In this document: piece after piece, positions 1 to 64,000 of the stretch | How positions within the stretch are numbered: the stretch's first letter is position 1 | Layout: each line of letters starts with the position of its first letter | Assembly (NCBI GenBank): GCA_037140955.1 | Contig: JBAXDL010000002.1 | Coordinates: forward strand, 105,846 to 169,845 | Length of the DNA stretch: 64,000 nucleotides | Source of the DNA: a bacterium | Lineage (GTDB): Bacteria > Patescibacteriota > Minisyncoccia > Moranbacterales > GWC2-37-73 | Direction of reading: 5' to 3' | Position numbers and translations under genes: made by a program | The notes under the pieces: model-generated | The model's input: the letters and a program-made list of their open reading frames with translations, nothing else | Databases searched by the model: none | Told to the model about the DNA's origin: nothing

Positions 1-552
1 CCATTTCACAAATTACTTGCAGAAAAAAATGATAGCGTTAAAAAGGAAGATTTACTAGAAAAACTTGATCGACCATGTCCAACTTGTGGTGCTGATTTGA
101 TCATGAAATTTGGACGTTTTGGAAAATTCATTGCTTGTGCAAACTATCCAACCTGCAAATATACTGAAAAAACAGATTCTGAAAAGAAAGAAGATGAGGA
201 AAATTCAGGAATAGTTTGTGACAAATGTGGAAAACCAATGCAAGTTAAGCGTGGACGCTTTGGAGCATTTCTTGGTTGCAGTGGATATCCAGAATGCAAA
301 AACATCATGAAAATCGAGCAAAAAACCGGAATCAAATGTCCGAAATGCCTAGAGGGAGATGTTATTGCTAGAAAATCAAAGAAAGGCAAAATGTTTTATG
401 GTTGCAACAAATATCCTGATTGCGATTTTGTGATGTGGAACAAACCAACTGGAGAAATGTGCCCAATGTGCAAGCAACCACTTGCCTTTGCTGCCAAAGG
501 AAAAATCAAATGTCCAAACAAGGATTGTGGCTTTGAAAAAGATGGAGAATAA
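1..552 (+). CDS. topA: DNA topoisomerase I, C-terminal zinc-ribbon region (gene starts upstream of window)
   Basis: Frame open from base 1. Tandem C-x2-C...C-x2-C zinc-ribbon modules (GRFGKFIACANYPTCKY, GRFGAFLGCSGYPECKN, GKMFYGCNKYPDCDF) are typical of the TopA C-terminus. Confidence 0.8.
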   Translation, partial: PFHKLLAEKNDSVKKEDLLEKLDRPCPTCGADLIMKFGRFGKFIACANYPTCKYTEKTDSEKKEDEENSGIVCDKCGKPMQVKRGRFGAFLGCSGYPECKNIMKIEQKTGIKCPKCLEGDVIARKSKKGKMFYGCNKYPDCDFVMWNKPTGEMCPMCKQPLAFAAKGKIKCPNKDCGFEKDGE

Positions 553-611
553 ATAAAACATTAATCCATGAGCATTTTTTAAGACGTTAACCGTGAATAC
601 AAGCTCGTAAT

Positions 612-676
612 AATATTGTTTTTTGCGACTTCCGTTTGAACAAAGTGAACGAAAGGCAAGCAAAGAAATAATATTA
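612..676 (+). repeat. 65-nt palindromic intergenic repeat, copy 1 (AATATT-T7-GCGRCTTCCGTKTGAACRAAGTGAACGAAAGGCAAGC-A6/7-TAATATT)
   Basis: Near-identical to the copies at 9398-9462 and 12050-12113. The outer arms AATATTRTTTTTTTGC / GCAAAAAAATAATATT are reverse complements. The core carries a direct GTGAAC repeat. This copy lies between convergent topA and the giant surface gene. Confidence 0.8.
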
Positions 677-843
677 TCACGAAGCTTTGCAATCAAGGAG
701 ATAATTAATTTCTTTTCGCCTATTTTATTTTTAGGCACGTCATTGGTCGAAATCTATGACCAATGACTCTTGATTACTGTCGTAGCTAGCGGCCTAAAAA
801 CAAAATAGGCTCACGAAATTAATATACATTGAATTATTTCTAT

Positions 844-880
844 AAAAAAATCAAAGCAATTGCTTTGATTTTTTGTTTTA
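844..880. terminator. bidirectional intrinsic terminator between convergent genes
   Basis: Perfect palindrome AAATCAAAGCAA/TTGCTTTGATTT flanked by an A-run and a T-run (TTTTTG), immediately downstream of the 889..9090 gene end. Confidence 0.5.
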
Positions 881-888
881 TTTTTTCA

Positions 889-3800
889 CTAGAATTTTGC
901 CCAACCAAAGATGTCTGTGAAGTTTCCAATGATGATTTGAATAATATTTTCTTTGCGCCGCGGTGTGAGCAGTGCAAAATCATTTGAAATTCCTTCATTT
1001 CCAGAGACGTCAACTGATTTAACCCTGAAATTATACACCGTGCCAGCTTTGAAAATTGTTACCACTCCCACGTGATTAGTAGTCAAGTTATCAGAGATTT
1101 TCATTTCTTTTTCTTCGCCATTTCTACCTTCTTTGTAAAGAATACTACTTGTTGATTGCTCATCTGTTTTCCAGGAAATGATCGATTGAACCTTGTCTGC
1201 TTGTGTGAGCGCATTGTCTGTTTTGATGTTGTCAATTCTTGGTGGATTCTCATCTTTTCCAGTGGTCAAGTCTTGCGCCTTGATTGTTGCCTCTGTTCCC
1301 TGTTCATCTTTAGCAGAAATTGAGATTGAAAAAGTTGTACCCTGATTCAAATTGATCAATTCAATCTTGTGCTCAGTGGCAAGATTACGAGACCCTTGCG
1401 ATCCAGTTGTTGCACTATCACGCACATCAGTATAAGTTACATTAGCATCCGTTGGAACGTCTGTCCTAAATGAAACAATTGCACCATGCTCACTGATATC
1501 ATTAATTGAAATATTAGTAATTTTTGCCGGCGATTTTGGTTCAAAAGTTTGATCAGATGAAGAAAAATATTTGCCATCAACATCCTTCCCCTTAACTCTG
1601 TAATGATAAGTTATTCCTTGATTTAGTGATGATAGTTCAATTTGATGATCAGTTGTTTGCGATTTGTTTTCCTTGATTTCGCCATAGCTAGTAGTTAGTC
1701 CATATTCAACTATTGAACTTGTTTCGGTGCTAGTTTGCCAGGTTATGATTGCTTGACCAAGAGCAGTTGATTGAGCCTTGATTGATGAAAGTGATGATGG
1801 AGCATCGGTTTGAAAAGATGATTGCGATGATTGTGAAATATTTCCAACTGCATCAGTAGAAGAAGCCACAAAAATATATTTTGTAGCAGGAATAAGACCA
1901 CTGACCAGCACACTGTGTTTTGTGGAATAATTTGCAACATCCTTGTTGACAGTTCTATCGGAAGCACCGTTTTCATCAGTATTAATGATGCCATAGCCAA
2001 CATTTGAACTTGCCTTTTCATCACTGTCCCAACTTATTGTTGCACTTTCTCCAGTAATACTGCCAACTGAAATATTGGAAAGAACTGGCGCAGTCTTATC
2101 CCCAAGTGCACCTGCACCAGCTGCGGTATACAATTGTTCTTTGGTGGTAAAATCTTTTTCGCCAGAAAAAATCGTTGTATCAAGATTGTCCTTACAAGTA
2201 ACTTTGTAGAAATATTTCGTATTAAACAAGAGTCCATTAAGCTGAATTCCATGCACCACATTAAAAACATCTTCAGATTTTGGAACAGCATCATAAATTC
2301 CAGCCGAGCTTCCATATTCCACAAAACACTTTGCGGCTTGATCTGATGAGAAAGCAATCACTGCGGCAACATCAGTCAATATTGATGGATTTGGATCAGC
2401 AAAAACAATTGAAGAAAGTGGACTATGTGCAAATTCAGCATCCTTTAGTGTTTTAAATGTTTGTTCTGCGCTAGTGTCAACATTGCCATTAATGTCAGTC
2501 ACCTGGATGTCATAGATATAATCTTTGTCGGGAGTCAGACCTGATAGAAAAATTCCATGCGAACGATCAAAGGTCGTGATATTTTGCACAATATTTTTTG
2601 AAGTTTTTCCATAACTAATTTTTACTTTAGCTGACTCATCAGTAGTAAAAGTGATGACAGCCGCATCTTTGCTAACATAAGCAGTTGTTAGATTTGAAAT
2701 CACTGGAGCAGTTGAATCTTGAGTAGTTGTTAGTTCAAAAAAGTTTCCTCCATTTTTATCAATAGTTTCATTGTTGCTTGAATCTTTCGAGGCAACTTCG
2801 AAATAATATTTGGTGTTTTCCAAAAGTCCAAACAAAGTTATTTGATGATTTTTTCCAGAAGCATTGTCAGCCAAACTTTGAGGATTAATCAAAACTCCAC
2901 CGGAAATAGTTTCAGAATAATTAATTTTTGCATCAGCATTAATATCTGTCTTCCAAGAAATGGTGGCGTCATTGTTGTTGACCTGTGTGATGATCACATT
3001 TGAAATTTTTGGACCAGCAAGAGTGGTGAAGGAAAAGTCTCCAATTGCATTTGAACCAGGATTTAAGCCTTCAACTTGACCAAGGTTATTCATTGGATCT
3101 CTTGATTTTACCTTAATGTTGTAACTTGTTTCTGGTGTTAGATTTGAAAGTATCACGGAGTGAGTCATTACCATCGAACCAATTCCATATTCTGGCAAAA
3201 ATGAGGTGTCGGGAGAATATCCCACGATAGAATCAGAAAGTTCATCAGTTGTCCAAGTAATTTCCGCCGTGGTTGGGGTGATGTTCGAAATCGAAACATT
3301 GGTGATTGTTGGCGGCGTGGTGTCTGTGCCACCTTGTCCATTTGGAATGTCAGAAACCGTGTCTGAAAATGCTGATTTGTTGCCAGCCAAATCTTTAGTA
3401 AGCGCGCGATATGAATACAGGATTGAAGTATTAAGATTGTTATCCATATAGAAATTGGCAAGACGATCTGTTTGTTGTCCAACATTTGCAAAACTGCCAG
3501 TATCCTCTTTTCTCTCAATTTGATAGGAATCAAAACCTGTGCCAACTTCAGCTGGAGAAATCACGCTCCAAGCAATAAACTCTCTAAAATCAGCAGCAGC
3601 AGAATTTGAAACATCAAAATATACCATGTTTTTTGGTTTTTGAGGTGTTGTGGAACTCGTTGTTGCAAAATTCCCTTTAGCATCAATGACTTTCAAATAT
3701 ACCGTGGATGGATCAGAGGTCATGGTTGGCCAATTTTTGCTGGCAGCAAAAGATTCAGCAGTGGCATCATGAAAATCTGCAAAATTGGAAACCAGCATTT

Positions 3801-6800
3801 GATAGGTTGAATCATCAGCAGGTACAGCAATGGACAATCTCTTAGTGGATCCATCAACCGTCAAAGAAACGTTGGCTGGATTCTTGGTATCAAGAATAAA
3901 GATTGGAGAAATTCCATAGGCCAAGTTGTTGGCAGCCTCATTGTCATCAACCTTGATTCTAATTTTCATGTTGGCATTATATACGCCATTGTAATCTGTT
4001 TTTGCATTCCAAGTGGCAGTATAAGTTGAAAAACTTCCCTCTTGTACCGCCACAGATCCAAGACTGCCACTTGTTGCAACGGCATTTGTCCATGTCTCAC
4101 TTCCATTTGATGAGCAATTTGCTGTGCAATATTGCAAAGTTGAATTTACAAAACCATTTAGATTTCCCGTGGTAGTGTCTTGGTCTCTGACATCATATGA
4201 AATTGAAACTATGCCATCAGTATTTTGCACGCCAGTCACATTTTGAAGTTCAGGTGGAGCGTTGACAACATAGGTTGCCTGCACATCAGAAAGAGTTGGA
4301 GTGGCTGTTCCATCTGAATGCAGGATTGCTTTGTATTGAATAAACTTGTCATTTGACCCATCAGAAATTGCAGTTGGCATTATGGTTGCTCCAGTTGGAT
4401 CAGAAAATTCAGTGCCGCTTGTGCCATCTGGCCCCATCCAAGAAGTCCAAGTGTTTCCATCTGCTGAAGTCCTGGCTTGCATCGTCACTGCAGTGTTGGC
4501 ATCAACTATTTGGTTCCAAGCAAGTTTGGCAAAAATATTAGCATTGTCAGTTGTGTTGTATGAAGATGAAATCAATGAGGCAGCTGCTGGATATGAAGTG
4601 TAGCCAAGAGTGATGTCATTCAAGCTTGGGGTGTTGGTTGAGTCTGAAGTGAAAGATGTTTTGTATTTAACATAGCGATTAGCACCAAGTGAACTTGGAG
4701 CACCTTCTTCGTCGGCACCAATGTCCCAAGTGTCGTTGCGGTATTGCCCATCAATGTCAGCTGAAAAAGGAAAATTCACATCAGCGGAGAGATTTGTTCC
4801 GGCGTTTTTGGCGGCAGTGTCAGAAGGAGAAAGGTGGAAATCAAAATTAGCAGCATCGATGAATTGTACGGTTTTATTTCTCAATGCGATGTTTGGTGAA
4901 GTTGCATCTTGTGAAATATTATTAACCGATGCAACATTAAACGATCCAGAATAATCAGCAACATTACCATTTGCAATATTATTTTTAAGAACTGCCCCAT
5001 TACTAGCAAAGCCAGTAGTACTACCATAAACACTATTATTGAAAATATAATTAGAAGAACCAGAATTATTAAATATACCAAATGAACCAGTACCAATAAA
5101 ATTATATATTATATTATTATAAATTTTTACATTCATTTGCCCATATCCACCAGCACTTAAATTTATACCAGTACTGTTTGACTGATTAACCAATGTTCTG
5201 ATTATATTATCAGAAACGTTAACATTTTGAACAAGTGATGAAGCAGAGTCCACCAAAATACCTCCGCGATAAGCCTGATTAAATCCATATTCCAGCATTA
5301 AACCGTCAATTACTACATTACTTATATTGATCACCATTGGAAACACAGCAGCGAATGATATTCTGATTGAATATTTCAAATTATCCCACTTCCCCGCATG
5401 CCGTTGACTCTGATTAGCCTCACTAGAAACATTGTTTGGAGTATAAATTTTAATAAAATTATTAACCCCAGTAGTATAGCCAGAAACAGCAACTGCGGTG
5501 GTGTCCGCGCCAGTGTCATAATAGCAAGGAAGATTGAGTTGATAATTATTAGTCACCAAATCAGTTGTGTTCAAAAAGTTTGCACCCGATGCTCCAGTGA
5601 CAGCAGCACTCAATGACGAAAAAGCATGGGCAATAGAATTTACAGTTTGACTTGTCACATCAGCTGGCACAGCGCCAAGCTTGGTGACAACTTTCCATTG
5701 GGTTGTGGAAATTTTTCCAGCAATATAGACCACGCTAGAAGCGTTGTATGTGATTTTGTCCCCCACTCCCATATTGGTGGCAGTTTGCGCTACCGAAAAA
5801 GTTGCAACTCCACTTGTAATGCTGATTGTTGGAGAGCCAGTTTTATGGTCGAGTGTGTTTTGACCAACTGAATAATAAATCGGAATTCCACTTTGATTCT
5901 GACCAATGTCAACATAGTTCCAAGTTGCATTGTCATTATTGACAGCAATTTGAGTTTTGATGTTTGTGCCAGCAGTGGTGTTAGCATTCAGAGTTATTGA
6001 AGAAATGTCAGCCTTCACTCCAAGATCAACTGAGTTCGATTCAAAAATTCCACTTGTTTTGAAAATTGGTGAACTGGCTTGCCATTCATCAGCTCCAATG
6101 TCCCAACTGTTGGCGCCAGTTAGACGATGGTTTCCATCAATGTCAGTTTTGAAAGTGGCTGACAAATCTGCACCAGCATTTTTTGCAACAGATCCCGGCA
6201 TCAAATGCAGATCAATGAGCGATGAATCAGTAGAGACAAACTTAATATCAGCAAGTGTTTGATTGGTTTTTGAATTGGTGCCAGGCGCGGTGGCGTCGGA
6301 GGAGATATTGTTATTTTCATATGCATCACCCCTTGTTCCACCCAAAAATGTAAAGCAAGTGCCCGTCGTGCAATTAGCCGTTATGTTATTTTTTTCATAA
6401 ACAATCTCATTACCACCAGATAAACGAATAGAATAGTTAAAATTTGAATTCCCTAAAATATTATAAACGGTATTATTATAAATATTATCATACCGACCAG
6501 AGTTAATACCCCAGCCAATATTTGAATTGGTAAAATTATAAATAATATTATTATAAACTACTGGATTCTCAGTTGAATTATCAGCTGGCATACCAATTCC
6601 GTATACTCTAGTAGATACGCCCTGTCTAGGATTATATATTAGATTATTTGCAACAATTCCTCTAAAGCCTATATTAATCGCATATCGTGGTTGATTATCA
6701 TCTGTACCCCAATTCGTAATTTCGAATCCGTCAATTATGGTATATTGATTACTAACAGAAATAATATTTGAAGCCACCGCACCTGGTGAGATAATAACAC

Positions 6801-9090
6801 CTGTCCCAGCCACCCCCCAATGCCGGCTCCTTGGCTCCACAGTAAGCCACATGTAATGATTAGCATCAACAGTTGAGCCAGCAATATTAACCCCATCGGT
6901 AAACACTGAACATTTATATGCCTCACCCTTTTCAACTATCCCAGTCGTAGTAATTACAGATAAAACAGTAGCCTGTGCGCCTGATGTTTGCCCAACTACA
7001 ACCTCACCTTGTTGAAAATAACCGGTAGTAGGATTTTCAGTTAAATATTTTTCATTTGCAGTTGCTGTGTTGTGCTCTTTTGTATAAGTTCCCTGATTTC
7101 CTGATGTTTGCCCTATTATAACTTCATCGGCAGTAAAAATACCTATTTGCCCACTAATCTTATACACACCTCGATTTGTCAAATTTCCACTTCTCCACCC
7201 CACCCAATTCTGCAATGTCGCAAAATCCATACCCACACCAGATCCAATTGATGAAACATGTACATAAACAGCACCCACATCATCAGCTCCAATATCCCAA
7301 GTTCCAGCTCTTATATCACCATCAATATCTGTCGATATTGGCAAATTTGCATCAGCCGATAAATCCACTCCAGCATTCTTGGCGACAGTGTCATTAAATT
7401 CCAAATGGAAGTCTTTATTTGCCGCATCGACAAATGCGACTGCTTTATTCCTAAGCGCAACATTTGGCGAGGTTGCATCGTCAGAAATATTGCCAGCAGA
7501 GGCAGCCGAAAATGTTCCAACATATTCAATGCCAGTTGTTCCATTGACAATATTATTCTTTAAAACTGGAGTAGAATTTGCAACAAAAAATCCACCACCC
7601 ACATTATACAAGGTGTTGTTGTAGATATATGCATTATTACTCGCATAAATACCATAATTACTTACAGTTGTAGTTTTCCAGTCGTATATTATGTTATTAG
7701 AAATTTTTACATTAATTCCAATCGGCGCCCTAGCATCAATACCAGCATTGTATTGACTACCACCAGCACAATTACTTGTTATGAGATTTGAATCAATTAT
7801 GATATCACCATTACTACCGGTTATAGCTTTTGCATTAATACCGTTTAAATAATCACGGTTGTTTCCTATTCTTTTTATCTGCAAACCAATGATTTTCACA
7901 TAATTTGTCGAGATATCAATAGTTCCTATGCCACCAGTATTAGAGGTATATTGAATACTATACTTCCCATCATCCCACTTTCCCCGATGCCTTTCTCCAA
8001 GTGGCACATTAATTTCCACATAATGCGTAGCATCAGTTGTCCAGCCAGCAATTGCAAGTGGTGTAGTGTCTGGTCCAACGTCATAATATGGCAAAGCCCT
8101 TTCCACAGCATTGCGCGCCACCAAATCTCCTTGCCTGCCAGCTTCCCAAGCAGCAAGGTCAGAGTACCATCTTCCTACTGAACCAACACCAGAAGCTGGC
8201 GAGCCACCATTGCCCTCTGAATCAATAACTAAAAGTCTAGGCGTTGTGTTTGAAGGATTGAGTGACAATACTTTCCAAGGTTTTCCAGTTGAATCAACAA
8301 ATTTATCATTCTTAAAAATTCTAGAAAGATTTGGTGTGCCAGAAAGAACCAATAGCCATGGTCCAGCTTGATTGACAGCTGTCACAGTCAGTGAAACATT
8401 AGCCAAATGACCAACGGTATATTCATTAACCGAAAGATCTTTGACAATTGAAAGAGAAGCTGAATTTCCCGTACCAAGTGTTTCTGTGTTAGTTTTTGTG
8501 CCAGCATTGAAATCAGCTTCAGTTGTTTGGGTCACTGCTTGTGTGATTTGTTGCAATTGCAAATCATTGCCACCATTTGCCAAGGCAATTCCGGCATCCT
8601 TGCTTTGAAATTCACTCCAAAGCGTTTGATTGGAATTGTGCACAGCAACATTAGCACTTTGTGTTGCCCAAGAAGTTTGTGCGAAATGAAAAGTTGCACT
8701 GTGAGTGATTCCTCCTGGAAAAAAAACTTGAATGGCAATTATTGCCAGGAAAATTGAAAAAGCAGTGGAAGAAAAACTGTAGGTGAAAAGTTTTACTTTT
8801 TTTTGATAATTCTTAAGATGAGAATATGAGTTAAAATTAAGATTAGACTGTGAATTTAGATTTTTTTCTGCTTTTATTTTCGCAATTCGAAGATGATTCT
8901 CTGCAGCTGATTTTGAAAGCAAGTGCCAATGATCTTGCAAAAAAACTGCAATTTTTTGAACTGAAAATGTTTTCTTGAAATTAAATCTATCCCAAAATTT
9001 TCTTTCAACATTAAGATCTTTTAATCTTGTTTTCACAGCCTCTTTTGCTGGTTCAATTTTTGGGTTTTTTTTAATTCTTTCCATGACCAA
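889..9090 (-). CDS. giant (2733 aa) cell-surface protein with N-terminal TM anchor, right-handed parallel beta-helix (pectin-lyase-like) repeats and multiple fibronectin-III/Ig-like domains
   Basis: Single 8.2 kb ORF. Hydrophobic segment near the N-terminus. Recurrent NNIIYN / NNxxYN beta-helix rungs and repeated WDIGADE-type motifs. Several FN3-like blocks (e.g. ITNVSISNITPTTAEITWTTDE...YNIKVKSRD). SD GAGAGGA 5 nt upstream of the ATG. Confidence 0.85.
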   Translation of the reverse strand: MVMERIKKNPKIEPAKEAVKTRLKDLNVERKFWDRFNFKKTFSVQKIAVFLQDHWHLLSKSAAENHLRIAKIKAEKNLNSQSNLNFNSYSHLKNYQKKVKLFTYSFSSTAFSIFLAIIAIQVFFPGGITHSATFHFAQTSWATQSANVAVHNSNQTLWSEFQSKDAGIALANGGNDLQLQQITQAVTQTTEADFNAGTKTNTETLGTGNSASLSIVKDLSVNEYTVGHLANVSLTVTAVNQAGPWLLVLSGTPNLSRIFKNDKFVDSTGKPWKVLSLNPSNTTPRLLVIDSEGNGGSPASGVGSVGRWYSDLAAWEAGRQGDLVARNAVERALPYYDVGPDTTPLAIAGWTTDATHYVEINVPLGERHRGKWDDGKYSIQYTSNTGGIGTIDISTNYVKIIGLQIKRIGNNRDYLNGINAKAITGSNGDIIIDSNLITSNCAGGSQYNAGIDARAPIGINVKISNNIIYDWKTTTVSNYGIYASNNAYIYNNTLYNVGGGFFVANSTPVLKNNIVNGTTGIEYVGTFSAASAGNISDDATSPNVALRNKAVAFVDAANKDFHLEFNDTVAKNAGVDLSADANLPISTDIDGDIRAGTWDIGADDVGAVYVHVSSIGSGVGMDFATLQNWVGWRSGNLTNRGVYKISGQIGIFTADEVIIGQTSGNQGTYTKEHNTATANEKYLTENPTTGYFQQGEVVVGQTSGAQATVLSVITTTGIVEKGEAYKCSVFTDGVNIAGSTVDANHYMWLTVEPRSRHWGVAGTGVIISPGAVASNIISVSNQYTIIDGFEITNWGTDDNQPRYAINIGFRGIVANNLIYNPRQGVSTRVYGIGMPADNSTENPVVYNNIIYNFTNSNIGWGINSGRYDNIYNNTVYNILGNSNFNYSIRLSGGNEIVYEKNNITANCTTGTCFTFLGGTRGDAYENNNISSDATAPGTNSKTNQTLADIKFVSTDSSLIDLHLMPGSVAKNAGADLSATFKTDIDGNHRLTGANSWDIGADEWQASSPIFKTSGIFESNSVDLGVKADISSITLNANTTAGTNIKTQIAVNNDNATWNYVDIGQNQSGIPIYYSVGQNTLDHKTGSPTISITSGVATFSVAQTATNMGVGDKITYNASSVVYIAGKISTTQWKVVTKLGAVPADVTSQTVNSIAHAFSSLSAAVTGASGANFLNTTDLVTNNYQLNLPCYYDTGADTTAVAVSGYTTGVNNFIKIYTPNNVSSEANQSQRHAGKWDNLKYSIRISFAAVFPMVINISNVVIDGLMLEYGFNQAYRGGILVDSASSLVQNVNVSDNIIRTLVNQSNSTGINLSAGGYGQMNVKIYNNIIYNFIGTGSFGIFNNSGSSNYIFNNSVYGSTTGFASNGAVLKNNIANGNVADYSGSFNVASVNNISQDATSPNIALRNKTVQFIDAANFDFHLSPSDTAAKNAGTNLSADVNFPFSADIDGQYRNDTWDIGADEEGAPSSLGANRYVKYKTSFTSDSTNTPSLNDITLGYTSYPAAASLISSSYNTTDNANIFAKLAWNQIVDANTAVTMQARTSADGNTWTSWMGPDGTSGTEFSDPTGATIMPTAISDGSNDKFIQYKAILHSDGTATPTLSDVQATYVVNAPPELQNVTGVQNTDGIVSISYDVRDQDTTTGNLNGFVNSTLQYCTANCSSNGSETWTNAVATSGSLGSVAVQEGSFSTYTATWNAKTDYNGVYNANMKIRIKVDDNEAANNLAYGISPIFILDTKNPANVSLTVDGSTKRLSIAVPADDSTYQMLVSNFADFHDATAESFAASKNWPTMTSDPSTVYLKVIDAKGNFATTSSTTPQKPKNMVYFDVSNSAAADFREFIAWSVISPAEVGTGFDSYQIERKEDTGSFANVGQQTDRLANFYMDNNLNTSILYSYRALTKDLAGNKSAFSDTVSDIPNGQGGTDTTPPTITNVSISNITPTTAEITWTTDELSDSIVGYSPDTSFLPEYGIGSMVMTHSVILSNLTPETSYNIKVKSRDPMNNLGQVEGLNPGSNAIGDFSFTTLAGPKISNVIITQVNNNDATISWKTDINADAKINYSETISGGVLINPQSLADNASGKNHQITLFGLLENTKYYFEVASKDSSNNETIDKNGGNFFELTTTQDSTAPVISNLTTAYVSKDAAVITFTTDESAKVKISYGKTSKNIVQNITTFDRSHGIFLSGLTPDKDYIYDIQVTDINGNVDTSAEQTFKTLKDAEFAHSPLSSIVFADPNPSILTDVAAVIAFSSDQAAKCFVEYGSSAGIYDAVPKSEDVFNVVHGIQLNGLLFNTKYFYKVTCKDNLDTTIFSGEKDFTTKEQLYTAAGAGALGDKTAPVLSNISVGSITGESATISWDSDEKASSNVGYGIINTDENGASDRTVNKDVANYSTKHSVLVSGLIPATKYIFVASSTDAVGNISQSSQSSFQTDAPSSLSSIKAQSTALGQAIITWQTSTETSSIVEYGLTTSYGEIKENKSQTTDHQIELSSLNQGITYHYRVKGKDVDGKYFSSSDQTFEPKSPAKITNISINDISEHGAIVSFRTDVPTDANVTYTDVRDSATTGSQGSRNLATEHKIELINLNQGTTFSISISAKDEQGTEATIKAQDLTTGKDENPPRIDNIKTDNALTQADKVQSIISWKTDEQSTSSILYKEGRNGEEKEMKISDNLTTNHVGVVTIFKAGTVYNFRVKSVDVSGNEGISNDFALLTPRRKENIIQIIIGNFTDIFGWAKF

Positions 9091-9311
9091 ATCCTCTCAC
9101 CTGGAAAGTTTGTTTTTTGATTGTTATTTGTTTTTTTCCTCGAAAAAAGGTTCACTTTTTTGTTTTCAAAATATATTCATCCAGCAGTAGAAATTGCACA
9201 CTTCTATCGAATCTTTATGGGGTTATTATATCATATCTTGAGGGAGGAGTACAGGATGGAAAAGTGGACAACTTTTTCTTTTTTTTAAGCTATTTTTTTG
9301 ACTTCTCCTGC

Positions 9312-9340
9312 TTGCAAAATAGTGCTTATTTTCCTATACT
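9312..9340 (+). promoter_or_regulatory. sigma-70-like promoter (TTGCAA-N17-TATACT) for rel
   Basis: -35 TTGCAA at 9312-9317, 17-nt spacer, -10 TATACT at 9335-9340. The transcript would include the palindromic repeat at 9398-9462 in its leader. Confidence 0.4.
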
Positions 9341-9397
9341 AAAAACATACAAATAACATTGAAGATGGTAGCCGTTCTTTCACCACAAGCTCATACG

Positions 9398-9462
9398 AAT
9401 ATTATTTTTTTGCGGCTTCCGTGTGAACAAAGTGAACGAAAGGCAAGCAAAAAAATAATATT
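9398..9462 (+). repeat. 65-nt palindromic intergenic repeat, copy 2
   Basis: Same element as 612-676 and 12050-12113. Located in the predicted 5' leader of rel. Confidence 0.8.
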
Positions 9463-9508
9463 CATATGAAGCTCCAAAAAAAGACATAAACAAATAATTT
9501 TAACAAGC

Positions 9509-10987
9509 ATGAATGAATTAGGATTAAACGACATTCTCAAGGCGCTTCGAACCAAGCCTTCTGACCAAAGAATAAAAGTCATCACTTTGGCTTATGAATT
9601 TGCCATGGAGGCACACAAGGGGCAATTGCGTCGTTCTGGAGAAGACTATTTCCAACATCCTATTTCTGTTGCAATAATCTTGGCACAACTTGGCATGGGC
9701 GGAAAAACAATTACAGCTGGCCTTTTGCATGATGTGCCCGAGGACACCAGTGCAACACTTGCTGATGTTGAGAAAAAATTTGGCAGCGAAATTGCTGCCA
9801 TGGTTGATGGTGTGACCAAATTGGGAAAAATAAAACTGCGCGGCTCACATGAAGAATATTTTTTGGAAAATTTGCGCAAGATGATTCTTGCTATGGCTTC
9901 TGACATTCGAGTTGTCATCATCAAACTTGCTGATCGTTTGCACAACATGCGCACACTCGAATTCAATCCACCAGACAAACAGCAACGCATTGCCAGGGAA
10001 ACAATGAAGGTTTTTGCCTCCATTGCCAACAGACTTGGAATGGGAGAAATAAAATCACAATTGCAAGATCTGTCTTTTCAATATTTGGACCCAGAAAATT
10101 ACAAACTAACAGCACAGTTGGAAGAAACTCACTACAAAGAAAAAGAAAAATACGTCTTGCAAGCAATCAAGGAAATTGAGATTGAAATGAAAAAAGAAGG
10201 AGTTGCTATCATTGAAACAAGCGGGAGAGCCAAGAGTCTGTTCAGTCTTTTTCAAAAATTGCAAAAACATGACATGGACATCACCCAAATTTATGACTTG
10301 GCTGCAGTGCGCATCATTGTGCAAGAAGTGACTGATTGTTATGAAACACTAGGAATCGTGCATAAAAAATATCGCCCCATGATCGGGAGAATCAAGGATT
10401 ACATTTCACTTCCAAAACCAAATGGATATCAATCAATCCACACTACGGTTTTTGGGCCAGATGGAAAAATCATTGAAATTCAAATAAGAACACAAAAAAT
10501 GCATTCTGAAGCTGAATTTGGAATCGCTTCTCATTGGCTTTACAGTGAAAGCAAGAAGAAAAATTGGAAAGATTATATTTTCAAAAAGAAAAAAAGTTTG
10601 CCCGAAAAAGAAATTGAATGGGTCAAGCAACTTCGCGAATGGCAAAATGAAATCGGTAGAGACGATGAAGAATTCATGCAAAGTTTGCAAATTGATTTTT
10701 TCAAAAATCACATTTTTGCCTTCACGCCTATGGGCGACATCATTGACTTACCAGAAGAAGCAACTCCGATTGATTTTGCCTATGCAATTCACGGTGAAAT
10801 AGGAAATCATGCCACTGGCGCAAAAATAAACAACAAAATGGTGCCACTCGATCAACACATCAAAAACGGAGAAGTGGTTGAAATCCTAACCTCCAAAGAT
10901 CGCAAAACACCAAATGCTGATTGGTTGAAATTTGTGAAAACATCAGTTGCAAAATCACACATCAAAAGAGAATTAAGAAAAGAATAA
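9509..10987 (+). CDS. rel: short RelA/SpoT-homolog (p)ppGpp synthetase/hydrolase (HD + synthetase + TGS domains only)
   Basis: HD hydrolase motif (GLLHDVPEDT). Synthetase core (IHTTVFGPDGKIIEIQIRTQKMH, ASHWLY). C-terminal TGS-like segment. At 492 aa it lacks the usual C-terminal ACT/RRM regulatory half. Confidence 0.85.
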   Translation: MNELGLNDILKALRTKPSDQRIKVITLAYEFAMEAHKGQLRRSGEDYFQHPISVAIILAQLGMGGKTITAGLLHDVPEDTSATLADVEKKFGSEIAAMVDGVTKLGKIKLRGSHEEYFLENLRKMILAMASDIRVVIIKLADRLHNMRTLEFNPPDKQQRIARETMKVFASIANRLGMGEIKSQLQDLSFQYLDPENYKLTAQLEETHYKEKEKYVLQAIKEIEIEMKKEGVAIIETSGRAKSLFSLFQKLQKHDMDITQIYDLAAVRIIVQEVTDCYETLGIVHKKYRPMIGRIKDYISLPKPNGYQSIHTTVFGPDGKIIEIQIRTQKMHSEAEFGIASHWLYSESKKKNWKDYIFKKKKSLPEKEIEWVKQLREWQNEIGRDDEEFMQSLQIDFFKNHIFAFTPMGDIIDLPEEATPIDFAYAIHGEIGNHATGAKINNKMVPLDQHIKNGEVVEILTSKDRKTPNADWLKFVKTSVAKSHIKRELRKE

Positions 10988-11009
10988 AAAGTATTTTGAT
11001 GCTCATAAA

Positions 11010-11046
11010 ATAAAAAATCTTTCAAGTGAAAGATTTTTTATTTGTT
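11010..11046. terminator. bidirectional intrinsic terminator between rel and parB
   Basis: Hairpin AAAATCTTTCAAGTGAAAGATTTT followed by a T-run, with an A-run on the other side. Confidence 0.5.
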
Positions 11047-11056
11047 TTGATTTTAT

Positions 11057-11974
11057 CTATTGAACGATTTTTCCCAACAGAGAACTAAGATCTTCTTGTG
11101 AGTAATATTCAATCACAATCTTTCCCCCATCGCCAGCTTTGGAAATTTTCACCTTTGTTCCTAGCTTTTCAATCAGATTATTTTCCATTTCTTTTGTTTG
11201 CGGATCAATATTTTTGTGTCTTTCGTATGATTTTACTGAAACTTCTTTGGCTTTTTCTTCAACCTGTCTTACAGTCAAATTGCTTTTCAAAATCAATTCA
11301 TACATCGCTCTTTGTTTTTCTGGATTTGAAAGTGACAAAATTGCCTTGGCATGACCTTCGGTGATTTTTTGTTCAATCAAACCTTTTTGAACTTCAATTG
11401 GCAATCCCAAAAGACGCATTTTGTTTGCCACCAAGCTTCTTGATTTACCCATTTTTGTTGCAATTTCTTCTTGACTCATCTCCCAATCGGCTGCCAGTTT
11501 TTGATATGACATCGCCTCTTCAATTGCGTTCAAATCATGCCTTTGAATGTTTTCAATGATCGCCAGTTCCAATTTTTGCAAATCAGTTGCTTCGCGGATG
11601 ATCACCGGCACTTTTTTGAGGCCAATTAATTTTGAAGCCTGAAAACGTCTTTCTCCAGCAATAAGTTCATACAAATTTCCTTTTTTAGTAACAATAAGAG
11701 GCTGAATGATGCCGTGAATCTTGATTGATTGAGCCAAATTTTGCAATTTTTCCTCGTCAAATTGAACCCTTGGTTGAGATGGATTTGCCACAATTTGATT
11801 CACATCAACTTCAATGACATATTTGTCACCACGAATTGATTCGTCGCTAATGTTTCTGGATTGAGTAGCAATAGCTACTTGCTCTTCAATTACTTGTGCT
11901 TGATTATCCTCATCAGGTTGTTTGTTTGGAATAAGAGATGAAAGACCTCTTCCAAGTCCGAATTGTTGACTCAT
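11057..11974 (-). CDS. parB: chromosome partitioning protein ParB (Spo0J)
   Basis: MSQQFGLGRGLSSLIP N-terminus, ParB box (LIAGERRFQASK) and an HTH region. The ORF-track start at 12022 is a TTG extension with no support. An ATG at 11974 gives the canonical N-terminus. Confidence 0.9.
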   Translation of the reverse strand: MSQQFGLGRGLSSLIPNKQPDEDNQAQVIEEQVAIATQSRNISDESIRGDKYVIEVDVNQIVANPSQPRVQFDEEKLQNLAQSIKIHGIIQPLIVTKKGNLYELIAGERRFQASKLIGLKKVPVIIREATDLQKLELAIIENIQRHDLNAIEEAMSYQKLAADWEMSQEEIATKMGKSRSLVANKMRLLGLPIEVQKGLIEQKITEGHAKAILSLSNPEKQRAMYELILKSNLTVRQVEEKAKEVSVKSYERHKNIDPQTKEMENNLIEKLGTKVKISKAGDGGKIVIEYYSQEDLSSLLGKIVQ

Positions 11975-12049
11975 AATACAATCAATCTTAAATTTTAATT
12001 TATATATTGAATTTACAAACAATTAAATATTTGCAACATCTGCAGGTGG

Positions 12050-12113
12050 ATATTGTTTTTTTGCGGCTTCCGTGTGAACGAAGTGAACGAAAGGCAAGCA
12101 AAAAAATAATATT
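12050..12113 (+). repeat. 65-nt palindromic intergenic repeat, copy 3 (between parA and parB)
   Basis: Same element as 612-676 and 9398-9462. Sits inside the parA-parB intercistronic gap, antisense relative to the operon transcript. Confidence 0.8.
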
Positions 12114-12148
12114 CACGTGCAGATAATAAAACAAATACCAAAGCATCA

Positions 12149-12937
12149 TCACATCTGATTTCTAATTCTTTCAGCTTCATCGCGAGCAATGATTTCCTTG
12201 ACCAAATTTTTGTATGATCGGGCTCCCTTTGAGAGACTGTCAAAACTCAGAATTGATTTTCCATAACTGGGCGCTTCAGCCAAACGAACTGAGCGAGGAA
12301 TCACACTTTCAAAAACATGACCTGGAAAATGATTGCGCATTTCCTTGACAACTTGCCTAGAAAGACGGTTGCGACGATCATACATGGTCAAAACAGCCCC
12401 CATAATCTTCAATTTTGGCTGCAAATGCTTTTGGACCAATTCAATTGTTGAAAGAAGTTGGCTCAATCCCTCCAGGGCATAATATTCAGTTTGCACTGGA
12501 ATCAAAACCTCATCACTGGCCACAAGCCCATTAATCGTCAACAAACCGAGGCTAGGAGGACTATCGATAAGAATATAGTCATATTCAGTGCGTATTTGCC
12601 GCAGCACGTCATAGAGCTTAAATTCGCGATTATCAAAATGAACCATTTCGACGCCAGCACCTGCCAACTCTTGCGAAGATGGCATCAGGTCATGACCAGC
12701 AGCTTCAGCCCGAATGATGACATTATGAGGATGATCACCACCAACCAGCGTGTTATACAAACCCTTTTCAAGGTTACGAATATCAATTCCCAAACCAGAA
12801 GAGGCATTGCCTTGCGGGTCAAGATCGACAAGCAAAACAGACTTCCCCATGGAAGAAAGGTAGGTTGCAACATTGGTCGCAGTTGTTGTTTTTCCAACTC
12901 CCCCTTTTTGATTTATAAGTGAAATTATTTTAGCCAT
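12149..12937 (-). CDS. parA: chromosome partitioning ATPase ParA/Soj
   Basis: Deviant Walker A KGGVGKTT. ParA-family similarity throughout. Confidence 0.9.
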   Translation of the reverse strand: MAKIISLINQKGGVGKTTTATNVATYLSSMGKSVLLVDLDPQGNASSGLGIDIRNLEKGLYNTLVGGDHPHNVIIRAEAAGHDLMPSSQELAGAGVEMVHFDNREFKLYDVLRQIRTEYDYILIDSPPSLGLLTINGLVASDEVLIPVQTEYYALEGLSQLLSTIELVQKHLQPKLKIMGAVLTMYDRRNRLSRQVVKEMRNHFPGHVFESVIPRSVRLAEAPSYGKSILSFDSLSKGARSYKNLVKEIIARDEAERIRNQM

Positions 12938-12976
12938 ATTTTTTCGATTTGTCTTTTATCTTTTGTCTATTTGACT

Positions 12977-13005
12977 ATAATAGCACATTGACAATTAGCA
13001 ATCAA
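12977..13005 (-). promoter_or_regulatory. candidate parA promoter (TTGATT-N17-TATTAT on minus strand)
   Basis: Minus-strand -35 at 13005..13000 and -10 at 12982..12977 with a 17-nt spacer. Overlaps the divergent tRNA promoter. Confidence 0.35.
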
Positions 13006-13016
13006 TAACTTATCAT
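12988..13016 (+). promoter_or_regulatory. candidate tRNA-Leu promoter (TTGACA-N17-TATCAT)
   Basis: -35 TTGACA at 12988-12993, 17-nt spacer, -10 TATCAT at 13011-13016, about 45 nt upstream of the tRNA 5' end. Confidence 0.35.
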
Positions 13017-13062
13017 AAAAAAAGCATTGACTCTTGAAATACACACTATTTCAAGGAAAAAT

Positions 13063-13144
13063 GCCCAAGTGGTGGAATTGGTATACACGCACGACTCAAA
13101 ATCGTGTGGCGCAAGTCATAAGAGTTCGAGTCTCTTCTTGGGCA
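13063..13144 (+). tRNA. tRNA-Leu (anticodon CAA), class II with long variable arm
   Basis: Acceptor GCCCAAG/CTTGGGC. D-arm with GAATTGGTAT loop. Anticodon stem CACGA/TCGTG with loop CTCAAAA (anticodon CAA). Long variable arm. T-arm AGAG-TTCGAGT-CTCT. Discriminator A. Confidence 0.8.
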
Positions 13145-13153
13145 CCCAATCTT

Positions 13154-13186
13154 AAAAAATCCACTTCGATGTGGATTTTTTATTTA
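13154..13186 (+). terminator. intrinsic terminator after tRNA-Leu
   Basis: Hairpin AATCCAC-TTCGAT-GTGGATT followed by TTTTTAT. Confidence 0.55.
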
Positions 13187-13187
13187 G

Positions 13188-13228
13188 AAAAGAAAAAGGG
13201 CGCAGTCAATTTTTTGACTGCGCCCTTA
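13188..13228. terminator. bidirectional terminator (serves the minus-strand gamma-CA gene)
   Basis: 13-bp stem AGGGCGCAGTCAA/TTGACTGCGCCCT with a TTTTT loop, flanked by an A-run and a T-run, immediately 3' of the 13242 gene end. Confidence 0.55.
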
Positions 13229-13241
13229 ATGAAATAACAAC

Positions 13242-13847
13242 TCAAATTGTTTCGTGATGCTTACGCCTCTCTTGGTATATCTTAACCAAATGCTTGTTCT
13301 TGTCCACAACTGTTTTGTTGAACCCTTTTTGTTGTTCATTAACCATAGGTAAGCTGTCGGCAATGGATTGACAATCAACTACCATACCTGATCGCACAAA
13401 ACGATTAGAGTCAACTATAACGTTTTCAACAATCGCACCATGTCCAATATAGCAATTTCTGCCAACAATCGAATTATGCACAATCGCATGAAAACCAACA
13501 AATGTCTTTTTACCAATGGCTGTTGGACCATGAATAGTTGCTCGATGAGCAATTGTACAATGAGATCCAATCAACACGGAATACTTGTGACCATGTTCGT
13601 CTTCGACATATTCATTGTGTAGTCCGTGAATAATCACAGAATCCTGAATGTTGGTACCCTTGCAAATCTTAAATGGCGAACCCTCATCAGCCCTAATTGA
13701 AACATGTGGACAGACTATCACGTGATCCTCCAATTCAACCTTGCCGGTTATTCGAGCCGAACGACTAATGTAGCAATTTTCATCGTTATAGCTTGGATTA
13801 CCGAAAAACTCATCATCGTAAAATACTACTCCCTTTTTTGATTGCAT
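13242..13847 (-). CDS. gamma-class carbonic anhydrase (Cam-type left-handed beta-helix) with intact catalytic residues
   Basis: Hexapeptide-repeat protein whose core aligns with M. thermophila Cam. SIRADEG matches Cam R59/D61/E62. NIQDS matches N73/Q75. The three Zn ligands H81 (IIHGLH) and H117/H122 (IAHRATIHGP) are present. SD GGGAGG lies 8 nt upstream. Confidence 0.8.
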   Translation of the reverse strand: MQSKKGVVFYDDEFFGNPSYNDENCYISRSARITGKVELEDHVIVCPHVSIRADEGSPFKICKGTNIQDSVIIHGLHNEYVEDEHGHKYSVLIGSHCTIAHRATIHGPTAIGKKTFVGFHAIVHNSIVGRNCYIGHGAIVENVIVDSNRFVRSGMVVDCQSIADSLPMVNEQQKGFNKTVVDKNKHLVKIYQERRKHHETI

Positions 13848-14037
13848 TTTTACTACCTCCCGGTTTTTGATGAACGTTGGTTTGACTTTCTTTGAAATTT
13901 TTAAGCTACCTTAGTTATTCATGGTTTCATGCACAACTATAAACTTTACTCCTAACATCTATTTTCGTCAATATATTTTCAAGCAACGAAATAAAGGCAT
14001 TATTTTGCCATTTTATAGCCAAAATAAGCCATAATTT

Positions 14038-14078
14038 TACAAAAATAGACCCATCAAAAGATAGGTCTATTTTTCAAA
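14038..14078 (-). terminator. intrinsic terminator after the NuoCD-like gene
   Basis: 9-bp stem AAATAGACC/GGTCTATTT with flanking A- and T-runs, 15 nt downstream of the 14093 stop. Confidence 0.45.
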
Positions 14079-14092
14079 AAGTGCATAACTTA

Positions 14093-15688
14093 CTATAAGT
14101 CAGTTCCCGAATATGAAAGATTTAAGCTTTTGTTGATCAGTGGAAAGTCAGGCACGATGTTTCCTGGTCCCATGATTCCAAACAAAGCCCAATTGCAAAA
14201 TGATGGATCACGCGGAAAGCATCTTTCAATCACACAATTTTTAATTTCCAAAGCACAAAGAACTTCACCTCTCCATGACTCAACTGCGCCAAGAGCAAAA
14301 CCATCTTTGATCTGGAAAGTTGATTTCGTTTCACCCTCTGGAATGTTTTTGACAATTTTTTCAATCAATTCCATTGTTGCATCAAGTTCATTGATGCGCA
14401 TGAGATATCTGGCATGCACATCACCTTTCTGCGCACTAGCAACAACAACTGGAAATTTTTCGTAGCAAGCATAGGCATGATCTCTTCTGGTGTCACGATC
14501 AAGGCCTGAGGCGCGAGCTGCTATTCCAAGTGCGCCCAATGCCTTTGCCGCATCAAGTGGAAGCACACCGGTTGTTTGCAAGCGATCAAGAAAACCATCT
14601 GACTCTAAAGCCAATGTCACTATTTTTTTCATTTCAATCCAAGCCTCATTTCCAATTGTAAAAAGTTTTTCTAACTTCTCAGGTGATAAATCAAATTCAA
14701 CTCCGCCGGGAATTATATATCCCCTCCAAAAACGATTGCCAAAAACTTCATCAGAAACACGCATTAATCTTTCCTTGATGCGAAAACCATTGGCAGCAAT
14801 GAAACTATATCCAGTTCCCATTCCTCCAATGTTGGCCAAGTCATGAATATGCATGGTCAACCTTTCAAGTTCGCAAACAAGCATGCGTAGCATTTGAGCC
14901 CTCTGCGAAACAACTGTTCCAGCAATTTTTTCAGCCGCTTGAACATATGCTAGAGCGTGAGCTGCTGCCATGTCGCCAGAAAGTCTTTCCACAAACGGAA
15001 GAGCATTTTCCACGATCTTCCCTTCAAGTAATTTTTCAACGCCCTTGTGGGTGAAAAATAATTTTCCTTCCAAGGTTAAGATTCTTTCGCCAGCAACATT
15101 GAAACGAAAATGCCCTGGTTCAATTATTCCAGCATGAATAGGGCCCACTGGAATCTCATAGATTCCCTCTCCAGAGACATGATGCATTGGATATTCCACA
15201 TTGGCTTTTTCCATTTTCTTGTTCCAGGCAAAATCTTTTCTGAGTGGAAACTGACCAACTGGCACATTTTCATGTGAAACCAAGCGACGCGGATCAGGAT
15301 GTCCCTCGGCAATGATGCCAAACATATCTTGCATATAGCGCTCATACCAATGTGCGGCCATTATTGTAGCTGTTAGTGCTGGATATTTTGGATTATTTTC
15401 TGGCAAAGCAGCAGAAAGATTCAGCCACTCGCCTGTTTTATCATTTCCAAAAATAACATGCACGCCAAAAGATTCATTTTCTTTTCGATCATCACTGCCG
15501 TACAAAAGCGACAAAAACAAACCATGAGCCTCAACAAGAACAGTTGAAATTCTTGCAAAATCACTGCTTTCAACAGTTGCCACGGTTGTGTCATTTTTAA
15601 TTTCAACAACTTTTATTTCCGGAAAAATTTTAATTATTTCTGATATTTTCATTTGATTATTTTGAGATATAAATAATATTTCTAGCAA
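14093..15688 (-). CDS. NuoC-NuoD fusion-like / group-4 [NiFe]-hydrogenase large-subunit-like protein lacking all Ni-Fe cysteine ligands (Ehr-type large subunit)
   Basis: N-terminal 30 kDa (NuoC/HycE N-term) region. The conserved GPIHAGIIEPGHFRF block. ERLSGDMAAAHALAY sits where hydrogenases have RxCGxCxxxHALA, so both Cys are replaced. The C-terminal DPSFCN does not match DPCxxC. The likely true start is the ATG at 15652 (MKISEII), 4 nt after the upstream stop. Confidence 0.75.
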   Translation of the reverse strand: MLEILFISQNNQMKISEIIKIFPEIKVVEIKNDTTVATVESSDFARISTVLVEAHGLFLSLLYGSDDRKENESFGVHVIFGNDKTGEWLNLSAALPENNPKYPALTATIMAAHWYERYMQDMFGIIAEGHPDPRRLVSHENVPVGQFPLRKDFAWNKKMEKANVEYPMHHVSGEGIYEIPVGPIHAGIIEPGHFRFNVAGERILTLEGKLFFTHKGVEKLLEGKIVENALPFVERLSGDMAAAHALAYVQAAEKIAGTVVSQRAQMLRMLVCELERLTMHIHDLANIGGMGTGYSFIAANGFRIKERLMRVSDEVFGNRFWRGYIIPGGVEFDLSPEKLEKLFTIGNEAWIEMKKIVTLALESDGFLDRLQTTGVLPLDAAKALGALGIAARASGLDRDTRRDHAYACYEKFPVVVASAQKGDVHARYLMRINELDATMELIEKIVKNIPEGETKSTFQIKDGFALGAVESWRGEVLCALEIKNCVIERCFPRDPSFCNWALFGIMGPGNIVPDFPLINKSLNLSYSGTDL

Positions 15689-17132
15689 TCAAATCAATAA
15701 ATTTGACTCCATTTGGAGATGACAAAAAGAAAGTCAAGCAAATGATAATAACCAATTCCAAGGTCATCACTGAATGCGTAATATTCCATTTTTCCCTCTT
15801 TTGGTTTTGCTCATTTTCATTTCCACCAAAAAACATTCCAATGGTTGATCTCAGCATGGCAAAAGAAATCACACTGAGTGCTATCATGATCAAAATAGAA
15901 AGAAATGGATGCAGCAAGAAAGCATTAGCAAAAATCATATATTCACTAACAAACAAAACTGAAGGCGGCAAAGCGATGATAGACAAAATTCCCAGCAAGA
16001 ATAATATTGCAGTAAACGGAGCTCTCTTCAACAATCCTTGAACTTTGGATGTTTGCGTTGTCTGATAGTTTGTCAGAATCTCGCCAGCTCCAAAAAACAA
16101 CATTGATTTTGAAAAAGTGTGTCCAATCATATGCACCACAGCAGCAATAGCACCCACTGGAGAAAGAGCAAGTGCAAAAGTTATAATCCCCATATGCTCA
16201 ACACTAGAATAGGCTAGCATACGCTTGTAGTTGCTCTGCACCAACATCATGAAAGCAGGAATGACAATTGAAATAAAACCAAAAAACAAAAACAAGTGTC
16301 CAGTCCACTCATTGCTGCCAAGAGAAAGATCAGTAATGAACCTGAAACGAATAATTCCATATAGCGCAATGTTCAAAAGAATACCAGAGAAAAGTCCAGA
16401 AATTGGAGATGGTGCATTACTGTGCGCATCAGGAAGCCAAATGTGCATTGGAACCAAACCAAGTTTTGCACCAAAGCCAACAAAAATGAAAACAAAAGCC
16501 CATCTGATGATGTCGATTGAAATCAAATGTGCATTTTGAGCAAGTGCTGTCAGGGTGAAAATGTCACCACCAGTGACACCACCAATTGAGGCGCCATAAC
16601 CAAACAACAAAATTCCCAACAAACCAAGACTGATGCCTGTTGAACAAATAATAATATATTTCCAAGCAGCTTCAGCTGAAGTCTTCTTGCGATACAATCC
16701 AACCAAAAATGTTGATGACAAGGTTGTGCCTTCGAGTGCCATCCAGAGCAAGAGCGAATTGTTTGCAATCACAGTAAGCAGCATACACAAAGCAAAAACA
16801 TGAAACAAAGAAAAATACAATTTCAAGTCTCCAATTGAAATTATTTTTTCCTCATGTTCATGTCCAATATACCTGACACTGACAACAGCAGCACTGATAT
16901 ATAAAAAGGCCACCAATGAAACCATCAGAGCTGAAAAATTGTCCATCAGCCAAACAGAATTTGACCAAGAGCTGCTCATTTGAAAAAGCACAGGGAGCGA
17001 CATGGAAAAAACTGAAAGTCCGCCAACAATAGCAAGGATTGTGGTGCTCAAAAGAATCTGCTTTTTTTTGTTTGAAAAAATTGCAACAGCGGCGGCAGCA
17101 AGAACAGTGATGATTGTGATGATTGGTGTCAT
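15657..17132 (-). CDS. NuoM/NuoN/HyfF/MrpD-family antiporter-like membrane subunit
   Basis: Polytopic membrane protein with the family signature PMHIWLPDAHSNAPSPISGL. Confidence 0.75.
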   Translation of the reverse strand: MTPIITIITVLAAAAVAIFSNKKKQILLSTTILAIVGGLSVFSMSLPVLFQMSSSWSNSVWLMDNFSALMVSLVAFLYISAAVVSVRYIGHEHEEKIISIGDLKLYFSLFHVFALCMLLTVIANNSLLLWMALEGTTLSSTFLVGLYRKKTSAEAAWKYIIICSTGISLGLLGILLFGYGASIGGVTGGDIFTLTALAQNAHLISIDIIRWAFVFIFVGFGAKLGLVPMHIWLPDAHSNAPSPISGLFSGILLNIALYGIIRFRFITDLSLGSNEWTGHLFLFFGFISIVIPAFMMLVQSNYKRMLAYSSVEHMGIITFALALSPVGAIAAVVHMIGHTFSKSMLFFGAGEILTNYQTTQTSKVQGLLKRAPFTAILFLLGILSIIALPPSVLFVSEYMIFANAFLLHPFLSILIMIALSVISFAMLRSTIGMFFGGNENEQNQKREKWNITHSVMTLELVIIICLTFFLSSPNGVKFIDLIARNIIYISK

Positions 17133-17156
17133 AATATTTAAATATTTAAGTTGGTA

Positions 17157-18755
17157 TTATTCAGTTAAATTACGCAAATCCTCAGTGTCAGAGCTTCCAT
17201 AAAATTCTCTAATTCTTGAACCTAAAATGGACAAAATAAACGCACTAGCAACAATAATAACAAAAACTCCAAGTTCAATCAGCAGTGGCAATGACTTGAC
17301 CGTCACCAAAGTGAAAACAGTCAGACCATTTTCCATGATTAGCAATCCAAGGATTTGTGAGAAGATGTTGCGATGCACAATCATCGTTGCAAGTCCAAGT
17401 CCAATCAAAGCAATTGAGGCATATAGCAAAGTGTCAAATTCTACCATACCAAGAATTGGAGTATGCTTCATAATATAGAAAGTTGCACCCAAAATTAGCA
17501 CCACCACGAAATAACTAGTTGCTGGCCTCAAAAATGATGGTGAGCTGATCAATTCCTTATGTTTTCTTTGTGCATATTTGATCACTATTGGCACAAGGAT
17601 TGTCTTGATCAAAATTGTTACCAAGGCAAACAACCACAAATGCTTCATTTCACTTTTTTCCACCACAAAAGAAAGTCCAAAGGCAATACCAGCAATGCAG
17701 AATGAAGAAAATGCATAGTATCGAAGCATGACTTGAGCCCTAGCTCTACCAAAAATTAAAATCACAAAAAACACTGAAAGTGCAGCAAAAATGGTGTGAT
17801 ATTGAATGTCAACTTTCACAAAAGATGCAAAGAGCGCAATCAGCATGCCAAACATGGCAGTGAAAAATGCAATCGACATAAACTCTTGCATGCGATAAAA
17901 TCTCATCTTCACTACTGTTGATTCAAGTAGTGCGAGCAATCCCATACAAACCAAAACCTTTGCAATTGCAAAGAAAATCGCAAGCACAAGTGCACCAATT
18001 CCAAAACTACTTGCAGCAATAACGGTTCCAGGAAAAATAAAATTAGAAAGCAAAATTGCAAAAATAGTCATTTTCAGAGCACTGGCATATTCCAACATTG
18101 CCAAATATGGACCAGAATATTCCAAGATCATGGCTTCATGCACCATCGTCAGCTCAAGATGTGTTGCTGGGTTATCCACTGGATATCTAGCATTTTCTGC
18201 CAATGTCACTAAGAAAAAAGCAAACACCGAAAGCAGTAGATATGGATGAGCGAAAACAAGTGGTTGCCCAACAAGTCCATCAATGGCAAATGTTCCACCA
18301 ACGAAACTCATAGCAGCAAAAACCATGATGATTATTGGTTCAACCAAAGCAGCGATCGTCATTTCGCGACTAGAACCCATCCCACCAAAAGCACTGCCTG
18401 GATCAAGACCACCAAGCACCAAGAAAATAGAGCCTATCATCAAAATTCCAGCCACAACCAAAAAATCACTAGCACTTGCCAACTTCCCTCCAACAAACAT
18501 CAATGGCAAAATAAAAGCCAAGGAAAGTGTTGTTGAAAGAACCACATATGGAACAGCGCGGAAAACCCAAGAAGCACTGCTCGAAATCACCATTTGCTTC
18601 TTGAGCAAAGTCGCAAAAGTGTAATATGGCAAAAAAGGAGAAGCGCCCTGCCGCCCTTGCAAACGCGCTTTGCAAAATCGCACCAAGCCGCTGGCAAAAG
18701 GTGCTATCAATAACACGAAAATTCCTTGTAATAATGTTGCTAGAATTGGATTCAT
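17157..18755 (-). CDS. NuoH/HycD-like membrane subunit fused to a C-terminal NuoK/HyfE/MrpC-like segment
   Basis: N-terminal KARLQGRQG...LLKK matches the NuoH/HycD R-x-Q-x-R-x-GP motif. The C-terminal part has a NuoK-like TM helix with a buried Glu (ILGLLIMENGLTVF). At 532 aa it is much longer than NuoH alone. Confidence 0.65.
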   Translation of the reverse strand: MNPILATLLQGIFVLLIAPFASGLVRFCKARLQGRQGASPFLPYYTFATLLKKQMVISSSASWVFRAVPYVVLSTTLSLAFILPLMFVGGKLASASDFLVVAGILMIGSIFLVLGGLDPGSAFGGMGSSREMTIAALVEPIIIMVFAAMSFVGGTFAIDGLVGQPLVFAHPYLLLSVFAFFLVTLAENARYPVDNPATHLELTMVHEAMILEYSGPYLAMLEYASALKMTIFAILLSNFIFPGTVIAASSFGIGALVLAIFFAIAKVLVCMGLLALLESTVVKMRFYRMQEFMSIAFFTAMFGMLIALFASFVKVDIQYHTIFAALSVFFVILIFGRARAQVMLRYYAFSSFCIAGIAFGLSFVVEKSEMKHLWLFALVTILIKTILVPIVIKYAQRKHKELISSPSFLRPATSYFVVVLILGATFYIMKHTPILGMVEFDTLLYASIALIGLGLATMIVHRNIFSQILGLLIMENGLTVFTLVTVKSLPLLIELGVFVIIVASAFILSILGSRIREFYGSSDTEDLRNLTE

Positions 18756-18811
18756 AAGGCTTATAATTTATGCGCTTAATTTCTTACAGATAAAAATAAA
18801 AGTGAGTGGAG

Positions 18812-18906
18812 CTATTTCACTCTTTGGCCAATAGCCGGCGACAGCGGCTTCTTGAGCTTTTGGATATTGAGCATTTCATCCAAAAGCGTGCCAAAGAGTG
18901 AAATAG
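18812..18906. repeat. nested inverted repeat (17-bp outer arms CTATTTCACTCTTTGGC/GCCAAAGAGTGAAATAG, 10-bp inner stem GCTTTTGGAT/ATCCAAAAGC) in the intercistronic gap
   Basis: Perfect complementarity seen directly. GC-richer than the surroundings. Lies inside the presumptive operon transcript between the NuoL-like and NuoH-like genes. Confidence 0.6.
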
Positions 18907-18946
18907 TGAAACGAACAATTCATTATTGCTAAAGCAAAAAAACAGT

Positions 18947-20950
18947 CTATAAAACAACAAGCAATGTCACTATCAATGTTCCGAGCACAAACAATAGATA
19001 ATATTGAATGCGACCACCTTGAATCATTTTCATCCTTTCGGCAACAAAATTCAATATACCAGCAATTGGTTCATAGATCTTATCCTTCCAAATAGAACTA
19101 AATGACAAAGTTAACACATATTTTCGAACCCAGGGATTTGTCTCAACAACTGGTATTGATGACAAAACCTTGTCACGACCTAGCAATTGCAAAAAGAAAA
19201 AACGAATTGGTCCAGAAAAAGCAGTTCCAGAATATTGCATGGTTGCGTCTATCGCTTGACCACAATCCCAAGTCTTATAAATTCTTTGATCATCTTTTTT
19301 AACAACAAATTTATACAAAGCATAAACGCCAAGCAAAAATACAGCTGGCAATAAAAATACCAAAACAGAAGAAAGGTTGCTATTTACTAGCGAAGATGAA
19401 ACTGAAGGAGCAGTCGCAAAAAGTTCGCTGCGCACGCTGAGCCATTTGATTATTGTTTTGGCAAAAATTCCCAAAACAATCACACCCAATCCAAGTGTCA
19501 TAATTGGCGCACTCAACATGTAGTCTGTTTTCTCAGCTCTTCTTTCAACATGCTTTGACTTTGAAAGACCAAGCATTGAGATACCAAAAATTTTGATCAT
19601 AGCAAACACAGCCAACCCACTAACCAATCCGATCGTTGCAATGCTCAGCACAAGCACGATCATGGTTGTTGAATCCAAAAGAGAATTATGTAAAACATTG
19701 ATCACATTTTGAACCAATCCCCATTCCCCATAAAATGTTCCAAATGGAGGAAGTGGCAATGAAGACAGAATTACAAGCAAAAATGCAAAAGAAAAAATTG
19801 GCATGATGTTGGCCAAACCTCCCATGACCTCAATTCTTTTGGAATGAAAACGATTGATCAGCACACCACTGCTCAAGAACAAGCCAGTCTTGAACAAGGC
19901 ATGATTGATGGCATGAAAAATCGCAAACACCACAAAAGCATTTGAAATCAAGACAACACTGTCCGCGCGACTTTGACTCAAAATATAAATCGCGATTCCA
20001 AGAATAGTAAAAATGATTCCCATGTTTTCAATACTACTATAGGCAAAAGCTCTTTTCACATCTCTTTCAATGACAGCATACAAAACACCCACCACCGCTG
20101 AAAGCAAACCAAGAATGATCACAACCAATCCCGCCCAAGCTGGCAAATTTGTCAAAGAAAAAACTATTTTAATAAAACCAAACACCGCAACTTTTAGCAT
20201 CAGTCCGCTCATCAAAGCTGAAATGTTGCTTGGTGCTTGAGGATGAGCCTCCGGAAGCCAAACATGAAATGGCACAAGTCCAGCCTTTGAACCAAAGCCA
20301 AACAAAAACAACACAAAAACCAAGCCACTTAGCATTGGAGAAAGATTTGAACTAGCCACCGCAATGCCAGAAAAATCAGAAAATATTGACCCCCAACCAA
20401 GAATCAGAAAACCACCCAAGATTGCACTTGCGCCAAGATGGGTCATAATGAAATACAAAAAAGCAGCCCGAATTGATTCTGGCGACTTGTCGATCATAAC
20501 CAAGAAAAAAGAAGCAATCGACATCACCTCCCAAAAAAACAAAAATCCAAAAGCATTATTTGAAAACAAAACTCCTTGCATACCAAGCACAAAAAAAGCG
20601 GTCAGAAATTGCACAACGGAAGGATTGTATGATTCTTCATACAATTCCAAATATCTGGTTGCATAGACACCAACCAAACAGGAAACACCAGCAATAAGCG
20701 TGAAAAATATTCCAGACAAGAGATTGATCGAAGGAGCAAAATTGAAAAGCCAACTCCAAGAACCAAGCAAAATGCTTTTTGTGGAAAAATTAAACAAATA
20801 TAGCATTCCAAAAATAAAACCAACCAAATTTGTGAGCACAAAAAGTTGAGCTGATTTTCTCCATTGACCACCAATAATAGCCAAGCCACCAGCAAAAATA
20901 AGACCCAAGAAATAAATAAAAATACCGTATGCAATAAAATCTATGGTCAT
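18947..20950 (-). CDS. NuoL/HyfB/MrpA-family antiporter-like membrane subunit (667 aa)
   Basis: Polytopic membrane protein. PFHVWLPEAHPQAPSNISALMSG signature. Size matches HyfB/NuoL. Confidence 0.75.
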   Translation of the reverse strand: MTIDFIAYGIFIYFLGLIFAGGLAIIGGQWRKSAQLFVLTNLVGFIFGMLYLFNFSTKSILLGSWSWLFNFAPSINLLSGIFFTLIAGVSCLVGVYATRYLELYEESYNPSVVQFLTAFFVLGMQGVLFSNNAFGFLFFWEVMSIASFFLVMIDKSPESIRAAFLYFIMTHLGASAILGGFLILGWGSIFSDFSGIAVASSNLSPMLSGLVFVLFLFGFGSKAGLVPFHVWLPEAHPQAPSNISALMSGLMLKVAVFGFIKIVFSLTNLPAWAGLVVIILGLLSAVVGVLYAVIERDVKRAFAYSSIENMGIIFTILGIAIYILSQSRADSVVLISNAFVVFAIFHAINHALFKTGLFLSSGVLINRFHSKRIEVMGGLANIMPIFSFAFLLVILSSLPLPPFGTFYGEWGLVQNVINVLHNSLLDSTTMIVLVLSIATIGLVSGLAVFAMIKIFGISMLGLSKSKHVERRAEKTDYMLSAPIMTLGLGVIVLGIFAKTIIKWLSVRSELFATAPSVSSSLVNSNLSSVLVFLLPAVFLLGVYALYKFVVKKDDQRIYKTWDCGQAIDATMQYSGTAFSGPIRFFFLQLLGRDKVLSSIPVVETNPWVRKYVLTLSFSSIWKDKIYEPIAGILNFVAERMKMIQGGRIQYYLLFVLGTLIVTLLVVL

Positions 20951-20959
20951 AGGATTATA

Positions 20960-21499
20960 TTAAGAATTTTTCTGATTAATAGCATTTAAAACACCTTTTA
21001 ATATTGCAGTTGGAGAAGGTGGATCGCCAGCAATGCAAATATCAACAGGAATGACTTTGTCCAAACCACCAACCACAGCATAGGAATCCTTCCAAATGCC
21101 GCCATCAATAGCACCATCGCCAAGAGCGACCACGATACAGGGACTTGGAGCGGCTTCATAGGTTGTTTTCACGGCGTTTTCCAGGTTTCTGGTTATTGGT
21201 CCTGACACAAACAGCATGTCAGCATGCCTCGGAGACGCCACAAAAGAAAGACCAAAACGGTCAATGTCATAATATGCGTTGTTCAGAGCTGTAAATTCAA
21301 TTTCTTCTCCGTTAGTAGATCCTCCATCCACAGCCCGGATGCGCAAAGATCTGCCTCCATAGAGCCTTTTTATGTTTTCTTTAAGTTCTTTGCCAACAGC
21401 TTCAAATTCAGCATCAGTGGCATCAGGGCGTAAAGTTTTTTCATCAATTGTAACCTTTGGACCAAATAATAAGACCTTGAGTAATTGGAAAAATTTCAT
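20960..21499 (-). CDS. NuoB/HycG-like small subunit lacking all four [4Fe-4S] cysteine ligands (Ehr-type small subunit)
   Basis: Aligns with NuoB (DRFGLSFVASPRHADMLFVSGPIT; VIPVDICIAGDPPSP). CCxxE is replaced by GG/ST. GSCAxxGG is replaced by GDGAIDGG. GCPP is replaced by GDPP. Confidence 0.75.
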   Translation of the reverse strand: MKFFQLLKVLLFGPKVTIDEKTLRPDATDAEFEAVGKELKENIKRLYGGRSLRIRAVDGGSTNGEEIEFTALNNAYYDIDRFGLSFVASPRHADMLFVSGPITRNLENAVKTTYEAAPSPCIVVALGDGAIDGGIWKDSYAVVGGLDKVIPVDICIAGDPPSPTAILKGVLNAINQKNS

Positions 21500-21577
21500 A
21501 AGAATATGTCAGATTTTCATTTTTACTAGTAATAATATCAATTTTGCGCCACATTTTTCTTTTTGGCAAGTGTTTGC

Positions 21578-22018
21578 CTAATCGATCGTCACACCATGTC
21601 TGCTGTGGTGCTTTTTGGCAACACGAATACGCGCTGTTTCTTTTTCAATTGCAGCGGCAACTTTTGCATATTCCAGCTCATTCATTGAGATTTTTTGCTT
21701 GCTAATTTCTTGAGCGCGGTCCCTTGCCTGCTGGGCACGCTTCACATCAATTTCAACTGCAGCTTCAGCTGTGTCAGCAAGTACAACCAAAACATTGTCA
21801 TTAAACTCAATAAAACCACCAGAAACGACCAATAATTTTTCCTTGCCACCAACTTTAAACATAATCTCACCAGCCTTGAGGCCAGCAATATATGAACAAT
21901 GATCGGGCATGATGGTCACTTCCCCATCAGCAACAGGCAAAGTTATTTGCTCTACCTCCTTTTCAAGCACGGTGCGTTCAGGAGTAACAATCTTAAAATT
22001 AATTTTACTTGTAGACAT
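21578..22018 (-). CDS. atpC: F1 ATP synthase epsilon subunit
   Basis: MSTSKINFKIVTPERTVLEKEV... is a typical epsilon N-terminal beta-sandwich plus C-terminal helices. The ATG is at 22018. The upstream ORF-track extension is unsupported. Confidence 0.85.
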   Translation of the reverse strand: MSTSKINFKIVTPERTVLEKEVEQITLPVADGEVTIMPDHCSYIAGLKAGEIMFKVGGKEKLLVVSGGFIEFNDNVLVVLADTAEAAVEIDVKRAQQARDRAQEISKQKISMNELEYAKVAAAIEKETARIRVAKKHHSRHGVTID

Positions 22019-22184
22019 AATATTAATTTCAAATCCAAATATCAAAATCTCAATTTCAAATAAATGACTCAAATCCAAATATCAAAATTTAGATTTTAAA
22101 ATTTTGGATTTTATTTGAAATTTTGATTTTAGATTTTAGATTTAAAAACAAATTTAAACAATAAATACTTTTAGGAATGTTAAT

Positions 22185-23567
<1,383 letters not shown>

Positions 23568-23608
23568 TTAATTAGAATAATTATACCTATTTAAAAGATT
23601 CTTATAAT

Positions 23609-23722
23609 TTCGAATTTCCAATTTCTAATTTTGAATCAATACTTAATTTCCAAATTTCTAATGTTTCAAACATTCACTCATTCGGACTTGATTCAAAATT
23701 CAAAATTCGAAATTCAAAATTG
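23609..23722. repeat. AT-rich atp-spacer repeat family, copy 1 (TCGAATTTCCAATTTCTAATTTTGAATCAAT...AATTTCTAATG...TTCAAAATTCGAAATTCAAAATT)
   Basis: Shares long near-identical stretches with 27838-27976 and 29971-30084. Confidence 0.6.
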
Positions 23723-23786
23723 TCTTCAAACTTCCCATCTGTCTACACCTTTCTTGAACCATAAACAGAATCAGAACTTCAAACTA

Positions 23787-23815
23787 TTGACAAAATGATG
23801 ATTTAGGTGTATTAT
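23787..23815 (+). promoter_or_regulatory. near-consensus sigma-70 promoter TTGACA-N17-TATTAT
   Basis: -35 at 23787-23792, -10 at 23810-23815. Drives the small plus-strand ORF at 23875. Confidence 0.5.
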
Positions 23816-23874
23816 ATATGGTTGATGATTCATTGAATCATTACAACAAAATTCTAACACAAAAGGAGTTAGAC

Positions 23875-24045
23875 ATGGAAAAGTTGAAAATTTTTGAAGG
23901 AAAGATCTCCAACCTAGAAACAGATGTCAACACCTGGTTATCTGAAAATCCAGATATCAAGATAATTGAAAGGAAATTTTCCACAGAAGTTGATCAGTCA
24001 TTCACAAGCAGGTTTGTATATGTAGCAATATTTTATACAAACTAA
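23875..24045 (+). CDS. small hypothetical protein (56 aa), antisense-oriented inside the atp operon
   Basis: ATG at 23875 preceded by AAGGAG at 6-nt spacing. The ORF-track start at 23818 overlaps the promoter -10 and is less likely. No recognisable family. Confidence 0.5.
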   Translation: MEKLKIFEGKISNLETDVNTWLSENPDIKIIERKFSTEVDQSFTSRFVYVAIFYTN

Positions 24046-24061
24046 TCAAAGAGTTATCCAG

Positions 24062-24102
24062 CCACCCTTTCGCAAGATTCTTTGCGATGGGTGGTTTTTT
24101 TT
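24062..24102 (+). terminator. intrinsic terminator
   Basis: Stem CCACCC..TTTCGCAA / TTGCGA..GGGTGG followed by T8. Confidence 0.6.
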
Positions 24103-24133
24103 ATGCGCCTATTTTTTCAAAGATACTATCAGA

Positions 24134-24173
24134 GTTCAATCCTGGATTCCTGATCAAGTCAGGAATGACAAGG
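24134..24173 (+). repeat. hairpin repeat family copy A (GTTCAATCCTGGATTCC-[CTGATCAAGTCAG]-GGAATGACAAGG)
   Basis: Conserved flanks shared with 27387-27425 and, in reverse complement, 27305-27340. The inner stem differs but stays self-complementary. Confidence 0.7.
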
Positions 24174-24195
24174 TTTTGAATTCTGAATTATATTT

Positions 24196-24224
24196 TTGAC
24201 TTTATTATTGTTCACTGATATATT
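24196..24224 (+). promoter_or_regulatory. sigma-70-like promoter TTGACT-N17-TATATT
   Basis: -35 at 24196-24201, -10 at 24219-24224. About 155-nt leader before the ORF at 24386. Confidence 0.45.
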
Positions 24225-24385
24225 TCATTTACGATTTTAAATTCGATAAGGAGGTTTTTTGTTTGAAACATTTTTGTTCTTTTTTTTGAAACACTGTCCA
24301 CCATTTTGCAACCTCATCACAATCGATTGAATTTGTATGACATTGTTCATGCAAAATAAAATCAAAAGACAAAGGAGAAACAAAA

Positions 24386-24559
24386 ATGAGAAAACTGTTT
24401 TTTGCAATCATTGCCATCATCATTTCAATCACCCCAGCCATTGCACATGAAATTGGCATGCAGCACGACCATCATGACAATTGGGAAACAGTCTCTGTTT
24501 TTGCCATTATTGCCTTGATAATTCTCGGCAGAGTAATTTACAAAAAAATGGAAAAATAA
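24386..24559 (+). CDS. small His-rich membrane/secreted protein (57 aa), not in the ORF track
   Basis: ATG at 24386 with AAGGAG 8 nt upstream. Sequence MRKLFFAIIAIIISITPAIA-HEIGMQHDHHDNWE-TVSVFAIIALIILGRVIYKKMEK (signal/TM, His-rich stretch, C-terminal TM). Followed by a strong terminator. Confidence 0.5.
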   Translation: MRKLFFAIIAIIISITPAIAHEIGMQHDHHDNWETVSVFAIIALIILGRVIYKKMEK

Positions 24560-24586
24560 AATACAATTCCAAACATCTCTACTATT

Positions 24587-24622
24587 GCGCCCACACAAAT
24601 CATTGTGTTGGGCGCGTTTTTT
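24587..24622 (+). terminator. intrinsic terminator
   Basis: GC-rich stem GCGCCCACACAA/TTGTGTTGGGCGC followed by GTTTTTT. Confidence 0.65.
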
Positions 24623-24659
24623 AATTTTCAAAAGTACTTATTTTCTACGAATTACAAAT

Positions 24660-25619
24660 TTATTCCAATGCTGCTCGTCCTGCAGAAATCTCAGCAATTT
24701 CCTGGGTAATCTTTCCTTGTCTGATCTGATTGTATGCCAAGGTCAAATCGTCGCTCATTTCTTTTGCCGCATCAGTTGCATTTCTCATGGCCATCATGCG
24801 AGCTGATTGCTCAGATGCTTGCGATTCAAGCACGCCATGGAAAAGCTGCATCTCAATCAAACGTGGAATAATAAATTCCAAAACCTCACTTGCACTTGGC
24901 TCAATCTTGTATTCAACTACTGGCTCCTCTAATCCATATTCTTTGGCAATAACATCCATTTCAGCAATTTGTTTTTCAATATCAATCTTGGAAATTGGCA
25001 ACACTTGGCGAATGCGAGTTTGCTGATTTACTGCTGAAATATAATCAGTATAAATCATCACAACTTTGTCATATTTTTTTGCCAAATAATCATCCATCAC
25101 AATTTTCGAAAGAGGTTTGATGTCGACAACTGTTGCAAACTTTCCACCATCTGGAAAAGCAGCAATAATTTCTTTTTGCATTTTCCTGACAATATTTCCA
25201 CCCTTTTTTCCAACCACAATAAAATCAACTTTCAAGTCTTCATTCTTAATCTTAGACTCAATTTTCTTTTTTCCAATTCTGTTTATTTTCAATTTTTCAG
25301 GATGCAAGATTTCTTCCTTTATTTTCTTGGCAACTTGCGTATTGAATGATCCACAAAGACCACGATTGGAAGTTATTGCAATCATCAAAACACTTTTCAC
25401 TTCACGCACCTCCAAAAATCCATAATTTTCTGATGACTCAAATGCCCTAGCAAGATTGGTTAGCACACTCCAAGCAGCATGAGCATAGGCCCTAATCCCA
25501 AGCACGCTTGCAACAGCTCTGCGCATTTTGGCAGCAGAAACCATCTCCATTGCTTTGGTGATTTTTCTTGTGCTATTTATCGACCGAATGCGTCGTTTTA
25601 TATCTAGTGAACTGGCCAT
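24660..25619 (-). CDS. atpG: F1 ATP synthase gamma subunit
   Basis: Full-length gamma similarity (MASSLDIKRRIRSINSTRKITKAMEMVSAAKMRRA...). Confidence 0.9.
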   Translation of the reverse strand: MASSLDIKRRIRSINSTRKITKAMEMVSAAKMRRAVASVLGIRAYAHAAWSVLTNLARAFESSENYGFLEVREVKSVLMIAITSNRGLCGSFNTQVAKKIKEEILHPEKLKINRIGKKKIESKIKNEDLKVDFIVVGKKGGNIVRKMQKEIIAAFPDGGKFATVVDIKPLSKIVMDDYLAKKYDKVVMIYTDYISAVNQQTRIRQVLPISKIDIEKQIAEMDVIAKEYGLEEPVVEYKIEPSASEVLEFIIPRLIEMQLFHGVLESQASEQSARMMAMRNATDAAKEMSDDLTLAYNQIRQGKITQEIAEISAGRAALE

Positions 25620-25656
25620 AGTATTTAATATTTTCTGAATTTATCCAGATTCCAAT

Positions 25657-25691
25657 TTTAAATTTTAAGTTTTAAATTTTAAATTAATTTT
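25657..25691. repeat. 36-nt AT-rich spacer repeat (TTTTAAATTTTAAGTTTTAAATTTTAAATTAATTTT), copy 1
   Basis: Exact repeat of 28485-28520. Both lie in atp intercistronic spacers. Confidence 0.7.
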
Positions 25692-25748
25692 CAAATATTT
25701 AAATATTTTTTATATTCTATTTAAAATTTTTAATTTAAAATTCTGCGT

Positions 25749-27257
25749 TTACGCGGTCTGATATATTTCTTTAAATTCCTTTATTGCCTTTTCCAATGCT
25801 GCCACAACCTCATCTGACAATTCTTTCTTTTCACCAATAAGTGTGATCAAATCTTTTGCATTTGAATCTAGATATTTGTGAAAATCAGCTTCCCAACTTC
25901 TGATGTTTTCAACTTCCACATCATCAACAAAACCATTGGTAAGAGCATACAAAATTGCAACTTGATGCTCAACAATCATTGGCTCATATTGCCCTTGCTT
26001 CAAAATCTCAACTGACCTTCTTCCTCTTTCGATTTGATTTCTGGTTTTTTCATCAAGATCAGATCCAAATTGCGCAAAAGCTTCCAATTCGCGAAATTGT
26101 GCCAATTCAAGTCTCATTTTTCCAGCCACTTTTTTCATGGCCTTGATTTGAGCAGATCCACCCACACGAGAAACAGAGAGACCAACATTCACAGCAGGAC
26201 GAATACCCTTGTAAAACAAATCTGATTCCAAGAAAATTTGACCATCAGTAATAGAAATAACATTGGTTGGGATGTAAGCTGAAACATCACCCGCCTGTGT
26301 TTCAATAATTGGAAGTGCTGTCATTGAGCCGCCCCCAAAATCAGCGTTTAATTTTGCACTTCTTTCCAAAAGACGAGAATGCAAATAAAAAACATCTCCA
26401 GGATATGCTTCGCGTCCTGGTGGTCGCTTCAAGATCAAGGAAATTTGACGATATGCCCAAGCGTGACGAGAAAGATCATCAAAAACAATTAGCACATCCT
26501 CTCCCTTGTCCATGAAATATTCTCCCAGCGCGCAACCTGAATATGGAGAAATATAGGAAAGAGCTGAAGATTCTGAAGCACCTGCAACCACAATGGTGGT
26601 ATATTCCATGGCTCCACGCTTTTCAAGCTCACCCAAAATTCTGGCAATCTTTGATTCTTTTTGTCCAATTGCAACATAAATGCATTTCATGTTTTGGCCT
26701 TTTTGATTGATGATAGTGTCAATTGCAATCGCTGTTTTTCCAGTTTGACGATCACCAATAATAAGCTCGCGTTGTCCTCGTCCAATTGGAATCATCGCAT
26801 CAATTGCTTTTATGCCAGTTTGCACAGGCTGATGAACTGACTTACGAGTAATCACGCCCGGTGCAATTTTTTCCACTGGATAAAATTTGTCAGCCACAAT
26901 ATCACCCTTTCCATCAACTGGAATTCCCAAAGGGTTGATCACGCGTCCAATCATAGCATCAGAAACTGGAATAGAGAGAACATTGCCGGTTGCCTTCACA
27001 ACATCTCCTTCTTTGATTCCAATATAATTTCCAAGCACAATGACACCAACTCGATCCTCTTCAAGATTAAGTGCTACACCGATTTCTCCATTAGGAAATT
27101 CAACCATTTCTGATGCCATCAAATCTGAAAGTCCTGAAACGCGAGCAACTCCATCGCCAATTTCAATAACGCTGCCAACCTTTTCAGTAGTGGTTTCGGT
27201 TCTGAATCCTTCAATCTGCTTTTTGAGTTGTTCTATTATGTAGTCCTTGTTAGCCAT
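25749..27257 (-). CDS. atpA: F1 ATP synthase alpha subunit
   Basis: Walker A GDRQTGKT. Full-length alpha similarity. Confidence 0.95.
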
Positions 27258-27304
27258 ATTATTGATTCTACTAATTACAAATTATTACAAATTTACAAAT
27301 GTTT

Positions 27305-27340
27305 CGTGTCATTCCGGGCTCGACCCGGAATCCAGGATTA
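27305..27340 (-). repeat. hairpin repeat family copy C (reverse orientation; inner stem GGGCTCGACCC)
   Basis: Reverse complement reads AATCCTGGATTCC-GGGTCGAGCCC-GGAATGACACG. Forms an inverted pair with copy B 36 nt away. Confidence 0.7.
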
Positions 27341-27386
27341 GCACATCTCACCTTTTATTAAAAAAATCTTTATTTTATAGCCTAAG

Positions 27387-27425
27387 TTCAAATCCTGGAT
27401 TCCCGCCTCCGCGGGAATGACAAGG
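27387..27425 (+). repeat. hairpin repeat family copy B (inner stem CGCCTCCGCG)
   Basis: GTTCAAATCCTGGATTCC-CGCCTCCGCG-GGAATGACAAGG. Abuts the atpH stop codon at 27426. Confidence 0.7.
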
Positions 27426-27827
27426 TTATTTTTCTAAAACTTTTTTTAATTTCCTGAGCTGCCCTGCCACACTTCCATCGATCACTTCGTCGCCTACTCT
27501 TATTATTATTCCGCCATGAATTCTTTCATTTATGATACTTGTAATTTTAACTTTTTCAGCCTTATACTTTAATTTGATAAAATTTTCAATTTCTTTGTAT
27601 TTTGCATCTTGTATTTTGTATTTTGTGACTACTTCAGCCAAAACAATTCCATGTGCTGCATTATATAGTTCTGCAAATTTTTCCATAACCCTCTCTGCAT
27701 TCTTGAGTTGCCCATCATTTTTGAGCTGCTCGGCGAATTTCTTCACAATCACCAAAACTTCCTGCTCAGATTTTCCATCTGTCAGATCAAAAAGTGTTTG
27801 AGAATATTGTTTGATACTAACTTTCAT
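27426..27827 (-). CDS. atpH: F1 ATP synthase delta subunit (short form)
   Basis: Position between atpF and atpA. C-terminal IDGSVAGQLRKL is typical of delta/OSCP. Confidence 0.75.
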   Translation of the reverse strand: MKVSIKQYSQTLFDLTDGKSEQEVLVIVKKFAEQLKNDGQLKNAERVMEKFAELYNAAHGIVLAEVVTKYKIQDAKYKEIENFIKLKYKAEKVKITSIINERIHGGIIIRVGDEVIDGSVAGQLRKLKKVLEK

Positions 27828-27837
27828 AAGTTTAATT

Positions 27838-27976
27838 TTGAATTTCCAATTTCGAATTTTGAATCAATCATTAATTAATGAATTTCTAATGCTTTAAACG
27901 TTCTGTCATTCTGATTTCATTTGAAATTTTTGCTCCAAGCTTATCCTTTGGGGACAAAATTCAGACTTCGAAATTC
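27838..27976. repeat. AT-rich atp-spacer repeat family, copy 2
   Basis: TTGAATTTCCAATTTCGAATTTTGAATCAATCATTAATTAATGAATTTCTAATGCTTTAAACGTT ... TTCAGACTTCGAAATT. Shares long blocks with 23609-23722 and 29971-30084. Confidence 0.6.
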
Positions 27977-28468
27977 CTATTCATTTATCACTTTTTCTAT
28001 AACACTCTTATCTTTTTCTAAATCTAATTTTGTATCAATAATCTTACTCGTTGCAGCAATGACTAGTTCGGCGATTTGCCCTTTCACTTCCTGCATCATC
28101 TGATTCTTTTCAAGTTCAATTTTCTTGGCAGAATCTGACAGAATTTTTTCAGCTTGATTCTTCGCTTCTCCAATAATTTCTTCTTTATTCTTCACTGCCA
28201 CTGCTTCAGCATTAGCCACAATTTCTTGGGCTGCCTTTCGGGCCTCAATCAAAACAGTCTTTTCCTTTTCTTCAATTTCCAAAAGCTTCTTGCCAGCATT
28301 TTGGGCATTCTCAATGCCCTTTTCAATCTTCTCACTTCTCTCAGTCATCAATTTTAGCATTGGACCATAGGCAAATTTCTTGAGTACAAAAAAAACAATT
28401 GCAAAGTTTACCAATTGCGCAAGAATAAGTTTGATGTCGATGTGAAATGTTTTGATAAGTTCTTCCAT
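27977..28468 (-). CDS. atpF: Fo ATP synthase subunit b
   Basis: Single N-terminal TM helix followed by a long charged helix. Position in the operon. Confidence 0.85.
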   Translation of the reverse strand: MEELIKTFHIDIKLILAQLVNFAIVFFVLKKFAYGPMLKLMTERSEKIEKGIENAQNAGKKLLEIEEKEKTVLIEARKAAQEIVANAEAVAVKNKEEIIGEAKNQAEKILSDSAKKIELEKNQMMQEVKGQIAELVIAATSKIIDTKLDLEKDKSVIEKVINE

Positions 28469-28484
28469 AATTTTAATGCTCCAG

Positions 28485-28520
28485 TTTTAAATTTTAAGTT
28501 TTAAATTTTAAATTAATTTT
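28485..28520. repeat. 36-nt AT-rich spacer repeat, copy 2
   Basis: Identical to 25657-25691. Confidence 0.7.
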
Positions 28521-28641
28521 AAATTATCAAATGTTTAAAATTTAAGCATTTTGATTTGATTTAAAACTTATAATTTAAAATTTAAAATTATTTTTCAAAT
28601 AATCTCATTTTGCCTCACTCCGAAGAATGAGACATTTGAAA

Positions 28642-28902
<261 letters not shown>

Positions 28903-29093
28903 TTAGGGAGAATGGATATTGTCAACAAATTATTAATTAATTTTTAATTCACAATTTTTAATTTTTAAATAATTTCTCAATTCATAAATGATTTCCCTCA
29001 AAGGATAAACTTGAAGCAAAAAACATTTGAAAATTTTGATTTATTTGTAAAAATTAAAAATTTAAAATTAAAAATTCCAATACTTTGCATTGT

Positions 29094-29933
29094 CTAGTGT
29101 TCCTCATTGGTCGTGGCAATTGACATAAATGCCAGCGTCAAAATTGCAAAAACCAAAGCTTGCACAATTCCCACAATCAATTCCAAAAACATAAACGGCA
29201 ATGGCAAAATAAAAGCGGAAATCGCCATCATCGACGCCAGCAAAACCTCTCCAGCAAAAATGTTTCCAAAAAGTCGCAGCGACAGTGATGCAATTTTTGC
29301 AATCTCTCCCACAATCTCAATAAGTCCCACAAAGATCTTAATTGGATTTACCATCAAAATAGTTGGGTCTTTTTTTATTTTCTTGGGAATTGCCAAAATA
29401 GCTTTCAGATTAACAAACTTGTTGAAATGATTCCAGCCGCCAATCATAATGACTCCAAAAATATGCGAAATGACAACTGAAAAAAGTGCAATCGCAAGAG
29501 TGGTGTTAAGATCTGCTGTGGCACCGCGAAGCAGTGGCACAAAAACTTTTCCGTGCTCACCTGTTTCCACAAAACCTATTGTTCCAACTCCAGGAAGAAG
29601 CCCCATCCAATTACTAACCAAAATAAAAAGGAAAAGCGCCAAAACAATTGGCAAAAATTTCAAGGTTTTTTTGCGACCACCGGTAACACTGTCAGCCATC
29701 ACAAGTGCTTGCTCAAGAATTATTTCAAAAATATTTTGCAAAGCTGACATCTTTTTTGTTTTCTTTGCAGCCTTTTTTCCAACCATCACAAAAAAAGTCA
29801 CCAAAATAATCACCGTGATCCAACTCATGATCAAGGAATTGGTGATAGTAAAAGTTCCTAGATGCAAAATAGGCTCAGCGAAAAGAGTGCTTTCATGTTG
29901 TATTTCTGAATTGTTTGTATTTTCAGTAGACAT
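29094..29933 (-). CDS. atpB: Fo ATP synthase subunit a
   Basis: LSLRLFGNIFAGE motif with the essential Arg. Polytopic. Confidence 0.9.
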   Translation of the reverse strand: MSTENTNNSEIQHESTLFAEPILHLGTFTITNSLIMSWITVIILVTFFVMVGKKAAKKTKKMSALQNIFEIILEQALVMADSVTGGRKKTLKFLPIVLALFLFILVSNWMGLLPGVGTIGFVETGEHGKVFVPLLRGATADLNTTLAIALFSVVISHIFGVIMIGGWNHFNKFVNLKAILAIPKKIKKDPTILMVNPIKIFVGLIEIVGEIAKIASLSLRLFGNIFAGEVLLASMMAISAFILPLPFMFLELIVGIVQALVFAILTLAFMSIATTNEEH

Positions 29934-29970
29934 CTTTGTAAATTAAAATCTGTAAAATGTTCACTACTCA

Positions 29971-30084
29971 AATTTCGAATTTCCAATTTTGAATTTTGAA
30001 TGAATTTCCAATGATTGAATTTTGAATGTTTCAAGCATTGCATCATTAAGATTTTATTCGAAATTCAAAATTCAGACTTCGAAA
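29971..30084. repeat. AT-rich atp-spacer repeat family, copy 3
   Basis: AATTTCGAATTTCCAATTTTGAATTTTGAATGAATTTCCAATG...TTCGAAATTCAAAATTCAGACTTCGAAATT. Confidence 0.6.
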
Positions 30085-30327
30085 TTATTTACTATTACCA
30101 TTATCCATTTCTCTCAGCCCAATTCTTATTATCATTACTATGGAGACAGCAAAGGCCGCTGCCACGCTAAACAAAAATGCCCAGGGAGTTGTTTGAAATG
30201 TTTTGTCTAGATATTTTCCAATCAAGACAGCAATCAAGACCGGTCCGACAATCCAAGAGCTTAGCCTCAAAAAAAGGATTGCTCCGGGTTGCCACCAACT
30301 CACGTTTTTATTTTGCTTATCCTCCAT
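30085..30327 (-). CDS. atpZ: AtpZ/AtpI-family small membrane protein preceding atpB
   Basis: 80 aa, two TM helices. Pattern WWQPGAILFLRLSSWIVGPVLIAVLIGKYLDKTFQTTPW resembles the ATPase_gene1 family. First gene of the operon. Confidence 0.55.
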   Translation of the reverse strand: MEDKQNKNVSWWQPGAILFLRLSSWIVGPVLIAVLIGKYLDKTFQTTPWAFLFSVAAAFAVSIVMIIRIGLREMDNGNSK

Positions 30328-30359
30328 ACAAATCCAATATTTTAAGCAGTACGTATTTA

Positions 30360-30388
30360 ATTATCTCGCAAAACTTGGCTTGCGTCAA
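30360..30388 (-). promoter_or_regulatory. candidate atp operon promoter (TTGACG-N17-GATAAT, minus strand)
   Basis: Minus-strand -35 at 30388..30383 and -10 at 30365..30360, about 35 nt upstream of the atpZ ATG. Confidence 0.35.
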
Positions 30389-30446
30389 GCAAAATACGCC
30401 AAATATTGACATATTTAACAAAAAATAGTGTAATATCAAACCTAAA

Positions 30447-30495
30447 CGAAAAAAGAAAAAGCCACCTAATGAAATTTATTCACTAAGTGGCTTTT
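30447..30495 (-). terminator. intrinsic terminator after the sigma factor gene
   Basis: Hairpin GCCACCTAATGAAATTTATTCACTAAGTGGC. On the minus strand it is followed by TTTTTCTTTTTT. Confidence 0.55.
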
Positions 30496-30499
30496 GGCC

Positions 30500-31447
30500 C
30501 TACTGACGAAAAAGTCTTTTTATTTTGTGCATAACAAGACCTCTAACTTCCCTTTCAAGCCTTATTATTTGCCAAGCCGGTATGCCAAATCTGCTTGAAA
30601 TCTTATCAACTGGAATCTTTTCGACCAAGCGATATCGTATTATTACTTGTTGATATAAACCAAATTCTTCAACCATAGCGCGCATCTTTTCATCATCCTT
30701 GTTAAATTCAAAATTGACACTTTTCTCATCACCAATGAAATCACCAAATTCCGTTCCATCATCACCAACATTGTTATTTAGTGAATTATTCTGCGTCAAA
30801 CTAATGTCCAACATTATTTCACGCAAATCGTCATGACTTAGTGACATTTTGTCACAAACAATTTCATCACTTGGAGTTTCGCCATGTTCTTGAACATAAA
30901 GATGCATTGCTTTGCGATATGCATTCAATTGTAACATGCGATGAACGGGCAGTCTTATGGTGTTTGACTTGTCATGAATTGCCCTTATTATTGATTGCTT
31001 TATCTGCCAAACAGCATAAGTTGAAAACATGAATCCACGTTTCCAATCAAAAAGCTCTACTGCCTTCAAAAGACCAATATTTCCCTCTTGAATAAGCTCC
31101 GAAAAATCCAGTCCGCGACCAATAAACCGCCGAGCAAATTTCACCACCAACAAAAGATTGCAGCAGGTCAGCATGTTTCTGGCTTCCATATCTCCATCAT
31201 CCTTGCGTTTTGCCAGTTCAACCACATCATCCCTGCTGAGCTTGGGATATCGCTTAATTTCCCTAATATACTTTAGGTGTATATCATCAGAAGCAAAATC
31301 AACATCTTCCTGTGCTACTTTTTCAGCAATCTCTTCTTTCCTGATTTCAAATTCCAACAATTCAAGTTCATGAATTGAGGGCTCAAGAACATCATTTGAC
31401 AAAAGATCTTCACCACCAGAAACATCCAACTCAGCCATGTCATGCAT
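30500..31447 (-). CDS. rpoD: RNA polymerase sigma-70 family factor (compact RpoD-like, regions 1.2-4)
   Basis: Region 2 LIQEGNIGLLKAVELFD...FSTYAVWQIKQSIIRAI. IRLPVH motif. Region 4.2 HTH (ISSRFGIPAWQIIRLEREVRGL). Confidence 0.85.
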   Translation of the reverse strand: MHDMAELDVSGGEDLLSNDVLEPSIHELELLEFEIRKEEIAEKVAQEDVDFASDDIHLKYIREIKRYPKLSRDDVVELAKRKDDGDMEARNMLTCCNLLLVVKFARRFIGRGLDFSELIQEGNIGLLKAVELFDWKRGFMFSTYAVWQIKQSIIRAIHDKSNTIRLPVHRMLQLNAYRKAMHLYVQEHGETPSDEIVCDKMSLSHDDLREIMLDISLTQNNSLNNNVGDDGTEFGDFIGDEKSVNFEFNKDDEKMRAMVEEFGLYQQVIIRYRLVEKIPVDKISSRFGIPAWQIIRLEREVRGLVMHKIKRLFRQ

Positions 31448-31620
31448 AGCACACCTCCCAATGTGATTTTATGTTAATTTAATATGTTAACGAGCGAAAT
31501 TGAATTCTGCCACAAAAAACAAAATATTGCAAACCAATCAAATTGACTTTTGTCTTGATATTTGAAATAATACTACTTCAGCCAAGCTGAAATATTCTTT
31601 AACAACAAGGAGGTTATACA

Positions 31621-31947
31621 ATGAAGAGCACCAAGGAAATGGAAAATTTGGTGGCACTTGTTTATTCACCAAAGCACAGCTCATATCCAGAGGTAATGGC
31701 AGCATCAGACATTCCAGAGCTAGAAATAGACCTCGAGAAAGGAACATGGGCGCATGTAACAACATGGTCAAGCTCACAAGAAAAGCAGCCCAAAAAGATT
31801 GGTGAATACAACTATTTCATGAAGGACAGGAGCAGCGGTGTTATTGGGGTTTATGATCAAACAAATAGCAAGCACCTAACCTCCATGGTTCGAGATTGGC
31901 ATGATACGCTAGAAGCAAAAAATACAAATTGGAATTTCGTAGATTAA
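31621..31947 (+). CDS. hypothetical protein (108 aa)
   Basis: Strong SD AAGGAGG 8 nt upstream of the ATG. Divergent from the sigma factor gene. No recognisable family. Confidence 0.6.
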   Translation: MKSTKEMENLVALVYSPKHSSYPEVMAASDIPELEIDLEKGTWAHVTTWSSSQEKQPKKIGEYNYFMKDRSSGVIGVYDQTNSKHLTSMVRDWHDTLEAKNTNWNFVD

Positions 31948-31976
31948 AAACAAAAAAGAAGGAGTGGGGGTGCGCT

Positions 31977-32186
31977 ATGGTCGTAAAAACTATCCTATCA
32001 GGAGAAGAAAGGCTGACGCAGTCAAATTATCAAATTCAATTACTTGAAAAAGCCATTGAGAATCTGCGTGACTTCAACATTGGTGCAACACTAGTGCTTG
32101 ATTCTGGTCAAAGAATAACCATCAGCAAGGTCTTGGAAGGTAGCGATTATTCGACCAGACTACTCTCCGTAACAATCCAAAATTAA
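31977..32186 (+). CDS. hypothetical small protein (69 aa)
   Basis: ATG at 31977 preceded by GGAGTGGGGGTG. The ORF-track start at 31929 overlaps the upstream gene. Followed by a terminator. Confidence 0.45.
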   Translation: MVVKTILSGEERLTQSNYQIQLLEKAIENLRDFNIGATLVLDSGQRITISKVLEGSDYSTRLLSVTIQN

Positions 32187-32232
32187 ACAAAAAAGCCGCT
32201 AGCGAAAAAATTCGCAGCGGCTTTTGTTTTTG
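32186..32232. terminator. bidirectional intrinsic terminator
   Basis: Stem AGCCGCTAGCGAA/TTCGCAGCGGCT flanked by an A-run and TTTTGTTTTT. Between convergent genes. Confidence 0.55.
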
Positions 32233-32246
32233 CCAGAAGGTGGCAA

Positions 32247-33014
32247 TTATTTTTTTGATGAATCATCATTAATCATTTTGAAAGCTTCTTGCACTGTGCC
32301 CATGAATTGTGCCGGGAAAATGATGGTAGAATTCTTTTCTACTGAAATTTCTGCCATTGTTTGTAAAGTTCGAAGTTGAAGTGCAACTGGATGAGATGAA
32401 ATGATGTCAGCAGCTTCTCCCAATTTGATTGCCGCTTGAAATTCTCCATCAGCCGCAATAATCTTGGCACGCTTTTCTCTTTCTGCCTCAGCCTCCTTGG
32501 CCATTGCGCGCTGCATGTTGTCTGGAAGTGCAATGTCTTTGATTTCAACTGCTGTCACCTCAGCTCCCCATGGCTCAGTGTGCTGATCAATCACGCTTTT
32601 TATTTGAGCATTAATGTCTACTGTTTGTGAAAGAAGCTGATCAAGATTAAATTGTCCAACCACATTTCGCACTGTTGTTTGAGAAATTTGATTCACCGCC
32701 TTATACACATCCTCAATTGCAACCACAGATTTCATCGGATCCATCACGTGATAATATGCTACAGCAGCAATATCAATGGAAACATTGTCTTTGGTGATTA
32801 TTCTTTGAGATGGAATGTCCATGGTCACAGTTCGAAGAACAACTTTGGTCATTTTTTCTAGAATTGGAATCAAGATGATCAGACCTGGTCCACGCACGCC
32901 AGTCGCTTTTCCAAGGAAAAAAATAACACCTCTTTCATATTCCTTCAAAACTCGCAGCGAAGTTGCTAGAAAAAAGATCAAGATAATAATAAGCGGCATG
33001 ATTAGTGCTTCCAT
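32247..33014 (-). CDS. SPFH/Band-7 (stomatin-like) membrane protein
   Basis: N-terminal TM then [15 protein letters not shown]... SPFH core and a C-terminal coiled-coil ([12 protein letters not shown]). Confidence 0.85.
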
Positions 33015-33104
33015 ATTTTTTTAGTTTTTTAATTTAATTAACTCTAATATAATACTACTCTTATTTGGGAGATATTTCAAATAATAACAACGACAATATT
33101 GTGA

Positions 33105-33196
33105 GCATGCTTTTTATTTTTTCACTAGAAATAAGTCACATTGGAGTCAAATAAAGAAGTTGCAATTATTTCTCCGTGAAAAAATAAAAAGCATGC
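33105..33196. repeat. perfect 21-bp inverted repeat (GCATGCTTTTTATTTTTTCAC ... GTGAAAAAATAAAAAGCATGC) with a nested 8-bp inverted repeat in the 50-nt loop
   Basis: The arms at 33105-33125 and 33176-33196 are exact reverse complements. Located between the SPFH gene start and the tatD end. Confidence 0.7.
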
Positions 33197-33214
33197 GAAC
33201 ATTCATCTGATAGA

Positions 33215-34051
33215 TCAAATTTGAAGAATTTTTTTTGCATTTTGAAAAGTTTTTTCAGCCACTTCTTCCAAGGTCACACCTTTCACGTCTGCAATTTTTT
33301 GTGCAACTTCTTTGACAAAAAGCGGTTCATTACGCGGGCCTTTTTCAAGTGGACGTGGAGTCAAATATGGACAATCAGTTTCAATCACAAAATTTTCCAA
33401 ATCAATTTCACGAATCAAGCGATCATAACCATCACCATAAGTAATAATCCCATTAAGTCCCAACTTATATCCAAGAGCAATAAACTTGTTGGCAGTTTTG
33501 TATGATCCAATAAAACTATGCAAAATGCCTTTTTTGCTGACCGGGTTTTTTTCTAAAATTTCCAACAAGTCGTCATAGCCATCCCAACAGTGCAACATCA
33601 CAGGCTTTTGTACTTCATTTGCCAATGCAATGAACTTTGACAATGTTTCTTTTTGCAAATTTTTCAAAAATTCAACATCATCACCTTCTTCAAAATGATG
33701 ATAATCCAAACCGATCTCACCAATTGCCAAAACTTTTTCATCACGTGCCAATTCAAGATATTTTTCATGTTCAAAAACCTCTCCCACCGTTGGAATTTCC
33801 TCCTTGGTCAATTCTTCTGGATCAACATGTGTGAAACTTCCCTTTTTCAAATGTACAGGATGAATTCCAACTGCCGCCCAAATTCCAGTTTCGAATTTGC
33901 TGGCATATTCAACGGCGCGCTTGCTGGTGGAATATTGCGAACCAACATTAACGACATTCATGCCAGCCTCAAGACAGCGACGAAGAACATCCCCGCCATC
34001 TTCTTTGTATGCATTAAAATTTACATGCGCATGGGTATCGAATAATTGCAT
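33215..34051 (-). CDS. tatD: TatD-family metal-dependent deoxyribonuclease/hydrolase
   Basis: MQLFDTHAHVNF N-terminus and conserved His/Asp/Glu metal ligands. Classic position immediately after metG. Confidence 0.9.
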   Translation of the reverse strand: MQLFDTHAHVNFNAYKEDGGDVLRRCLEAGMNVVNVGSQYSTSKRAVEYASKFETGIWAAVGIHPVHLKKGSFTHVDPEELTKEEIPTVGEVFEHEKYLELARDEKVLAIGEIGLDYHHFEEGDDVEFLKNLQKETLSKFIALANEVQKPVMLHCWDGYDDLLEILEKNPVSKKGILHSFIGSYKTANKFIALGYKLGLNGIITYGDGYDRLIREIDLENFVIETDCPYLTPRPLEKGPRNEPLFVKEVAQKIADVKGVTLEEVAEKTFQNAKKILQI

Positions 34052-34140
34052 AGTCGGTCAAAAGCTAAAAGTCAAAAGTCTATCAAGCAAATGCATCAAG
34101 CTTTTGACTTTATGGACTTTATAGACTTTATGACGTTTTA

Positions 34141-35577
34141 TTATTTTATTCTTTGAAAAAGTGGCTGCACAATTCTTGTTTCAAGTGCAAGTTTTATTTT
34201 CTCGGAAGTTTCTGGCATAAAAGGAAGCAAGAGAGTTGCAATAATCTCCAAATCTAAAAGCAATTTCTGCATCACTTCTTTGAATTTTTCTTCATCATTT
34301 TTTGCCAACTCCCAAGGTTTATTATCCTCAATAAACTTGTTTGATTCCTTGACCAGTCCATTGATATATTCCAATGCACCATCGAAGTTGAATTCATTTA
34401 TGAAATTTAAAATTTTATCATTGGAAATTGATTGGGAATTGGAAATTGGAAATTGGAAATTATCTTGTGAAGCGAGTTTGATAACTCGCGAAACAAGATT
34501 CCCCAAACCATTTGCCAAATCAGCGTTGAATTTTTCGCTCATGCGTTCCATTGTCAAATCCAAATCATCTCCAAATGTTCCACCAGAGAGCAAAAGATAG
34601 CGCGTGCCATCCACTCCGAATTTTTCAAGCATTTGGTCGATGCCAATCACGTTGCCAAGAGTTTTGCTCATTTTTTTGCCACCAGAAAGAATGTGCCCAT
34701 GAATAAAAAAACTTTTAGGAAGATCGATTTCCAAATTCAAAAGAGTGGCAGCCCAAATTGTGCCATGCACACGTAAAATGTCCTTACCGAGCATTTGAAC
34801 ATCAGCGGGCCAAAACTTCAGCTTTTTGCTTTTAGCTTTTAGCTTTTCAGTTTCTCCATCCCAAACAAGACCGGTTATATAATTCAAAAATGCATCAATC
34901 CAAACATAGGTCGTGTGCTGCGAGTCAAAAGGAAGTGGAATTCCCCATTTCAAATTTTTGCGTGAAATTGAGACGTCTTCCAATTTTTCATTTTCCAAAA
35001 ATGACAAAATTTCTTTTTTGTATCGCTCTGGTTGAATTTTAAATTCATCTGATTTTATTCTGGAAATCAAAGTTTCCTGCCATTTGTTCATCTTCATCAA
35101 ATAACACTCTTCTTCCATCTCTTCTGGGGCAGCATTATGATCAGGACATTTTCCATCTACCAATTCATTTTCACTTTTGAATTGTTCACATCCAACGCAA
35201 TAAAGTCCCTTGTATGATCCCTTATAAATCGAACCATTGTCATGCAAAGTTTGCAAAACTTTTTGTACAGCCAACTTGTGAGCAGGCATTGTGGTGCGAA
35301 TGAAGCCATCATTGCTGATATTCAATGCTCGCCAAAGATCTTGAAAAATTTGTGCAAACCCATCCACGAATTTTTGAGGCTCAATCCCATCTTCCTTTGC
35401 CTTCTTTTCAATCTTGGCACCATGCTCATCAGTTCCAGTTAGAAAAAAGGTTTCCTTGCCCTGCAAACGATTGGCGCGCGCCAAAACATCACAAGCAATG
35501 GTGGTGTAGGCGTGGCCTATGTGCGGCTTGGCATTGGTATAATATATCGGCGTTGTAATGTAAAATTTATCTTTCAT
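34141..35577 (-). CDS. metG: methionyl-tRNA synthetase (core enzyme, no C-terminal appended domain)
   Basis: HIGH motif (PHIGHAY), KMSKS motif (KMSKT), a CxxC...CxxH zinc knuckle and an anticodon-binding helical domain. Confidence 0.9.
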   Translation of the reverse strand: MKDKFYITTPIYYTNAKPHIGHAYTTIACDVLARANRLQGKETFFLTGTDEHGAKIEKKAKEDGIEPQKFVDGFAQIFQDLWRALNISNDGFIRTTMPAHKLAVQKVLQTLHDNGSIYKGSYKGLYCVGCEQFKSENELVDGKCPDHNAAPEEMEEECYLMKMNKWQETLISRIKSDEFKIQPERYKKEILSFLENEKLEDVSISRKNLKWGIPLPFDSQHTTYVWIDAFLNYITGLVWDGETEKLKAKSKKLKFWPADVQMLGKDILRVHGTIWAATLLNLEIDLPKSFFIHGHILSGGKKMSKTLGNVIGIDQMLEKFGVDGTRYLLLSGGTFGDDLDLTMERMSEKFNADLANGLGNLVSRVIKLASQDNFQFPISNSQSISNDKILNFINEFNFDGALEYINGLVKESNKFIEDNKPWELAKNDEEKFKEVMQKLLLDLEIIATLLLPFMPETSEKIKLALETRIVQPLFQRIK

Positions 35578-35580
35578 GTT

Positions 35581-36903
35581 TTATAGTAAGCTCTTGTAAT
35601 TATCAGCCCAATAGAGAATTCCATTGATATATGGAGCATAGCATGTTCCAAGATATGAGCAAGCGGCAGATTTCATGGCTGAGGTTTTGCCAGCAGTCAC
35701 GCCCGGCACGCGTCCAAGCTTGAGTGCCATAGCCATCACACCATCTCCCAAATCCCAAGGGCTGGCAGGATGATTGCCAGTGATTGAGGAAACTTGAGAT
35801 TTGTATGCATTCCAAGTGTCAGGCATGAACTGCGCCACACCCATAGCACCACCAGTTCCAGTATACCCCTTTGGATTGCAAGAAACTTTTTGTTTTTGAT
35901 AGTCCAAGCCAAGTTCTTTTGTGATGCCTTTAAATGTTTCACGTCTGCCAAGAAAAGTGTTCCAGGCTGTTTTTCCAAGCTTACCTGATTTATAGGAAGC
36001 CTCTGCACCACTTTCTACTTGACCATAGGTACAACCTCCCACATTGGCACCAAGATTTGTTTCCATCTTGAGAACTCCAATCAAGAATCCTTTTGGCACA
36101 TCTGTTTTGCTACTTGCAAAATCAACAGCATCCATGATGTTTTTGGCACTATATGATTTTCCAAGCAAAGTGTTCAAATCTCCTTGCAATTGAGAGAGTT
36201 CCTTTTTGAGCTTATCAATTGTTTTTTGATTGTCAGCCAATGTTTTTTGTGTGTCAATTTGATCAGCCACCAAGCCCTGCTTTTGATCGACTTTGGTGTC
36301 CAAAATTTCCTCATGCTGTTGTTTCACTTCAGCAAGCTGAATCTTGTCTTGCTCGACTTGAGATTTTGTCTCAACAATTTGCTGCGAAACATTTTTGATT
36401 TTGTCTTCAATCGTCAAAAGATGATCAGTATCGGAAAAAATCTCTGTCAAGCTACTGCTAGTCAGCACAACATTTAAAATTGGTTGCCCCTGATTATAAT
36501 ACATCTGCTGCAAAAGTCCACGCAGCATGCTTTTTTGCAATTGAATTTTGTTGTTCAAATTAATGACTTCTGCTTCTTTGCGTGAAATATCTTCAACAGT
36601 ATTTTTAATTACAGTCTGAGTTTTGCTAATATCTTTTTGCACCACTGAAACTGACTGCTTGATTTGACCAAGGTTTTTGTTGAGTGTTGCATCAAGTTTG
36701 AGTTTTTTCTCAAGCTGCTTTTGCACATCTGAGATATTTCCTTGTGTGTCTTTAATAGCACCTTGATCAGGACCCTGAGAAACAACATCAGCAGCCTTTA
36801 CGCTCAGATTAAAATCCTGCCAAAAAGAAACTTGCCCTGCAACAAAAACAGGCACAACCAAAGCGAAAACTAAAATTAATTTGAAATTTTTATATTTATT
36901 CAT
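35581..36903 (-). CDS. secreted coiled-coil protein with C-terminal lytic transglycosylase (MltB/SLT-like) domain
   Basis: Signal/TM, then about 250 aa of Q/K-rich coiled coil. C-terminal GVAQFMPDTW matches the SLT-2/MltB active-site neighbourhood. Confidence 0.65.
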   Translation of the reverse strand: MNKYKNFKLILVFALVVPVFVAGQVSFWQDFNLSVKAADVVSQGPDQGAIKDTQGNISDVQKQLEKKLKLDATLNKNLGQIKQSVSVVQKDISKTQTVIKNTVEDISRKEAEVINLNNKIQLQKSMLRGLLQQMYYNQGQPILNVVLTSSSLTEIFSDTDHLLTIEDKIKNVSQQIVETKSQVEQDKIQLAEVKQQHEEILDTKVDQKQGLVADQIDTQKTLADNQKTIDKLKKELSQLQGDLNTLLGKSYSAKNIMDAVDFASSKTDVPKGFLIGVLKMETNLGANVGGCTYGQVESGAEASYKSGKLGKTAWNTFLGRRETFKGITKELGLDYQKQKVSCNPKGYTGTGGAMGVAQFMPDTWNAYKSQVSSITGNHPASPWDLGDGVMAMALKLGRVPGVTAGKTSAMKSAACSYLGTCYAPYINGILYWADNYKSLL

Positions 36904-36967
36904 GGTCTTATTATAACATCAAAACAGCAACAGGCAAGGAGTTGAAGATGCATACTCATGCAAATCT

Positions 36968-37006
36968 TAAAAACAAAAAAGTGGAGACAAATTCTCCACT
37001 TTTTCA
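36968..37006. terminator. bidirectional intrinsic terminator after rplY
   Basis: Stem AGTGGAGA/TCTCCACT with an A-run upstream and TTTT downstream. Confidence 0.5.
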
Positions 37007-37030
37007 AAAACTATTTGTAAAACAATTTTA

Positions 37031-37687
37031 TTATTTTTTTGCATCAGCAGCAGGAGCTTCTTTCACCACTCCAGCAACTTTGGAAACATCTTCTTCAACC
37101 TTACTATTAAGATCAGCCAATGATTCCTCTGAGCGTGGTGCGCTTACCAAAGCAATAACAGTTTCTCCGTCTAGCAAAATTTCAATCTTGTCAGAAATTT
37201 TCAAATCTTTCACAGCAATAACATCATCAAAGGTTGCAAGAGTTGAAATGTCAATCACATATTTTTCTGGGAGATCAGCAGGCAAACACTTCACAGAGAT
37301 TTCATCAATGCTTTTGATCAAAACACCACCAAGAGCTTTCACAGCAGGAGCTTCACCAACAAATTCCAATGGAATTTCAGTTTCAACTTCTTCTTTCATG
37401 TTTACTTGGAAAAAATCAATATGCGTCACCTTTCCACTCATTGGAGCCAATTGAATGTCGTGGATCAAAACATTAAGCTTCTTTCCTTCCACTTCAAGAA
37501 CAACCAAAGCGCTTTCACCAGCCTTAGAGTATACCTTTTTGAATTCATTATAAGCAACAGCAATGTTTTGCGCTGCAATTTTGTTTCCATACATTACTGC
37601 AGGAATCAAATCTTGTTTGCGAAGATTTTTAGCTTTTTTTCCAATTTCTGTTCTTATTGTTGCTTTAAGTGCGATAACATTACTCAT
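37031..37687 (-). CDS. rplY: 50S ribosomal protein L25 / general stress protein Ctc
   Basis: MSNVIALKATIRTEIGKKAKNLRKQDLIPAVMYG is the L25 N-terminal beta-barrel. The two-domain Ctc-type length and the acidic C-terminus fit. ATG at 37687. The upstream ORF-track extension is unsupported. Confidence 0.85.
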   Translation of the reverse strand: MSNVIALKATIRTEIGKKAKNLRKQDLIPAVMYGNKIAAQNIAVAYNEFKKVYSKAGESALVVLEVEGKKLNVLIHDIQLAPMSGKVTHIDFFQVNMKEEVETEIPLEFVGEAPAVKALGGVLIKSIDEISVKCLPADLPEKYVIDISTLATFDDVIAVKDLKISDKIEILLDGETVIALVSAPRSEESLADLNSKVEEDVSKVAGVVKEAPAADAKK

Positions 37688-37872
37688 TTGATTGTTGAAC
37701 GATAAGCATGTAACAGGATCATCGGGGCAGCCAGCAGTAAATGGCGCTGCTAAGCTTCCTACTCTCTCCATTTCACATTATCCGTCCTTTATTTAGGCCC
37801 TTATTAACTCCAAATAGAATAGCAAGAATAAGGGTTTTTGTCAATAATTTAACCTTTTTAATGATTCCTCGA

Positions 37873-38988
37873 TCAATACCCATAATCATGCGAAAGGGTG
37901 GTTTCTCTTCTGGAATTAATGCTGCTCAAAATTCCAATACTGGCCATCACTACAATCAAAGAACTTCCGCCATATGAAAGAAGTGGGAGTGGAATTCCAG
38001 TGACCGGCATGATGCCAATGTTCATGCCGATGTTTTCCCAAACTTGCACAAAAAACATCAAAGCAATTCCAACCGCCACCAAAAAACCAAAGTTGTCAGG
38101 CGCGCTCAAAGCAATGATCCGAATTCGATAAAAAATAATCCCATAAAGAGTAATAACAAACAGCGAACCAATCAAGCCAAGTTCTTCTGCAATGGAGGCA
38201 AAAATAAAATCAGTGTGTTTTTCGGGCAAAAAATTGAGCTGCGATTGTGAACCATGCCCAATTCCCTTGCCCATGATTCCACCAGAACCAACCGCAATCA
38301 TAGACTGAATAACATTATATCCACTTCCGCGAGGATCAATCACACCAGGTTTTACCAAACTCAAAACTCTGTCTTTTTGATATGGCTGCAAGCGAAACCA
38401 ACCAGCAAAAGAAATCACAAGACCAGCCACCACAATCAAGATTATTTTCTTGGCACTGATGCCAGAAACCAATGTCATGCCAATCCATATTCCAACCAAG
38501 ACCATGGCACTTCCAAAATCAGGCTGCTTTATGACCAACAAAATCATGATGCCACAAAGAATCAACGAGGCAATCAAGCGCCCTGTTTCACCCAATTCCA
38601 TTTTTTTTTGAGAAATAAAACTGGCCAAAAAAATAATCAAAGAAAGTTTTGCTATTTCCACTGGTTGAATATGAAAAGAACCAATGCCAATCCAACCAGC
38701 TGTTCCACGAATATTTTTGCCAAAAATCAAAACCAAAAACAAAATAAGCAGCGTCAAAAAATATATTGGTGTGCTTTGTGATTTGAAATTTTGATAGTTG
38801 TTGGTGGCAAAAAAAATCATCGCAACAAACCCGATGCCAGCAAAAATCATTTGTCGCCAAAAAATAGACAAACTGTTTCCACCAGCAGATGCCATTGAAA
38901 TGCTATATAAAACTGCCAAACCAACTCCGAGCAGCAGCATTGCACAAAGCAGCAAAATCCAGTCTATTTTGAAAATCTTACGAATCAT
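37873..38988 (-). CDS. SEDS-family peptidoglycan glycosyltransferase (FtsW/RodA)
   Basis: Ten-TM protein with PDFGSAMV, GSGYNVIQSMIAVGSGG and the GIPLPLLSYGGSS motif. Confidence 0.9.
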   Translation of the reverse strand: MIRKIFKIDWILLLCAMLLLGVGLAVLYSISMASAGGNSLSIFWRQMIFAGIGFVAMIFFATNNYQNFKSQSTPIYFLTLLILFLVLIFGKNIRGTAGWIGIGSFHIQPVEIAKLSLIIFLASFISQKKMELGETGRLIASLILCGIMILLVIKQPDFGSAMVLVGIWIGMTLVSGISAKKIILIVVAGLVISFAGWFRLQPYQKDRVLSLVKPGVIDPRGSGYNVIQSMIAVGSGGIMGKGIGHGSQSQLNFLPEKHTDFIFASIAEELGLIGSLFVITLYGIIFYRIRIIALSAPDNFGFLVAVGIALMFFVQVWENIGMNIGIMPVTGIPLPLLSYGGSSLIVVMASIGILSSINSRRETTLSHDYGY

Positions 38989-39060
38989 TTTTTGTTTATT
39001 TAGAACCTATACGATTAACACAATATCTGCATGAAATTTAGCAAGCAAAATACCAGTTTT

Positions 39061-39858
39061 TTACATAGAAGAAAGATTTTCAACATCAAACACATTTGAT
39101 TGTGGATCTATTTCAATGTTTGCAACTGGCGCTGACAAGGCATAGGGCCAAACAAGATTAAAATCGCGTTGCTCCTTTTGACGAACTGAATTTATTTCTG
39201 TCTTATTTATTCCAATAATTGCGTTTTCCTTGCTGCGCAAAACAACAGTCACATATATTTTTTTCAAATACAGTCCACTTTCATTGCGAATCACCGCATC
39301 AGCTTGAGTTGAAGCAACATTAACCTCTTTCACGTTTTTGTTATATACTCCCAATTGAGGCTTCCCCATTTCGGTTAATTTTTCCCAAGAAATATCATCC
39401 AAAACAAAATCAACACTAGAGGGCACAACGTCATTTTCTGTTTTGAGTCCAAGCTCTGGGATATAGCGTGTGTCCGAAGGAAGAATAAAGGTTTTTCCCT
39501 GCTTGGTTGCTAGCACTTTTCCTTCAGCATCTTTCAACGTGAAAGTATATCCGAATTCTTTGCTACCCATGACTTCATTTGGATTTGATATTTTGGCGAT
39601 AACGTCATATGTTTGATTGCCGCCAATTGCAACTGCAACCTCTTTTATTTCAAGGTCCTTTGTTTGCACAATTTCTTTGCAAGGAGCGCAAACACCACCA
39701 CAATCAACACCCTTTTCTGATTGATTTTGCTTTCCATCGCTGCAAGTTGCAGATGGGGCTATCAAATAATTCAAAAAATATCCCGTAGCTGCAAAAATAA
39801 GTAAAAATATTATAAGGATTATGATTCTTTTTCTGGTTCTTAATTTTGGATCTTCCAT
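39061..39858 (-). CDS. hypothetical membrane-anchored protein with an extracytoplasmic Cys-rich knot (CSDGKQNQSEKGVDCGGVCAPC)
   Basis: N-terminal TM helix. No recognisable family. Immediately upstream of the SEDS gene on the same strand. Confidence 0.55.
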   Translation of the reverse strand: MEDPKLRTRKRIIILIIFLLIFAATGYFLNYLIAPSATCSDGKQNQSEKGVDCGGVCAPCKEIVQTKDLEIKEVAVAIGGNQTYDVIAKISNPNEVMGSKEFGYTFTLKDAEGKVLATKQGKTFILPSDTRYIPELGLKTENDVVPSSVDFVLDDISWEKLTEMGKPQLGVYNKNVKEVNVASTQADAVIRNESGLYLKKIYVTVVLRSKENAIIGINKTEINSVRQKEQRDFNLVWPYALSAPVANIEIDPQSNVFDVENLSSM

Positions 39859-40159
39859 TTTTATTTATTGTCACACAAAGAGCGCTGGCAATTGCTCACC
39901 TGGCTCAAAATGACATTTAAGTTATATTTTCCTTGCTTAATAATACATTTTTTCCAACAAAAAAACAAGTCCAGCACTGAACTTTTTATCATTTTCTCAT
40001 TAAAAAATTCTTCCCATGAAGCAGCAATAATCGAATCAAAAAATAATGTCAGTTTGATAATATAAAAAGTTAGTGCAAGGATAAACTTATTAAATTTCCA
40101 TTTCTGCAAAACAAAAAACAAGCCTTTTTCAGGTTTGTATTGTTAAAGTTTTTTGAGAA

Positions 40160-40280
40160 CAGGATTCTGGCGACGACCTACTCTCCCTCATGGAGGTACC
40201 ATCGGCGCTGACTGTCTTAACGGCTCTGTTCGGGATGGGAAGAGGTGTAACCCAGTCGCACGAGTCACCAGAATTCTGGT
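40160..40280 (-). rRNA. rrf: 5S ribosomal RNA
   Basis: The reverse complement has helix I CCAGAATTCTGGTGAC/GTCGCCAGAATCCTG and the conserved CCGAAC and GATGGTA...GAGAGTAGG loops. Confidence 0.85.
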
Positions 40281-40379
40281 CTCAAAAAATTGCCATTGGT
40301 CTTTTCGTCTAATTTTGTAGAGTTGTTCAAATTTGCTATGTGGCAATTAAGTAACTCTTAACTGCTAACCATAAAAATT

Positions 40380-43440
<3,061 letters not shown>

Positions 43441-44079
43441 TTTCTTTATTTAACGGTTAGCAGTTAACAATCACTTATATAGGACCACTCCTATAATATT
43501 TAATCTTGCGATTAAAAAATTATTAACGCTTATTGAACAAACATTTCAAACTCTATGAAATCGTTTTTGATGTGATATGGCACAGCATGCACCATATGCA
43601 CGACCTACTTATTTTTGACTAATTGTGATGGCTGCGCCCAACATGTCTTTCCGCTAAATCAAAACATGTTACACGTATTCACAATAGACCATAATTGTTA
43701 AGCTACTAATAATGCGGAAAATTCTCACTAGGTTTTAACTATTAGCTTCTAGCTTTTAGCAAAATCCAATATTTGTTTTCAGCACTAATTTTTAAACAAA
43801 ATAAAATTCACTTGGTAGTGAATTTTCGAGGCATCGCAAAAGAGGTCCCGAACTCACCCATTAAATTTTTGTCTGACATTTCTCAAATGTTTGTGAAATA
43901 TTTTTTAGACGTAAATTCATAATAGCAGAATCAAAAGATGTGTCAAGCTTTTTAGTATGACTTATTTTTTATTTTTTTATTTATCTTGTTTTGTGCCTTA
44001 TTTAAAGCAAAAAAATAATCAATTAATACGAAAAAATACTGAACATTTTTCAGTCTAAATAGCAATTATTTAATGCATA

Positions 44080-44667
44080 TTACAATACGCTCAAATTCAT
44101 TGGAGCAGAAGGCGCAACAGAAATGCAATTAATGTCATTATTCAAATAAATGGTCAGATTTTCTAGTGGTGGAGAAAAAACAATTTTAGAACCAGTGGAT
44201 GTTATCATGTCCACAATATTCACCTGCAAGGCTGTTCTACACTGAATTGCAGCGATTCCAGTAAATTTTATATTTGCCAAAACAAGCGAGCCCATAATAC
44301 CAGTATTTGATGTGACAGCAGCAATGCGTGAAATCTGCCTGCTTTCAATTGGAAAAGGATCTGTATAATTATTATTGGAAGCAAAGAGCGCATTTGGAAA
44401 ATTGCCTGCTGTAATGTCTGATTGATTAACAATGGAAACAAGCAGCGGATTATTTATTATATCAATTGCATATCCAGCTATTTCCGAGCCGCTTATAGTG
44501 AAATTCAATTTCGTGTTTATCTGTTGTCCGGCTGTTATTGAAGCAGGAAGAGGGCTACCATCAGAAAGAGTCATGGAAAAAGAGCCAAGAGCATCAGCCT
44601 GACAAAAATTTCCAAATGAAAATATTCCAAAGATTAGAAGTGCACCTAGCTTCAATTTCATTTTCAA
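44080..44667 (-). CDS. secreted hypothetical protein with a cohesin-like beta-sandwich signature
   Basis: Signal peptide. The YAIDIINNPLLVSIV motif resembles the F-L-YD...L-V-V core of cohesin domains. Confidence 0.5.
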   Translation of the reverse strand: MKMKLKLGALLIFGIFSFGNFCQADALGSFSMTLSDGSPLPASITAGQQINTKLNFTISGSEIAGYAIDIINNPLLVSIVNQSDITAGNFPNALFASNNNYTDPFPIESRQISRIAAVTSNTGIMGSLVLANIKFTGIAAIQCRTALQVNIVDMITSTGSKIVFSPPLENLTIYLNNDINCISVAPSAPMNLSVL

Positions 44668-44689
44668 TAAAATATAGAATTATAATTTC

Positions 44690-45379
44690 TTATTTTTTTT
44701 CAATCATATTTTCTCTAATTTTTTTCAAAATCAAAGCTGCTTCATCGCGCCCACCAAGGCCAAAAGCCAATCCCATCGCCAAAGACAAAGCTGAAATAAG
44801 ACCAATGAAAATAGTGTTGACAAGTGATGTTGCAATTCCAAGTTGAATCAAAGCTGCCAACATTCCAAACACGACAATTGCCCAACGAATGATTGTCGCC
44901 AAAAGACCGGCGCTCATCACTCCCGCCGCTTTGGTGCTGCCACGCACAATGGTATATGCAATTCCAGCCAGCAAAAATGCTATTGTCAGGATTATTGTTG
45001 CCACAACCACGTTTGGCAAATACATCAGAATGCTATTTAAAAAAGTTGTCACTTGTTCCAAACCGAGAATGTCAGTTGCTGCCATCAGAAAAACCAACAC
45101 CAAAAACCATTGCACAAGACCACCCAAAAATTCAGAAAAGGAAACTTCAATGCCGTGCTCTTTCAGTTTTTCCCCAATACTAATTCTTTCAATAGCCTGA
45201 TCAATTCTTATAGCACGAACGATTCTTTCCACCACTTTTCCCAAAACTGAAGCCAAAATAAGACCAAGCAAAAAAACCAACAACGAACCAATCAAAGTTG
45301 GAACAAAACCAATAAATCTTACCCACAACTCAAGCAAAGAACTTGTGATTGCTTGTCCCCAGGTTTGCACTGAATTCAT
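44690..45379 (-). CDS. membrane protein with repeated conserved-TM-helix units (MscS-associated TM_helix family)
   Basis: Four repeats of about 25-aa hydrophobic units, each followed by a charged linker (LIGSLLVFLLGLILASVLGKVVERIVRAIRID...). Confidence 0.5.
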   Translation of the reverse strand: MNSVQTWGQAITSSLLELWVRFIGFVPTLIGSLLVFLLGLILASVLGKVVERIVRAIRIDQAIERISIGEKLKEHGIEVSFSEFLGGLVQWFLVLVFLMAATDILGLEQVTTFLNSILMYLPNVVVATIILTIAFLLAGIAYTIVRGSTKAAGVMSAGLLATIIRWAIVVFGMLAALIQLGIATSLVNTIFIGLISALSLAMGLAFGLGGRDEAALILKKIRENMIEKK

Positions 45380-45506
45380 AAGTTTGTAGAAAATATCCTA
45401 TCTTTCTTTCGAAATATTAAAATATTTTCTGCTAAAAATTAAATAAAAAAAATAATTATTCATACTATCGATTCAAAAAGTGCAAGATGTTTTGTTTGTT
45501 TGCAAA

Positions 45507-46721
45507 CTATTTTATTATCAAATCACTTCCACGCAAAAGCTCTGAGATTTTGTTTCCATCACTAAGGTCTATTTTTTTCAAAATATTTGTAACATCCACA
45601 TTTTGATTTTCCTCATCTGCTGGATTTTCAGTCACGGTCTCCTGCGAATCAGTAAAGACAATGAATTTTTGATCGCCAGAAAGAAGCATGCCACTGCCAT
45701 CAAAGGAATATTCACCATCAGCATCTATTGGAGCAGAATATATCAAATTCAATTTTCCAGTTGCAAAATCAAGCATAAAAATTTGACTGTCAGTGGCAAT
45801 AGCTATTTTTTTCTCGTCTTTACTCCATGAAACACTCTGCACGCTGTCATATTCAACCTTTTCATTCCTATTAATTGCAAGAGAAATATCATATTTCAAG
45901 GCTGGCTTACTCAAATCTGAAACGTTGTAGAGCAACAACTCCCAGCTTTTTCCTGTTTTTTCATTCATTGCATCATTTTGATTGACTAGTACAAATTTTT
46001 CGCCAGACGTTGCAAGCAAGCCTTCTGGAGCATTGGCCTTGATGTCACCCTTTTTCAAAGCGTCATAGCCTTCTGTTTTGTTGCAAAATTTGCTTTGTAT
46101 GTTGCAAACATATACCGGAGAAGAATTTCCCGTACCTTCTCCTGCCAAATGACCAATCAAAACATTTTTTTGAGAGTCCCAAGAAATCCACCAAATTGGA
46201 CCATATTGTGTTTGGATTTTTGGATCCAAGCCTTCATATTTTCCAAAAAGCAAATTCGAAGGGTCACATTTTTTTTCCGCAATGTCACAAACAAATTCAC
46301 TCGTTTGCACAAGTGGTTGCGAGCCATCAAAGGCGCTTTGCGCTCCAGCAAGATCATACTTAGCCACACTCAAAATAGCTTTAGTCTTGTCCTGCGAAAC
46401 AATTGAAAATGATTGCTCAGTGTCAATTTGACTATCAACTCCAAATTTTGGAAGTCCAGCAAAACCAGTGAAATCATCTTTTTCAATAGCACTTGCTGGG
46501 CTTGTTTTTCCAGTTTCAATTTCTAATCTGGAAATTTCTCCCTCTTCAGATTGAACAAGAATTTTGTTGCCAAGTGGTTCAAATACAACAACATCATCTT
46601 TTTTGGTTTTGATTTCTGACTTGGTTTGAATATTTTTGTCTTTTTTGCTTGCAACAAAATATCCAACCACAACAATCAGCAACACAACAAAAACTATAAT
46701 GATTTTTTTACTATTTTTCAT
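45507..46721 (-). CDS. hypothetical membrane-anchored extracytoplasmic protein
   Basis: N-terminal TM anchor. About 380-aa beta-rich domain. No recognisable motif. Confidence 0.55.
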   Translation of the reverse strand: MKNSKKIIIVFVVLLIVVVGYFVASKKDKNIQTKSEIKTKKDDVVVFEPLGNKILVQSEEGEISRLEIETGKTSPASAIEKDDFTGFAGLPKFGVDSQIDTEQSFSIVSQDKTKAILSVAKYDLAGAQSAFDGSQPLVQTSEFVCDIAEKKCDPSNLLFGKYEGLDPKIQTQYGPIWWISWDSQKNVLIGHLAGEGTGNSSPVYVCNIQSKFCNKTEGYDALKKGDIKANAPEGLLATSGEKFVLVNQNDAMNEKTGKSWELLLYNVSDLSKPALKYDISLAINRNEKVEYDSVQSVSWSKDEKKIAIATDSQIFMLDFATGKLNLIYSAPIDADGEYSFDGSGMLLSGDQKFIVFTDSQETVTENPADEENQNVDVTNILKKIDLSDGNKISELLRGSDLIIK

Positions 46722-46730
46722 TTCAGAAAT

Positions 46731-48761
46731 CTACTTTACGGTATAATATATTGTTTTACTTTTTTTGTTCTTTGCAGTGTCAAAAACATACCAGCCATAT
46801 TTTCCTTTTGGCTTATTAACTTTATAAGTTACAGTGAATCCTCCAGAGGCAGATGTTTTTACTTTCTGTGGAGCATAAAAACCTCCACCTGGTTTTCCAA
46901 AATATAACATCACGAAAGAATTTTTGGAAAATTTCTTTCCTCTTTGGGTCAAGATTTGACCATTAGTAACAGTCTTTTTTGAGTTTGTGATGCTTCTGGC
47001 CGGAGTTTCCTTTTTCTTGTCTGAATGACCTGAATCATCACTAACAACAACAGGAACGGGATTTGCCACCGAAAAGGAAATCAATTGATCTGCTGAATTT
47101 TTCATGCCAGCATCATCTTGGCAGCGCACAAAATATGAATAATTCGTATTATTAGTAAGTCCAGTGACAACAAAAGAATGTGAAGTTGAACTCACAGTGT
47201 CAATCACATTTGTCATAGAATCAAAAGCTGTTGCAAGTACTGAAGCTGATGTTGAATATTTGCAAATTGCACTTTCATTGGTGTTGAAAGTAACCATTGT
47301 CTGCGTTGTACCAGCAGCCAATGATCCAGTTGGTGAAACGGCTAAAATAACAGGCGCTGGATTAACATTTAATTGCCCAACAAGTTGATAGGAAATATTA
47401 CCTCCAAGATCAACCGCCTTCAGGCAAAGATAGTCCGTGTGTGCTGTGTTTATCGCAAAATCAACGCCACTAGCAAAGGCAGTTGCAATGGTGTCTGATG
47501 CATTGCAAGTGGCATCAGAACTAAATCCATAAAATTGAGTTGTTGCTCCTGCCAAGTCTGACACAGTGTAATTTATGATGTCACTCTCTACCATTGAAGA
47601 TGATGCACCGTCAACAGCTGTTATAATAGGAAATCCTGCATCAACAGTGAAATTACTAATTGCAACAGTTTTGTTCCCTGCCGCATCAGTGGCCTCAACT
47701 CTAACACCATGCACACCATCCGTCATAACAGGAAGAGTGTCGCCAGAAACCTTGGCTATGATACTTCCTATATTTCCAGTATCCGTGTTGACAATAATGC
47801 CATCAGATTGCCTAACAACAACAGTTCCATCGGAAACGGTATATGTCAAAACTGGATTAGTAATTGTAGTAATCAAGCCATTAACAGGAGCTGTTATTGA
47901 GACAGCTGGAGGCGTCATGTCAATGCTCACTGCAGTGCTTGTGCTAGGGGCGGAAACATTTCCAGCAGCATCTTTGACATAGGCCCAAAAATATCTATTC
48001 CCAGCCGTGGTGGCAACAACATTTCCAACTATAGAGGCTGAGGTTGTTCCTGTTATGCCAGAAACCAGCCAGCCAGCATCTCCAGCAATTGGAGCGGTTG
48101 GCGCAGAATTTGTTGCTGTTTCCTTGATCATCCAAGCGGACACACCAGCAGAATCATCAGTTGCAGTTAATGATGAAACAGGGATTGTCAAAGAATTAAC
48201 AAGCACTGGCAAAGTAAAAGCTGTTACGACTGGATTTGTTGTATCTGGCCCAACCACTGTTATAGTTGCATCATTTCTTGTAGCAAGAACAGATGCGTAG
48301 GTGTTATTTTCAACAACATCACAAGTGTTATCAAAAGCAATTTGAGAATTGGTCCCAGTGCCAATTGAAGAAAAAATCAATGTTGCCAAATCTGAAGTAG
48401 CTGTCACACTCCCACCCGCAATATAAAGTGAAACAGAAATTTTTCCAGTGGAATTTGCAGTTGCAATATTTTGCGGAGTCATAATCGAAAAAGTACCAGC
48501 GGGAGCAACACTAACAAGATTTAGCACTAAGCGATCAAAAGTGATGTCCATTTGCACAGCGTTTACACCATTAACCGTGTTTGTTCCAGGATTAACAGTT
48601 GCAGTGTATGTAATATTTGATCCACCAACTGAAGTTGTAGTAATAGATGGAGACAATGACAATGATGCATCCACAGCTGTTGCTTTTGAATTAGAAACGT
48701 TTAGCAAAAAAAGTATTGCTACCAAAATACCGAACCTAAAAAAATGCAGTGTTTTTTTCAT
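46731..48761 (-). CDS. secreted multi-domain protein with N-terminal cohesin-like domain and tandem Ig-like/cadherin-like repeats
   Basis: Signal peptide. NAVQMDITFDRLVLNLVSV resembles the cohesin core. Repeated T/S-rich beta-sandwich modules. Basic C-terminal tail. Confidence 0.6.
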   Translation of the reverse strand: MKKTLHFFRFGILVAILFLLNVSNSKATAVDASLSLSPSITTTSVGGSNITYTATVNPGTNTVNGVNAVQMDITFDRLVLNLVSVAPAGTFSIMTPQNIATANSTGKISVSLYIAGGSVTATSDLATLIFSSIGTGTNSQIAFDNTCDVVENNTYASVLATRNDATITVVGPDTTNPVVTAFTLPVLVNSLTIPVSSLTATDDSAGVSAWMIKETATNSAPTAPIAGDAGWLVSGITGTTSASIVGNVVATTAGNRYFWAYVKDAAGNVSAPSTSTAVSIDMTPPAVSITAPVNGLITTITNPVLTYTVSDGTVVVRQSDGIIVNTDTGNIGSIIAKVSGDTLPVMTDGVHGVRVEATDAAGNKTVAISNFTVDAGFPIITAVDGASSSMVESDIINYTVSDLAGATTQFYGFSSDATCNASDTIATAFASGVDFAINTAHTDYLCLKAVDLGGNISYQLVGQLNVNPAPVILAVSPTGSLAAGTTQTMVTFNTNESAICKYSTSASVLATAFDSMTNVIDTVSSTSHSFVVTGLTNNTNYSYFVRCQDDAGMKNSADQLISFSVANPVPVVVSDDSGHSDKKKETPARSITNSKKTVTNGQILTQRGKKFSKNSFVMLYFGKPGGGFYAPQKVKTSASGGFTVTYKVNKPKGKYGWYVFDTAKNKKSKTIYYTVK

Positions 48762-48794
48762 ATTTATTTTTGAATTACTTAATGAGATGTTTGA

Positions 48795-49466
48795 TTAATT
48801 AGCAAGGCCAAATTCACTAGCTAAAATACTAAGATCTGAAATATTAACTCTGCAATCACCATTCAAATCTTCAGGATGTCCAGCGATTCTGCACCAAGGA
48901 GTGCCAGCCAATGCACCATAGCCTTTGCCGAAATTATTAGCCAACATACTCAGATCAATAATGTTCACCACGCCACTACCAAGTCCACTATTTTTGATGT
49001 TTCCACTGCGAAAAATTGTTTTGCTCGCAGTCTTGTTTGCGCCAGCGTCATTGATGCATTTGCTATAATTTCCACTAGTGTCATAGGCAACTACTGTGAA
49101 ATTATAAGTAAGCCCTGGAGTCAGAAGTGCACCGGTAGTGAACGAATATCCCCTTTTAGTTGTAGCAGCTGAATCTCGAAGTGTTGCAGCCTCTGTCACA
49201 TCCACATGAGCAACTGATGCCAAAGGTGTGGTCAGTCGAGCAGCTGCATCTGCAGCAGCATCCCATGCTGTACAGTCAAGTGCTGCAGTATCATAAAAAA
49301 TTCGATACCCAGCCAGATCAGTGAGGGTGGTAGTATCCTCATTGGTAGTTGGCGCAGTCCAAGAGATGGTTGCATTTCCATTTGCCAAAGCATTGCTTGC
49401 AAAAAATCCTGCAAAAAGCAATGCTGCTACAGCAGAAAGTATAATTTTTGATTTTTGTTTTTTCAT
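48795..49466 (-). CDS. secreted FN3-domain protein with C-terminal dockerin-like module
   Basis: Signal peptide. FN3 signature (LAGYRIFY...YNFTVVAYDTSGNYS). The C-terminus DLNGDCRVNISDLSILASEFG fits the dockerin Ca-binding repeat D-x-N-x-DG-x-VN-x2-D-x3-L, preceded by a degenerate first repeat. Confidence 0.6.
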   Translation of the reverse strand: MKKQKSKIILSAVAALLFAGFFASNALANGNATISWTAPTTNEDTTTLTDLAGYRIFYDTAALDCTAWDAAADAAARLTTPLASVAHVDVTEAATLRDSAATTKRGYSFTTGALLTPGLTYNFTVVAYDTSGNYSKCINDAGANKTASKTIFRSGNIKNSGLGSGVVNIIDLSMLANNFGKGYGALAGTPWCRIAGHPEDLNGDCRVNISDLSILASEFGLAN

Positions 49467-49499
49467 ATTTTTGTTTTTACTTATGTGAAAAATTTTAAT

Positions 49500-49889
49500 T
49501 TATTTTTTAAAAAATGTCTTTATTTTGTCAAAAATTGAAAGCTTCACTTTTTTACTCATCTCCTGCGAGAAGCAACTTTCCTTGCCACCTGAATTATATG
49601 ATGTCACTGAAAAATAATAAATCGAACTGTCATTGAGATTTTCCAATTGATATGCACTCACATTTCCAACATCAACTTTTTGCTTATATCCGCCATCTTT
49701 TGGACAATCACCTTTTCTTTTTTGTGTTCCATAATAAATCCTATATCCCACCACATCCTCTTCTGCTGCCTTGTTCCAGGAGAGATTTGCCTTTCCAAAA
49801 AGTTCCATGTCACGCAAAAACAGTTGCCAAAAAATTATTGCAATCAAAAATATTATACCAGAAATTAGAAAGATTTTTTTTCTTTTCAT
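49500..49889 (-). CDS. small membrane-anchored FN3-domain protein
   Basis: N-terminal TM. VVGYRIYYGT...YYFSVTSYNSGGKES FN3 signature. Confidence 0.6.
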   Translation of the reverse strand: MKRKKIFLISGIIFLIAIIFWQLFLRDMELFGKANLSWNKAAEEDVVGYRIYYGTQKRKGDCPKDGGYKQKVDVGNVSAYQLENLNDSSIYYFSVTSYNSGGKESCFSQEMSKKVKLSIFDKIKTFFKK

Positions 49890-49957
49890 TAATCAAATTA
49901 TATCACAAAATATCTTTTTTTGCACTAAGTATAACATTATCCACCATCGCCATTTTT

Positions 49958-50518
49958 TCATTTTGAAATTTTCACTGTTGTTTTTCCACGCACACCTAAA
50001 ACCATACTACCGCTTCCATCATTGGCAGCAGCCTGAGCTGTTTGAGAAAAAGCTATTACTGTCTCATCACTTGCTAACTTTGCACGAAAAGACAATTTGG
50101 CAACATCGGAAACATTTTTCAATTGCGACCCACCAATAAAAAATGTCATTGAAACAATGCCTCTTTGATTGTCAACAACTGATGACCCCATCTGTGCAAA
50201 AGGCTCCATTGCAGTGGCCCCAAAAAATTCCAATTTACTACCATCAAAATCAAAATCAAGCTGAACAGCATTAATCCCCTTTTCAACATTAGAACCAGGA
50301 TCAATCTTAGCAACCAAATTAAAATCCTTTCCGACAAAGGTCTCGATGGACTCATTATCAAAAAACAAAGCAGCATCAACCACAAAAGATGGTGGTGCTT
50401 GATAATTATGATCAGTATAAAATTTGTCTATAGGTGGAATTGTTAATTTTTCACCATCATCTTTTCTGCGTTTACTGAAAAAGAAAGTACCAATTAGCAA
50501 AAACAATATCATCACCAA
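49958..50518 (-). CDS. membrane-anchored protein with cohesin-like domain
   Basis: N-terminal TM. GINAVQLDFDFDGSKLEFFGA parallels the cohesin F-L-YD-S-LE core and the paralogous motif in the 46731..48761 gene. Confidence 0.5.
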   Translation of the reverse strand: MVMILFLLIGTFFFSKRRKDDGEKLTIPPIDKFYTDHNYQAPPSFVVDAALFFDNESIETFVGKDFNLVAKIDPGSNVEKGINAVQLDFDFDGSKLEFFGATAMEPFAQMGSSVVDNQRGIVSMTFFIGGSQLKNVSDVAKLSFRAKLASDETVIAFSQTAQAAANDGSGSMVLGVRGKTTVKISK

Positions 50519-50623
50519 AATGATTATTTTTTTCTATTCATATTTTTAAAATTTACCAAAAAAACTCAATATTTATTATCTGTATCACATTTAAGCATAT
50601 TATAGCATGAAAATAATATTAAA

Positions 50624-50660
50624 TGTAAAAACAAAAACCCGCCTTGTATGCGGGTTTTCA
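50624..50660 (-). terminator. intrinsic terminator
   Basis: Stem AACCCGCC-TTGTAT-GCGGGTT. On the minus strand it is followed by TTTTTGTTTTT. Confidence 0.6.
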
Positions 50661-50680
50661 AGAATAAAAATGAAAGTATT

Positions 50681-53290
50681 TTACTGACCAATCGGAGCGC
50701 TTTGTCCATTGACTGGTTGCGTGGTTGTTTCCGGAGCTGGAGATTCTTGGGCTGCAGCAGGTGCTGGAGTTGGAGCAACTTCAGTGACCAGGTTTTCAGG
50801 CTTGTTTTCAATGCCAGCGGCAATATTGCTAATCATTTTCTGAATCTTTGTTCTCACGTCAGCATTATCTTTTGGCAAAAGTTCCAAAACTTTCTTGTAT
50901 TGAGCTGAGGCTTCGCTTGTTCGTTTTGTTTTTTCATACAAAAGTCCCAATGAGAAAAGCGTGTTAACCTCTTTTTCATTTTTGCTCAAAATATTTTTGT
51001 AAATTGCTTCTGCAATTTTGTTGTCTTCATCATTTCCACGAGCTTGATGCATGCGAGCAGTGTTGTACACATAATTCAAATTGTTTTGCTCAGAAATAGC
51101 AGCGGTTTCAATTGATTTAATTGCGCTGTCCATTTCCCCAAGAGCTTCCTGGGCAAGTGCCAACTGATAATATGCTATTGCAAAATTTCCTTTTTCATCA
51201 ATAGCTTTTTGGAAAAAATCCTTAGCTTCTCGCACAACAGCCTTGGCTTCATCTGGAGTTTTTTTGGCCGAAGCTTGCGCCAACTTGATTTGTCCCAATT
51301 TCACTTGATAATTTGGATTGTGCGGTTCAAGATCAAGAGCTTTTTTGTAGTTTGTTTCGGCAAATGAAAATGAATCAGCCACATACAATCCTGAATTTTC
51401 ATAGATCTGAGCAAGTGCTTCAATGGCGGTCACATCGTTTGGTGAAAGCGCTGAAGCAATGTTCACTTCAGTGATTGAATCGTTGATATATTTTTGAATA
51501 AGCTCAAGATTGCGATCCTTTTCACCTTTGAGTGTTTGCTCATTGGCAAGACTCATCAATTCTTGTCCGATCAAGGTGTAGTAATGACTTTCGCGTCCAT
51601 TCCAATTTATTGCTACTGCCAACTTTTTCACACTTCCTTCTTGGGTGATTTTCTTTTCGCGCATTGCATCCCCCGCACTCAAATCAGCCAAATATATCTT
51701 GCCAATGAAAATAAACAAGAACACCACACCGGCACTCACCACCATGAACACAAAAGCCAAAGCCAAAGCAAATTTTGGAGAAGCTTTCAAGGACAAAAGC
51801 AAGAAGTTGTCTTCAGAGTCGCTTTCTGACATGAGCATCGAAACAGCCATAGCACCAAGCAGCGCGCCCAAGAGCAAAATCGAACCTTCAATTTTCCCAG
51901 TGAATGATCCCACCAAAAAAACCAAAGCAGCAGAAAAAACACCTAGAGAATAAATCTTGTTTTTTGCTTTGTTGATGCTCAAAAGATACACTCCGATGCT
52001 GACAAAAGTCAGTGCCAACAAAACAACCGTGATGGTGCCGGCAATACCAAGAGTTGAAAGAGATTCGAAAAATACCCCAGAACCCTGAAAGAAACGCAGG
52101 TCATAATATTGATTGATGTTGAAAGTCTGTGGTTTGTTCAAAGAAAAATTATAACCATAGGTGGCTGGACCGCTTCCGATCAACAATTTTTGCTTCAATG
52201 ATTCTTTGGCGATGTCCCATGACAATTGATATGACGGACTGGCTTCAATTGGAAGTTGAATTCTGGCTATTGAATTGACTCCAATCATCAAAATTGTCAA
52301 AATAGCCACAAAAACAAACATTGGAATCCAAGCTTGATTACCTCTTGGACGCACAATCTGAGCCAGGATATAAATCAAAAAGAAACTGCTACCCAAAAGC
52401 ACCGAAAGCCATGGCACAAAAGTGTACAAAACCAACAAAACAAACAAATTCAAAGCAATTGTGACAAAAATAAAAGTCTTTTCAATCAAAAACAACTTAC
52501 TTTTTTTCTTGCCCTCCTCAGCAGTTGAACCGAAAATCAAAGAAATCAAAAGTGGCAACATCGCACCAAAAAAGATTGACATGCCGGTCAACGATCCAAT
52601 TGGGCTGAGTGGCACAAAAGGAGCAAGTTGCGCTGGCACAATTTGCAAACCAAGAAAATTGAGTGTGGCCCACAGTGCCAACAGAAAATTAGCAGCCACC
52701 AAAACCATTCCCATGAGCGCAAATCTTTTTTTGTCAAAATTGCTAACAATCAGATAATATGCAATGATCAGCGATGTCAAAAACATGAAACCTCGCGATG
52801 GATCTCCAAAAAATCCCCAAAAACTATGCCATTTGTCAACCGAAAAAGCCATCGAAATTCCATAAAAAATCCAAAGCAAAACAATTGGAACATCCAAAGG
52901 AGTTTTTTTGATTTTCATCTCACCAGTGATCACACCCTTGGAAACCCAAGCAACCAAAGCTAGCAAAAGCCAGAAATAAAAATAGATTTGTTTTTCAAAA
53001 GAAATTCCCTGCAAAGTGAGGCCTGTGAAAAAAATCGGAACTCCAAAAAAAATCGCCCCCAAGCAAAACACAATGAACTTGTCCAAAAGTCCCACAATCT
53101 TTTTTGGCTCAGTGGCAAATTCTTCCTCTTTTTTGTGATGCTCGGCAGCGCCACTGGAAAAGCGCGCGCCGCTGGAAGAAAAATGATGCATTGCTTGAAA
53201 AGTTTTTTCGCGCGCAGTCTCAGGCTTGGCATCATTTTGTGTTCCAATTTTGACAGAAGTTCCTCGGGAGTTTTGATTTTGAAATTCCAT
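50681..53290 (-). CDS. O-antigen-ligase-like (Wzy_C) polytopic membrane protein with C-terminal TPR repeats and a Pro/Ala-rich tail
   Basis: About 12 TM helices with a large extracytoplasmic loop. The C-terminal about 330 aa contain multiple TPR-like helical pairs. Terminal APTPAPAAAQESPAPETTTQP. Confidence 0.65.
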   Translation of the reverse strand: MEFQNQNSRGTSVKIGTQNDAKPETAREKTFQAMHHFSSSGARFSSGAAEHHKKEEEFATEPKKIVGLLDKFIVFCLGAIFFGVPIFFTGLTLQGISFEKQIYFYFWLLLALVAWVSKGVITGEMKIKKTPLDVPIVLLWIFYGISMAFSVDKWHSFWGFFGDPSRGFMFLTSLIIAYYLIVSNFDKKRFALMGMVLVAANFLLALWATLNFLGLQIVPAQLAPFVPLSPIGSLTGMSIFFGAMLPLLISLIFGSTAEEGKKKSKLFLIEKTFIFVTIALNLFVLLVLYTFVPWLSVLLGSSFFLIYILAQIVRPRGNQAWIPMFVFVAILTILMIGVNSIARIQLPIEASPSYQLSWDIAKESLKQKLLIGSGPATYGYNFSLNKPQTFNINQYYDLRFFQGSGVFFESLSTLGIAGTITVVLLALTFVSIGVYLLSINKAKNKIYSLGVFSAALVFLVGSFTGKIEGSILLLGALLGAMAVSMLMSESDSEDNFLLLSLKASPKFALALAFVFMVVSAGVVFLFIFIGKIYLADLSAGDAMREKKITQEGSVKKLAVAINWNGRESHYYTLIGQELMSLANEQTLKGEKDRNLELIQKYINDSITEVNIASALSPNDVTAIEALAQIYENSGLYVADSFSFAETNYKKALDLEPHNPNYQVKLGQIKLAQASAKKTPDEAKAVVREAKDFFQKAIDEKGNFAIAYYQLALAQEALGEMDSAIKSIETAAISEQNNLNYVYNTARMHQARGNDEDNKIAEAIYKNILSKNEKEVNTLFSLGLLYEKTKRTSEASAQYKKVLELLPKDNADVRTKIQKMISNIAAGIENKPENLVTEVAPTPAPAAAQESPAPETTTQPVNGQSAPIGQ

Positions 53291-53383
53291 ATTTTAATTT
53301 TATTTTTGAAAGTTATAATATTTTAATTTTAATCTTTTTTTGGAAATAACGCAACCGCATTAGAAAAATAAATCACAAAAAAT

Positions 53384-56300
53384 TTAGCGGAAGCGACCAG
53401 CACCGCGAACCCTGGCAGCGCCACGCAAGATGCCTTCTGGTTTCAAATTTTTAGTGATAAAATAATAAACCGATTCGCTGCCGTATGCGCCAACTGCAAA
53501 ATCATCCGCACCATCACCATTAAAATCACTCATCACCGCAGCTGTGCCAAAAGCACTGCCATTAATTGCGTCACCTGAAAATTTCATGTCAGCATATGTC
53601 TGAGCACCTACAGTCGGCAAAGAGCCATCATTAAAATAAACCCATAAATCATTTCTAAGCTGGCTTCTCTCTGAACCAACCAATAAATCTTTTTTTCCAT
53701 CCAGATTAAAATCGCCAGCTAATAAAGTACCACCGAAAGCAAAATTACTACTCGCTGTAAGTAGCCAACTTGCACTAGCAGCCAAGGCTGGATAAGTACC
53801 ATTATAGAAAATATAAACCCTGCCATTGCCATTATAATTATTATACCTATAAGCACCAACAACCAAATCATCTCTGCTGTCATTGTTAAAATCACCAACT
53901 GTAAAGGCTGCGCCAAAAAAATTGTTAGTTGCCTCACCAGTGATGTTTGCATCAGCATTAGAAATCGTTGTCAAGGGAAGCAAAAGTTGTGAGCCACTTG
54001 TCAAATGCGTGCTGCTGTAAAAAAGATAAGTTCGGCCAGTGTTAGTTGAAAATCCATAGGCACCCACTGCCAAATCTGTTTTGGTGTCAAAATCAAAATC
54101 ACCCACACCAAAAGCTGAACCAAGATAGTTACTAGTTGTCTCGCCAGTAATGATAATGTCAGCATTGGAAAGATTTGAAAGTGACAAAAGAACTTGCGAG
54201 CCACTGGTCAGGCGCGCGCTTTTGAAAACATAAGCTCGGCCAGTGTTGGTTGAAAATCCATAGGCACCGACTGCCAAATCTGTTTTAGTGTCCCCATTAA
54301 AATCTCCCACTGCCAAGGTGTTGCCAAAATAATTGTTAGCAGCTTCGCCAGTGATAATAGAATCAGCATTGGCAGCCAAAGCTGGAAGATTATTATCATT
54401 ATTAAAAACATACGCTCTGCCAGTGTTTGTCGAAAATCCATAGGCACCCACCGACAAATCTGTTTTGGTGTCAGCATTGAAATCCCCCGTCATCAAAGCG
54501 CCGCCAAAAAAGTCACCAACATTTTCCCCCGTAATGTTTGTGTCAGCATTGGTAGAGGTTGGGGCCTTGCCGGAGTTGTAGAAAAAATAAACTCTTCCGG
54601 TGCTGCCAGCATATCCAGGAGAGCCCACCACCAAATCAACTCTGCTATCACCATTAAAATCTCCAGCCGCCAAAGCATATCCAAATTTGTCATAATTGAC
54701 CGTGTTTGAAATTGAAAAATCAGCACCAGCAGAAGTAGCAGGATAAGATCCTTTACTATTAAAAATATAAACGCGACCAATAGGATAAGAATATCCATAA
54801 CCACCAACAACAAGATCGTTTTTTCCATCAGCATTAAAATCACCAGCAGCAAAAGAACCTCCAAAATAACCATTGGCTATAGTTCCATCAATAATAACAT
54901 CCCCATTATTAGCACTACACGAAGAGGGAGTTCCCGAACAAACAGCTGTGCCAAAATTATTTGTTCCATCTGCGTAGAAAAGATACACCCTTCCTACATT
55001 AGAATTGTAACCATAATAACCAACTGCCAAATCTGTTTTTCCATCAGCATTAAAATCTCCAGCAAAAACATTACTATAACTAATAAAAAAATTATAAATA
55101 TAAGCATTAGCTCCTGCCGTAGTAGCAGGATAAGCACCACTATTATTATAAAAAAGATAAAGATAATTCGTACCAGAATCACCAACAGCCAAATCTGTTT
55201 TTCCATCAGCATTAAAATCTCCAGCTGTAATTCTGGCACCAAATGTATTGAAAGAATTAGCTCCTTGAATAATAGCACTTGCAGTGTCAGCATTCCTTGT
55301 TGTGACATTTCCATTATGAAATATATATACGCGACCATGATTTGTGCCATTATTATAATAATCAGCACCAACAGCCAAATCTGTTTTTGTGTCACCATTA
55401 AAATCTCCAGCAGCGAGAGAGTATCCAAACCTTCCCGCATTAATAACTTCACCTGTCAAAATAGCATCAGCATTGGCAGCCAATGTTTGATAAGGTGCAT
55501 TATAAAAAACATATACTCGTCCAGCATCTGCCATGGATCCTGGATTATAACCATAAGCACCAACAGCCAAATCAGTTTTTATGTCACCATTAAAATCACC
55601 GATCGCAAAAGAAGCTCCAAAATAATTATTAGTTGCTTCGCCAGCAATGATCAAATCAGCTGCGCTATTAAAAGTTGGATATGATCCATCATTATAAAAA
55701 ATATATACTCGACCAGTGGACGATGAATAATATTGATCAGTAACCAACAAATCCATATTGCCATCAGAATTAAAATCTCCTGCACCAATAGAAGCTCCAA
55801 AATTAAAACTAGCATAAACATCTGAAATCATCACGTCCGCTCCACCACTCACATTAGACATTGATCCATCATTATAAAAAATATACACCCGACCGGAAGT
55901 TCCAGCGCCATTCAATGTCATACCAACTGCCAAATCTGTTTTTCCATCAGCATTGAAATCTCCCGCAGCCAAAGACCTCCCAAAATAACCATCGGTTGCA
56001 AAGTCATTGACATATGAATTTTTTATAACCTTTCCACTCTCTTTGAAGCCATTATTGGAATAAAAAGCATATACAAAGCCAGTTGATGGCCACTGCGTTG
56101 AGCAAAGCAAGTCCACGCGCCCATCATTATTAATATCCATAACTGCCATATTTAAACCAAAATATCCAAAATCACCAGGAGCGGCTGAGATCATAACATC
56201 GGCATAATCACCATTATTTGGCATGGAACCATCATTATAAAAAATCTTAACATTACTACCGCCACTCCACTTGTATTGATATGTAGCAAGATCTTTTTTT

Positions 56301-58387
56301 CCATCGCCATCAAAGTCGCCCGCCACAATCTTAACAGCAAAATCCTTATCAGTAACAGCAGCATCAGTGATCACAAAATCAGCAGCACTGGACAATGCTG
56401 GATACACTCCATCGTTATAAAAAATATAAATTTTCCCAGTGCCACTAACGCTTCCGCCAGACGCAATCAGATCTAATTTTCCATCATTATTTAAATCGCT
56501 AAAAAGTATAGACTCTCCAAATTCATATATTCCAGATTCACCAGCAATCACAAAATCAGCGCCAGTTGCATTTTTTGTTACAATAGCACCATTATAGAAA
56601 ACATAAACATATCCATAATTTGGGTTTGATTGTGGAGAACTAGAAATCAAGTCCGTTTTTCCATCAGCATTAAGATCTCCAGCTGCCAAACCAGAGCCAA
56701 ATGAATCATTATTAGCATTACCAGTAAGTACCACATCAGCATTTGAAACACTGGAAGCAAGCGACAAAAGAATTTGGGAAGCTCCCGTTAACCTTGAACT
56801 ATAAAAAACATAAACCCTTCCTGTGTTTCCGGAAAATCTATAAGCTCCGATTGCCAAATCAGTCTTAGTGTCACCATTAAAGTCACCCACTGCAAAAGAA
56901 GAACCAAAATAGTTACTTGTAGCTTCACCGGAAATAATAACATTAGCATTGGCACTATTACAAACAAGTGGTGAGCTGCCAGTGCAAGCCACGGTGCCAA
57001 AATTTCCAGCCCCATTTCCATTCAATATATAAACACGACCAGAATATGTAGAATACTGAGAATAACCAATCACCAGATCATTTTTTCCGTCAGCATTGAA
57101 ATCACCAACACCAACCGAGTCACCAAAAAAAGCAGAACCAGCCACTCCATTAATAATAACATCGGCTCCGGCAGCAGTAGTTGGAACTGAATTATCACCA
57201 TAAAAAACATACACCCTACCAAGAGAAGAGTTATATCCATATGCTCCAACCACTAAATCATCTTTTCCATCACCATTAAAATCAGCAACCGCAATAGCAG
57301 AATAATTTCTACCATAAAAATCGTTAGACGATCCAAAATAACTACTCGCCTCCCCCGTGATCGTCATCCCCTCACTGGAAATCCCCGGAGCTACAAAAGA
57401 AATGGTCGGATCCAGCGCCAAAGGATATTGACTTTTTTGCACTGAAAAATTGAGAGAAATTTTGGAATTTTCGCTGTCCAACTCCCAATCAAGATTGGTT
57501 TTGTTTTTTTGTGCATCAACAAAATATGGGCGTGGAATGATGAAGTCTGGTTGCTTGTTTCCTTTTTCAATGTCAGCGCCCTCATCTTTTTGGAGGGCAA
57601 TTTTGGCTCGCTCGAAAAGATTGCTGTCCACTTGAGCTTTGACTTCTTCGTTTTTGACATCCTGCTGGCCAAAATAGAATCCTTCAATGTCACCATTGGA
57701 GTTTTTTTTGAGTTTCACGTTTTCAAAAGAGTATTGTTCTTTTTCTGTTCCATTTCCATTGTTGTATACAATCCAGTTTTTGACTTTTCTTTGTTGCTTT
57801 TGAGTGTCTCGTTGATAAGTATAATAGATTGATTTTCTTTTTTGTTGATCTTGATACTGTAAAATGTCTTGCCTTTTGGGATTTTCTTTTTGAAGCAGTG
57901 GATCGCTTTGGCTGATGGGGTTTTCTGTCTTGATGTCTTGCTTGGTGGAAAAAAGATTCAAATTGAAACCATCACCATTAGAGTCAGTCATGGAGAAGGA
58001 TCTTTGTTCGTCCAACTTGATTTGGATTTTTTTGGAATATTCTTTTGGAAAATCAACCACAAAGTTGTCCTCTGGGGCTGGGGTGATTTTTTCTTCTCCT
58101 TCTTTTTTTACTTGAATGGTTGGACCATTGGCTTTGGAGTCTGTGATCTCATAGTTTTCTCCTTGATCAGTCAGATTGCTTGTTGGCAAAGCTTGAATGT
58201 CATTTTGCACTTCTGCTCCTGCAGCCTTGGCTTTGGATGTTTCTGTTGCAAAGGTTGGGATAGTGTTAAGGGTTTTATATCCTAGGATTACGAGGTATGT
58301 TGAAAAAGAGGCTAAGATAATTCCTATTGAAGCGATGAGGATGGTTTTTTTATTTTTATGAAACATTAAGTTAATTGTAACATGCAT
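53384..58387 (-). CDS. giant FG-GAP (integrin-alpha beta-propeller) repeat surface protein, 1667 aa
   Basis: N-terminal TM anchor. More than 20 repeats of FGxSxAxGDFNGDGKxDLAVGAYGY...GRVYVFY. Confidence 0.85.
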   Translation of the reverse strand: MHVTINLMFHKNKKTILIASIGIILASFSTYLVILGYKTLNTIPTFATETSKAKAAGAEVQNDIQALPTSNLTDQGENYEITDSKANGPTIQVKKEGEEKITPAPEDNFVVDFPKEYSKKIQIKLDEQRSFSMTDSNGDGFNLNLFSTKQDIKTENPISQSDPLLQKENPKRQDILQYQDQQKRKSIYYTYQRDTQKQQRKVKNWIVYNNGNGTEKEQYSFENVKLKKNSNGDIEGFYFGQQDVKNEEVKAQVDSNLFERAKIALQKDEGADIEKGNKQPDFIIPRPYFVDAQKNKTNLDWELDSENSKISLNFSVQKSQYPLALDPTISFVAPGISSEGMTITGEASSYFGSSNDFYGRNYSAIAVADFNGDGKDDLVVGAYGYNSSLGRVYVFYGDNSVPTTAAGADVIINGVAGSAFFGDSVGVGDFNADGKNDLVIGYSQYSTYSGRVYILNGNGAGNFGTVACTGSSPLVCNSANANVIISGEATSNYFGSSFAVGDFNGDTKTDLAIGAYRFSGNTGRVYVFYSSRLTGASQILLSLASSVSNADVVLTGNANNDSFGSGLAAGDLNADGKTDLISSSPQSNPNYGYVYVFYNGAIVTKNATGADFVIAGESGIYEFGESILFSDLNNDGKLDLIASGGSVSGTGKIYIFYNDGVYPALSSAADFVITDAAVTDKDFAVKIVAGDFDGDGKKDLATYQYKWSGGSNVKIFYNDGSMPNNGDYADVMISAAPGDFGYFGLNMAVMDINNDGRVDLLCSTQWPSTGFVYAFYSNNGFKESGKVIKNSYVNDFATDGYFGRSLAAGDFNADGKTDLAVGMTLNGAGTSGRVYIFYNDGSMSNVSGGADVMISDVYASFNFGASIGAGDFNSDGNMDLLVTDQYYSSSTGRVYIFYNDGSYPTFNSAADLIIAGEATNNYFGASFAIGDFNGDIKTDLAVGAYGYNPGSMADAGRVYVFYNAPYQTLAANADAILTGEVINAGRFGYSLAAGDFNGDTKTDLAVGADYYNNGTNHGRVYIFHNGNVTTRNADTASAIIQGANSFNTFGARITAGDFNADGKTDLAVGDSGTNYLYLFYNNSGAYPATTAGANAYIYNFFISYSNVFAGDFNADGKTDLAVGYYGYNSNVGRVYLFYADGTNNFGTAVCSGTPSSCSANNGDVIIDGTIANGYFGGSFAAGDFNADGKNDLVVGGYGYSYPIGRVYIFNSKGSYPATSAGADFSISNTVNYDKFGYALAAGDFNGDSRVDLVVGSPGYAGSTGRVYFFYNSGKAPTSTNADTNITGENVGDFFGGALMTGDFNADTKTDLSVGAYGFSTNTGRAYVFNNDNNLPALAANADSIITGEAANNYFGNTLAVGDFNGDTKTDLAVGAYGFSTNTGRAYVFKSARLTSGSQVLLSLSNLSNADIIITGETTSNYLGSAFGVGDFDFDTKTDLAVGAYGFSTNTGRTYLFYSSTHLTSGSQLLLPLTTISNADANITGEATNNFFGAAFTVGDFNNDSRDDLVVGAYRYNNYNGNGRVYIFYNGTYPALAASASWLLTASSNFAFGGTLLAGDFNLDGKKDLLVGSERSQLRNDLWVYFNDGSLPTVGAQTYADMKFSGDAINGSAFGTAAVMSDFNGDGADDFAVGAYGSESVYYFITKNLKPEGILRGAARVRGAGRFR

Positions 58388-58551
58388 TAAATAATTTCAA
58401 AATCCAAAAATCAAATACCAAATCAAATCCAAGTCTCAAGATAAAAAAATTTAAAAATATTATGCCCTATTTTTTAATTTGAAATTTGGATTTTGAAATT
58501 TGAAATTAATTTATCATTTGGATTTTGAAATTTGGATTTACCTATATGTTC

Positions 58552-61500
58552 TTACCGAAACTTCACCTTGCCATGAATTTTGAAAGCACCTTTGGCCTTT
58601 ATAAGTCCTTGAAAATTTGGACCAGCTTCGAAGGGATAGACAAAAAATGTTCCGGCACTTGATGATGCTGTTGGAGCACCGACAATCAAGTCTGGATTTC
58701 CGTCGCCAGAAAGATCGGCCACAGCCAAAGATGAACCAAAACTTGCAGCTGTCAGTGGAGAGCCAATAGCGATGCCAGTGATTGATCCAGCCACACCAGA
58801 AGTGATACCTTTGTTGTCATAAAACAAATATGTTCGTCCAGCAGAGGATGAATATCCATAAGATCCAACGGCAAGATCAGTTTTTCCATCAGAATTGAAA
58901 TCACCAGCAACCATGGAACTGCCAAAGTAGTTCGAACTTGCCTCTCCAGTGATAAGAGCATCAGCAGAGGTTGCATTTTTTGTTGTAATATTTCCACCAT
59001 AAAAAACATAGACGCGACCAGCATTAGTTGCATATGCATTTCCACTTATTGCCAAATCCATCTTGCCATCAGCATTAAAATCTCCAGCAATCAAAGATGA
59101 TCCAAGCGCACTATTTGCTTCTCCGGATATAATAACATCAGCATTTGTAGCCAAACATGATGATTGCGCGCCAGCACAAACAGCGGTGCCAAAATTATTT
59201 GTCCCATCAGCATAAAAAACATAGGCGCGACCATTGGTTGATGTGTATGTGTTTGCACCAACTGCCAAATCTGTTTTACCATCAGAATTGAAATCGCCAG
59301 AAGCCAAAGACAAACCAAAGTTATTGCTAGTTGTCTCACCTGTGATTAAAACATTAGCAGCACCAACAGCCACAGGAGAAACGAAACTGCCACCATAAAA
59401 AATATAAACGCGGCCAGTATAGGTACTATAATTAAAAGAACCAATGGCCAAATCTGTTTTACCGTCAACATTGAAATCACCAGCCGCAAAAGACCAACCA
59501 AAAAAATCAGCCGTGGTGCCACCAGTCAAAACAACATTTGCAGAAATAGCAGTTATGGCCGCAGCCAAACCACTACCACCATAAAAAATGTATGCCCTGC
59601 CAGTGCTAACATTAAAACCATATGCACCAACAACAAAATCCACCACGCCATCAGCATTAAAATCTCCAGCAGTCAACGACGAGCCAAAATAATTTCCAGC
59701 AGCCTCGCCAGTAATCACTACATCGGCTGTAGCGGCAGTGGTTGGAATTGCGCCATCGTTATAAAAAATATATGTTCTTCCGGTGCTGGCAGCAGCTCCA
59801 GGATTGAAACCAGTGGCGCCAACCGCCAAATCGATTTTTCCGTCGCCATTAAAATCTCCAGTAGTCATGGATGTTGCAAATTGACTTGCTGTTTCACCAA
59901 CTGATTTTGTTTCGTTGGAGGTGTAAATATAGACTTTGCCAGCACTAAGGTAATTATTAATAATATAATCACAAGCTCCCACAATCAAATCTGTTTTGCC
60001 GTCATTGTTGAGATCACCAGCAACCACAATAAAGCCAAATTTGTCATTAACCTTTTCACCAAAAACTTTTACATCCGCTGCTCCAGCAGTGGTTGGAATT
60101 GAACCATCATTATTGAAAACATAGACAGCACCTTTATTGATCTGATATGTGAATGTTCCAACAGCCAAGTCAGTTCTTCCATCAGCGTTGAAATCACCCG
60201 AAGCCAAGGTGTTGCCAAACCAGCTTCCACTTTCTCCAGCAATTGAAACATCGGCAGTTGCTGAAGTTGCTGGATATGGCAAACCATCATTGTTGAAAAT
60301 AAAAACAGCGCCAGAGCCAGCAGAATATCCAAATGCGGCAACAGCAAGATCAATTCTGCCATCCGAATTGAAATCTCCAGCAGCAAGAGCTGAGCCGAAG
60401 TTATTGTTAACTGCTCCACCTGTGATCACGACATCCGCAGTTGCCACAGTGGTCTGGGATATTCCATTATTATTATAGAAAATATATACTCTTCCTGTGG
60501 AGCCTGAATAATTAACTGAACCAAATGCCAAATCTGTTTTTCCATCAGCATTGAAATCGCCAGTGGTCATGGAATAAATACTGTCAGTTGATGAAATTTC
60601 CAAGTCTGCAGTGGCTGAAGTTGTCGGATATGCCAAGCCATCATTATTGAAAATAAAAACAGAAAGACTGCTTGCAACTGCAAGGTCAACTCTGCCATCA
60701 GCGTTGAAGTCGCCAGCAACAATATTTCGACCAAATTGACCAAGTGCTGTTGATCCAGTGATGACGACATCAGCATTAGCAGCAAGAGAAGGAAAAGAAC
60801 CATCGTTATAGAAAATATAGACGCGACCAAGATTAACACTGTTTGCATTGTCTCCGACTGCCAAATCGGTTTTTCCATCAGAGTTGAAATCGCCAGCAAC
60901 TATACCCGCTATACCAAAGTTACTGCTAGAATTTTCACCAGTAATAATAGCATCGGCACCGGATGCAAGATTTGTTATTGTGCCGTCATTATAATATATA
61001 TATATATATCTAGAACCGCCACCCACCGCCAAATCCATTTTTCCATCCGCATTAAAATCCCCTGTTGCCATTGAAGCACCAAACCTATACTGGCCACTAT
61101 CATATTTCCCAGTAATCGTCAGCTCCTGCCCCATCGCGCCTGAAATTCGGTTGGCAGTTTGAGTTTTTTGAATCTGCCAAGCATACGCATCGCGCGTTTC
61201 ATAGAAATAGACAGTGCCGGTGTTTGCATTTGTGCCGTATGCACCAACAACCAAGTCAGTTTTCCCATCAGAGTTGAAATCACCGGAAGTGATTGACGAG
61301 CAAAAATTATCATTGATTGCCCCGCCAGTCAAAACAACATCAGCATTGACTGCAGTTGTTGGAATTGAGCCGTCGTTATAGAAAATATACACCTTTCCAA
61401 TACTGGAAGAAACCCAAGCATCACCCAAGGCAAGATCTGTTTTTCCATCAGTATTGAAGTCGCCAACAGTCATGTATATTCCAAAAGTTGCACTTTCACC

Positions 61501-64000
61501 TGTGATCGTAACATTAGCTGAAGCTTCAGCAATGGAAGCAGAAAAACTTCCACCATAGAAAATACGAGTTACGCCATTATTGTTAGAATTTACAACAAGA
61601 TCTGTTTTTCCATCAGAGTTGAGGTCGCCAGAAGCAAGAGTTTGACCAAACATCTGCGAACCAGTGAAAGTGACGTCAGCGGAAGTTGCAACAAGGGTGG
61701 CTGGCAAGTTTCCGCCATAGAAAAGATAGACTTTACTGGTCCATTGGGAACAACCAACCGCCAAATCAGTTTTGCCATCGGCGTTGAAATCGCCAGCAGT
61801 CATGGAAGCTCCGAAATAATTGCTTGCAGCACCTGTGATGATGACATTGGCAGAGCTGGCAGAAATGGTTGTGGGCAAATTGGAACTGCCATAAAAAATG
61901 TATACTTGTCCAGTAGCTGCACCATACATCCAATCAGCAACACCCAAATCAGTTTTTCCATCAGCATTGAAATCGCCAACAGCCAAGGTAACACTAGTAG
62001 AAGTAGATCTTGCTCCCGAAATAACCACATCAGCTCCAGAGGAAGTTGCAGGTATTGTGCCATCACCAAAAAAAATACATACATTATTACCGCAACCAAC
62101 TGCCAAATCAATTTTACCATCCGCATTGAAATCACCAGCAGTCATGGAAGTTCCAAAATAATTATTCGTAGCACTTCCCACAATTTTCTTGTTCGTATTC
62201 ACCTGCCCATTTTGGGAATAGAAGATATAGGCACGACCAGTACTAGCGGAAAATCCATAAGCTCCTACAGACAAATCAGCTTTTCCATCTCCATTAAAGT
62301 CTCCAGCAACCAAGGATCCACCAAAATAATCACTAGCGTTCTCACCAGCGATTGTCACGCTCGCGCTTACCGCAGTAATTGTTGCAGCAAGCGAGCCGCC
62401 ATAAAAAATATATACCTTGCCATTGTCAAAAGCAGAATAATGATCAGCAGATACAGCCAAGTCAGTTTTTCCATCAGCATTGAAATCACCAGCAACCAAG
62501 GAAATACCAAAATGATCATTACTAGCCTCGCCAGAAATTATAACATTAGCACCAGTACTTGCTAAAATAGTACCTGCCAAGCTTCCACCGTAAAAAATAT
62601 ATGCTCGCCCAGCACCTGTGCCATAACCATAAGCGCCGACAGCCAAGTCGGTTTTTCCATCAGCATTAAAATCACCTGCGGATATGACATACCCAAAATA
62701 GTTACTTGTTGCCTCACCAGAAATTACAACGCTAGCATTTGAAAGTGTTGTCAATGGAAGTGAAAATGGGGCACCACCAGTAAGATTGTCACTATAAAAA
62801 ACATACGCCCTGCCAGTGCTACCATTATAAGACCTAATCCCAACGGCCAAGTCAGTTTTTCCATCAGCGTTAAAATCACCAGCAACCATACTTGTTGCAA
62901 AAAAAGTTGCCCCTCCACTTTCAGGCGTGATAATGACATCAGCACTAGCAGAACTTGCGGGATATGAACCACCTTTATTGTAAAATATATCAACTTCCGA
63001 ACCGCTTCGCCCAATAGCAAGATCAGTCTTTCCATCAGCATTGAAGTCACCAATAGAGATTCCAACTGCTGATAAGCATGAAATTTTTACATCTGCAGAT
63101 GCAGCCAATGACGGGTAGGAACCATCATTATAAAAAATATAAGTTTTTCCTGCAACAGAAGCATTGGCGACAAGATCAGTTTTTCCATCAGCATTAAGAT
63201 CCCCAGCTGCAATTTGAATTCCAAAATATCCAAATTCACCATCAATAATAACGTCAGCAAGCTTGGAAAGAGAAGAAAAATTACCATCATTATAAAAAAT
63301 ATAAACACGTCCAGTATTTGTATTATAATATGGCGCATTTATTGCCAAATCCATCCGTCCATCAGCATTGAAATCTCCATTTGCCATAGAAATAGCAAAT
63401 TTATCACTAGCATTCTCTCCTGTGATCACACTTGCCGTGTTGCTCTGCCCAGGGGCGACAAAAGAAAGTGTTGGGTCAAGGGCAATGGGATATTGCTCAT
63501 TTTTGACTTCAAAATCAACAGAAATTGTTTTTCCATCTTCGGAAAGTGTCCAAGCAAGTTCCACCAACTGACCTTGCGAGTCAACAAAATATGGCCTCGG
63601 AACCGTGAAGTCTGGCATGGCATTGGAATCTTTGGACATGATGTCAGTGCCGGCATCGGCCATGATGGCCTTTTGAGCTCGAGCAAGCAGACTTTGATCA
63701 ACTTCAGCCATGGCCTGTTGGTTTTGGGCATCTTTTCCATTATCAAAAAAAACTTTAGCATTGCCATCTTGATCAATTGCAATTTTGGCATTGGAAAATT
63801 CATAGGCTTCACTTTCTTTGCCATTGCCAGAAGCAAAAAGTGTCCAACTTTTGAGTTTGCGCTCGCCCGTGGTTGCTTCTTTTTGATAGGCAAAATATGA
63901 GCTTTTTCGCTTGTCTTGACTTTGATATTCCACAAAGTTTTTGAGTTGCTCAGGCAAAGTGGCATTTTTGTTTTCTGGCAAAAGGGTTGTTGGATCAATT
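58552..64000 (-). CDS. second giant FG-GAP repeat surface protein (partial; 5' end beyond window)
   Basis: The same repeat architecture and a homologous N-terminal region (PDFTVPRPYFVDSQ...LALDPTLSFVAPG). The reading frame stays open to base 64000, and the 63981 start in the ORF track is a TTG inside the gene. Confidence 0.85.
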   Translation of the reverse strand, partial: IDPTTLLPENKNATLPEQLKNFVEYQSQDKRKSSYFAYQKEATTGERKLKSWTLFASGNGKESEAYEFSNAKIAIDQDGNAKVFFDNGKDAQNQQAMAEVDQSLLARAQKAIMADAGTDIMSKDSNAMPDFTVPRPYFVDSQGQLVELAWTLSEDGKTISVDFEVKNEQYPIALDPTLSFVAPGQSNTASVITGENASDKFAISMANGDFNADGRMDLAINAPYYNTNTGRVYIFYNDGNFSSLSKLADVIIDGEFGYFGIQIAAGDLNADGKTDLVANASVAGKTYIFYNDGSYPSLAASADVKISCLSAVGISIGDFNADGKTDLAIGRSGSEVDIFYNKGGSYPASSASADVIITPESGGATFFATSMVAGDFNADGKTDLAVGIRSYNGSTGRAYVFYSDNLTGGAPFSLPLTTLSNASVVISGEATSNYFGYVISAGDFNADGKTDLAVGAYGYGTGAGRAYIFYGGSLAGTILASTGANVIISGEASNDHFGISLVAGDFNADGKTDLAVSADHYSAFDNGKVYIFYGGSLAATITAVSASVTIAGENASDYFGGSLVAGDFNGDGKADLSVGAYGFSASTGRAYIFYSQNGQVNTNKKIVGSATNNYFGTSMTAGDFNADGKIDLAVGCGNNVCIFFGDGTIPATSSGADVVISGARSTSTSVTLAVGDFNADGKTDLGVADWMYGAATGQVYIFYGSSNLPTTISASSANVIITGAASNYFGASMTAGDFNADGKTDLAVGCSQWTSKVYLFYGGNLPATLVATSADVTFTGSQMFGQTLASGDLNSDGKTDLVVNSNNNGVTRIFYGGSFSASIAEASANVTITGESATFGIYMTVGDFNTDGKTDLALGDAWVSSSIGKVYIFYNDGSIPTTAVNADVVLTGGAINDNFCSSITSGDFNSDGKTDLVVGAYGTNANTGTVYFYETRDAYAWQIQKTQTANRISGAMGQELTITGKYDSGQYRFGASMATGDFNADGKMDLAVGGGSRYIYIYYNDGTITNLASGADAIITGENSSSNFGIAGIVAGDFNSDGKTDLAVGDNANSVNLGRVYIFYNDGSFPSLAANADVVITGSTALGQFGRNIVAGDFNADGRVDLAVASSLSVFIFNNDGLAYPTTSATADLEISSTDSIYSMTTGDFNADGKTDLAFGSVNYSGSTGRVYIFYNNNGISQTTVATADVVITGGAVNNNFGSALAAGDFNSDGRIDLAVAAFGYSAGSGAVFIFNNDGLPYPATSATADVSIAGESGSWFGNTLASGDFNADGRTDLAVGTFTYQINKGAVYVFNNDGSIPTTAGAADVKVFGEKVNDKFGFIVVAGDLNNDGKTDLIVGACDYIINNYLSAGKVYIYTSNETKSVGETASQFATSMTTGDFNGDGKIDLAVGATGFNPGAAASTGRTYIFYNDGAIPTTAATADVVITGEAAGNYFGSSLTAGDFNADGVVDFVVGAYGFNVSTGRAYIFYGGSGLAAAITAISANVVLTGGTTADFFGWSFAAGDFNVDGKTDLAIGSFNYSTYTGRVYIFYGGSFVSPVAVGAANVLITGETTSNNFGLSLASGDFNSDGKTDLAVGANTYTSTNGRAYVFYADGTNNFGTAVCAGAQSSCLATNADVIISGEANSALGSSLIAGDFNADGKMDLAISGNAYATNAGRVYVFYGGNITTKNATSADALITGEASSNYFGSSMVAGDFNSDGKTDLAVGSYGYSSSAGRTYLFYDNKGITSGVAGSITGIAIGSPLTAASFGSSLAVADLSGDGNPDLIVGAPTASSSAGTFFVYPFEAGPNFQGLIKAKGAFKIHGKVKFR

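Follow-up and report, generated by a model that had tools for sequence, protein, structure and literature searches.

The spacer between atpG and atpD in the atp gene cluster of an uncultured member of the Patescibacteria (CPR) holds two small, self-contained gene units that probably represent an exchangeable small-gene cassette, resembling phage morons and T4 PeSL elements and lodged in an insertion hotspot, and not a dedicated regulator of the ATPase. This reading is drawn from comparison with close relatives, in which the regulatory ends of the units are conserved and the coding segments between them are replaced.

Two opposite-strand units in the atpG-atpD gap

Throughout, the window denotes the whole 64-kb stretch of DNA analysed, and positions count from its first letter. 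All atp genes lie on its minus strand, including atpA (25749-27257), atpG (24660-25619), atpD (22185-23558) and atpC (21578-22078). The gap between atpG and atpD measures 1101 nt (23559-24659), compared with 106-230 nt for the remaining atp spacers, and it contains two monocistronic units on the opposite strand, with atpBEFHAG physically parted from atpDC. Unit 1 consists of promoter P1, an AAGGAG Shine-Dalgarno (SD) sequence, ORF1 and terminator T1, and unit 2 of P2, a second AAGGAG, ORF2 and T2. The earlier note on this DNA had described two small plus-strand genes opposite the operon in a gap of about 1.1 kb, each with its own promoter, strong SD and terminator, the first encoding a 56-aa soluble protein and the second a 57-aa His-rich protein with two hydrophobic segments, with one copy of a hairpin repeat between them; each of these features is recovered here, at the positions given below. 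The flanks are host DNA, carrying atp, hydrogenase/Mrp-like, sigma-factor and Band_7 genes. An SD is missing from most host genes in the window, and the atp genes are set apart by long AT-rich spacers.

Alignment places the left boundary of the conserved frame at a plus-strand block immediately upstream of P1 (TCTTCAAACTTCC...CCATAAACAGAATCAGAAC..., 23723-23786), which is present in the window, in relatives L089 and L002 and, in two copies, in L003; the relatives' copies contain an imperfect palindrome. P1 itself (23787-23815, plus strand) combines a -35 TTGACA (23787-23792), a 17-nt spacer and a -10 TATTAT (23810-23815), with 11 of 12 matches. Its -35 hexamer and 17-nt spacing are invariant in five of five frames, and the -10 hexamer reads TATTAT, TATACT, TATAAT, TATAAT and TACAAT across them, with T1, A2 and T6 kept; a further relative, L110, retains TTGACAAAAT of P1. 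Downstream, folding places a hairpin, UGAUGAUUC-AUU-GAAUCAUUA, in the 5′ UTR of ORF1 (23823-23843, plus strand), and the 59-nt stretch around it (23822-23880), which includes a second small stem, folds with a dG of -11.3 kcal/mol (z -2.6). L089 keeps this hairpin with a shortened stem. The SD of ORF1 occupies 23863-23868 on the plus strand.

Unit 1 closes with T1, a bulged plus-strand hairpin with a 15-bp stem (24060-24096; element to 24104) followed by U8 (dG -21.9 kcal/mol, z -3.6). The right end of the frame is a short tail motif beyond the terminator (TTTTCAAAGATACTATCAGAGTTC, 24114-24137, plus strand), which recurs 3′ of terminators in seven units: one in the window, two in L089, one in L110, two in L003 and one in L002. 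A degenerate eighth copy follows T2 of the window, and the rest of the 64 kb contains no further tail motif. We considered whether the motif might be a general feature of terminators in this genome and rejected this, as it occurs once in 64 kb. Next to the tail lies a REP/MITE-like hairpin repeat on the minus strand (TGTCATTCC-(palindromic core)-GGAATCCAGGATT, 24138-24170); the window has three copies in all (24138-24170, 27307-27339 and 27391-27422), where chance predicts 0.

P2 (24196-24224, plus strand) has a -35 TTGACT, a 17-nt spacer and a TG-extended -10 TATATT, with 10 of 12 matches; the corresponding -10 region of L089 reads TGtTACTCT at 16-nt spacing. Between P2 and ORF2 lies what may be a remnant of an older gene 2 start (24248-24289, plus strand): an SD, AAGGAGG, followed by the eight codons and stop TTG AAA CAT TTT TGT TCT TTT TTT TGA. 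The stretch aligns with the start of a 65-aa gene in L089, from its SD through ATG AAA CGT TCT TTT GCC, and could alternatively be a mini-uORF in the ORF2 leader. The ORF2 SD, AAGGAG, lies at 24372-24377 on the plus strand. T2, also on the plus strand, is a hairpin (stem 24587-24615, element to 24622) followed by U6 (dG -19.8 kcal/mol, z -5.2), and it ends 38 nt from the atpG stop codon. Read on the minus strand, both terminators lack a U-tail. A simple terminator scan missed T1 and T2, probably because their stems are bulged.

Promoter-like sites in the region number 10, against 5.3 ± 2.9 expected, so that their total does not exceed chance; the weight of P1 and P2 comes from their placement and their conservation in relatives, not from site count. 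No Rfam family matched the gap or the sequences of L089, L110, L003 and L002, and the gap contains no tRNA or tmRNA. Two further candidates were dropped: a minus-strand promoter overlapping P1, which lacks an acceptable -35, and an atp-sense mini-peptide in the P1-upstream block, which is not kept across relatives. The atpD-proximal part of the gap (23559-23722, minus strand), AT-rich and divergent from P1, is presumed to be the atpD promoter or leader. It contains heptamer repeats, (AATTTCN)n, that make up an imperfect palindrome with arms at 23606-23639 and 23688-23721, and a TATAAT 21 nt ahead of the atpD ATG, and it shares only 61% identity with L089.

ORF length alone is not significant here, since the gap also has ORFs of 55-76 aa in other frames. 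Scored for host codon usage, ORF1 (+0.04) and ORF2 (+0.14) are atypical relative to host genes (0.355 ± 0.13), yet they are the best among gap ORFs, the rivals scoring -0.04 to -0.42. The GC skew reverses over ORF1.

ORF1 resembles Cse60/CprV, and ORF2 has the layout of a small membrane or exported peptide

ORF1 (23875-24045, plus strand) encodes a soluble 56-aa protein with a Cse60/CprV-like beta-alpha-beta-beta arrangement. Gene callers place its start at ATG 23818 (75 aa), only 3 nt past the -10 hexamer. AlphaFold2 models the protein with a pLDDT of 91, comprising a strand (3-9), a helix (11-24) and two further strands (29-39 and 46-55). The best BFVD matches of this model are phage proteins annotated as Cse60 (TM-score 0.84 query-normalised and 0.76 target-normalised, E 1.7e-4), and its best structural matches in the PDB are Alba proteins. 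Full-length homologues were detected, with PHROG 13248 among the evidence; two of them (P0012 and P0015) sit within phage-typical runs of tiny same-strand genes, and a third (P0008) forms a stand-alone unit with a similar promoter after two tRNA genes. ORF1 is predicted to be a cytoplasmic Cse60/CprV-like (Alba-like) protein of a family common in phage genomes.

Pfam gave no match to ORF1 even at E<=10, the PF10957 gathering score was not reached, and 2 of 11 ORF1-family members match PF10957 weakly (best E 0.0011, below the gathering threshold). A profile search for the family yielded one further member only, and a search of PDB sequences with the ORF1 profile gave chance matches only. For ORF1 and ORF2 alike, Pfam, NCBIfam and PADLOC returned nothing usable, and a word-indexed search of 5.8 billion proteins returned only the query itself; tblastn of ORF1, ORF2 and P0012 gave no significant match in 50,697 phage records.

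ORF2 (24386-24559, plus strand; hypothetical protein WCI36_01805 in the NCBI annotation) encodes 57 aa. Residues 1-21 form a signal-peptide-like or TM segment and residues 34-52 a TM segment; a His/Asp-rich linker (21-34) lies between them, and the protein ends in a KKMEK tail. The linker joining the two hydrophobic segments, HEIGMQHDHHDNWE, carries four His and several Asp/Glu in its 14 residues. The N-terminus is signal-peptide-like (…PAIA|HE), and cleavage after AIA would leave a mature N-terminal His. Its 155-nt leader folds no better than shuffles (z 0.3). ORF2 has no homologue among the 5.8 billion proteins and no detectable family, and PHROGs matched neither ORF2 nor eight other cargo ORFs. 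A homologue check suggested for both proteins thus gave a family and a fold for ORF1 and no detectable family for ORF2. The positional counterpart in L089 (65 aa) has the same two-hydrophobic-segment layout and 0 His, and BLASTP finds no alignment between the two proteins; their relatedness is suggested by position and architecture only. We take ORF2 to be a predicted small exported or membrane-anchored peptide, and the probable coding status of ORF2 and of most cargo ORFs, which are ORFans, derives from context.

Conserved frames enclose different cargo in close relatives

In the closest relative, L089 (AtpG 88% identical), the signals of the cassette are conserved and the genes between them are not. 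Identity with the window reaches 82% over 98 columns for the P1 block and 5′ UTR, 97% over 37 nt for T1, 75% for the P2 -35 block and 80% for the T2 region, and the tail motif is conserved as well. The coding slots, by comparison, are unalignable, at 35% for ORF1 and 22% for ORF2. Fourfold-degenerate sites of atpG are 46% identical, a saturated neutral level against which the 75-97% of the promoters, 5′ UTR hairpin, terminators and tail stands out. T1, the tail and the P2 -35 (24057-24205) are all kept in L089, and the breakpoints of cargo replacement fall within ~20 nt of the CDS ends.

The cargo varies from frame to frame. At the atpG-atpD junction, L089 carries an unrelated 89-aa ORF as gene 1 and the 65-aa signal-peptide-like/TM ORF as gene 2, L003 carries a 97-aa ORF, and L110 carries an ORF1-family domain (ORF1-family profile E 1e-6) with a signal peptide fused to it, implying a probable extracytoplasmic location for that version. 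At the atpH-atpA junction, L003 has a 98-aa membrane protein and L002 an 80-aa ORF. An AGGAG-type SD precedes the cargo in five of six frames, and all six lie antisense and directly upstream of atpD or atpA, probably reflecting about two independent insertion events. Parts of the frame also recur within a genome: L003 has both the P1 block and the tail in duplicate, and the window and L089 each carry the tail twice.

The junction is occupied variably across the lineage. Among 15 close genomes the atpG-atpD gap exceeds 400 nt in nine and measures 33-171 nt in the other six, whose contiguous junctions were read directly; one of these has 79% AtpG identity. In other relatives the same junction holds sense-strand genes of selfish or phage type: GIY-YIG, 23S_rRNA_IVP, Bro-N, ORF6N and, in L012, a Gp49/HTH_3 toxin-antitoxin pair. 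The earlier note had asked whether related genomes have a contiguous atpG-atpD junction, as six of the 15 do, and had offered an inserted module as an alternative, which fits relatives with a contiguous junction of 33-62 nt or unrelated cargo at the site. It had also counted the same spacer without ORFs in relatives as a result against its reading. The comparison matched neither expectation: the relatives do share the regulatory frame, and it encloses other ORFs in place of an ORF-free spacer.

Within the relatives' atp neighbourhoods that were sampled, the frame was seen only inside atp clusters, and the 64-kb window contains one copy. Neither a recombinase nor an integrase accompanies the cassette, and no integrase was noticed among annotated neighbours. 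In viral contigs, P1, the upstream block and the tail had chance-like matches only, which fell within coding regions or at generic promoters.

Likeness to known systems

Morons of phages and prophages, as described in lambdoid phages, are autonomous promoter-ORF-terminator units inserted between conserved genes. The units described here share with them an own promoter and intrinsic terminator, a position between conserved genes, atypical codons and dispensability in relatives; unlike morons, they have host flanks in place of a surrounding prophage, and they run opposite to the orientation of the host cluster. A second likeness is to integration hotspots or genomic islets between conserved core genes: here too, some relatives have nothing at the junction and others have unrelated selfish or accessory genes there, although the present junction lies inside a normally tightly coupled operon and part of its content is a conserved regulatory frame in place of whole mobile elements.

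A parallel in organisation is offered by the PeSL (promoter-early stem-loop) cassettes of T4-like phages, composite terminator/promoter elements for which recombination and circular intermediates have been argued or shown (PMC2839356, PMC4122927). In both cases, small ORFs of unknown function lie between short conserved terminator-hairpin and promoter sequences, which occur in several copies per genome; the ORF that they enclose is replaced or altered by indels in close relatives. Whereas PeSLs occupy a phage hyperplastic region, the present frame sits in the atp gene cluster of a bacterial chromosome; its motifs share no PeSL sequence and match viral contigs no more often than chance.

For ORF1 the protein to compare is CprV (YteV, Cse60; PF10957) of Bacillus subtilis, an Alba-like protein reported to be mainly restricted to Bacillales, whose expression (sigmaE) is linked to sporulation and which acts at the SpoIIIE septal pore (PMC13627676). 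Both are single-domain beta-alpha-beta-beta proteins of about 56-60 aa with Alba-like similarity. In contrast to Cse60/CprV, ORF1 has no PF10957 match, its host is non-sporulating, and the L110 version is fused to a signal peptide; an unsystematic look through the window annotations turned up no spoIIIE or sporulation genes.

Discussion

Two autonomous expression units thus appear to occupy a spacer outside the ATP synthase proper, each with a putative sigma70-type promoter, strong SD, small ORF, intrinsic terminator and short conserved tail, at what is probably a lineage-specific hotspot of the atp gene cluster. The frame ends, namely the promoter block on one side and the terminator and tail on the other, would be held constant while the SD and coding segment between them are exchanged among relatives, presumably through recombination at these conserved ends, following the pattern of phage morons and T4 PeSL cassettes. 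Transcription, termination and translation of both units are inferred from their signals: plus-strand transcripts would start at P1 and P2 and halt at T1 and T2, and therefore would not run antisense into atpG. Expression of atpDC might come from a promoter of its own within the divergent 229-nt upstream region, from atpG read-through, or from both. Because strong SDs are kept ahead of different cargo ORFs, the proteins would seem to matter, and not the mere act of transcription; an accessory role of ORF1 and ORF2, in the cell envelope or in phage-host interaction, is a guess.

The main rival to an exchangeable cassette is antisense control or insulation, which the earlier note had raised as possible transcriptional interference or antisense regulation; in this reading, convergent antisense transcription from P1 and P2 would block or tune atpG-to-atpD read-through, or activate the divergent atpD promoter, so that beta and epsilon are set independently and the ORFs are incidental. 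Such interference is geometrically possible, and we regard it as unlikely. Retention of P1 and of the terminator and tail whatever the cargo speaks for it, as does the placement of all six frames antisense and directly upstream of atpD or atpA, yet the six probably count as only about two independent insertions. Read-through from atpG across the cassette is plausible because T1 and T2 lack a minus-strand U-tail, a point that favours this mechanism; on the plus strand, however, the same terminators would end the transcripts before atpG. Six of 15 close genomes, including the one with 79% AtpG identity, do without the device at a 33-171 nt junction, and sense-strand selfish genes occupy that junction in other relatives. 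Incidental ORFs would also fit poorly with strong SDs retained ahead of unrelated cargo although SDs are rare in this genome, and with the membership of ORF1 in a real, foldable protein family.

Readings that assign ORF2 a specific activity fare worse still. Typical type I toxins have a single TM segment. It is improbable that ORF2 is a membrane toxin of a type I toxin-antitoxin system, curbed by antisense RNA from atpG read-through or a minus-strand promoter, with ORF1 as its partner or antitoxin: its small size (57 aa) and hydrophobicity, its 155-nt leader with a mini-ORF, and the toxin-antitoxin module at this junction in L012 are consistent with that role, but its two hydrophobic segments and signal-peptide-like N-terminus are not typical of such toxins. 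Candidate minus-strand promoters (24631 to 24602 and 24214 to 24187) could supply the antisense RNA, but sites of this kind occur at chance level and these are not kept in L089. ORF1 and ORF2 are, moreover, separate transcription units, and the ORF2 counterpart in L089 is paired with a different gene 1. The toxin suggestion in the earlier note finds no support, with no toxin or defence family match in Pfam, NCBIfam, PHROGs or PADLOC and no significant structure in the ORF2 leader (z 0.3). Its metal-binding suggestion, under which the His/Asp-rich linker would face the cell exterior and bind Cu, Ni or Zn, is the least probable of all. The four His and several Asp/Glu of the 14-residue linker, and the possible mature N-terminal His, invite it; the linker is absent from the L089 counterpart, which has 0 His, and neither adjacent metal-handling genes nor a family match accompany ORF2. 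Only slightly more credible, and very improbable, is that the ORFs are spurious and the gap a bloated non-coding spacer whose AT-rich sequence mimics promoters and terminators. In its favour, promoter-like sites are no more numerous than in shuffles, other gap frames hold ORFs of 55-76 aa, and no homologue of ORF2 turned up in 5.8 billion proteins. Against this stand signals 75-97% identical to L089 where neutral sites reach 46%, the full-length homologues and pLDDT 91 model of ORF1, correctly spaced SDs, the GC skew flip over ORF1, and the best codon scores among gap ORFs for both genes.

We return to the exchangeable cassette and, more tentatively, to a wider form of it. It is possible, though doubtful on present comparisons, that these elements belong to an undescribed family of mobile frames of Patescibacteria, which would exchange ORFan small genes by PeSL-like recombination, lodge preferentially, in antisense orientation, directly upstream of the catalytic-subunit genes atpD and atpA, and so split an ancestral operon into parts with promoters of their own. 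In the same tentative reading, such a frame would be bounded by a promoter block of ~110 nt at left and a terminator with a TTTTCAAAnnnACTATCAG tail at right.

The cassette by itself reveals no new regulator of the ATP synthase. The atp operon is normally tightly coupled and sensitive to stoichiometry; if the present reading is correct, the atp operon of reduced CPR genomes tolerates, and repeatedly acquires, autonomous antisense gene units, which would bear on how transcription is organised in CPR bacteria, with their SD-poor genes and long AT-rich atp spacers. It would also extend the Cse60/CprV-like fold past Bacillales and phages, with a secreted version among its forms. Promoter/terminator frames whose cargo can be exchanged would then offer a route for the birth and turnover of small ORFan genes in Patescibacteria, in which small exported and membrane proteins are foremost among the candidates to mediate host-epibiont or phage interactions.

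Two opposite-strand units in the atpG-atpD gap

The window belongs to a Patescibacteria (CPR) metagenome-assembled genome of low GC content; by AtpG, the closest relative with a name is a Candidatus Moraniibacteriota MAG (69% identity). The window's F-type ATPase genes, all on the minus strand, run atpB-E-F-H-A-G-D-C. Between atpG (24660-25619, minus) and atpD (22185-23558, minus) lies a gap of 1101 nt (23559-24659), the remaining atp spacers measuring 106-230 nt. All elements that an earlier note had listed here — opposite-strand genes, promoters, SD sites, terminators and a hairpin repeat — are present at the positions given there. On the plus strand, the first unit comprises a conserved 64-nt block (23723-23786), promoter P1 (23787-23815; TTGACA-17-TATTAT, 11/12 promoter matches), a 5′ UTR hairpin (23823-23843), the SD sequence AAGGAG (23863-23868), the 56-aa ORF1 (23875-24045), predicted terminator T1 (24060-24104; dG -21.9 kcal/mol, U8) and a tail motif, TTTTCAAAGATACTATCAGAGTTC (24114-24137). 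Past the gap's one copy of a REP/MITE-like hairpin repeat (24138-24170, minus), the second plus-strand unit consists of P2 (24196-24224; TTGACT-17-TATATT with TG, 10/12 matches), an SD with an 8-codon remnant (24248-24289), a further AAGGAG (24372-24377), the 57-aa ORF2 (24386-24559; NCBI label "MAG: hypothetical protein WCI36_01805 [bacterium]") and predicted terminator T2 (24587-24622; dG -19.8 kcal/mol, U6), whose end is separated from the stop codon of atpG by 38 nt. Gene callers extend ORF1 to 75 aa; because that start lies 3 nt past the -10 hexamer of P1, the longer form is unlikely if P1 is used, and we place the start at 23875. Directly downstream of atpC is a membrane-bound group-4-hydrogenase/Mrp-like module (14093-21499, minus; Pfam domains Oxidored_q6, Proton_antipo_M twice, NADHdh and a fused Complex1_30kDa/49kDa); such a neighbor of the ATP-synthase cluster is atypical of CPR genomes and points to a coupled ion-motive system.

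On their own, the gap signals are weak evidence: promoter-like sites number 10, versus 5.3 +/- 2.9 in shuffles, and rival frames contain ORFs of 55-76 aa. ORF1 and ORF2 have the top host-codon scores among gap ORFs, yet fall below typical host genes, and GC skew over ORF1 moves from about -0.25 to about 0. Properly spaced AAGGAG precedes both, and an SD is missing from most window genes, including all atp genes. Only a few genes in the window have strong SDs: those of the small islets, that of the sigma factor and a further one at 13242-13847. A TATAAT-like hexamer often lies 10-30 nt before host start codons (atpD, start 23558; 35581-36903; 49500-49889; 18947-20950), which, together with the SD-less genes, suggests short-leader or leaderless mRNAs in this host. 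The decisive evidence is comparative.

A variable junction with conserved signals and exchanged coding sequence

In a set of 15 close genomes that counts the window among them (AtpG identity 63% or higher), the atpG-atpD junction exceeds 400 nt in 9; the contiguous arrangement that the earlier note had sought in relatives occurs in the other 6 (33-171 nt). One relative (AtpG 79%) has a fully compact atp operon, and its empty junction and one more were read directly; bacteria less closely related typically have 20-130 nt at this point. Other occupants include a GIY-YIG nuclease, 23S-rRNA-intervening-sequence proteins, an ORF6N protein, assorted small membrane proteins and a set comprising a Gp49/HTH_3 toxin-antitoxin pair with a Bro-N protein, and the H|A, D|C, F|H and A|G spacers are occasionally filled as well. 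Judged from sequence, the atpG-atpD junction is an insertion hotspot.

Of 160 atpG loci retrieved from both genomic and metagenomic sequence, the closest to the window is L089 (AtpG 88%, AtpD 91% identical), whose 1.5-kb gap aligns blockwise on its antisense strand. The P1 block with the 5′ UTR hairpin is 82% identical over 98 columns, T1 97% over 37 nt, the P2 -35 block 75% and T2 80%, and the tail motif and the SD of gene 2 are conserved; the ORF1 and ORF2 coding slots are unalignable (35% and 22%), the AT-rich region upstream of atpD is 61% identical and atpG fourfold-degenerate sites 46% (40/86). This pattern, with signals high and coding slots and fourfold sites low, argues that the regulatory signals are under constraint or repeatedly homogenised, and that the coding cargo between them differs. 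Slot 1 of L089 holds an 89-aa ORF unrelated to ORF1, and slot 2 a 65-aa protein of ORF2-like layout (hydrophobic segments 4-21 and 32-55, versus 1-21 and 34-52 in ORF2) with a basic tail; this protein lacks His, and BLASTP detects no similarity between it and ORF2. The remnant past P2 in the window (TTG AAA CAT TTT...) is a stump of an L089-type gene 2 (ATG AAA CGT TCT...), which indicates, at the sequence level, replacement of an older gene 2, the breakpoint falling within it. L089 also carries an extra ~450 nt (835-1290) between its second unit and atpG, GC-richer, with several hairpins and without an Rfam match, which the window lacks.

The same frame — a promoter block to the left and a terminator with tail to the right of a small ORF — recurs in other relatives. 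In L003 (AtpG 75%), the upstream block and a TTGACA-17-TATAAT promoter precede a 97-aa ORF at atpG-atpD, and the atpH-atpA spacer has another copy, ahead of a 98-aa membrane protein (blocks at 7836-7905 and 4019-4095); L002 (AtpG 78%) has a frame at atpH-atpA before an 80-aa ORF (block at 4025-4100). At atpG-atpD in L110 (AtpG 68%), TTGACAAAAT...TAATAT precedes a 114-aa ORF encoding a signal peptide, a Ser/Thr-rich linker and an ORF1-family domain, the last picked up independently by the ORF1-family profile (E 1e-6). In 7 of 8 units, terminator hairpins of differing sequence are followed by a shared tail, TTTTCAAA-nnn-ACTATCA(G/A)nA(T/C)TT, which is degenerate in the eighth, window T2; the motif occurs nowhere else within the 64-kb window. 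The upstream block contains an imperfect 14-bp palindrome (CTCTATCyryGGCy - 6 nt - AGCCATAAACAGAG), weaker in the window copy, and atpH-atpA copies have an extra 33-37 nt between it and the -35; from its sequence, the palindrome might bind a regulator or serve as an arm for recombination.

Cargo proteins

The homologue search proposed in the earlier note was productive for ORF1. Exhaustive phmmer against 1.84 billion proteins returned full-length 54-63-aa homologues (39-43% identity, E 1e-4 to 1e-3) and two-domain versions; 7 of 11 family members match the phage family phrog_13248 (best E 1.5e-7; ORF1 itself 4.4e-4), and 2 of 11 weakly match Pfam Spore_Cse60. AlphaFold2 on the family alignment gave a beta-alpha-beta-beta model (pLDDT 91) whose top structural hits come from phages and carry the annotation "Sporulation protein Cse60" (TM 0.84/0.76, E 1.7e-4) and whose PDB matches are Alba proteins, a similarity shared with B. 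subtilis CprV (formerly Cse60/YteV), for which it has been reported (PMC13627676). A Cse60/CprV-like protein in Patescibacteria is new. Two homologues, P0012 and P0015, sit in phage-typical runs of tiny co-oriented genes. The best match, P0008, is a stand-alone unit directly after two tRNA genes on a CPR-like chromosome (L172, 5720-6600), with a promoter identical to P1 at 20 of 29 positions, flanked by ftsEX on one side and a 107-aa TM/Cys-rich protein and a C39 peptidase on the other, with ftsZ a few kb away. This locus gives a second instance in which a Cse60-like gene has a small membrane or secreted protein as its partner, and the L110 protein fuses both features in one chain. For ORF2, protein, domain, phage-family and defence-system searches returned no homologue or family, and its leader has no significant fold.

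Other repeats and islets in the window

Every atp intergenic spacer contains AT-rich heptamer repeats, (AATTTCN)n / (NGAAATT)n, forming long imperfect palindromes (22018-22156, 23604-23721, 25654-25742, 27831-27890, 28480-28602, 28937-29076 and 29968-30088; also 34405-34463 and 58388-58537). They are absent from the compact operon of the sister lineage with 79% AtpG identity and, from sequence, could be promoter/UP elements, RNA processing or stability elements, or selfish repeats. The REP/MITE-like repeat, TGTCATTCC-(variable palindromic core)-GGAATCCAGGATT, has two copies besides that in the gap (27307-27339, plus; 27391-27422, minus), placing 3/3 in atp spacers, with core sequences that vary but keep self-complementarity; a related copy adjoins the atpG end in L089. 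A second opposite-strand islet (31540-32240, plus), between the sigma-factor gene and a Band_7 gene, has a TTGACT promoter-like site, strong SDs, ORFs of 108 aa (31621-31947) and 69 aa (31977-32186) and a terminator (~32195-32235); its codon usage is atypical, as in ORF1 and ORF2, and the P1 block and tail are absent. The window also holds a 2733-aa ORF (889-9090) and two giant minus-strand proteins (53384-58387, 1667 aa; 58552-63981, >1809 aa) built from about 44 repeats of ~180 nt (60 aa) that encode GDFNADGKTD-type (FG-GAP/VCBS-like) units.

A probable accessory cassette with swapped cargo

On balance, we favor reading the two autonomous small-gene units as an accessory cassette that occupies an insertion hotspot, its promoter and terminator/tail sequences serving as the conserved frame around exchanged SD-plus-CDS cargo; we infer that the units are transcribed, terminated and translated, and also by what mechanism they recombine and from where atpDC is expressed. 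That the ORFs are spurious is very improbable and contradicted by the conservation pattern. The earlier note had proposed antisense regulation of the ATPase or, alternatively, an inserted small toxin or metal-binding module. Every frame does lie antisense just upstream of atpD or atpA, and T1 and T2 lack a U-tail on the minus strand, as interference with atp expression would have it; however, relatives with contiguous junctions need no such device, SD sites are kept before unrelated cargo and ORF1 belongs to a real protein family, leaving that role doubtful. The toxin reading gains no support and is distinctly improbable, and metal binding, equally unsupported, is the least credible of all. 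What survives of the earlier proposal is the inserted module, which fits the frame with swapped cargo and the variable junction.

Returning to the accessory cassette, its closest analogues in mechanism are phage morons and, in T4-like phages, the PeSL composite terminator/promoter cassettes (PMC2839356, PMC4122927), but membership in either fails on context: the cassette resides on a bacterial chromosome, and motif scans found the frame motifs absent from viral contigs. New here is that, within the atp cluster of a CPR clade, a promoter/terminator frame recurs with its ORFan cargo swapped.

What the first reader, a model, noticed from the sequence alone, without database searches (positions are those of the whole stretch)
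27305..27425. Inverted pair of hairpin repeats with compensatory inner stems between atpH and atpA
Copy B (27387-27425) reads GTTCAAATCCTGGATTCC-CGCCTCCGCG-GGAATGACAAGG and starts right at the atpH stop. Copy C (27305-27340) is the same element in reverse orientation with a different but still self-complementary inner stem (GGGTCGAGCCC). On the atp mRNA the two can pair with each other through the conserved flanks (13 + 9 bp), and each can also fold locally. That gives a large cruciform or three-way junction in the atpH-atpA intercistronic region. A third copy (24134-24173) has yet another self-complementary inner stem (CTGATCAAGTCAG). Conserved flanks with covarying stems point to selection on structure. 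The element is probably a structured RNA, a protein-binding hairpin, or a small mobile hairpin element.
Basis: seen in the sequence. Interest (0 to 1): 0.6.

Follow-up and report, generated by a model that had tools for sequence, protein, structure and literature searches.

The report
Ssn-type DNA hairpin repeats in atp spacers
The three hairpin repeats are real, but they are copies of a widespread, already described bacterial DNA repeat (the Neisseria NTS/dRS3 or "Ssn-related motif" family, cut as single-stranded DNA by small GIY-YIG nucleases), here sitting as a small mobile inverted pair inside the ATP synthase gene cluster of a Moranbacteria-like (CPR) bacterium.

Summary
There are exactly three copies of AATCCTGGATTCC-[3 bp + loop + 3 bp]-GGAATGACA in the window: an inverted pair between atpH and atpA, and a solo copy between atpG and atpD. 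Each forms an 8-bp hairpin whose three inner pairs covary.

The element is not atp-specific and not tRNA-derived. The same flanks occur in at least 120 genome loci from many phyla. Of 129 distinct copies, 117 keep three Watson-Crick inner pairs, using many different triplets.

It matches the NTS/dRS3/SRM repeat family (Chenal et al. 2025). These hairpins are bound and cut only as single-stranded DNA by about 95-aa GIY-YIG "Ssn" nucleases. Copy B is the Neisseria 28-mer with two substitutions. All three copies keep the GTC and C shown to matter for cleavage and binding.

In other genomes the identical motif brackets Ssn-like genes. The gene-less inverted pair seen here recurs in Moranbacteria-like genomes at unrelated sites. 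One is an in-frame insertion in folC. It is absent from the atpH-atpA spacer of relatives, so it behaves as a mobile, MITE-like unit.

No Ssn gene lies within about 73 kb. An RNA role in the atp mRNA is possible but unsupported.

Verdict: new member of a known kind, modest interest.

The parts
27386..27425 (-). Copy B. On the minus strand it reads CCTTGTCATTCC-CGC-GGAG-GCG-GGAATCCAGGATTTGAAC. Core is 27392-27422. Stem is 27399-27406 with 27411-27418, loop 27407-27410. It begins directly after the atpH stop codon.
   Evidence: Sequence. Exact pattern match. Equals the NTS 28-mer with 2 substitutions and contains a perfect dRS3 ATTCCC-N8-GGGAAT. Covariance-model hit of 52.7 bits on the minus strand. 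DNA hairpin of about -9.5 kcal/mol.
27305..27340 (+). Copy C. On the plus strand it reads CGTGTCATTCC-GGG-CTCGA-CCC-GGAATCCAGGATTA. Core is 27307-27338. Stem is 27311-27318 with 27324-27331, loop 27319-27323. This is the 5-nt-loop (CTYGA) hairpin type.
   Evidence: Covariance-model hit of 46.6 bits on the plus strand. DNA hairpin of -9.7 kcal/mol.
27305..27425 (.). Inverted pair (C then B, GTCA ends pointing outward) with an AT-rich 53-nt spacer (27339-27391). It is a gene-less, MITE-like unit in the atpH-atpA spacer and is transcribed within the atp cluster.
   Evidence: The same architecture (CTYGA hairpin + TTAGCACA + AT-rich spacer + 4-nt-loop hairpin + GACAAGG, 115-121 nt) is seen in 6 further distinct pairs from Moranbacteria-like genomes and metagenomes. 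It is absent from the orthologous spacer in L123-L127. Its orientation is the same as in NTS-ssn-NTS units. A sub-threshold, full-length match to Rfam WsnRNA46, which has the same doublet layout, covers 27290-27444 on the minus strand.
24134..24173 (-). Copy A (solo). On the minus strand it reads CCTTGTCATTCC-TGA-CTTGA-TCA-GGAATCCAGGATTGAAC. Core is 24139-24170. Stem is 24146-24153 with 24159-24166, loop 24154-24158. It lies in the 1.1-kb gap between atpG and atpD, just after the terminator hairpin of a small opposite-strand gene.
   Evidence: Covariance-model hit of 48.2 bits. Sixty nt including the copy are 87% identical to a degenerate solo copy in the atpB-atpE spacer of relatives.
21578..30327 (-). 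Context: the F-type ATP synthase cluster on the minus strand. Genes are atpI-like 30085-30327, atpB 29094-29933, atpE 28642-28863, atpF 27977-28468, atpH 27426-27827, atpA 25749-27257, atpG 24660-25619, atpD 22185-23558 and atpC 21578-22078.
   Evidence: Pfam assignments.

Best explanation
The three elements are copies of the NTS/dRS3/SRM family of hairpin repeats.

**How the family works (shown in Neisseria by others).** The strand that reads GTCATTCC...GGAATCC folds, as single-stranded DNA, into an 8-bp hairpin. A roughly 95-aa single-domain GIY-YIG nuclease (Ssn) recognises it through the stem sequence, the GTC just 5' of the stem and the C just 3' of it. The enzyme then cuts a few bases upstream. 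In Neisseria this trims incoming or exposed single-stranded DNA and lowers transformation by repeat-bearing DNA.

**The pair between atpH and atpA (inferred).** It is a gene-less miniature of the 'repeat-ssn gene-inverted repeat' unit found in other genomes. It has moved as a unit within Moranbacteria-like genomes. Here it is most likely a passenger in the atp spacers. It is co-transcribed and its RNA will also fold, but nothing indicates it was selected for an atp function.

**Shown here:** family identity, structural covariation, conservation across phyla, bracketing of Ssn-like genes elsewhere, and gain/insertion behaviour.

**Inferred, not shown:** that a cognate Ssn exists in this genome and acts on these copies, and that Ssn rather than some other enzyme mobilises them.
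For: **Family identity**
- Copy B equals the published NTS consensus CGTCATTCCCGCGMAVGCGGGAATCYRG with 2 substitutions and contains a perfect dRS3 (consensus from PMC11893778).
- All three copies keep GTC 5' of the palindrome and C 3' of it. [quoted passage not shown]

**Distribution and structure**
- The exact flanks occur in at least 120 loci from many phyla, 36 of them with CPR names.
- The inner stems covary strongly.
- Non-Watson-Crick cells are mostly G.T on the GTCATTCC strand (9 against 2). That is the strand SsnA cuts.

**Link to Ssn-like genes**
- Single-domain GIY-YIG genes of 94-99 aa (Pfam PF01541, E = 1e-17) sit between a forward and an inverted copy in L064 (twice), L094, L045 and L065. 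A decayed one does so in L055.
- That protein family is very large and named from many CPR lineages.

**Mobility of the pair**
- Pairs with GTCA ends outward outnumber the opposite arrangement 33 to 8.
- The window-type pair recurs at non-atp loci.
- In L113 it is a roughly 44-aa in-frame insertion in folC relative to PDB 1o5z.
- Relatives with 72-73% identical AtpH have no copy in the atpH-atpA spacer.
Against: - No Ssn-like or any GIY-YIG ORF is found in the 64-kb window or in 9 kb beyond its left end. None is found in 83 kb around nine other Moranbacteria-type pairs.
- The paper's strict SRM search pattern matches none of the three copies.
- The loops (GGAG, CTTGA, CTCGA on the GTCATTCC strand) and inner stems differ from the Neisseria consensus. 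The paper shows SsnA recognition depends on sequence as well as structure, so any acting enzyme would need its own matched specificity.
- No nuclease of this family has been shown to transpose anything.
- The nearest relatives available are distant, so there is no clean filled-versus-empty site comparison at the atp locus itself.
Confidence: 0.75

Rival explanations
1. A cis-acting RNA structure of the atp mRNA. The inverted pair folds into a three-way junction between atpH and atpA and tunes the stability, processing or translation of the flanking cistrons, as REP/BIME hairpins do in some E. coli operons.
For: - The pair lies within the atp gene cluster on the transcribed strand and starts at the atpH stop.
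- The predicted RNA fold is -47.1 kcal/mol, z = -3.4.
- Repeats of this family are transcribed elsewhere. Rfam's Wolbachia WsnRNA46 has the same doublet layout, and Francisella FtrB contains one copy.
Against: - Any inverted repeat gives such a fold.
- Relatives lack the element at this junction.
- The same pair occurs at unrelated loci and inside a coding sequence.
- There is no orientation bias relative to transcription (29:21).
- Partners in a pair usually differ in their inner stems, so the long-range pairing is not what is conserved.
- The pair ends 48 nt before the atpA start, so it does not cover the atpA translation start.
- The Rfam scores are far below the gathering thresholds (22.5 against 65.3; 19.2 against 66).
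Confidence: 0.1
2. A REP/REPIN-type element mobilised by a RAYT (Y1 HUH transposase) rather than by a GIY-YIG nuclease.
For: The anatomy is REPIN-like: a short conserved 5' motif followed by a hairpin, with copies mostly in inverted pairs.
Against: - Wherever a gene is bracketed by a forward and an inverted copy at 300-400 nt spacing in the fetched loci, it is a GIY-YIG gene, not a Y1 transposase.
- No transposase appeared among the Pfam annotations obtained across the window.
- The sequence equals the experimentally defined Ssn target.
Confidence: 0.05
3. A recombination or integration target. The repeats would serve as attachment sites for a phage or an IS110-type recombinase, as reported for Neisseria dRS3.
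For: [quoted passage not shown]
- Copy B contains a perfect dRS3.
Against: - No integrase, IS110-type or phage genes lie next to any of the three copies.
- Only 11 exact-motif hits were found in 2.9 million viral contigs.
- This was not tested further.
Confidence: 0.05
4. A tRNA-derived fragment (T-loop plus acceptor) or a chance resemblance.
For: GTTCAA(A)TCC in copies A and B looks like a T-loop.
Against: - Copy C has GTGCTAATCC there, and the position varies freely among 132 other copies.
- ARAGORN and Rfam find no tRNA at these sites.
- Chance is excluded by the shuffles.
Confidence: 0.01

Closest known systems
Neisseria NTS / dRS3 repeats and the broader 'Ssn-related motifs' (SRM), targets of SsnA GIY-YIG ssDNA nucleases (Chenal et al., Nat Commun 2025, PMC11893778)
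   Same: - Same sequence frame: (C/T)GTCATTCC-stem-loop-stem-GGAATCCAG.
- Copy B differs from the 28-mer at 2 positions.
- The GTC and C contact positions are kept.
- The hairpin has a defined orientation, is multi-copy and mostly intergenic.
- In other genomes the identical motif brackets Ssn-like genes in the same repeat-gene-inverted repeat layout.
   Different: - The host is a Moranbacteria-like CPR bacterium. The paper's text names no CPR lineage.
- Two of the three copies have a 5-nt CTYGA loop and non-consensus inner stems.
- None matches the authors' strict SRM pattern.
- No ssn gene was seen nearby.
- The fixed heterotypic inverted pair of about 117 nt that inserts as a unit is not mentioned in the passages of the paper's main text that I read or searched.
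REP / REPIN elements and their RAYT transposases (enterobacteria, Pseudomonas)
   Same: Short hairpin repeats with a conserved 5' motif. They are mostly arranged as inverted pairs, scattered in intergenic spacers including within operons. The presumed mobilising gene is itself flanked by the repeats.
   Different: The associated gene is a GIY-YIG nuclease, not a Y1/HUH transposase. REP sequences are lineage-specific, whereas this motif is nearly identical across phyla.
Rickettsia palindromic elements (RPE) (from my own knowledge: Ogata et al. 2000)
   Same: A small palindromic repeat that can insert in-frame into protein-coding genes, as seen for the pair in folC of L113. The Ssn paper lists Rickettsia among SRM-rich genomes.
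   Different: In this window the copies are intergenic. Sequence relatedness to RPE families was not tested.
Rfam RF02625 WsnRNA46 (Wolbachia) and RF02748 FtrB (Francisella) small RNAs
   Same: WsnRNA46's consensus is an inverted pair of GTCAT...GGATCCAG hairpin repeats with a spacer of about 60 nt, modelled as one long hairpin. It aligns end to end with 27290-27444. FtrB contains GUCAUUCCCGCGUAGGCGGGAAUC.
   Different: Scores are far below the gathering thresholds, so these are not family members. Those entries describe transcripts, while the shared part is the DNA repeat.

Membership tests
NTS / dRS3 / SRM hairpin repeats (Ssn targets) | dRS3 core ATTCCC-N8-GGGAAT | tested here: met
   Copy B reads ATTCCC-GCCTCCGC-GGGAAT at 27399-27418. 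Copies A and C have ATTCCT and ATTCCG with 9-nt centres, so they do not meet it.
NTS / dRS3 / SRM hairpin repeats (Ssn targets) | NTS 28-mer CGTCATTCCCGCGMAVGCGGGAATCYRG with at most 1 mismatch (the authors' search criterion) | tested here: not met
   Copy B has 2 substitutions: the first C is T, and loop M is G. Copies A and C differ more.
NTS / dRS3 / SRM hairpin repeats (Ssn targets) | Authors' degenerate SRM pattern HGTCWYN(0-2)YYVSBRHN(0-5)WNVSBRGN(0-2)RNCYNB | tested here: not met
   A regex on both strands of the window gave no match. My reading: copy B fails at one loop position and copy C in the register of the 3' stem arm. The pattern was hand-made from 29 genomes.
NTS / dRS3 / SRM hairpin repeats (Ssn targets) | Oriented hairpin with GTC immediately 5' of the palindrome (cleavage) and C immediately 3' (binding) | tested here: met
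   All three copies read TGTC-ATTCC...GGAAT-C on one strand. The importance of these bases comes from PMC11893778. The hairpins fold as DNA at -8.6 to -10 kcal/mol.
NTS / dRS3 / SRM hairpin repeats (Ssn targets) | Repeated in the genome well above chance | tested here: inconclusive
   Three copies in 64 kb against 0 in shuffles. None in a further 9 kb. The rest of the genome could not be read.
NTS / dRS3 / SRM hairpin repeats (Ssn targets) | Spatial association with an ssn gene (single-domain GIY-YIG, cd10448) | tested here: inconclusive
   Not met in this window. Met for the identical motif in L064 (twice), L094, L045, L065 and L055. Assignment to cd10448 itself could not be checked because no CDD tool was available. 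Size and the spacing of the Tyr/Tyr/Glu residues (Y10, Y21, E68 against the paper's Y6, Y17, E64) agree; that comparison is my reading.
NTS / dRS3 / SRM hairpin repeats (Ssn targets) | Bound and cut by the cognate Ssn as single-stranded DNA only | not testable with these tools
   Needs a biochemical assay.
REP/REPIN with RAYT | A Y1 (HUH) transposase gene flanked by the repeats | tested here: not met
   The genes bracketed by the repeats are GIY-YIG. No transposase appeared among the annotated window genes. A full Pfam scan of every ORF was not done.
Rfam WsnRNA46 (RF02625) / FtrB (RF02748) | Score at or above the family gathering threshold | tested here: not met
   22.5 bits against 65.3, and 19.2 bits against 66.
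tRNA-derived element | tRNA-like T-arm/acceptor recognised by tRNA models and conserved among copies | tested here: not met
   ARAGORN and Rfam find the only tRNA at 13062-13148. The GTTCAA flank is not conserved among copies.
Intrinsic terminator | GC-rich hairpin followed by a T-run on the transcribed strand | tested here: not met
   No terminator-like site at the three copies. No T-run follows the hairpins on the atp sense strand.

The most novel reading that the evidence does not exclude
The roughly 117-nt heterotypic inverted pair (one CTYGA-loop hairpin plus one GNRA-like-loop hairpin) is a non-autonomous element. It would be mobilised in trans by an Ssn-type GIY-YIG single-strand nuclease in CPR bacteria. 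That would make 'repeat-ssn-repeat' units a new kind of transposable element driven by a GIY-YIG enzyme, possibly tied to the DNA-uptake-dependent lifestyle of these small-genome bacteria.
Probability: 0.2. Interest if true: 0.7.

Novelty: new member of a known kind. Interest (0 to 1): 0.3.

Why it matters
It resolves the finding. What looked like a possible new structured RNA in the atp operon is a copy of a repeat family whose protein partner and single-stranded-DNA mode of action were published in 2025.

The modest added value has three parts:
- The family, with nearly identical recognition flanks, extends into CPR/Patescibacteria.
- In Moranbacteria-like genomes the repeats travel as a fixed two-hairpin unit. 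That unit lands in operon spacers and, in one case, in-frame inside folC.
- This gives concrete material for testing whether Ssn nucleases mobilise their own repeats, an idea the original paper only raised.

For annotation, such copies should not be called small RNAs or short 'LDSRLRGND'-type ORFs.

Tried and rejected
- **Rfam:** at gathering thresholds there is nothing at the sites. At relaxed thresholds there are only sub-threshold hits to two small-RNA families that happen to contain the repeat.
- **tRNA origin:** rejected.
- **Terminator:** rejected.
- **L037:** two pairs flank a 1.1-kb segment. Its ORFs show no GIY-YIG motif, so it is not an autonomous unit.
- **Ssn gene in this genome:** a regex and an HMM built from four adjacent GIY-YIG proteins found nothing in the window or in L128.
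- **Walking further along the source contig:** not possible, because only window-encoded proteins may be looked up. Two look-ups failed outright.
- **Clean empty-site comparison at atpH-atpA:** the closest available relatives share only 72-73% AtpH identity, and their spacers are unalignable.
- **Small opposite-strand genes next to copy A and next to its counterpart in L126:** I compared only the window's second small gene (24386-24559) with the L126 gene, and they are not similar. The gene directly adjacent to copy A (23875-24045) was not compared, because that call failed on my coordinates.
- **Paper supplements:** those listing taxa and SRM counts are not held.
- **Metagenome scan for the Moranbacteria-type pair:** nine loci, none with an Ssn-like ORF.
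- **Viral scan:** only 11 hits, not followed up.

Full report
**1. What is in the sequence**

The three copies exist as described. Copy A is at 24134-24173. Copy C is at 27305-27340 on the other strand.

All three share AATCCTGGATTCC and GGAATGACA. Between these flanks each has a different, self-complementary insert. The real stem is 8 bp: ATTCC/GGAAT plus three variable pairs (TGA/TCA, CGC/GCG, GGG/CCC). Loops are 4-5 nt.

The pattern occurs three times in the window and never in 100 shuffles. A covariance model built from copies in other genomes finds only these three sites, at 46.6-52.7 bits.

**2. Gene context**

The ATP synthase cluster runs on the minus strand in the order atpI-like, atpB, atpE, atpF, atpH, atpA, atpG, atpD, atpC.

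- The inverted pair fills most of the 168-nt atpH-atpA spacer. Copy B touches the atpH stop codon.
- Copy A is also inside the cluster, in a 1.1-kb gap between atpG and atpD. That gap holds two small opposite-strand genes, each followed by a hairpin plus T-run that I read as a terminator (the consensus scan did not list them).

AtpH's closest named relatives are Candidatus Moranbacteria and Parcubacteria MAGs at 66-73% identity. The host is therefore a CPR/Patescibacteria bacterium.

**3. The element is not local**

The loci come from:
- Pseudomonadota, Nitrospirota, Planctomycetota, Desulfobacterota, Bdellovibrionota and Chloroflexota;
- 36 loci with CPR names.

- Of 129 distinct copies, 117 have three Watson-Crick closing pairs. 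They use more than 18 different triplets. Shuffled controls gave a mean of 24.6 and a maximum of 38.
- On 49 distinct sequences, 99% of cells pair. There are 49 double-sided changes against 9.7 expected, and 0 of 500 shuffles reach that.
- Non-canonical cells are mostly G.T when read on the GTCATTCC strand (9 against 2). This is a weak hint that this strand is the one that folds.
- On that strand the loops are GNAR tetraloops or CTTGA.

**4. Identity**

A literature search for the core sequence found Chenal et al. 2025 (PMC11893778). Their Neisseria Transformation Sequence, CGTCATTCCCGCGMAVGCGGGAATCYRG, contains the older dRS3 repeat ATTCCC-N8-GGGAAT.

The paper reports the following:
- The motif is bound and cut by SsnA, a 94-aa single-domain GIY-YIG nuclease.
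- SsnA acts only on single-stranded DNA and only on one strand. It does not act on dsDNA or RNA.
- Cleavage depends mainly on the three bases 5' of the palindrome. Binding depends most on the C just 3' of it.
- Related 'SRM' motifs flank ssn homologues across phyla.

Comparison with the window:
- Copy B is the NTS with two substitutions and contains a perfect dRS3.
- All three copies keep GTC and the 3' C.
- The authors' strict SRM pattern matches none of the three. Their one-mismatch NTS criterion is missed by one base.
- I therefore file these as divergent members, not canonical ones.

**5. Link to the nuclease, tested here**

In the fetched loci the identical motif brackets small GIY-YIG genes (Pfam PF01541, E = 1e-17). 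A forward copy ends 8-10 nt before the start codon, and an inverted copy follows the stop. This is seen in:
- L064 (twice), L094 and L045;
- L065, a Gracilibacteria locus read with genetic code 25, which has four tandem forward copies upstream;
- L055 (Yonathbacteria), where the gene has decayed.

The spacing of the two tyrosines and the glutamate (Y10, Y21, E68 in L064) equals that of the residues mutated in SsnA (Y6, Y17, E64). That comparison is my reading.

The protein family is very large: 7971 clusters at E of 1e-8 or better among 8000 scored. Many are named from CPR lineages (the query was the L055 pseudogene with its stops repaired by me).

None of this family is encoded in the window, in 9 kb beyond its left edge, or near nine other Moranbacteria-type pairs.

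**6. The inverted pair is a unit, and it moves**

- Across the loci, pairs with the GTCA ends outward outnumber the reverse arrangement 33 to 8. This is the orientation found around ssn genes.
- Partners usually differ in their inner stems (34 of 38 pairs). They often combine one 4-nt-loop hairpin with one CTTGA-loop hairpin. Each hairpin, rather than the long-range pairing, is what is kept.
- The window's pair has this layout: CTYGA hairpin, TTAGCACA, an AT-rich spacer of about 55 nt, 4-nt-loop hairpin, GACAAGG. The same layout, 115-121 nt long, recurs in six further distinct pairs from Moranbacteria-like genomes and metagenomes. None of the three genome loci tested (L017, L088, L113) lies next to atp genes.
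- In L113 the pair sits in-frame inside folC. Residues 251-300 of that protein correspond to only six residues of the Thermotoga enzyme 1o5z.
- Five loci from relatives (three distinct spacer sequences; AtpH 72-73% identical) have no copy in the atpH-atpA spacer.
- Copy A shares 60 nt at 87% identity with a degenerate solo copy in a different atp spacer (atpB-atpE) of those relatives.

Together these results show gain and relocation. They do not show which enzyme is responsible.

**7. The RNA reading**

Rfam's Wolbachia WsnRNA46 model, itself an inverted pair of such repeats, aligns end to end with 27290-27444. Its score is only 22.5 bits against a threshold of 65.3. Francisella FtrB contains one copy.

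So such repeats do get transcribed. Several results argue against a dedicated atp-mRNA function:
- the pair is absent from relatives' atpH-atpA spacers;
- it is present at unrelated sites and inside a coding sequence;
- a crude orientation test gave 29:21 relative to transcription;
- SsnA does not bind RNA.

A side effect on mRNA stability cannot be excluded.

**8. Verdict**

The best explanation is a divergent set of NTS/SRM-type single-stranded-DNA hairpin repeats, including a MITE-like inverted pair, carried as passengers in the atp spacers of a Moranbacteria-like genome.

This is a new member of a known kind. The open and more interesting question is whether Ssn-type nucleases mobilise these gene-less pairs.

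Noticed in passing
window 22018-22156, 23604-23721, 25654-25742, 27831-27890, 28485-28587, 29971-30086; also 34405-34466 and 58386-58540: Most other spacers of the atp cluster carry an AT-rich inverted pair of short tandem repeats (AATTTCGAATTT-type units) that can form a long hairpin. Relatives have the same kind of feature at orthologous spacers but with different unit sequences (L123 2903-3029, L126 2903-2991). The atpH-atpA spacer is the exception: it holds the NTS-type pair plus a one-sided ATTTGTAA repeat.
   Followed up: no
window 23559-24659: The atp cluster is interrupted between atpG and atpD by two small opposite-strand genes (23875-24045 and 24386-24559). Each is followed by a hairpin plus T-run that I read as a terminator (24062-24103, 24588-24625). 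Neither has a Pfam match.
   Followed up: partly
L113 2488-3954 (Ca. Moraniibacteriota UBA12142): The same two-hairpin unit is inserted in-frame in folC. It adds about 44 residues (…VIPGLTRNPG…LDSCLRRNDKG…) where Thermotoga FolC (1o5z) has six. This resembles the in-frame insertions of Rickettsia palindromic elements.
   Followed up: yes
L124/L126 962-1021; L127 989-1048: A degenerate solo copy (GGAATTTAGGATT instead of GGAATCCAGGATT) lies in the atpB-atpE spacer of relatives. It is 87% identical over 60 nt to window copy A with its flanks. There too it sits next to a small opposite-strand gene. I compared that gene only with the window's second small gene (24386-24559), and they are not similar; the gene directly adjacent to copy A was not compared.
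   Followed up: partly
L065 5000-5526; L080 4125-4333; L040 686-933; L054 852-6570: Other arrangements of the repeat. L065 (Gracilibacteria) has four tandem forward copies upstream of an Ssn-like gene. L080 has a tandem array with a 59-60-nt period and L040 one with a 106-nt period. One Bdellovibrionales contig (L054) has four inverted pairs within 8 kb.
   Followed up: no
L122 (Logan SRR7053542 contig), end of contig: A short-read contig carrying the identical atpH ends exactly inside copy B, at …GGGAATCCAG. This is as expected if the repeat breaks the assembly graph, and it hints at further copies in that population.
   Followed up: no
window 40379-43445; L128 20965-22053 (about 2 kb beyond window position 1): The 23S rRNA match spans 3067 nt against a 2925-nt model, so it probably carries an insertion. 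There is no 16S in the window. A DprA (DNA-processing, transformation) gene lies just left of the window.
   Followed up: no
window 889-9084, 53384-58387, 58552-63981: Very large repeat proteins: a 2731-aa protein with weak fn3 matches, and FG-GAP-repeat proteins of 1667 aa and at least 1809 aa. These account for the large direct-repeat families in the repeat scan.
   Followed up: no
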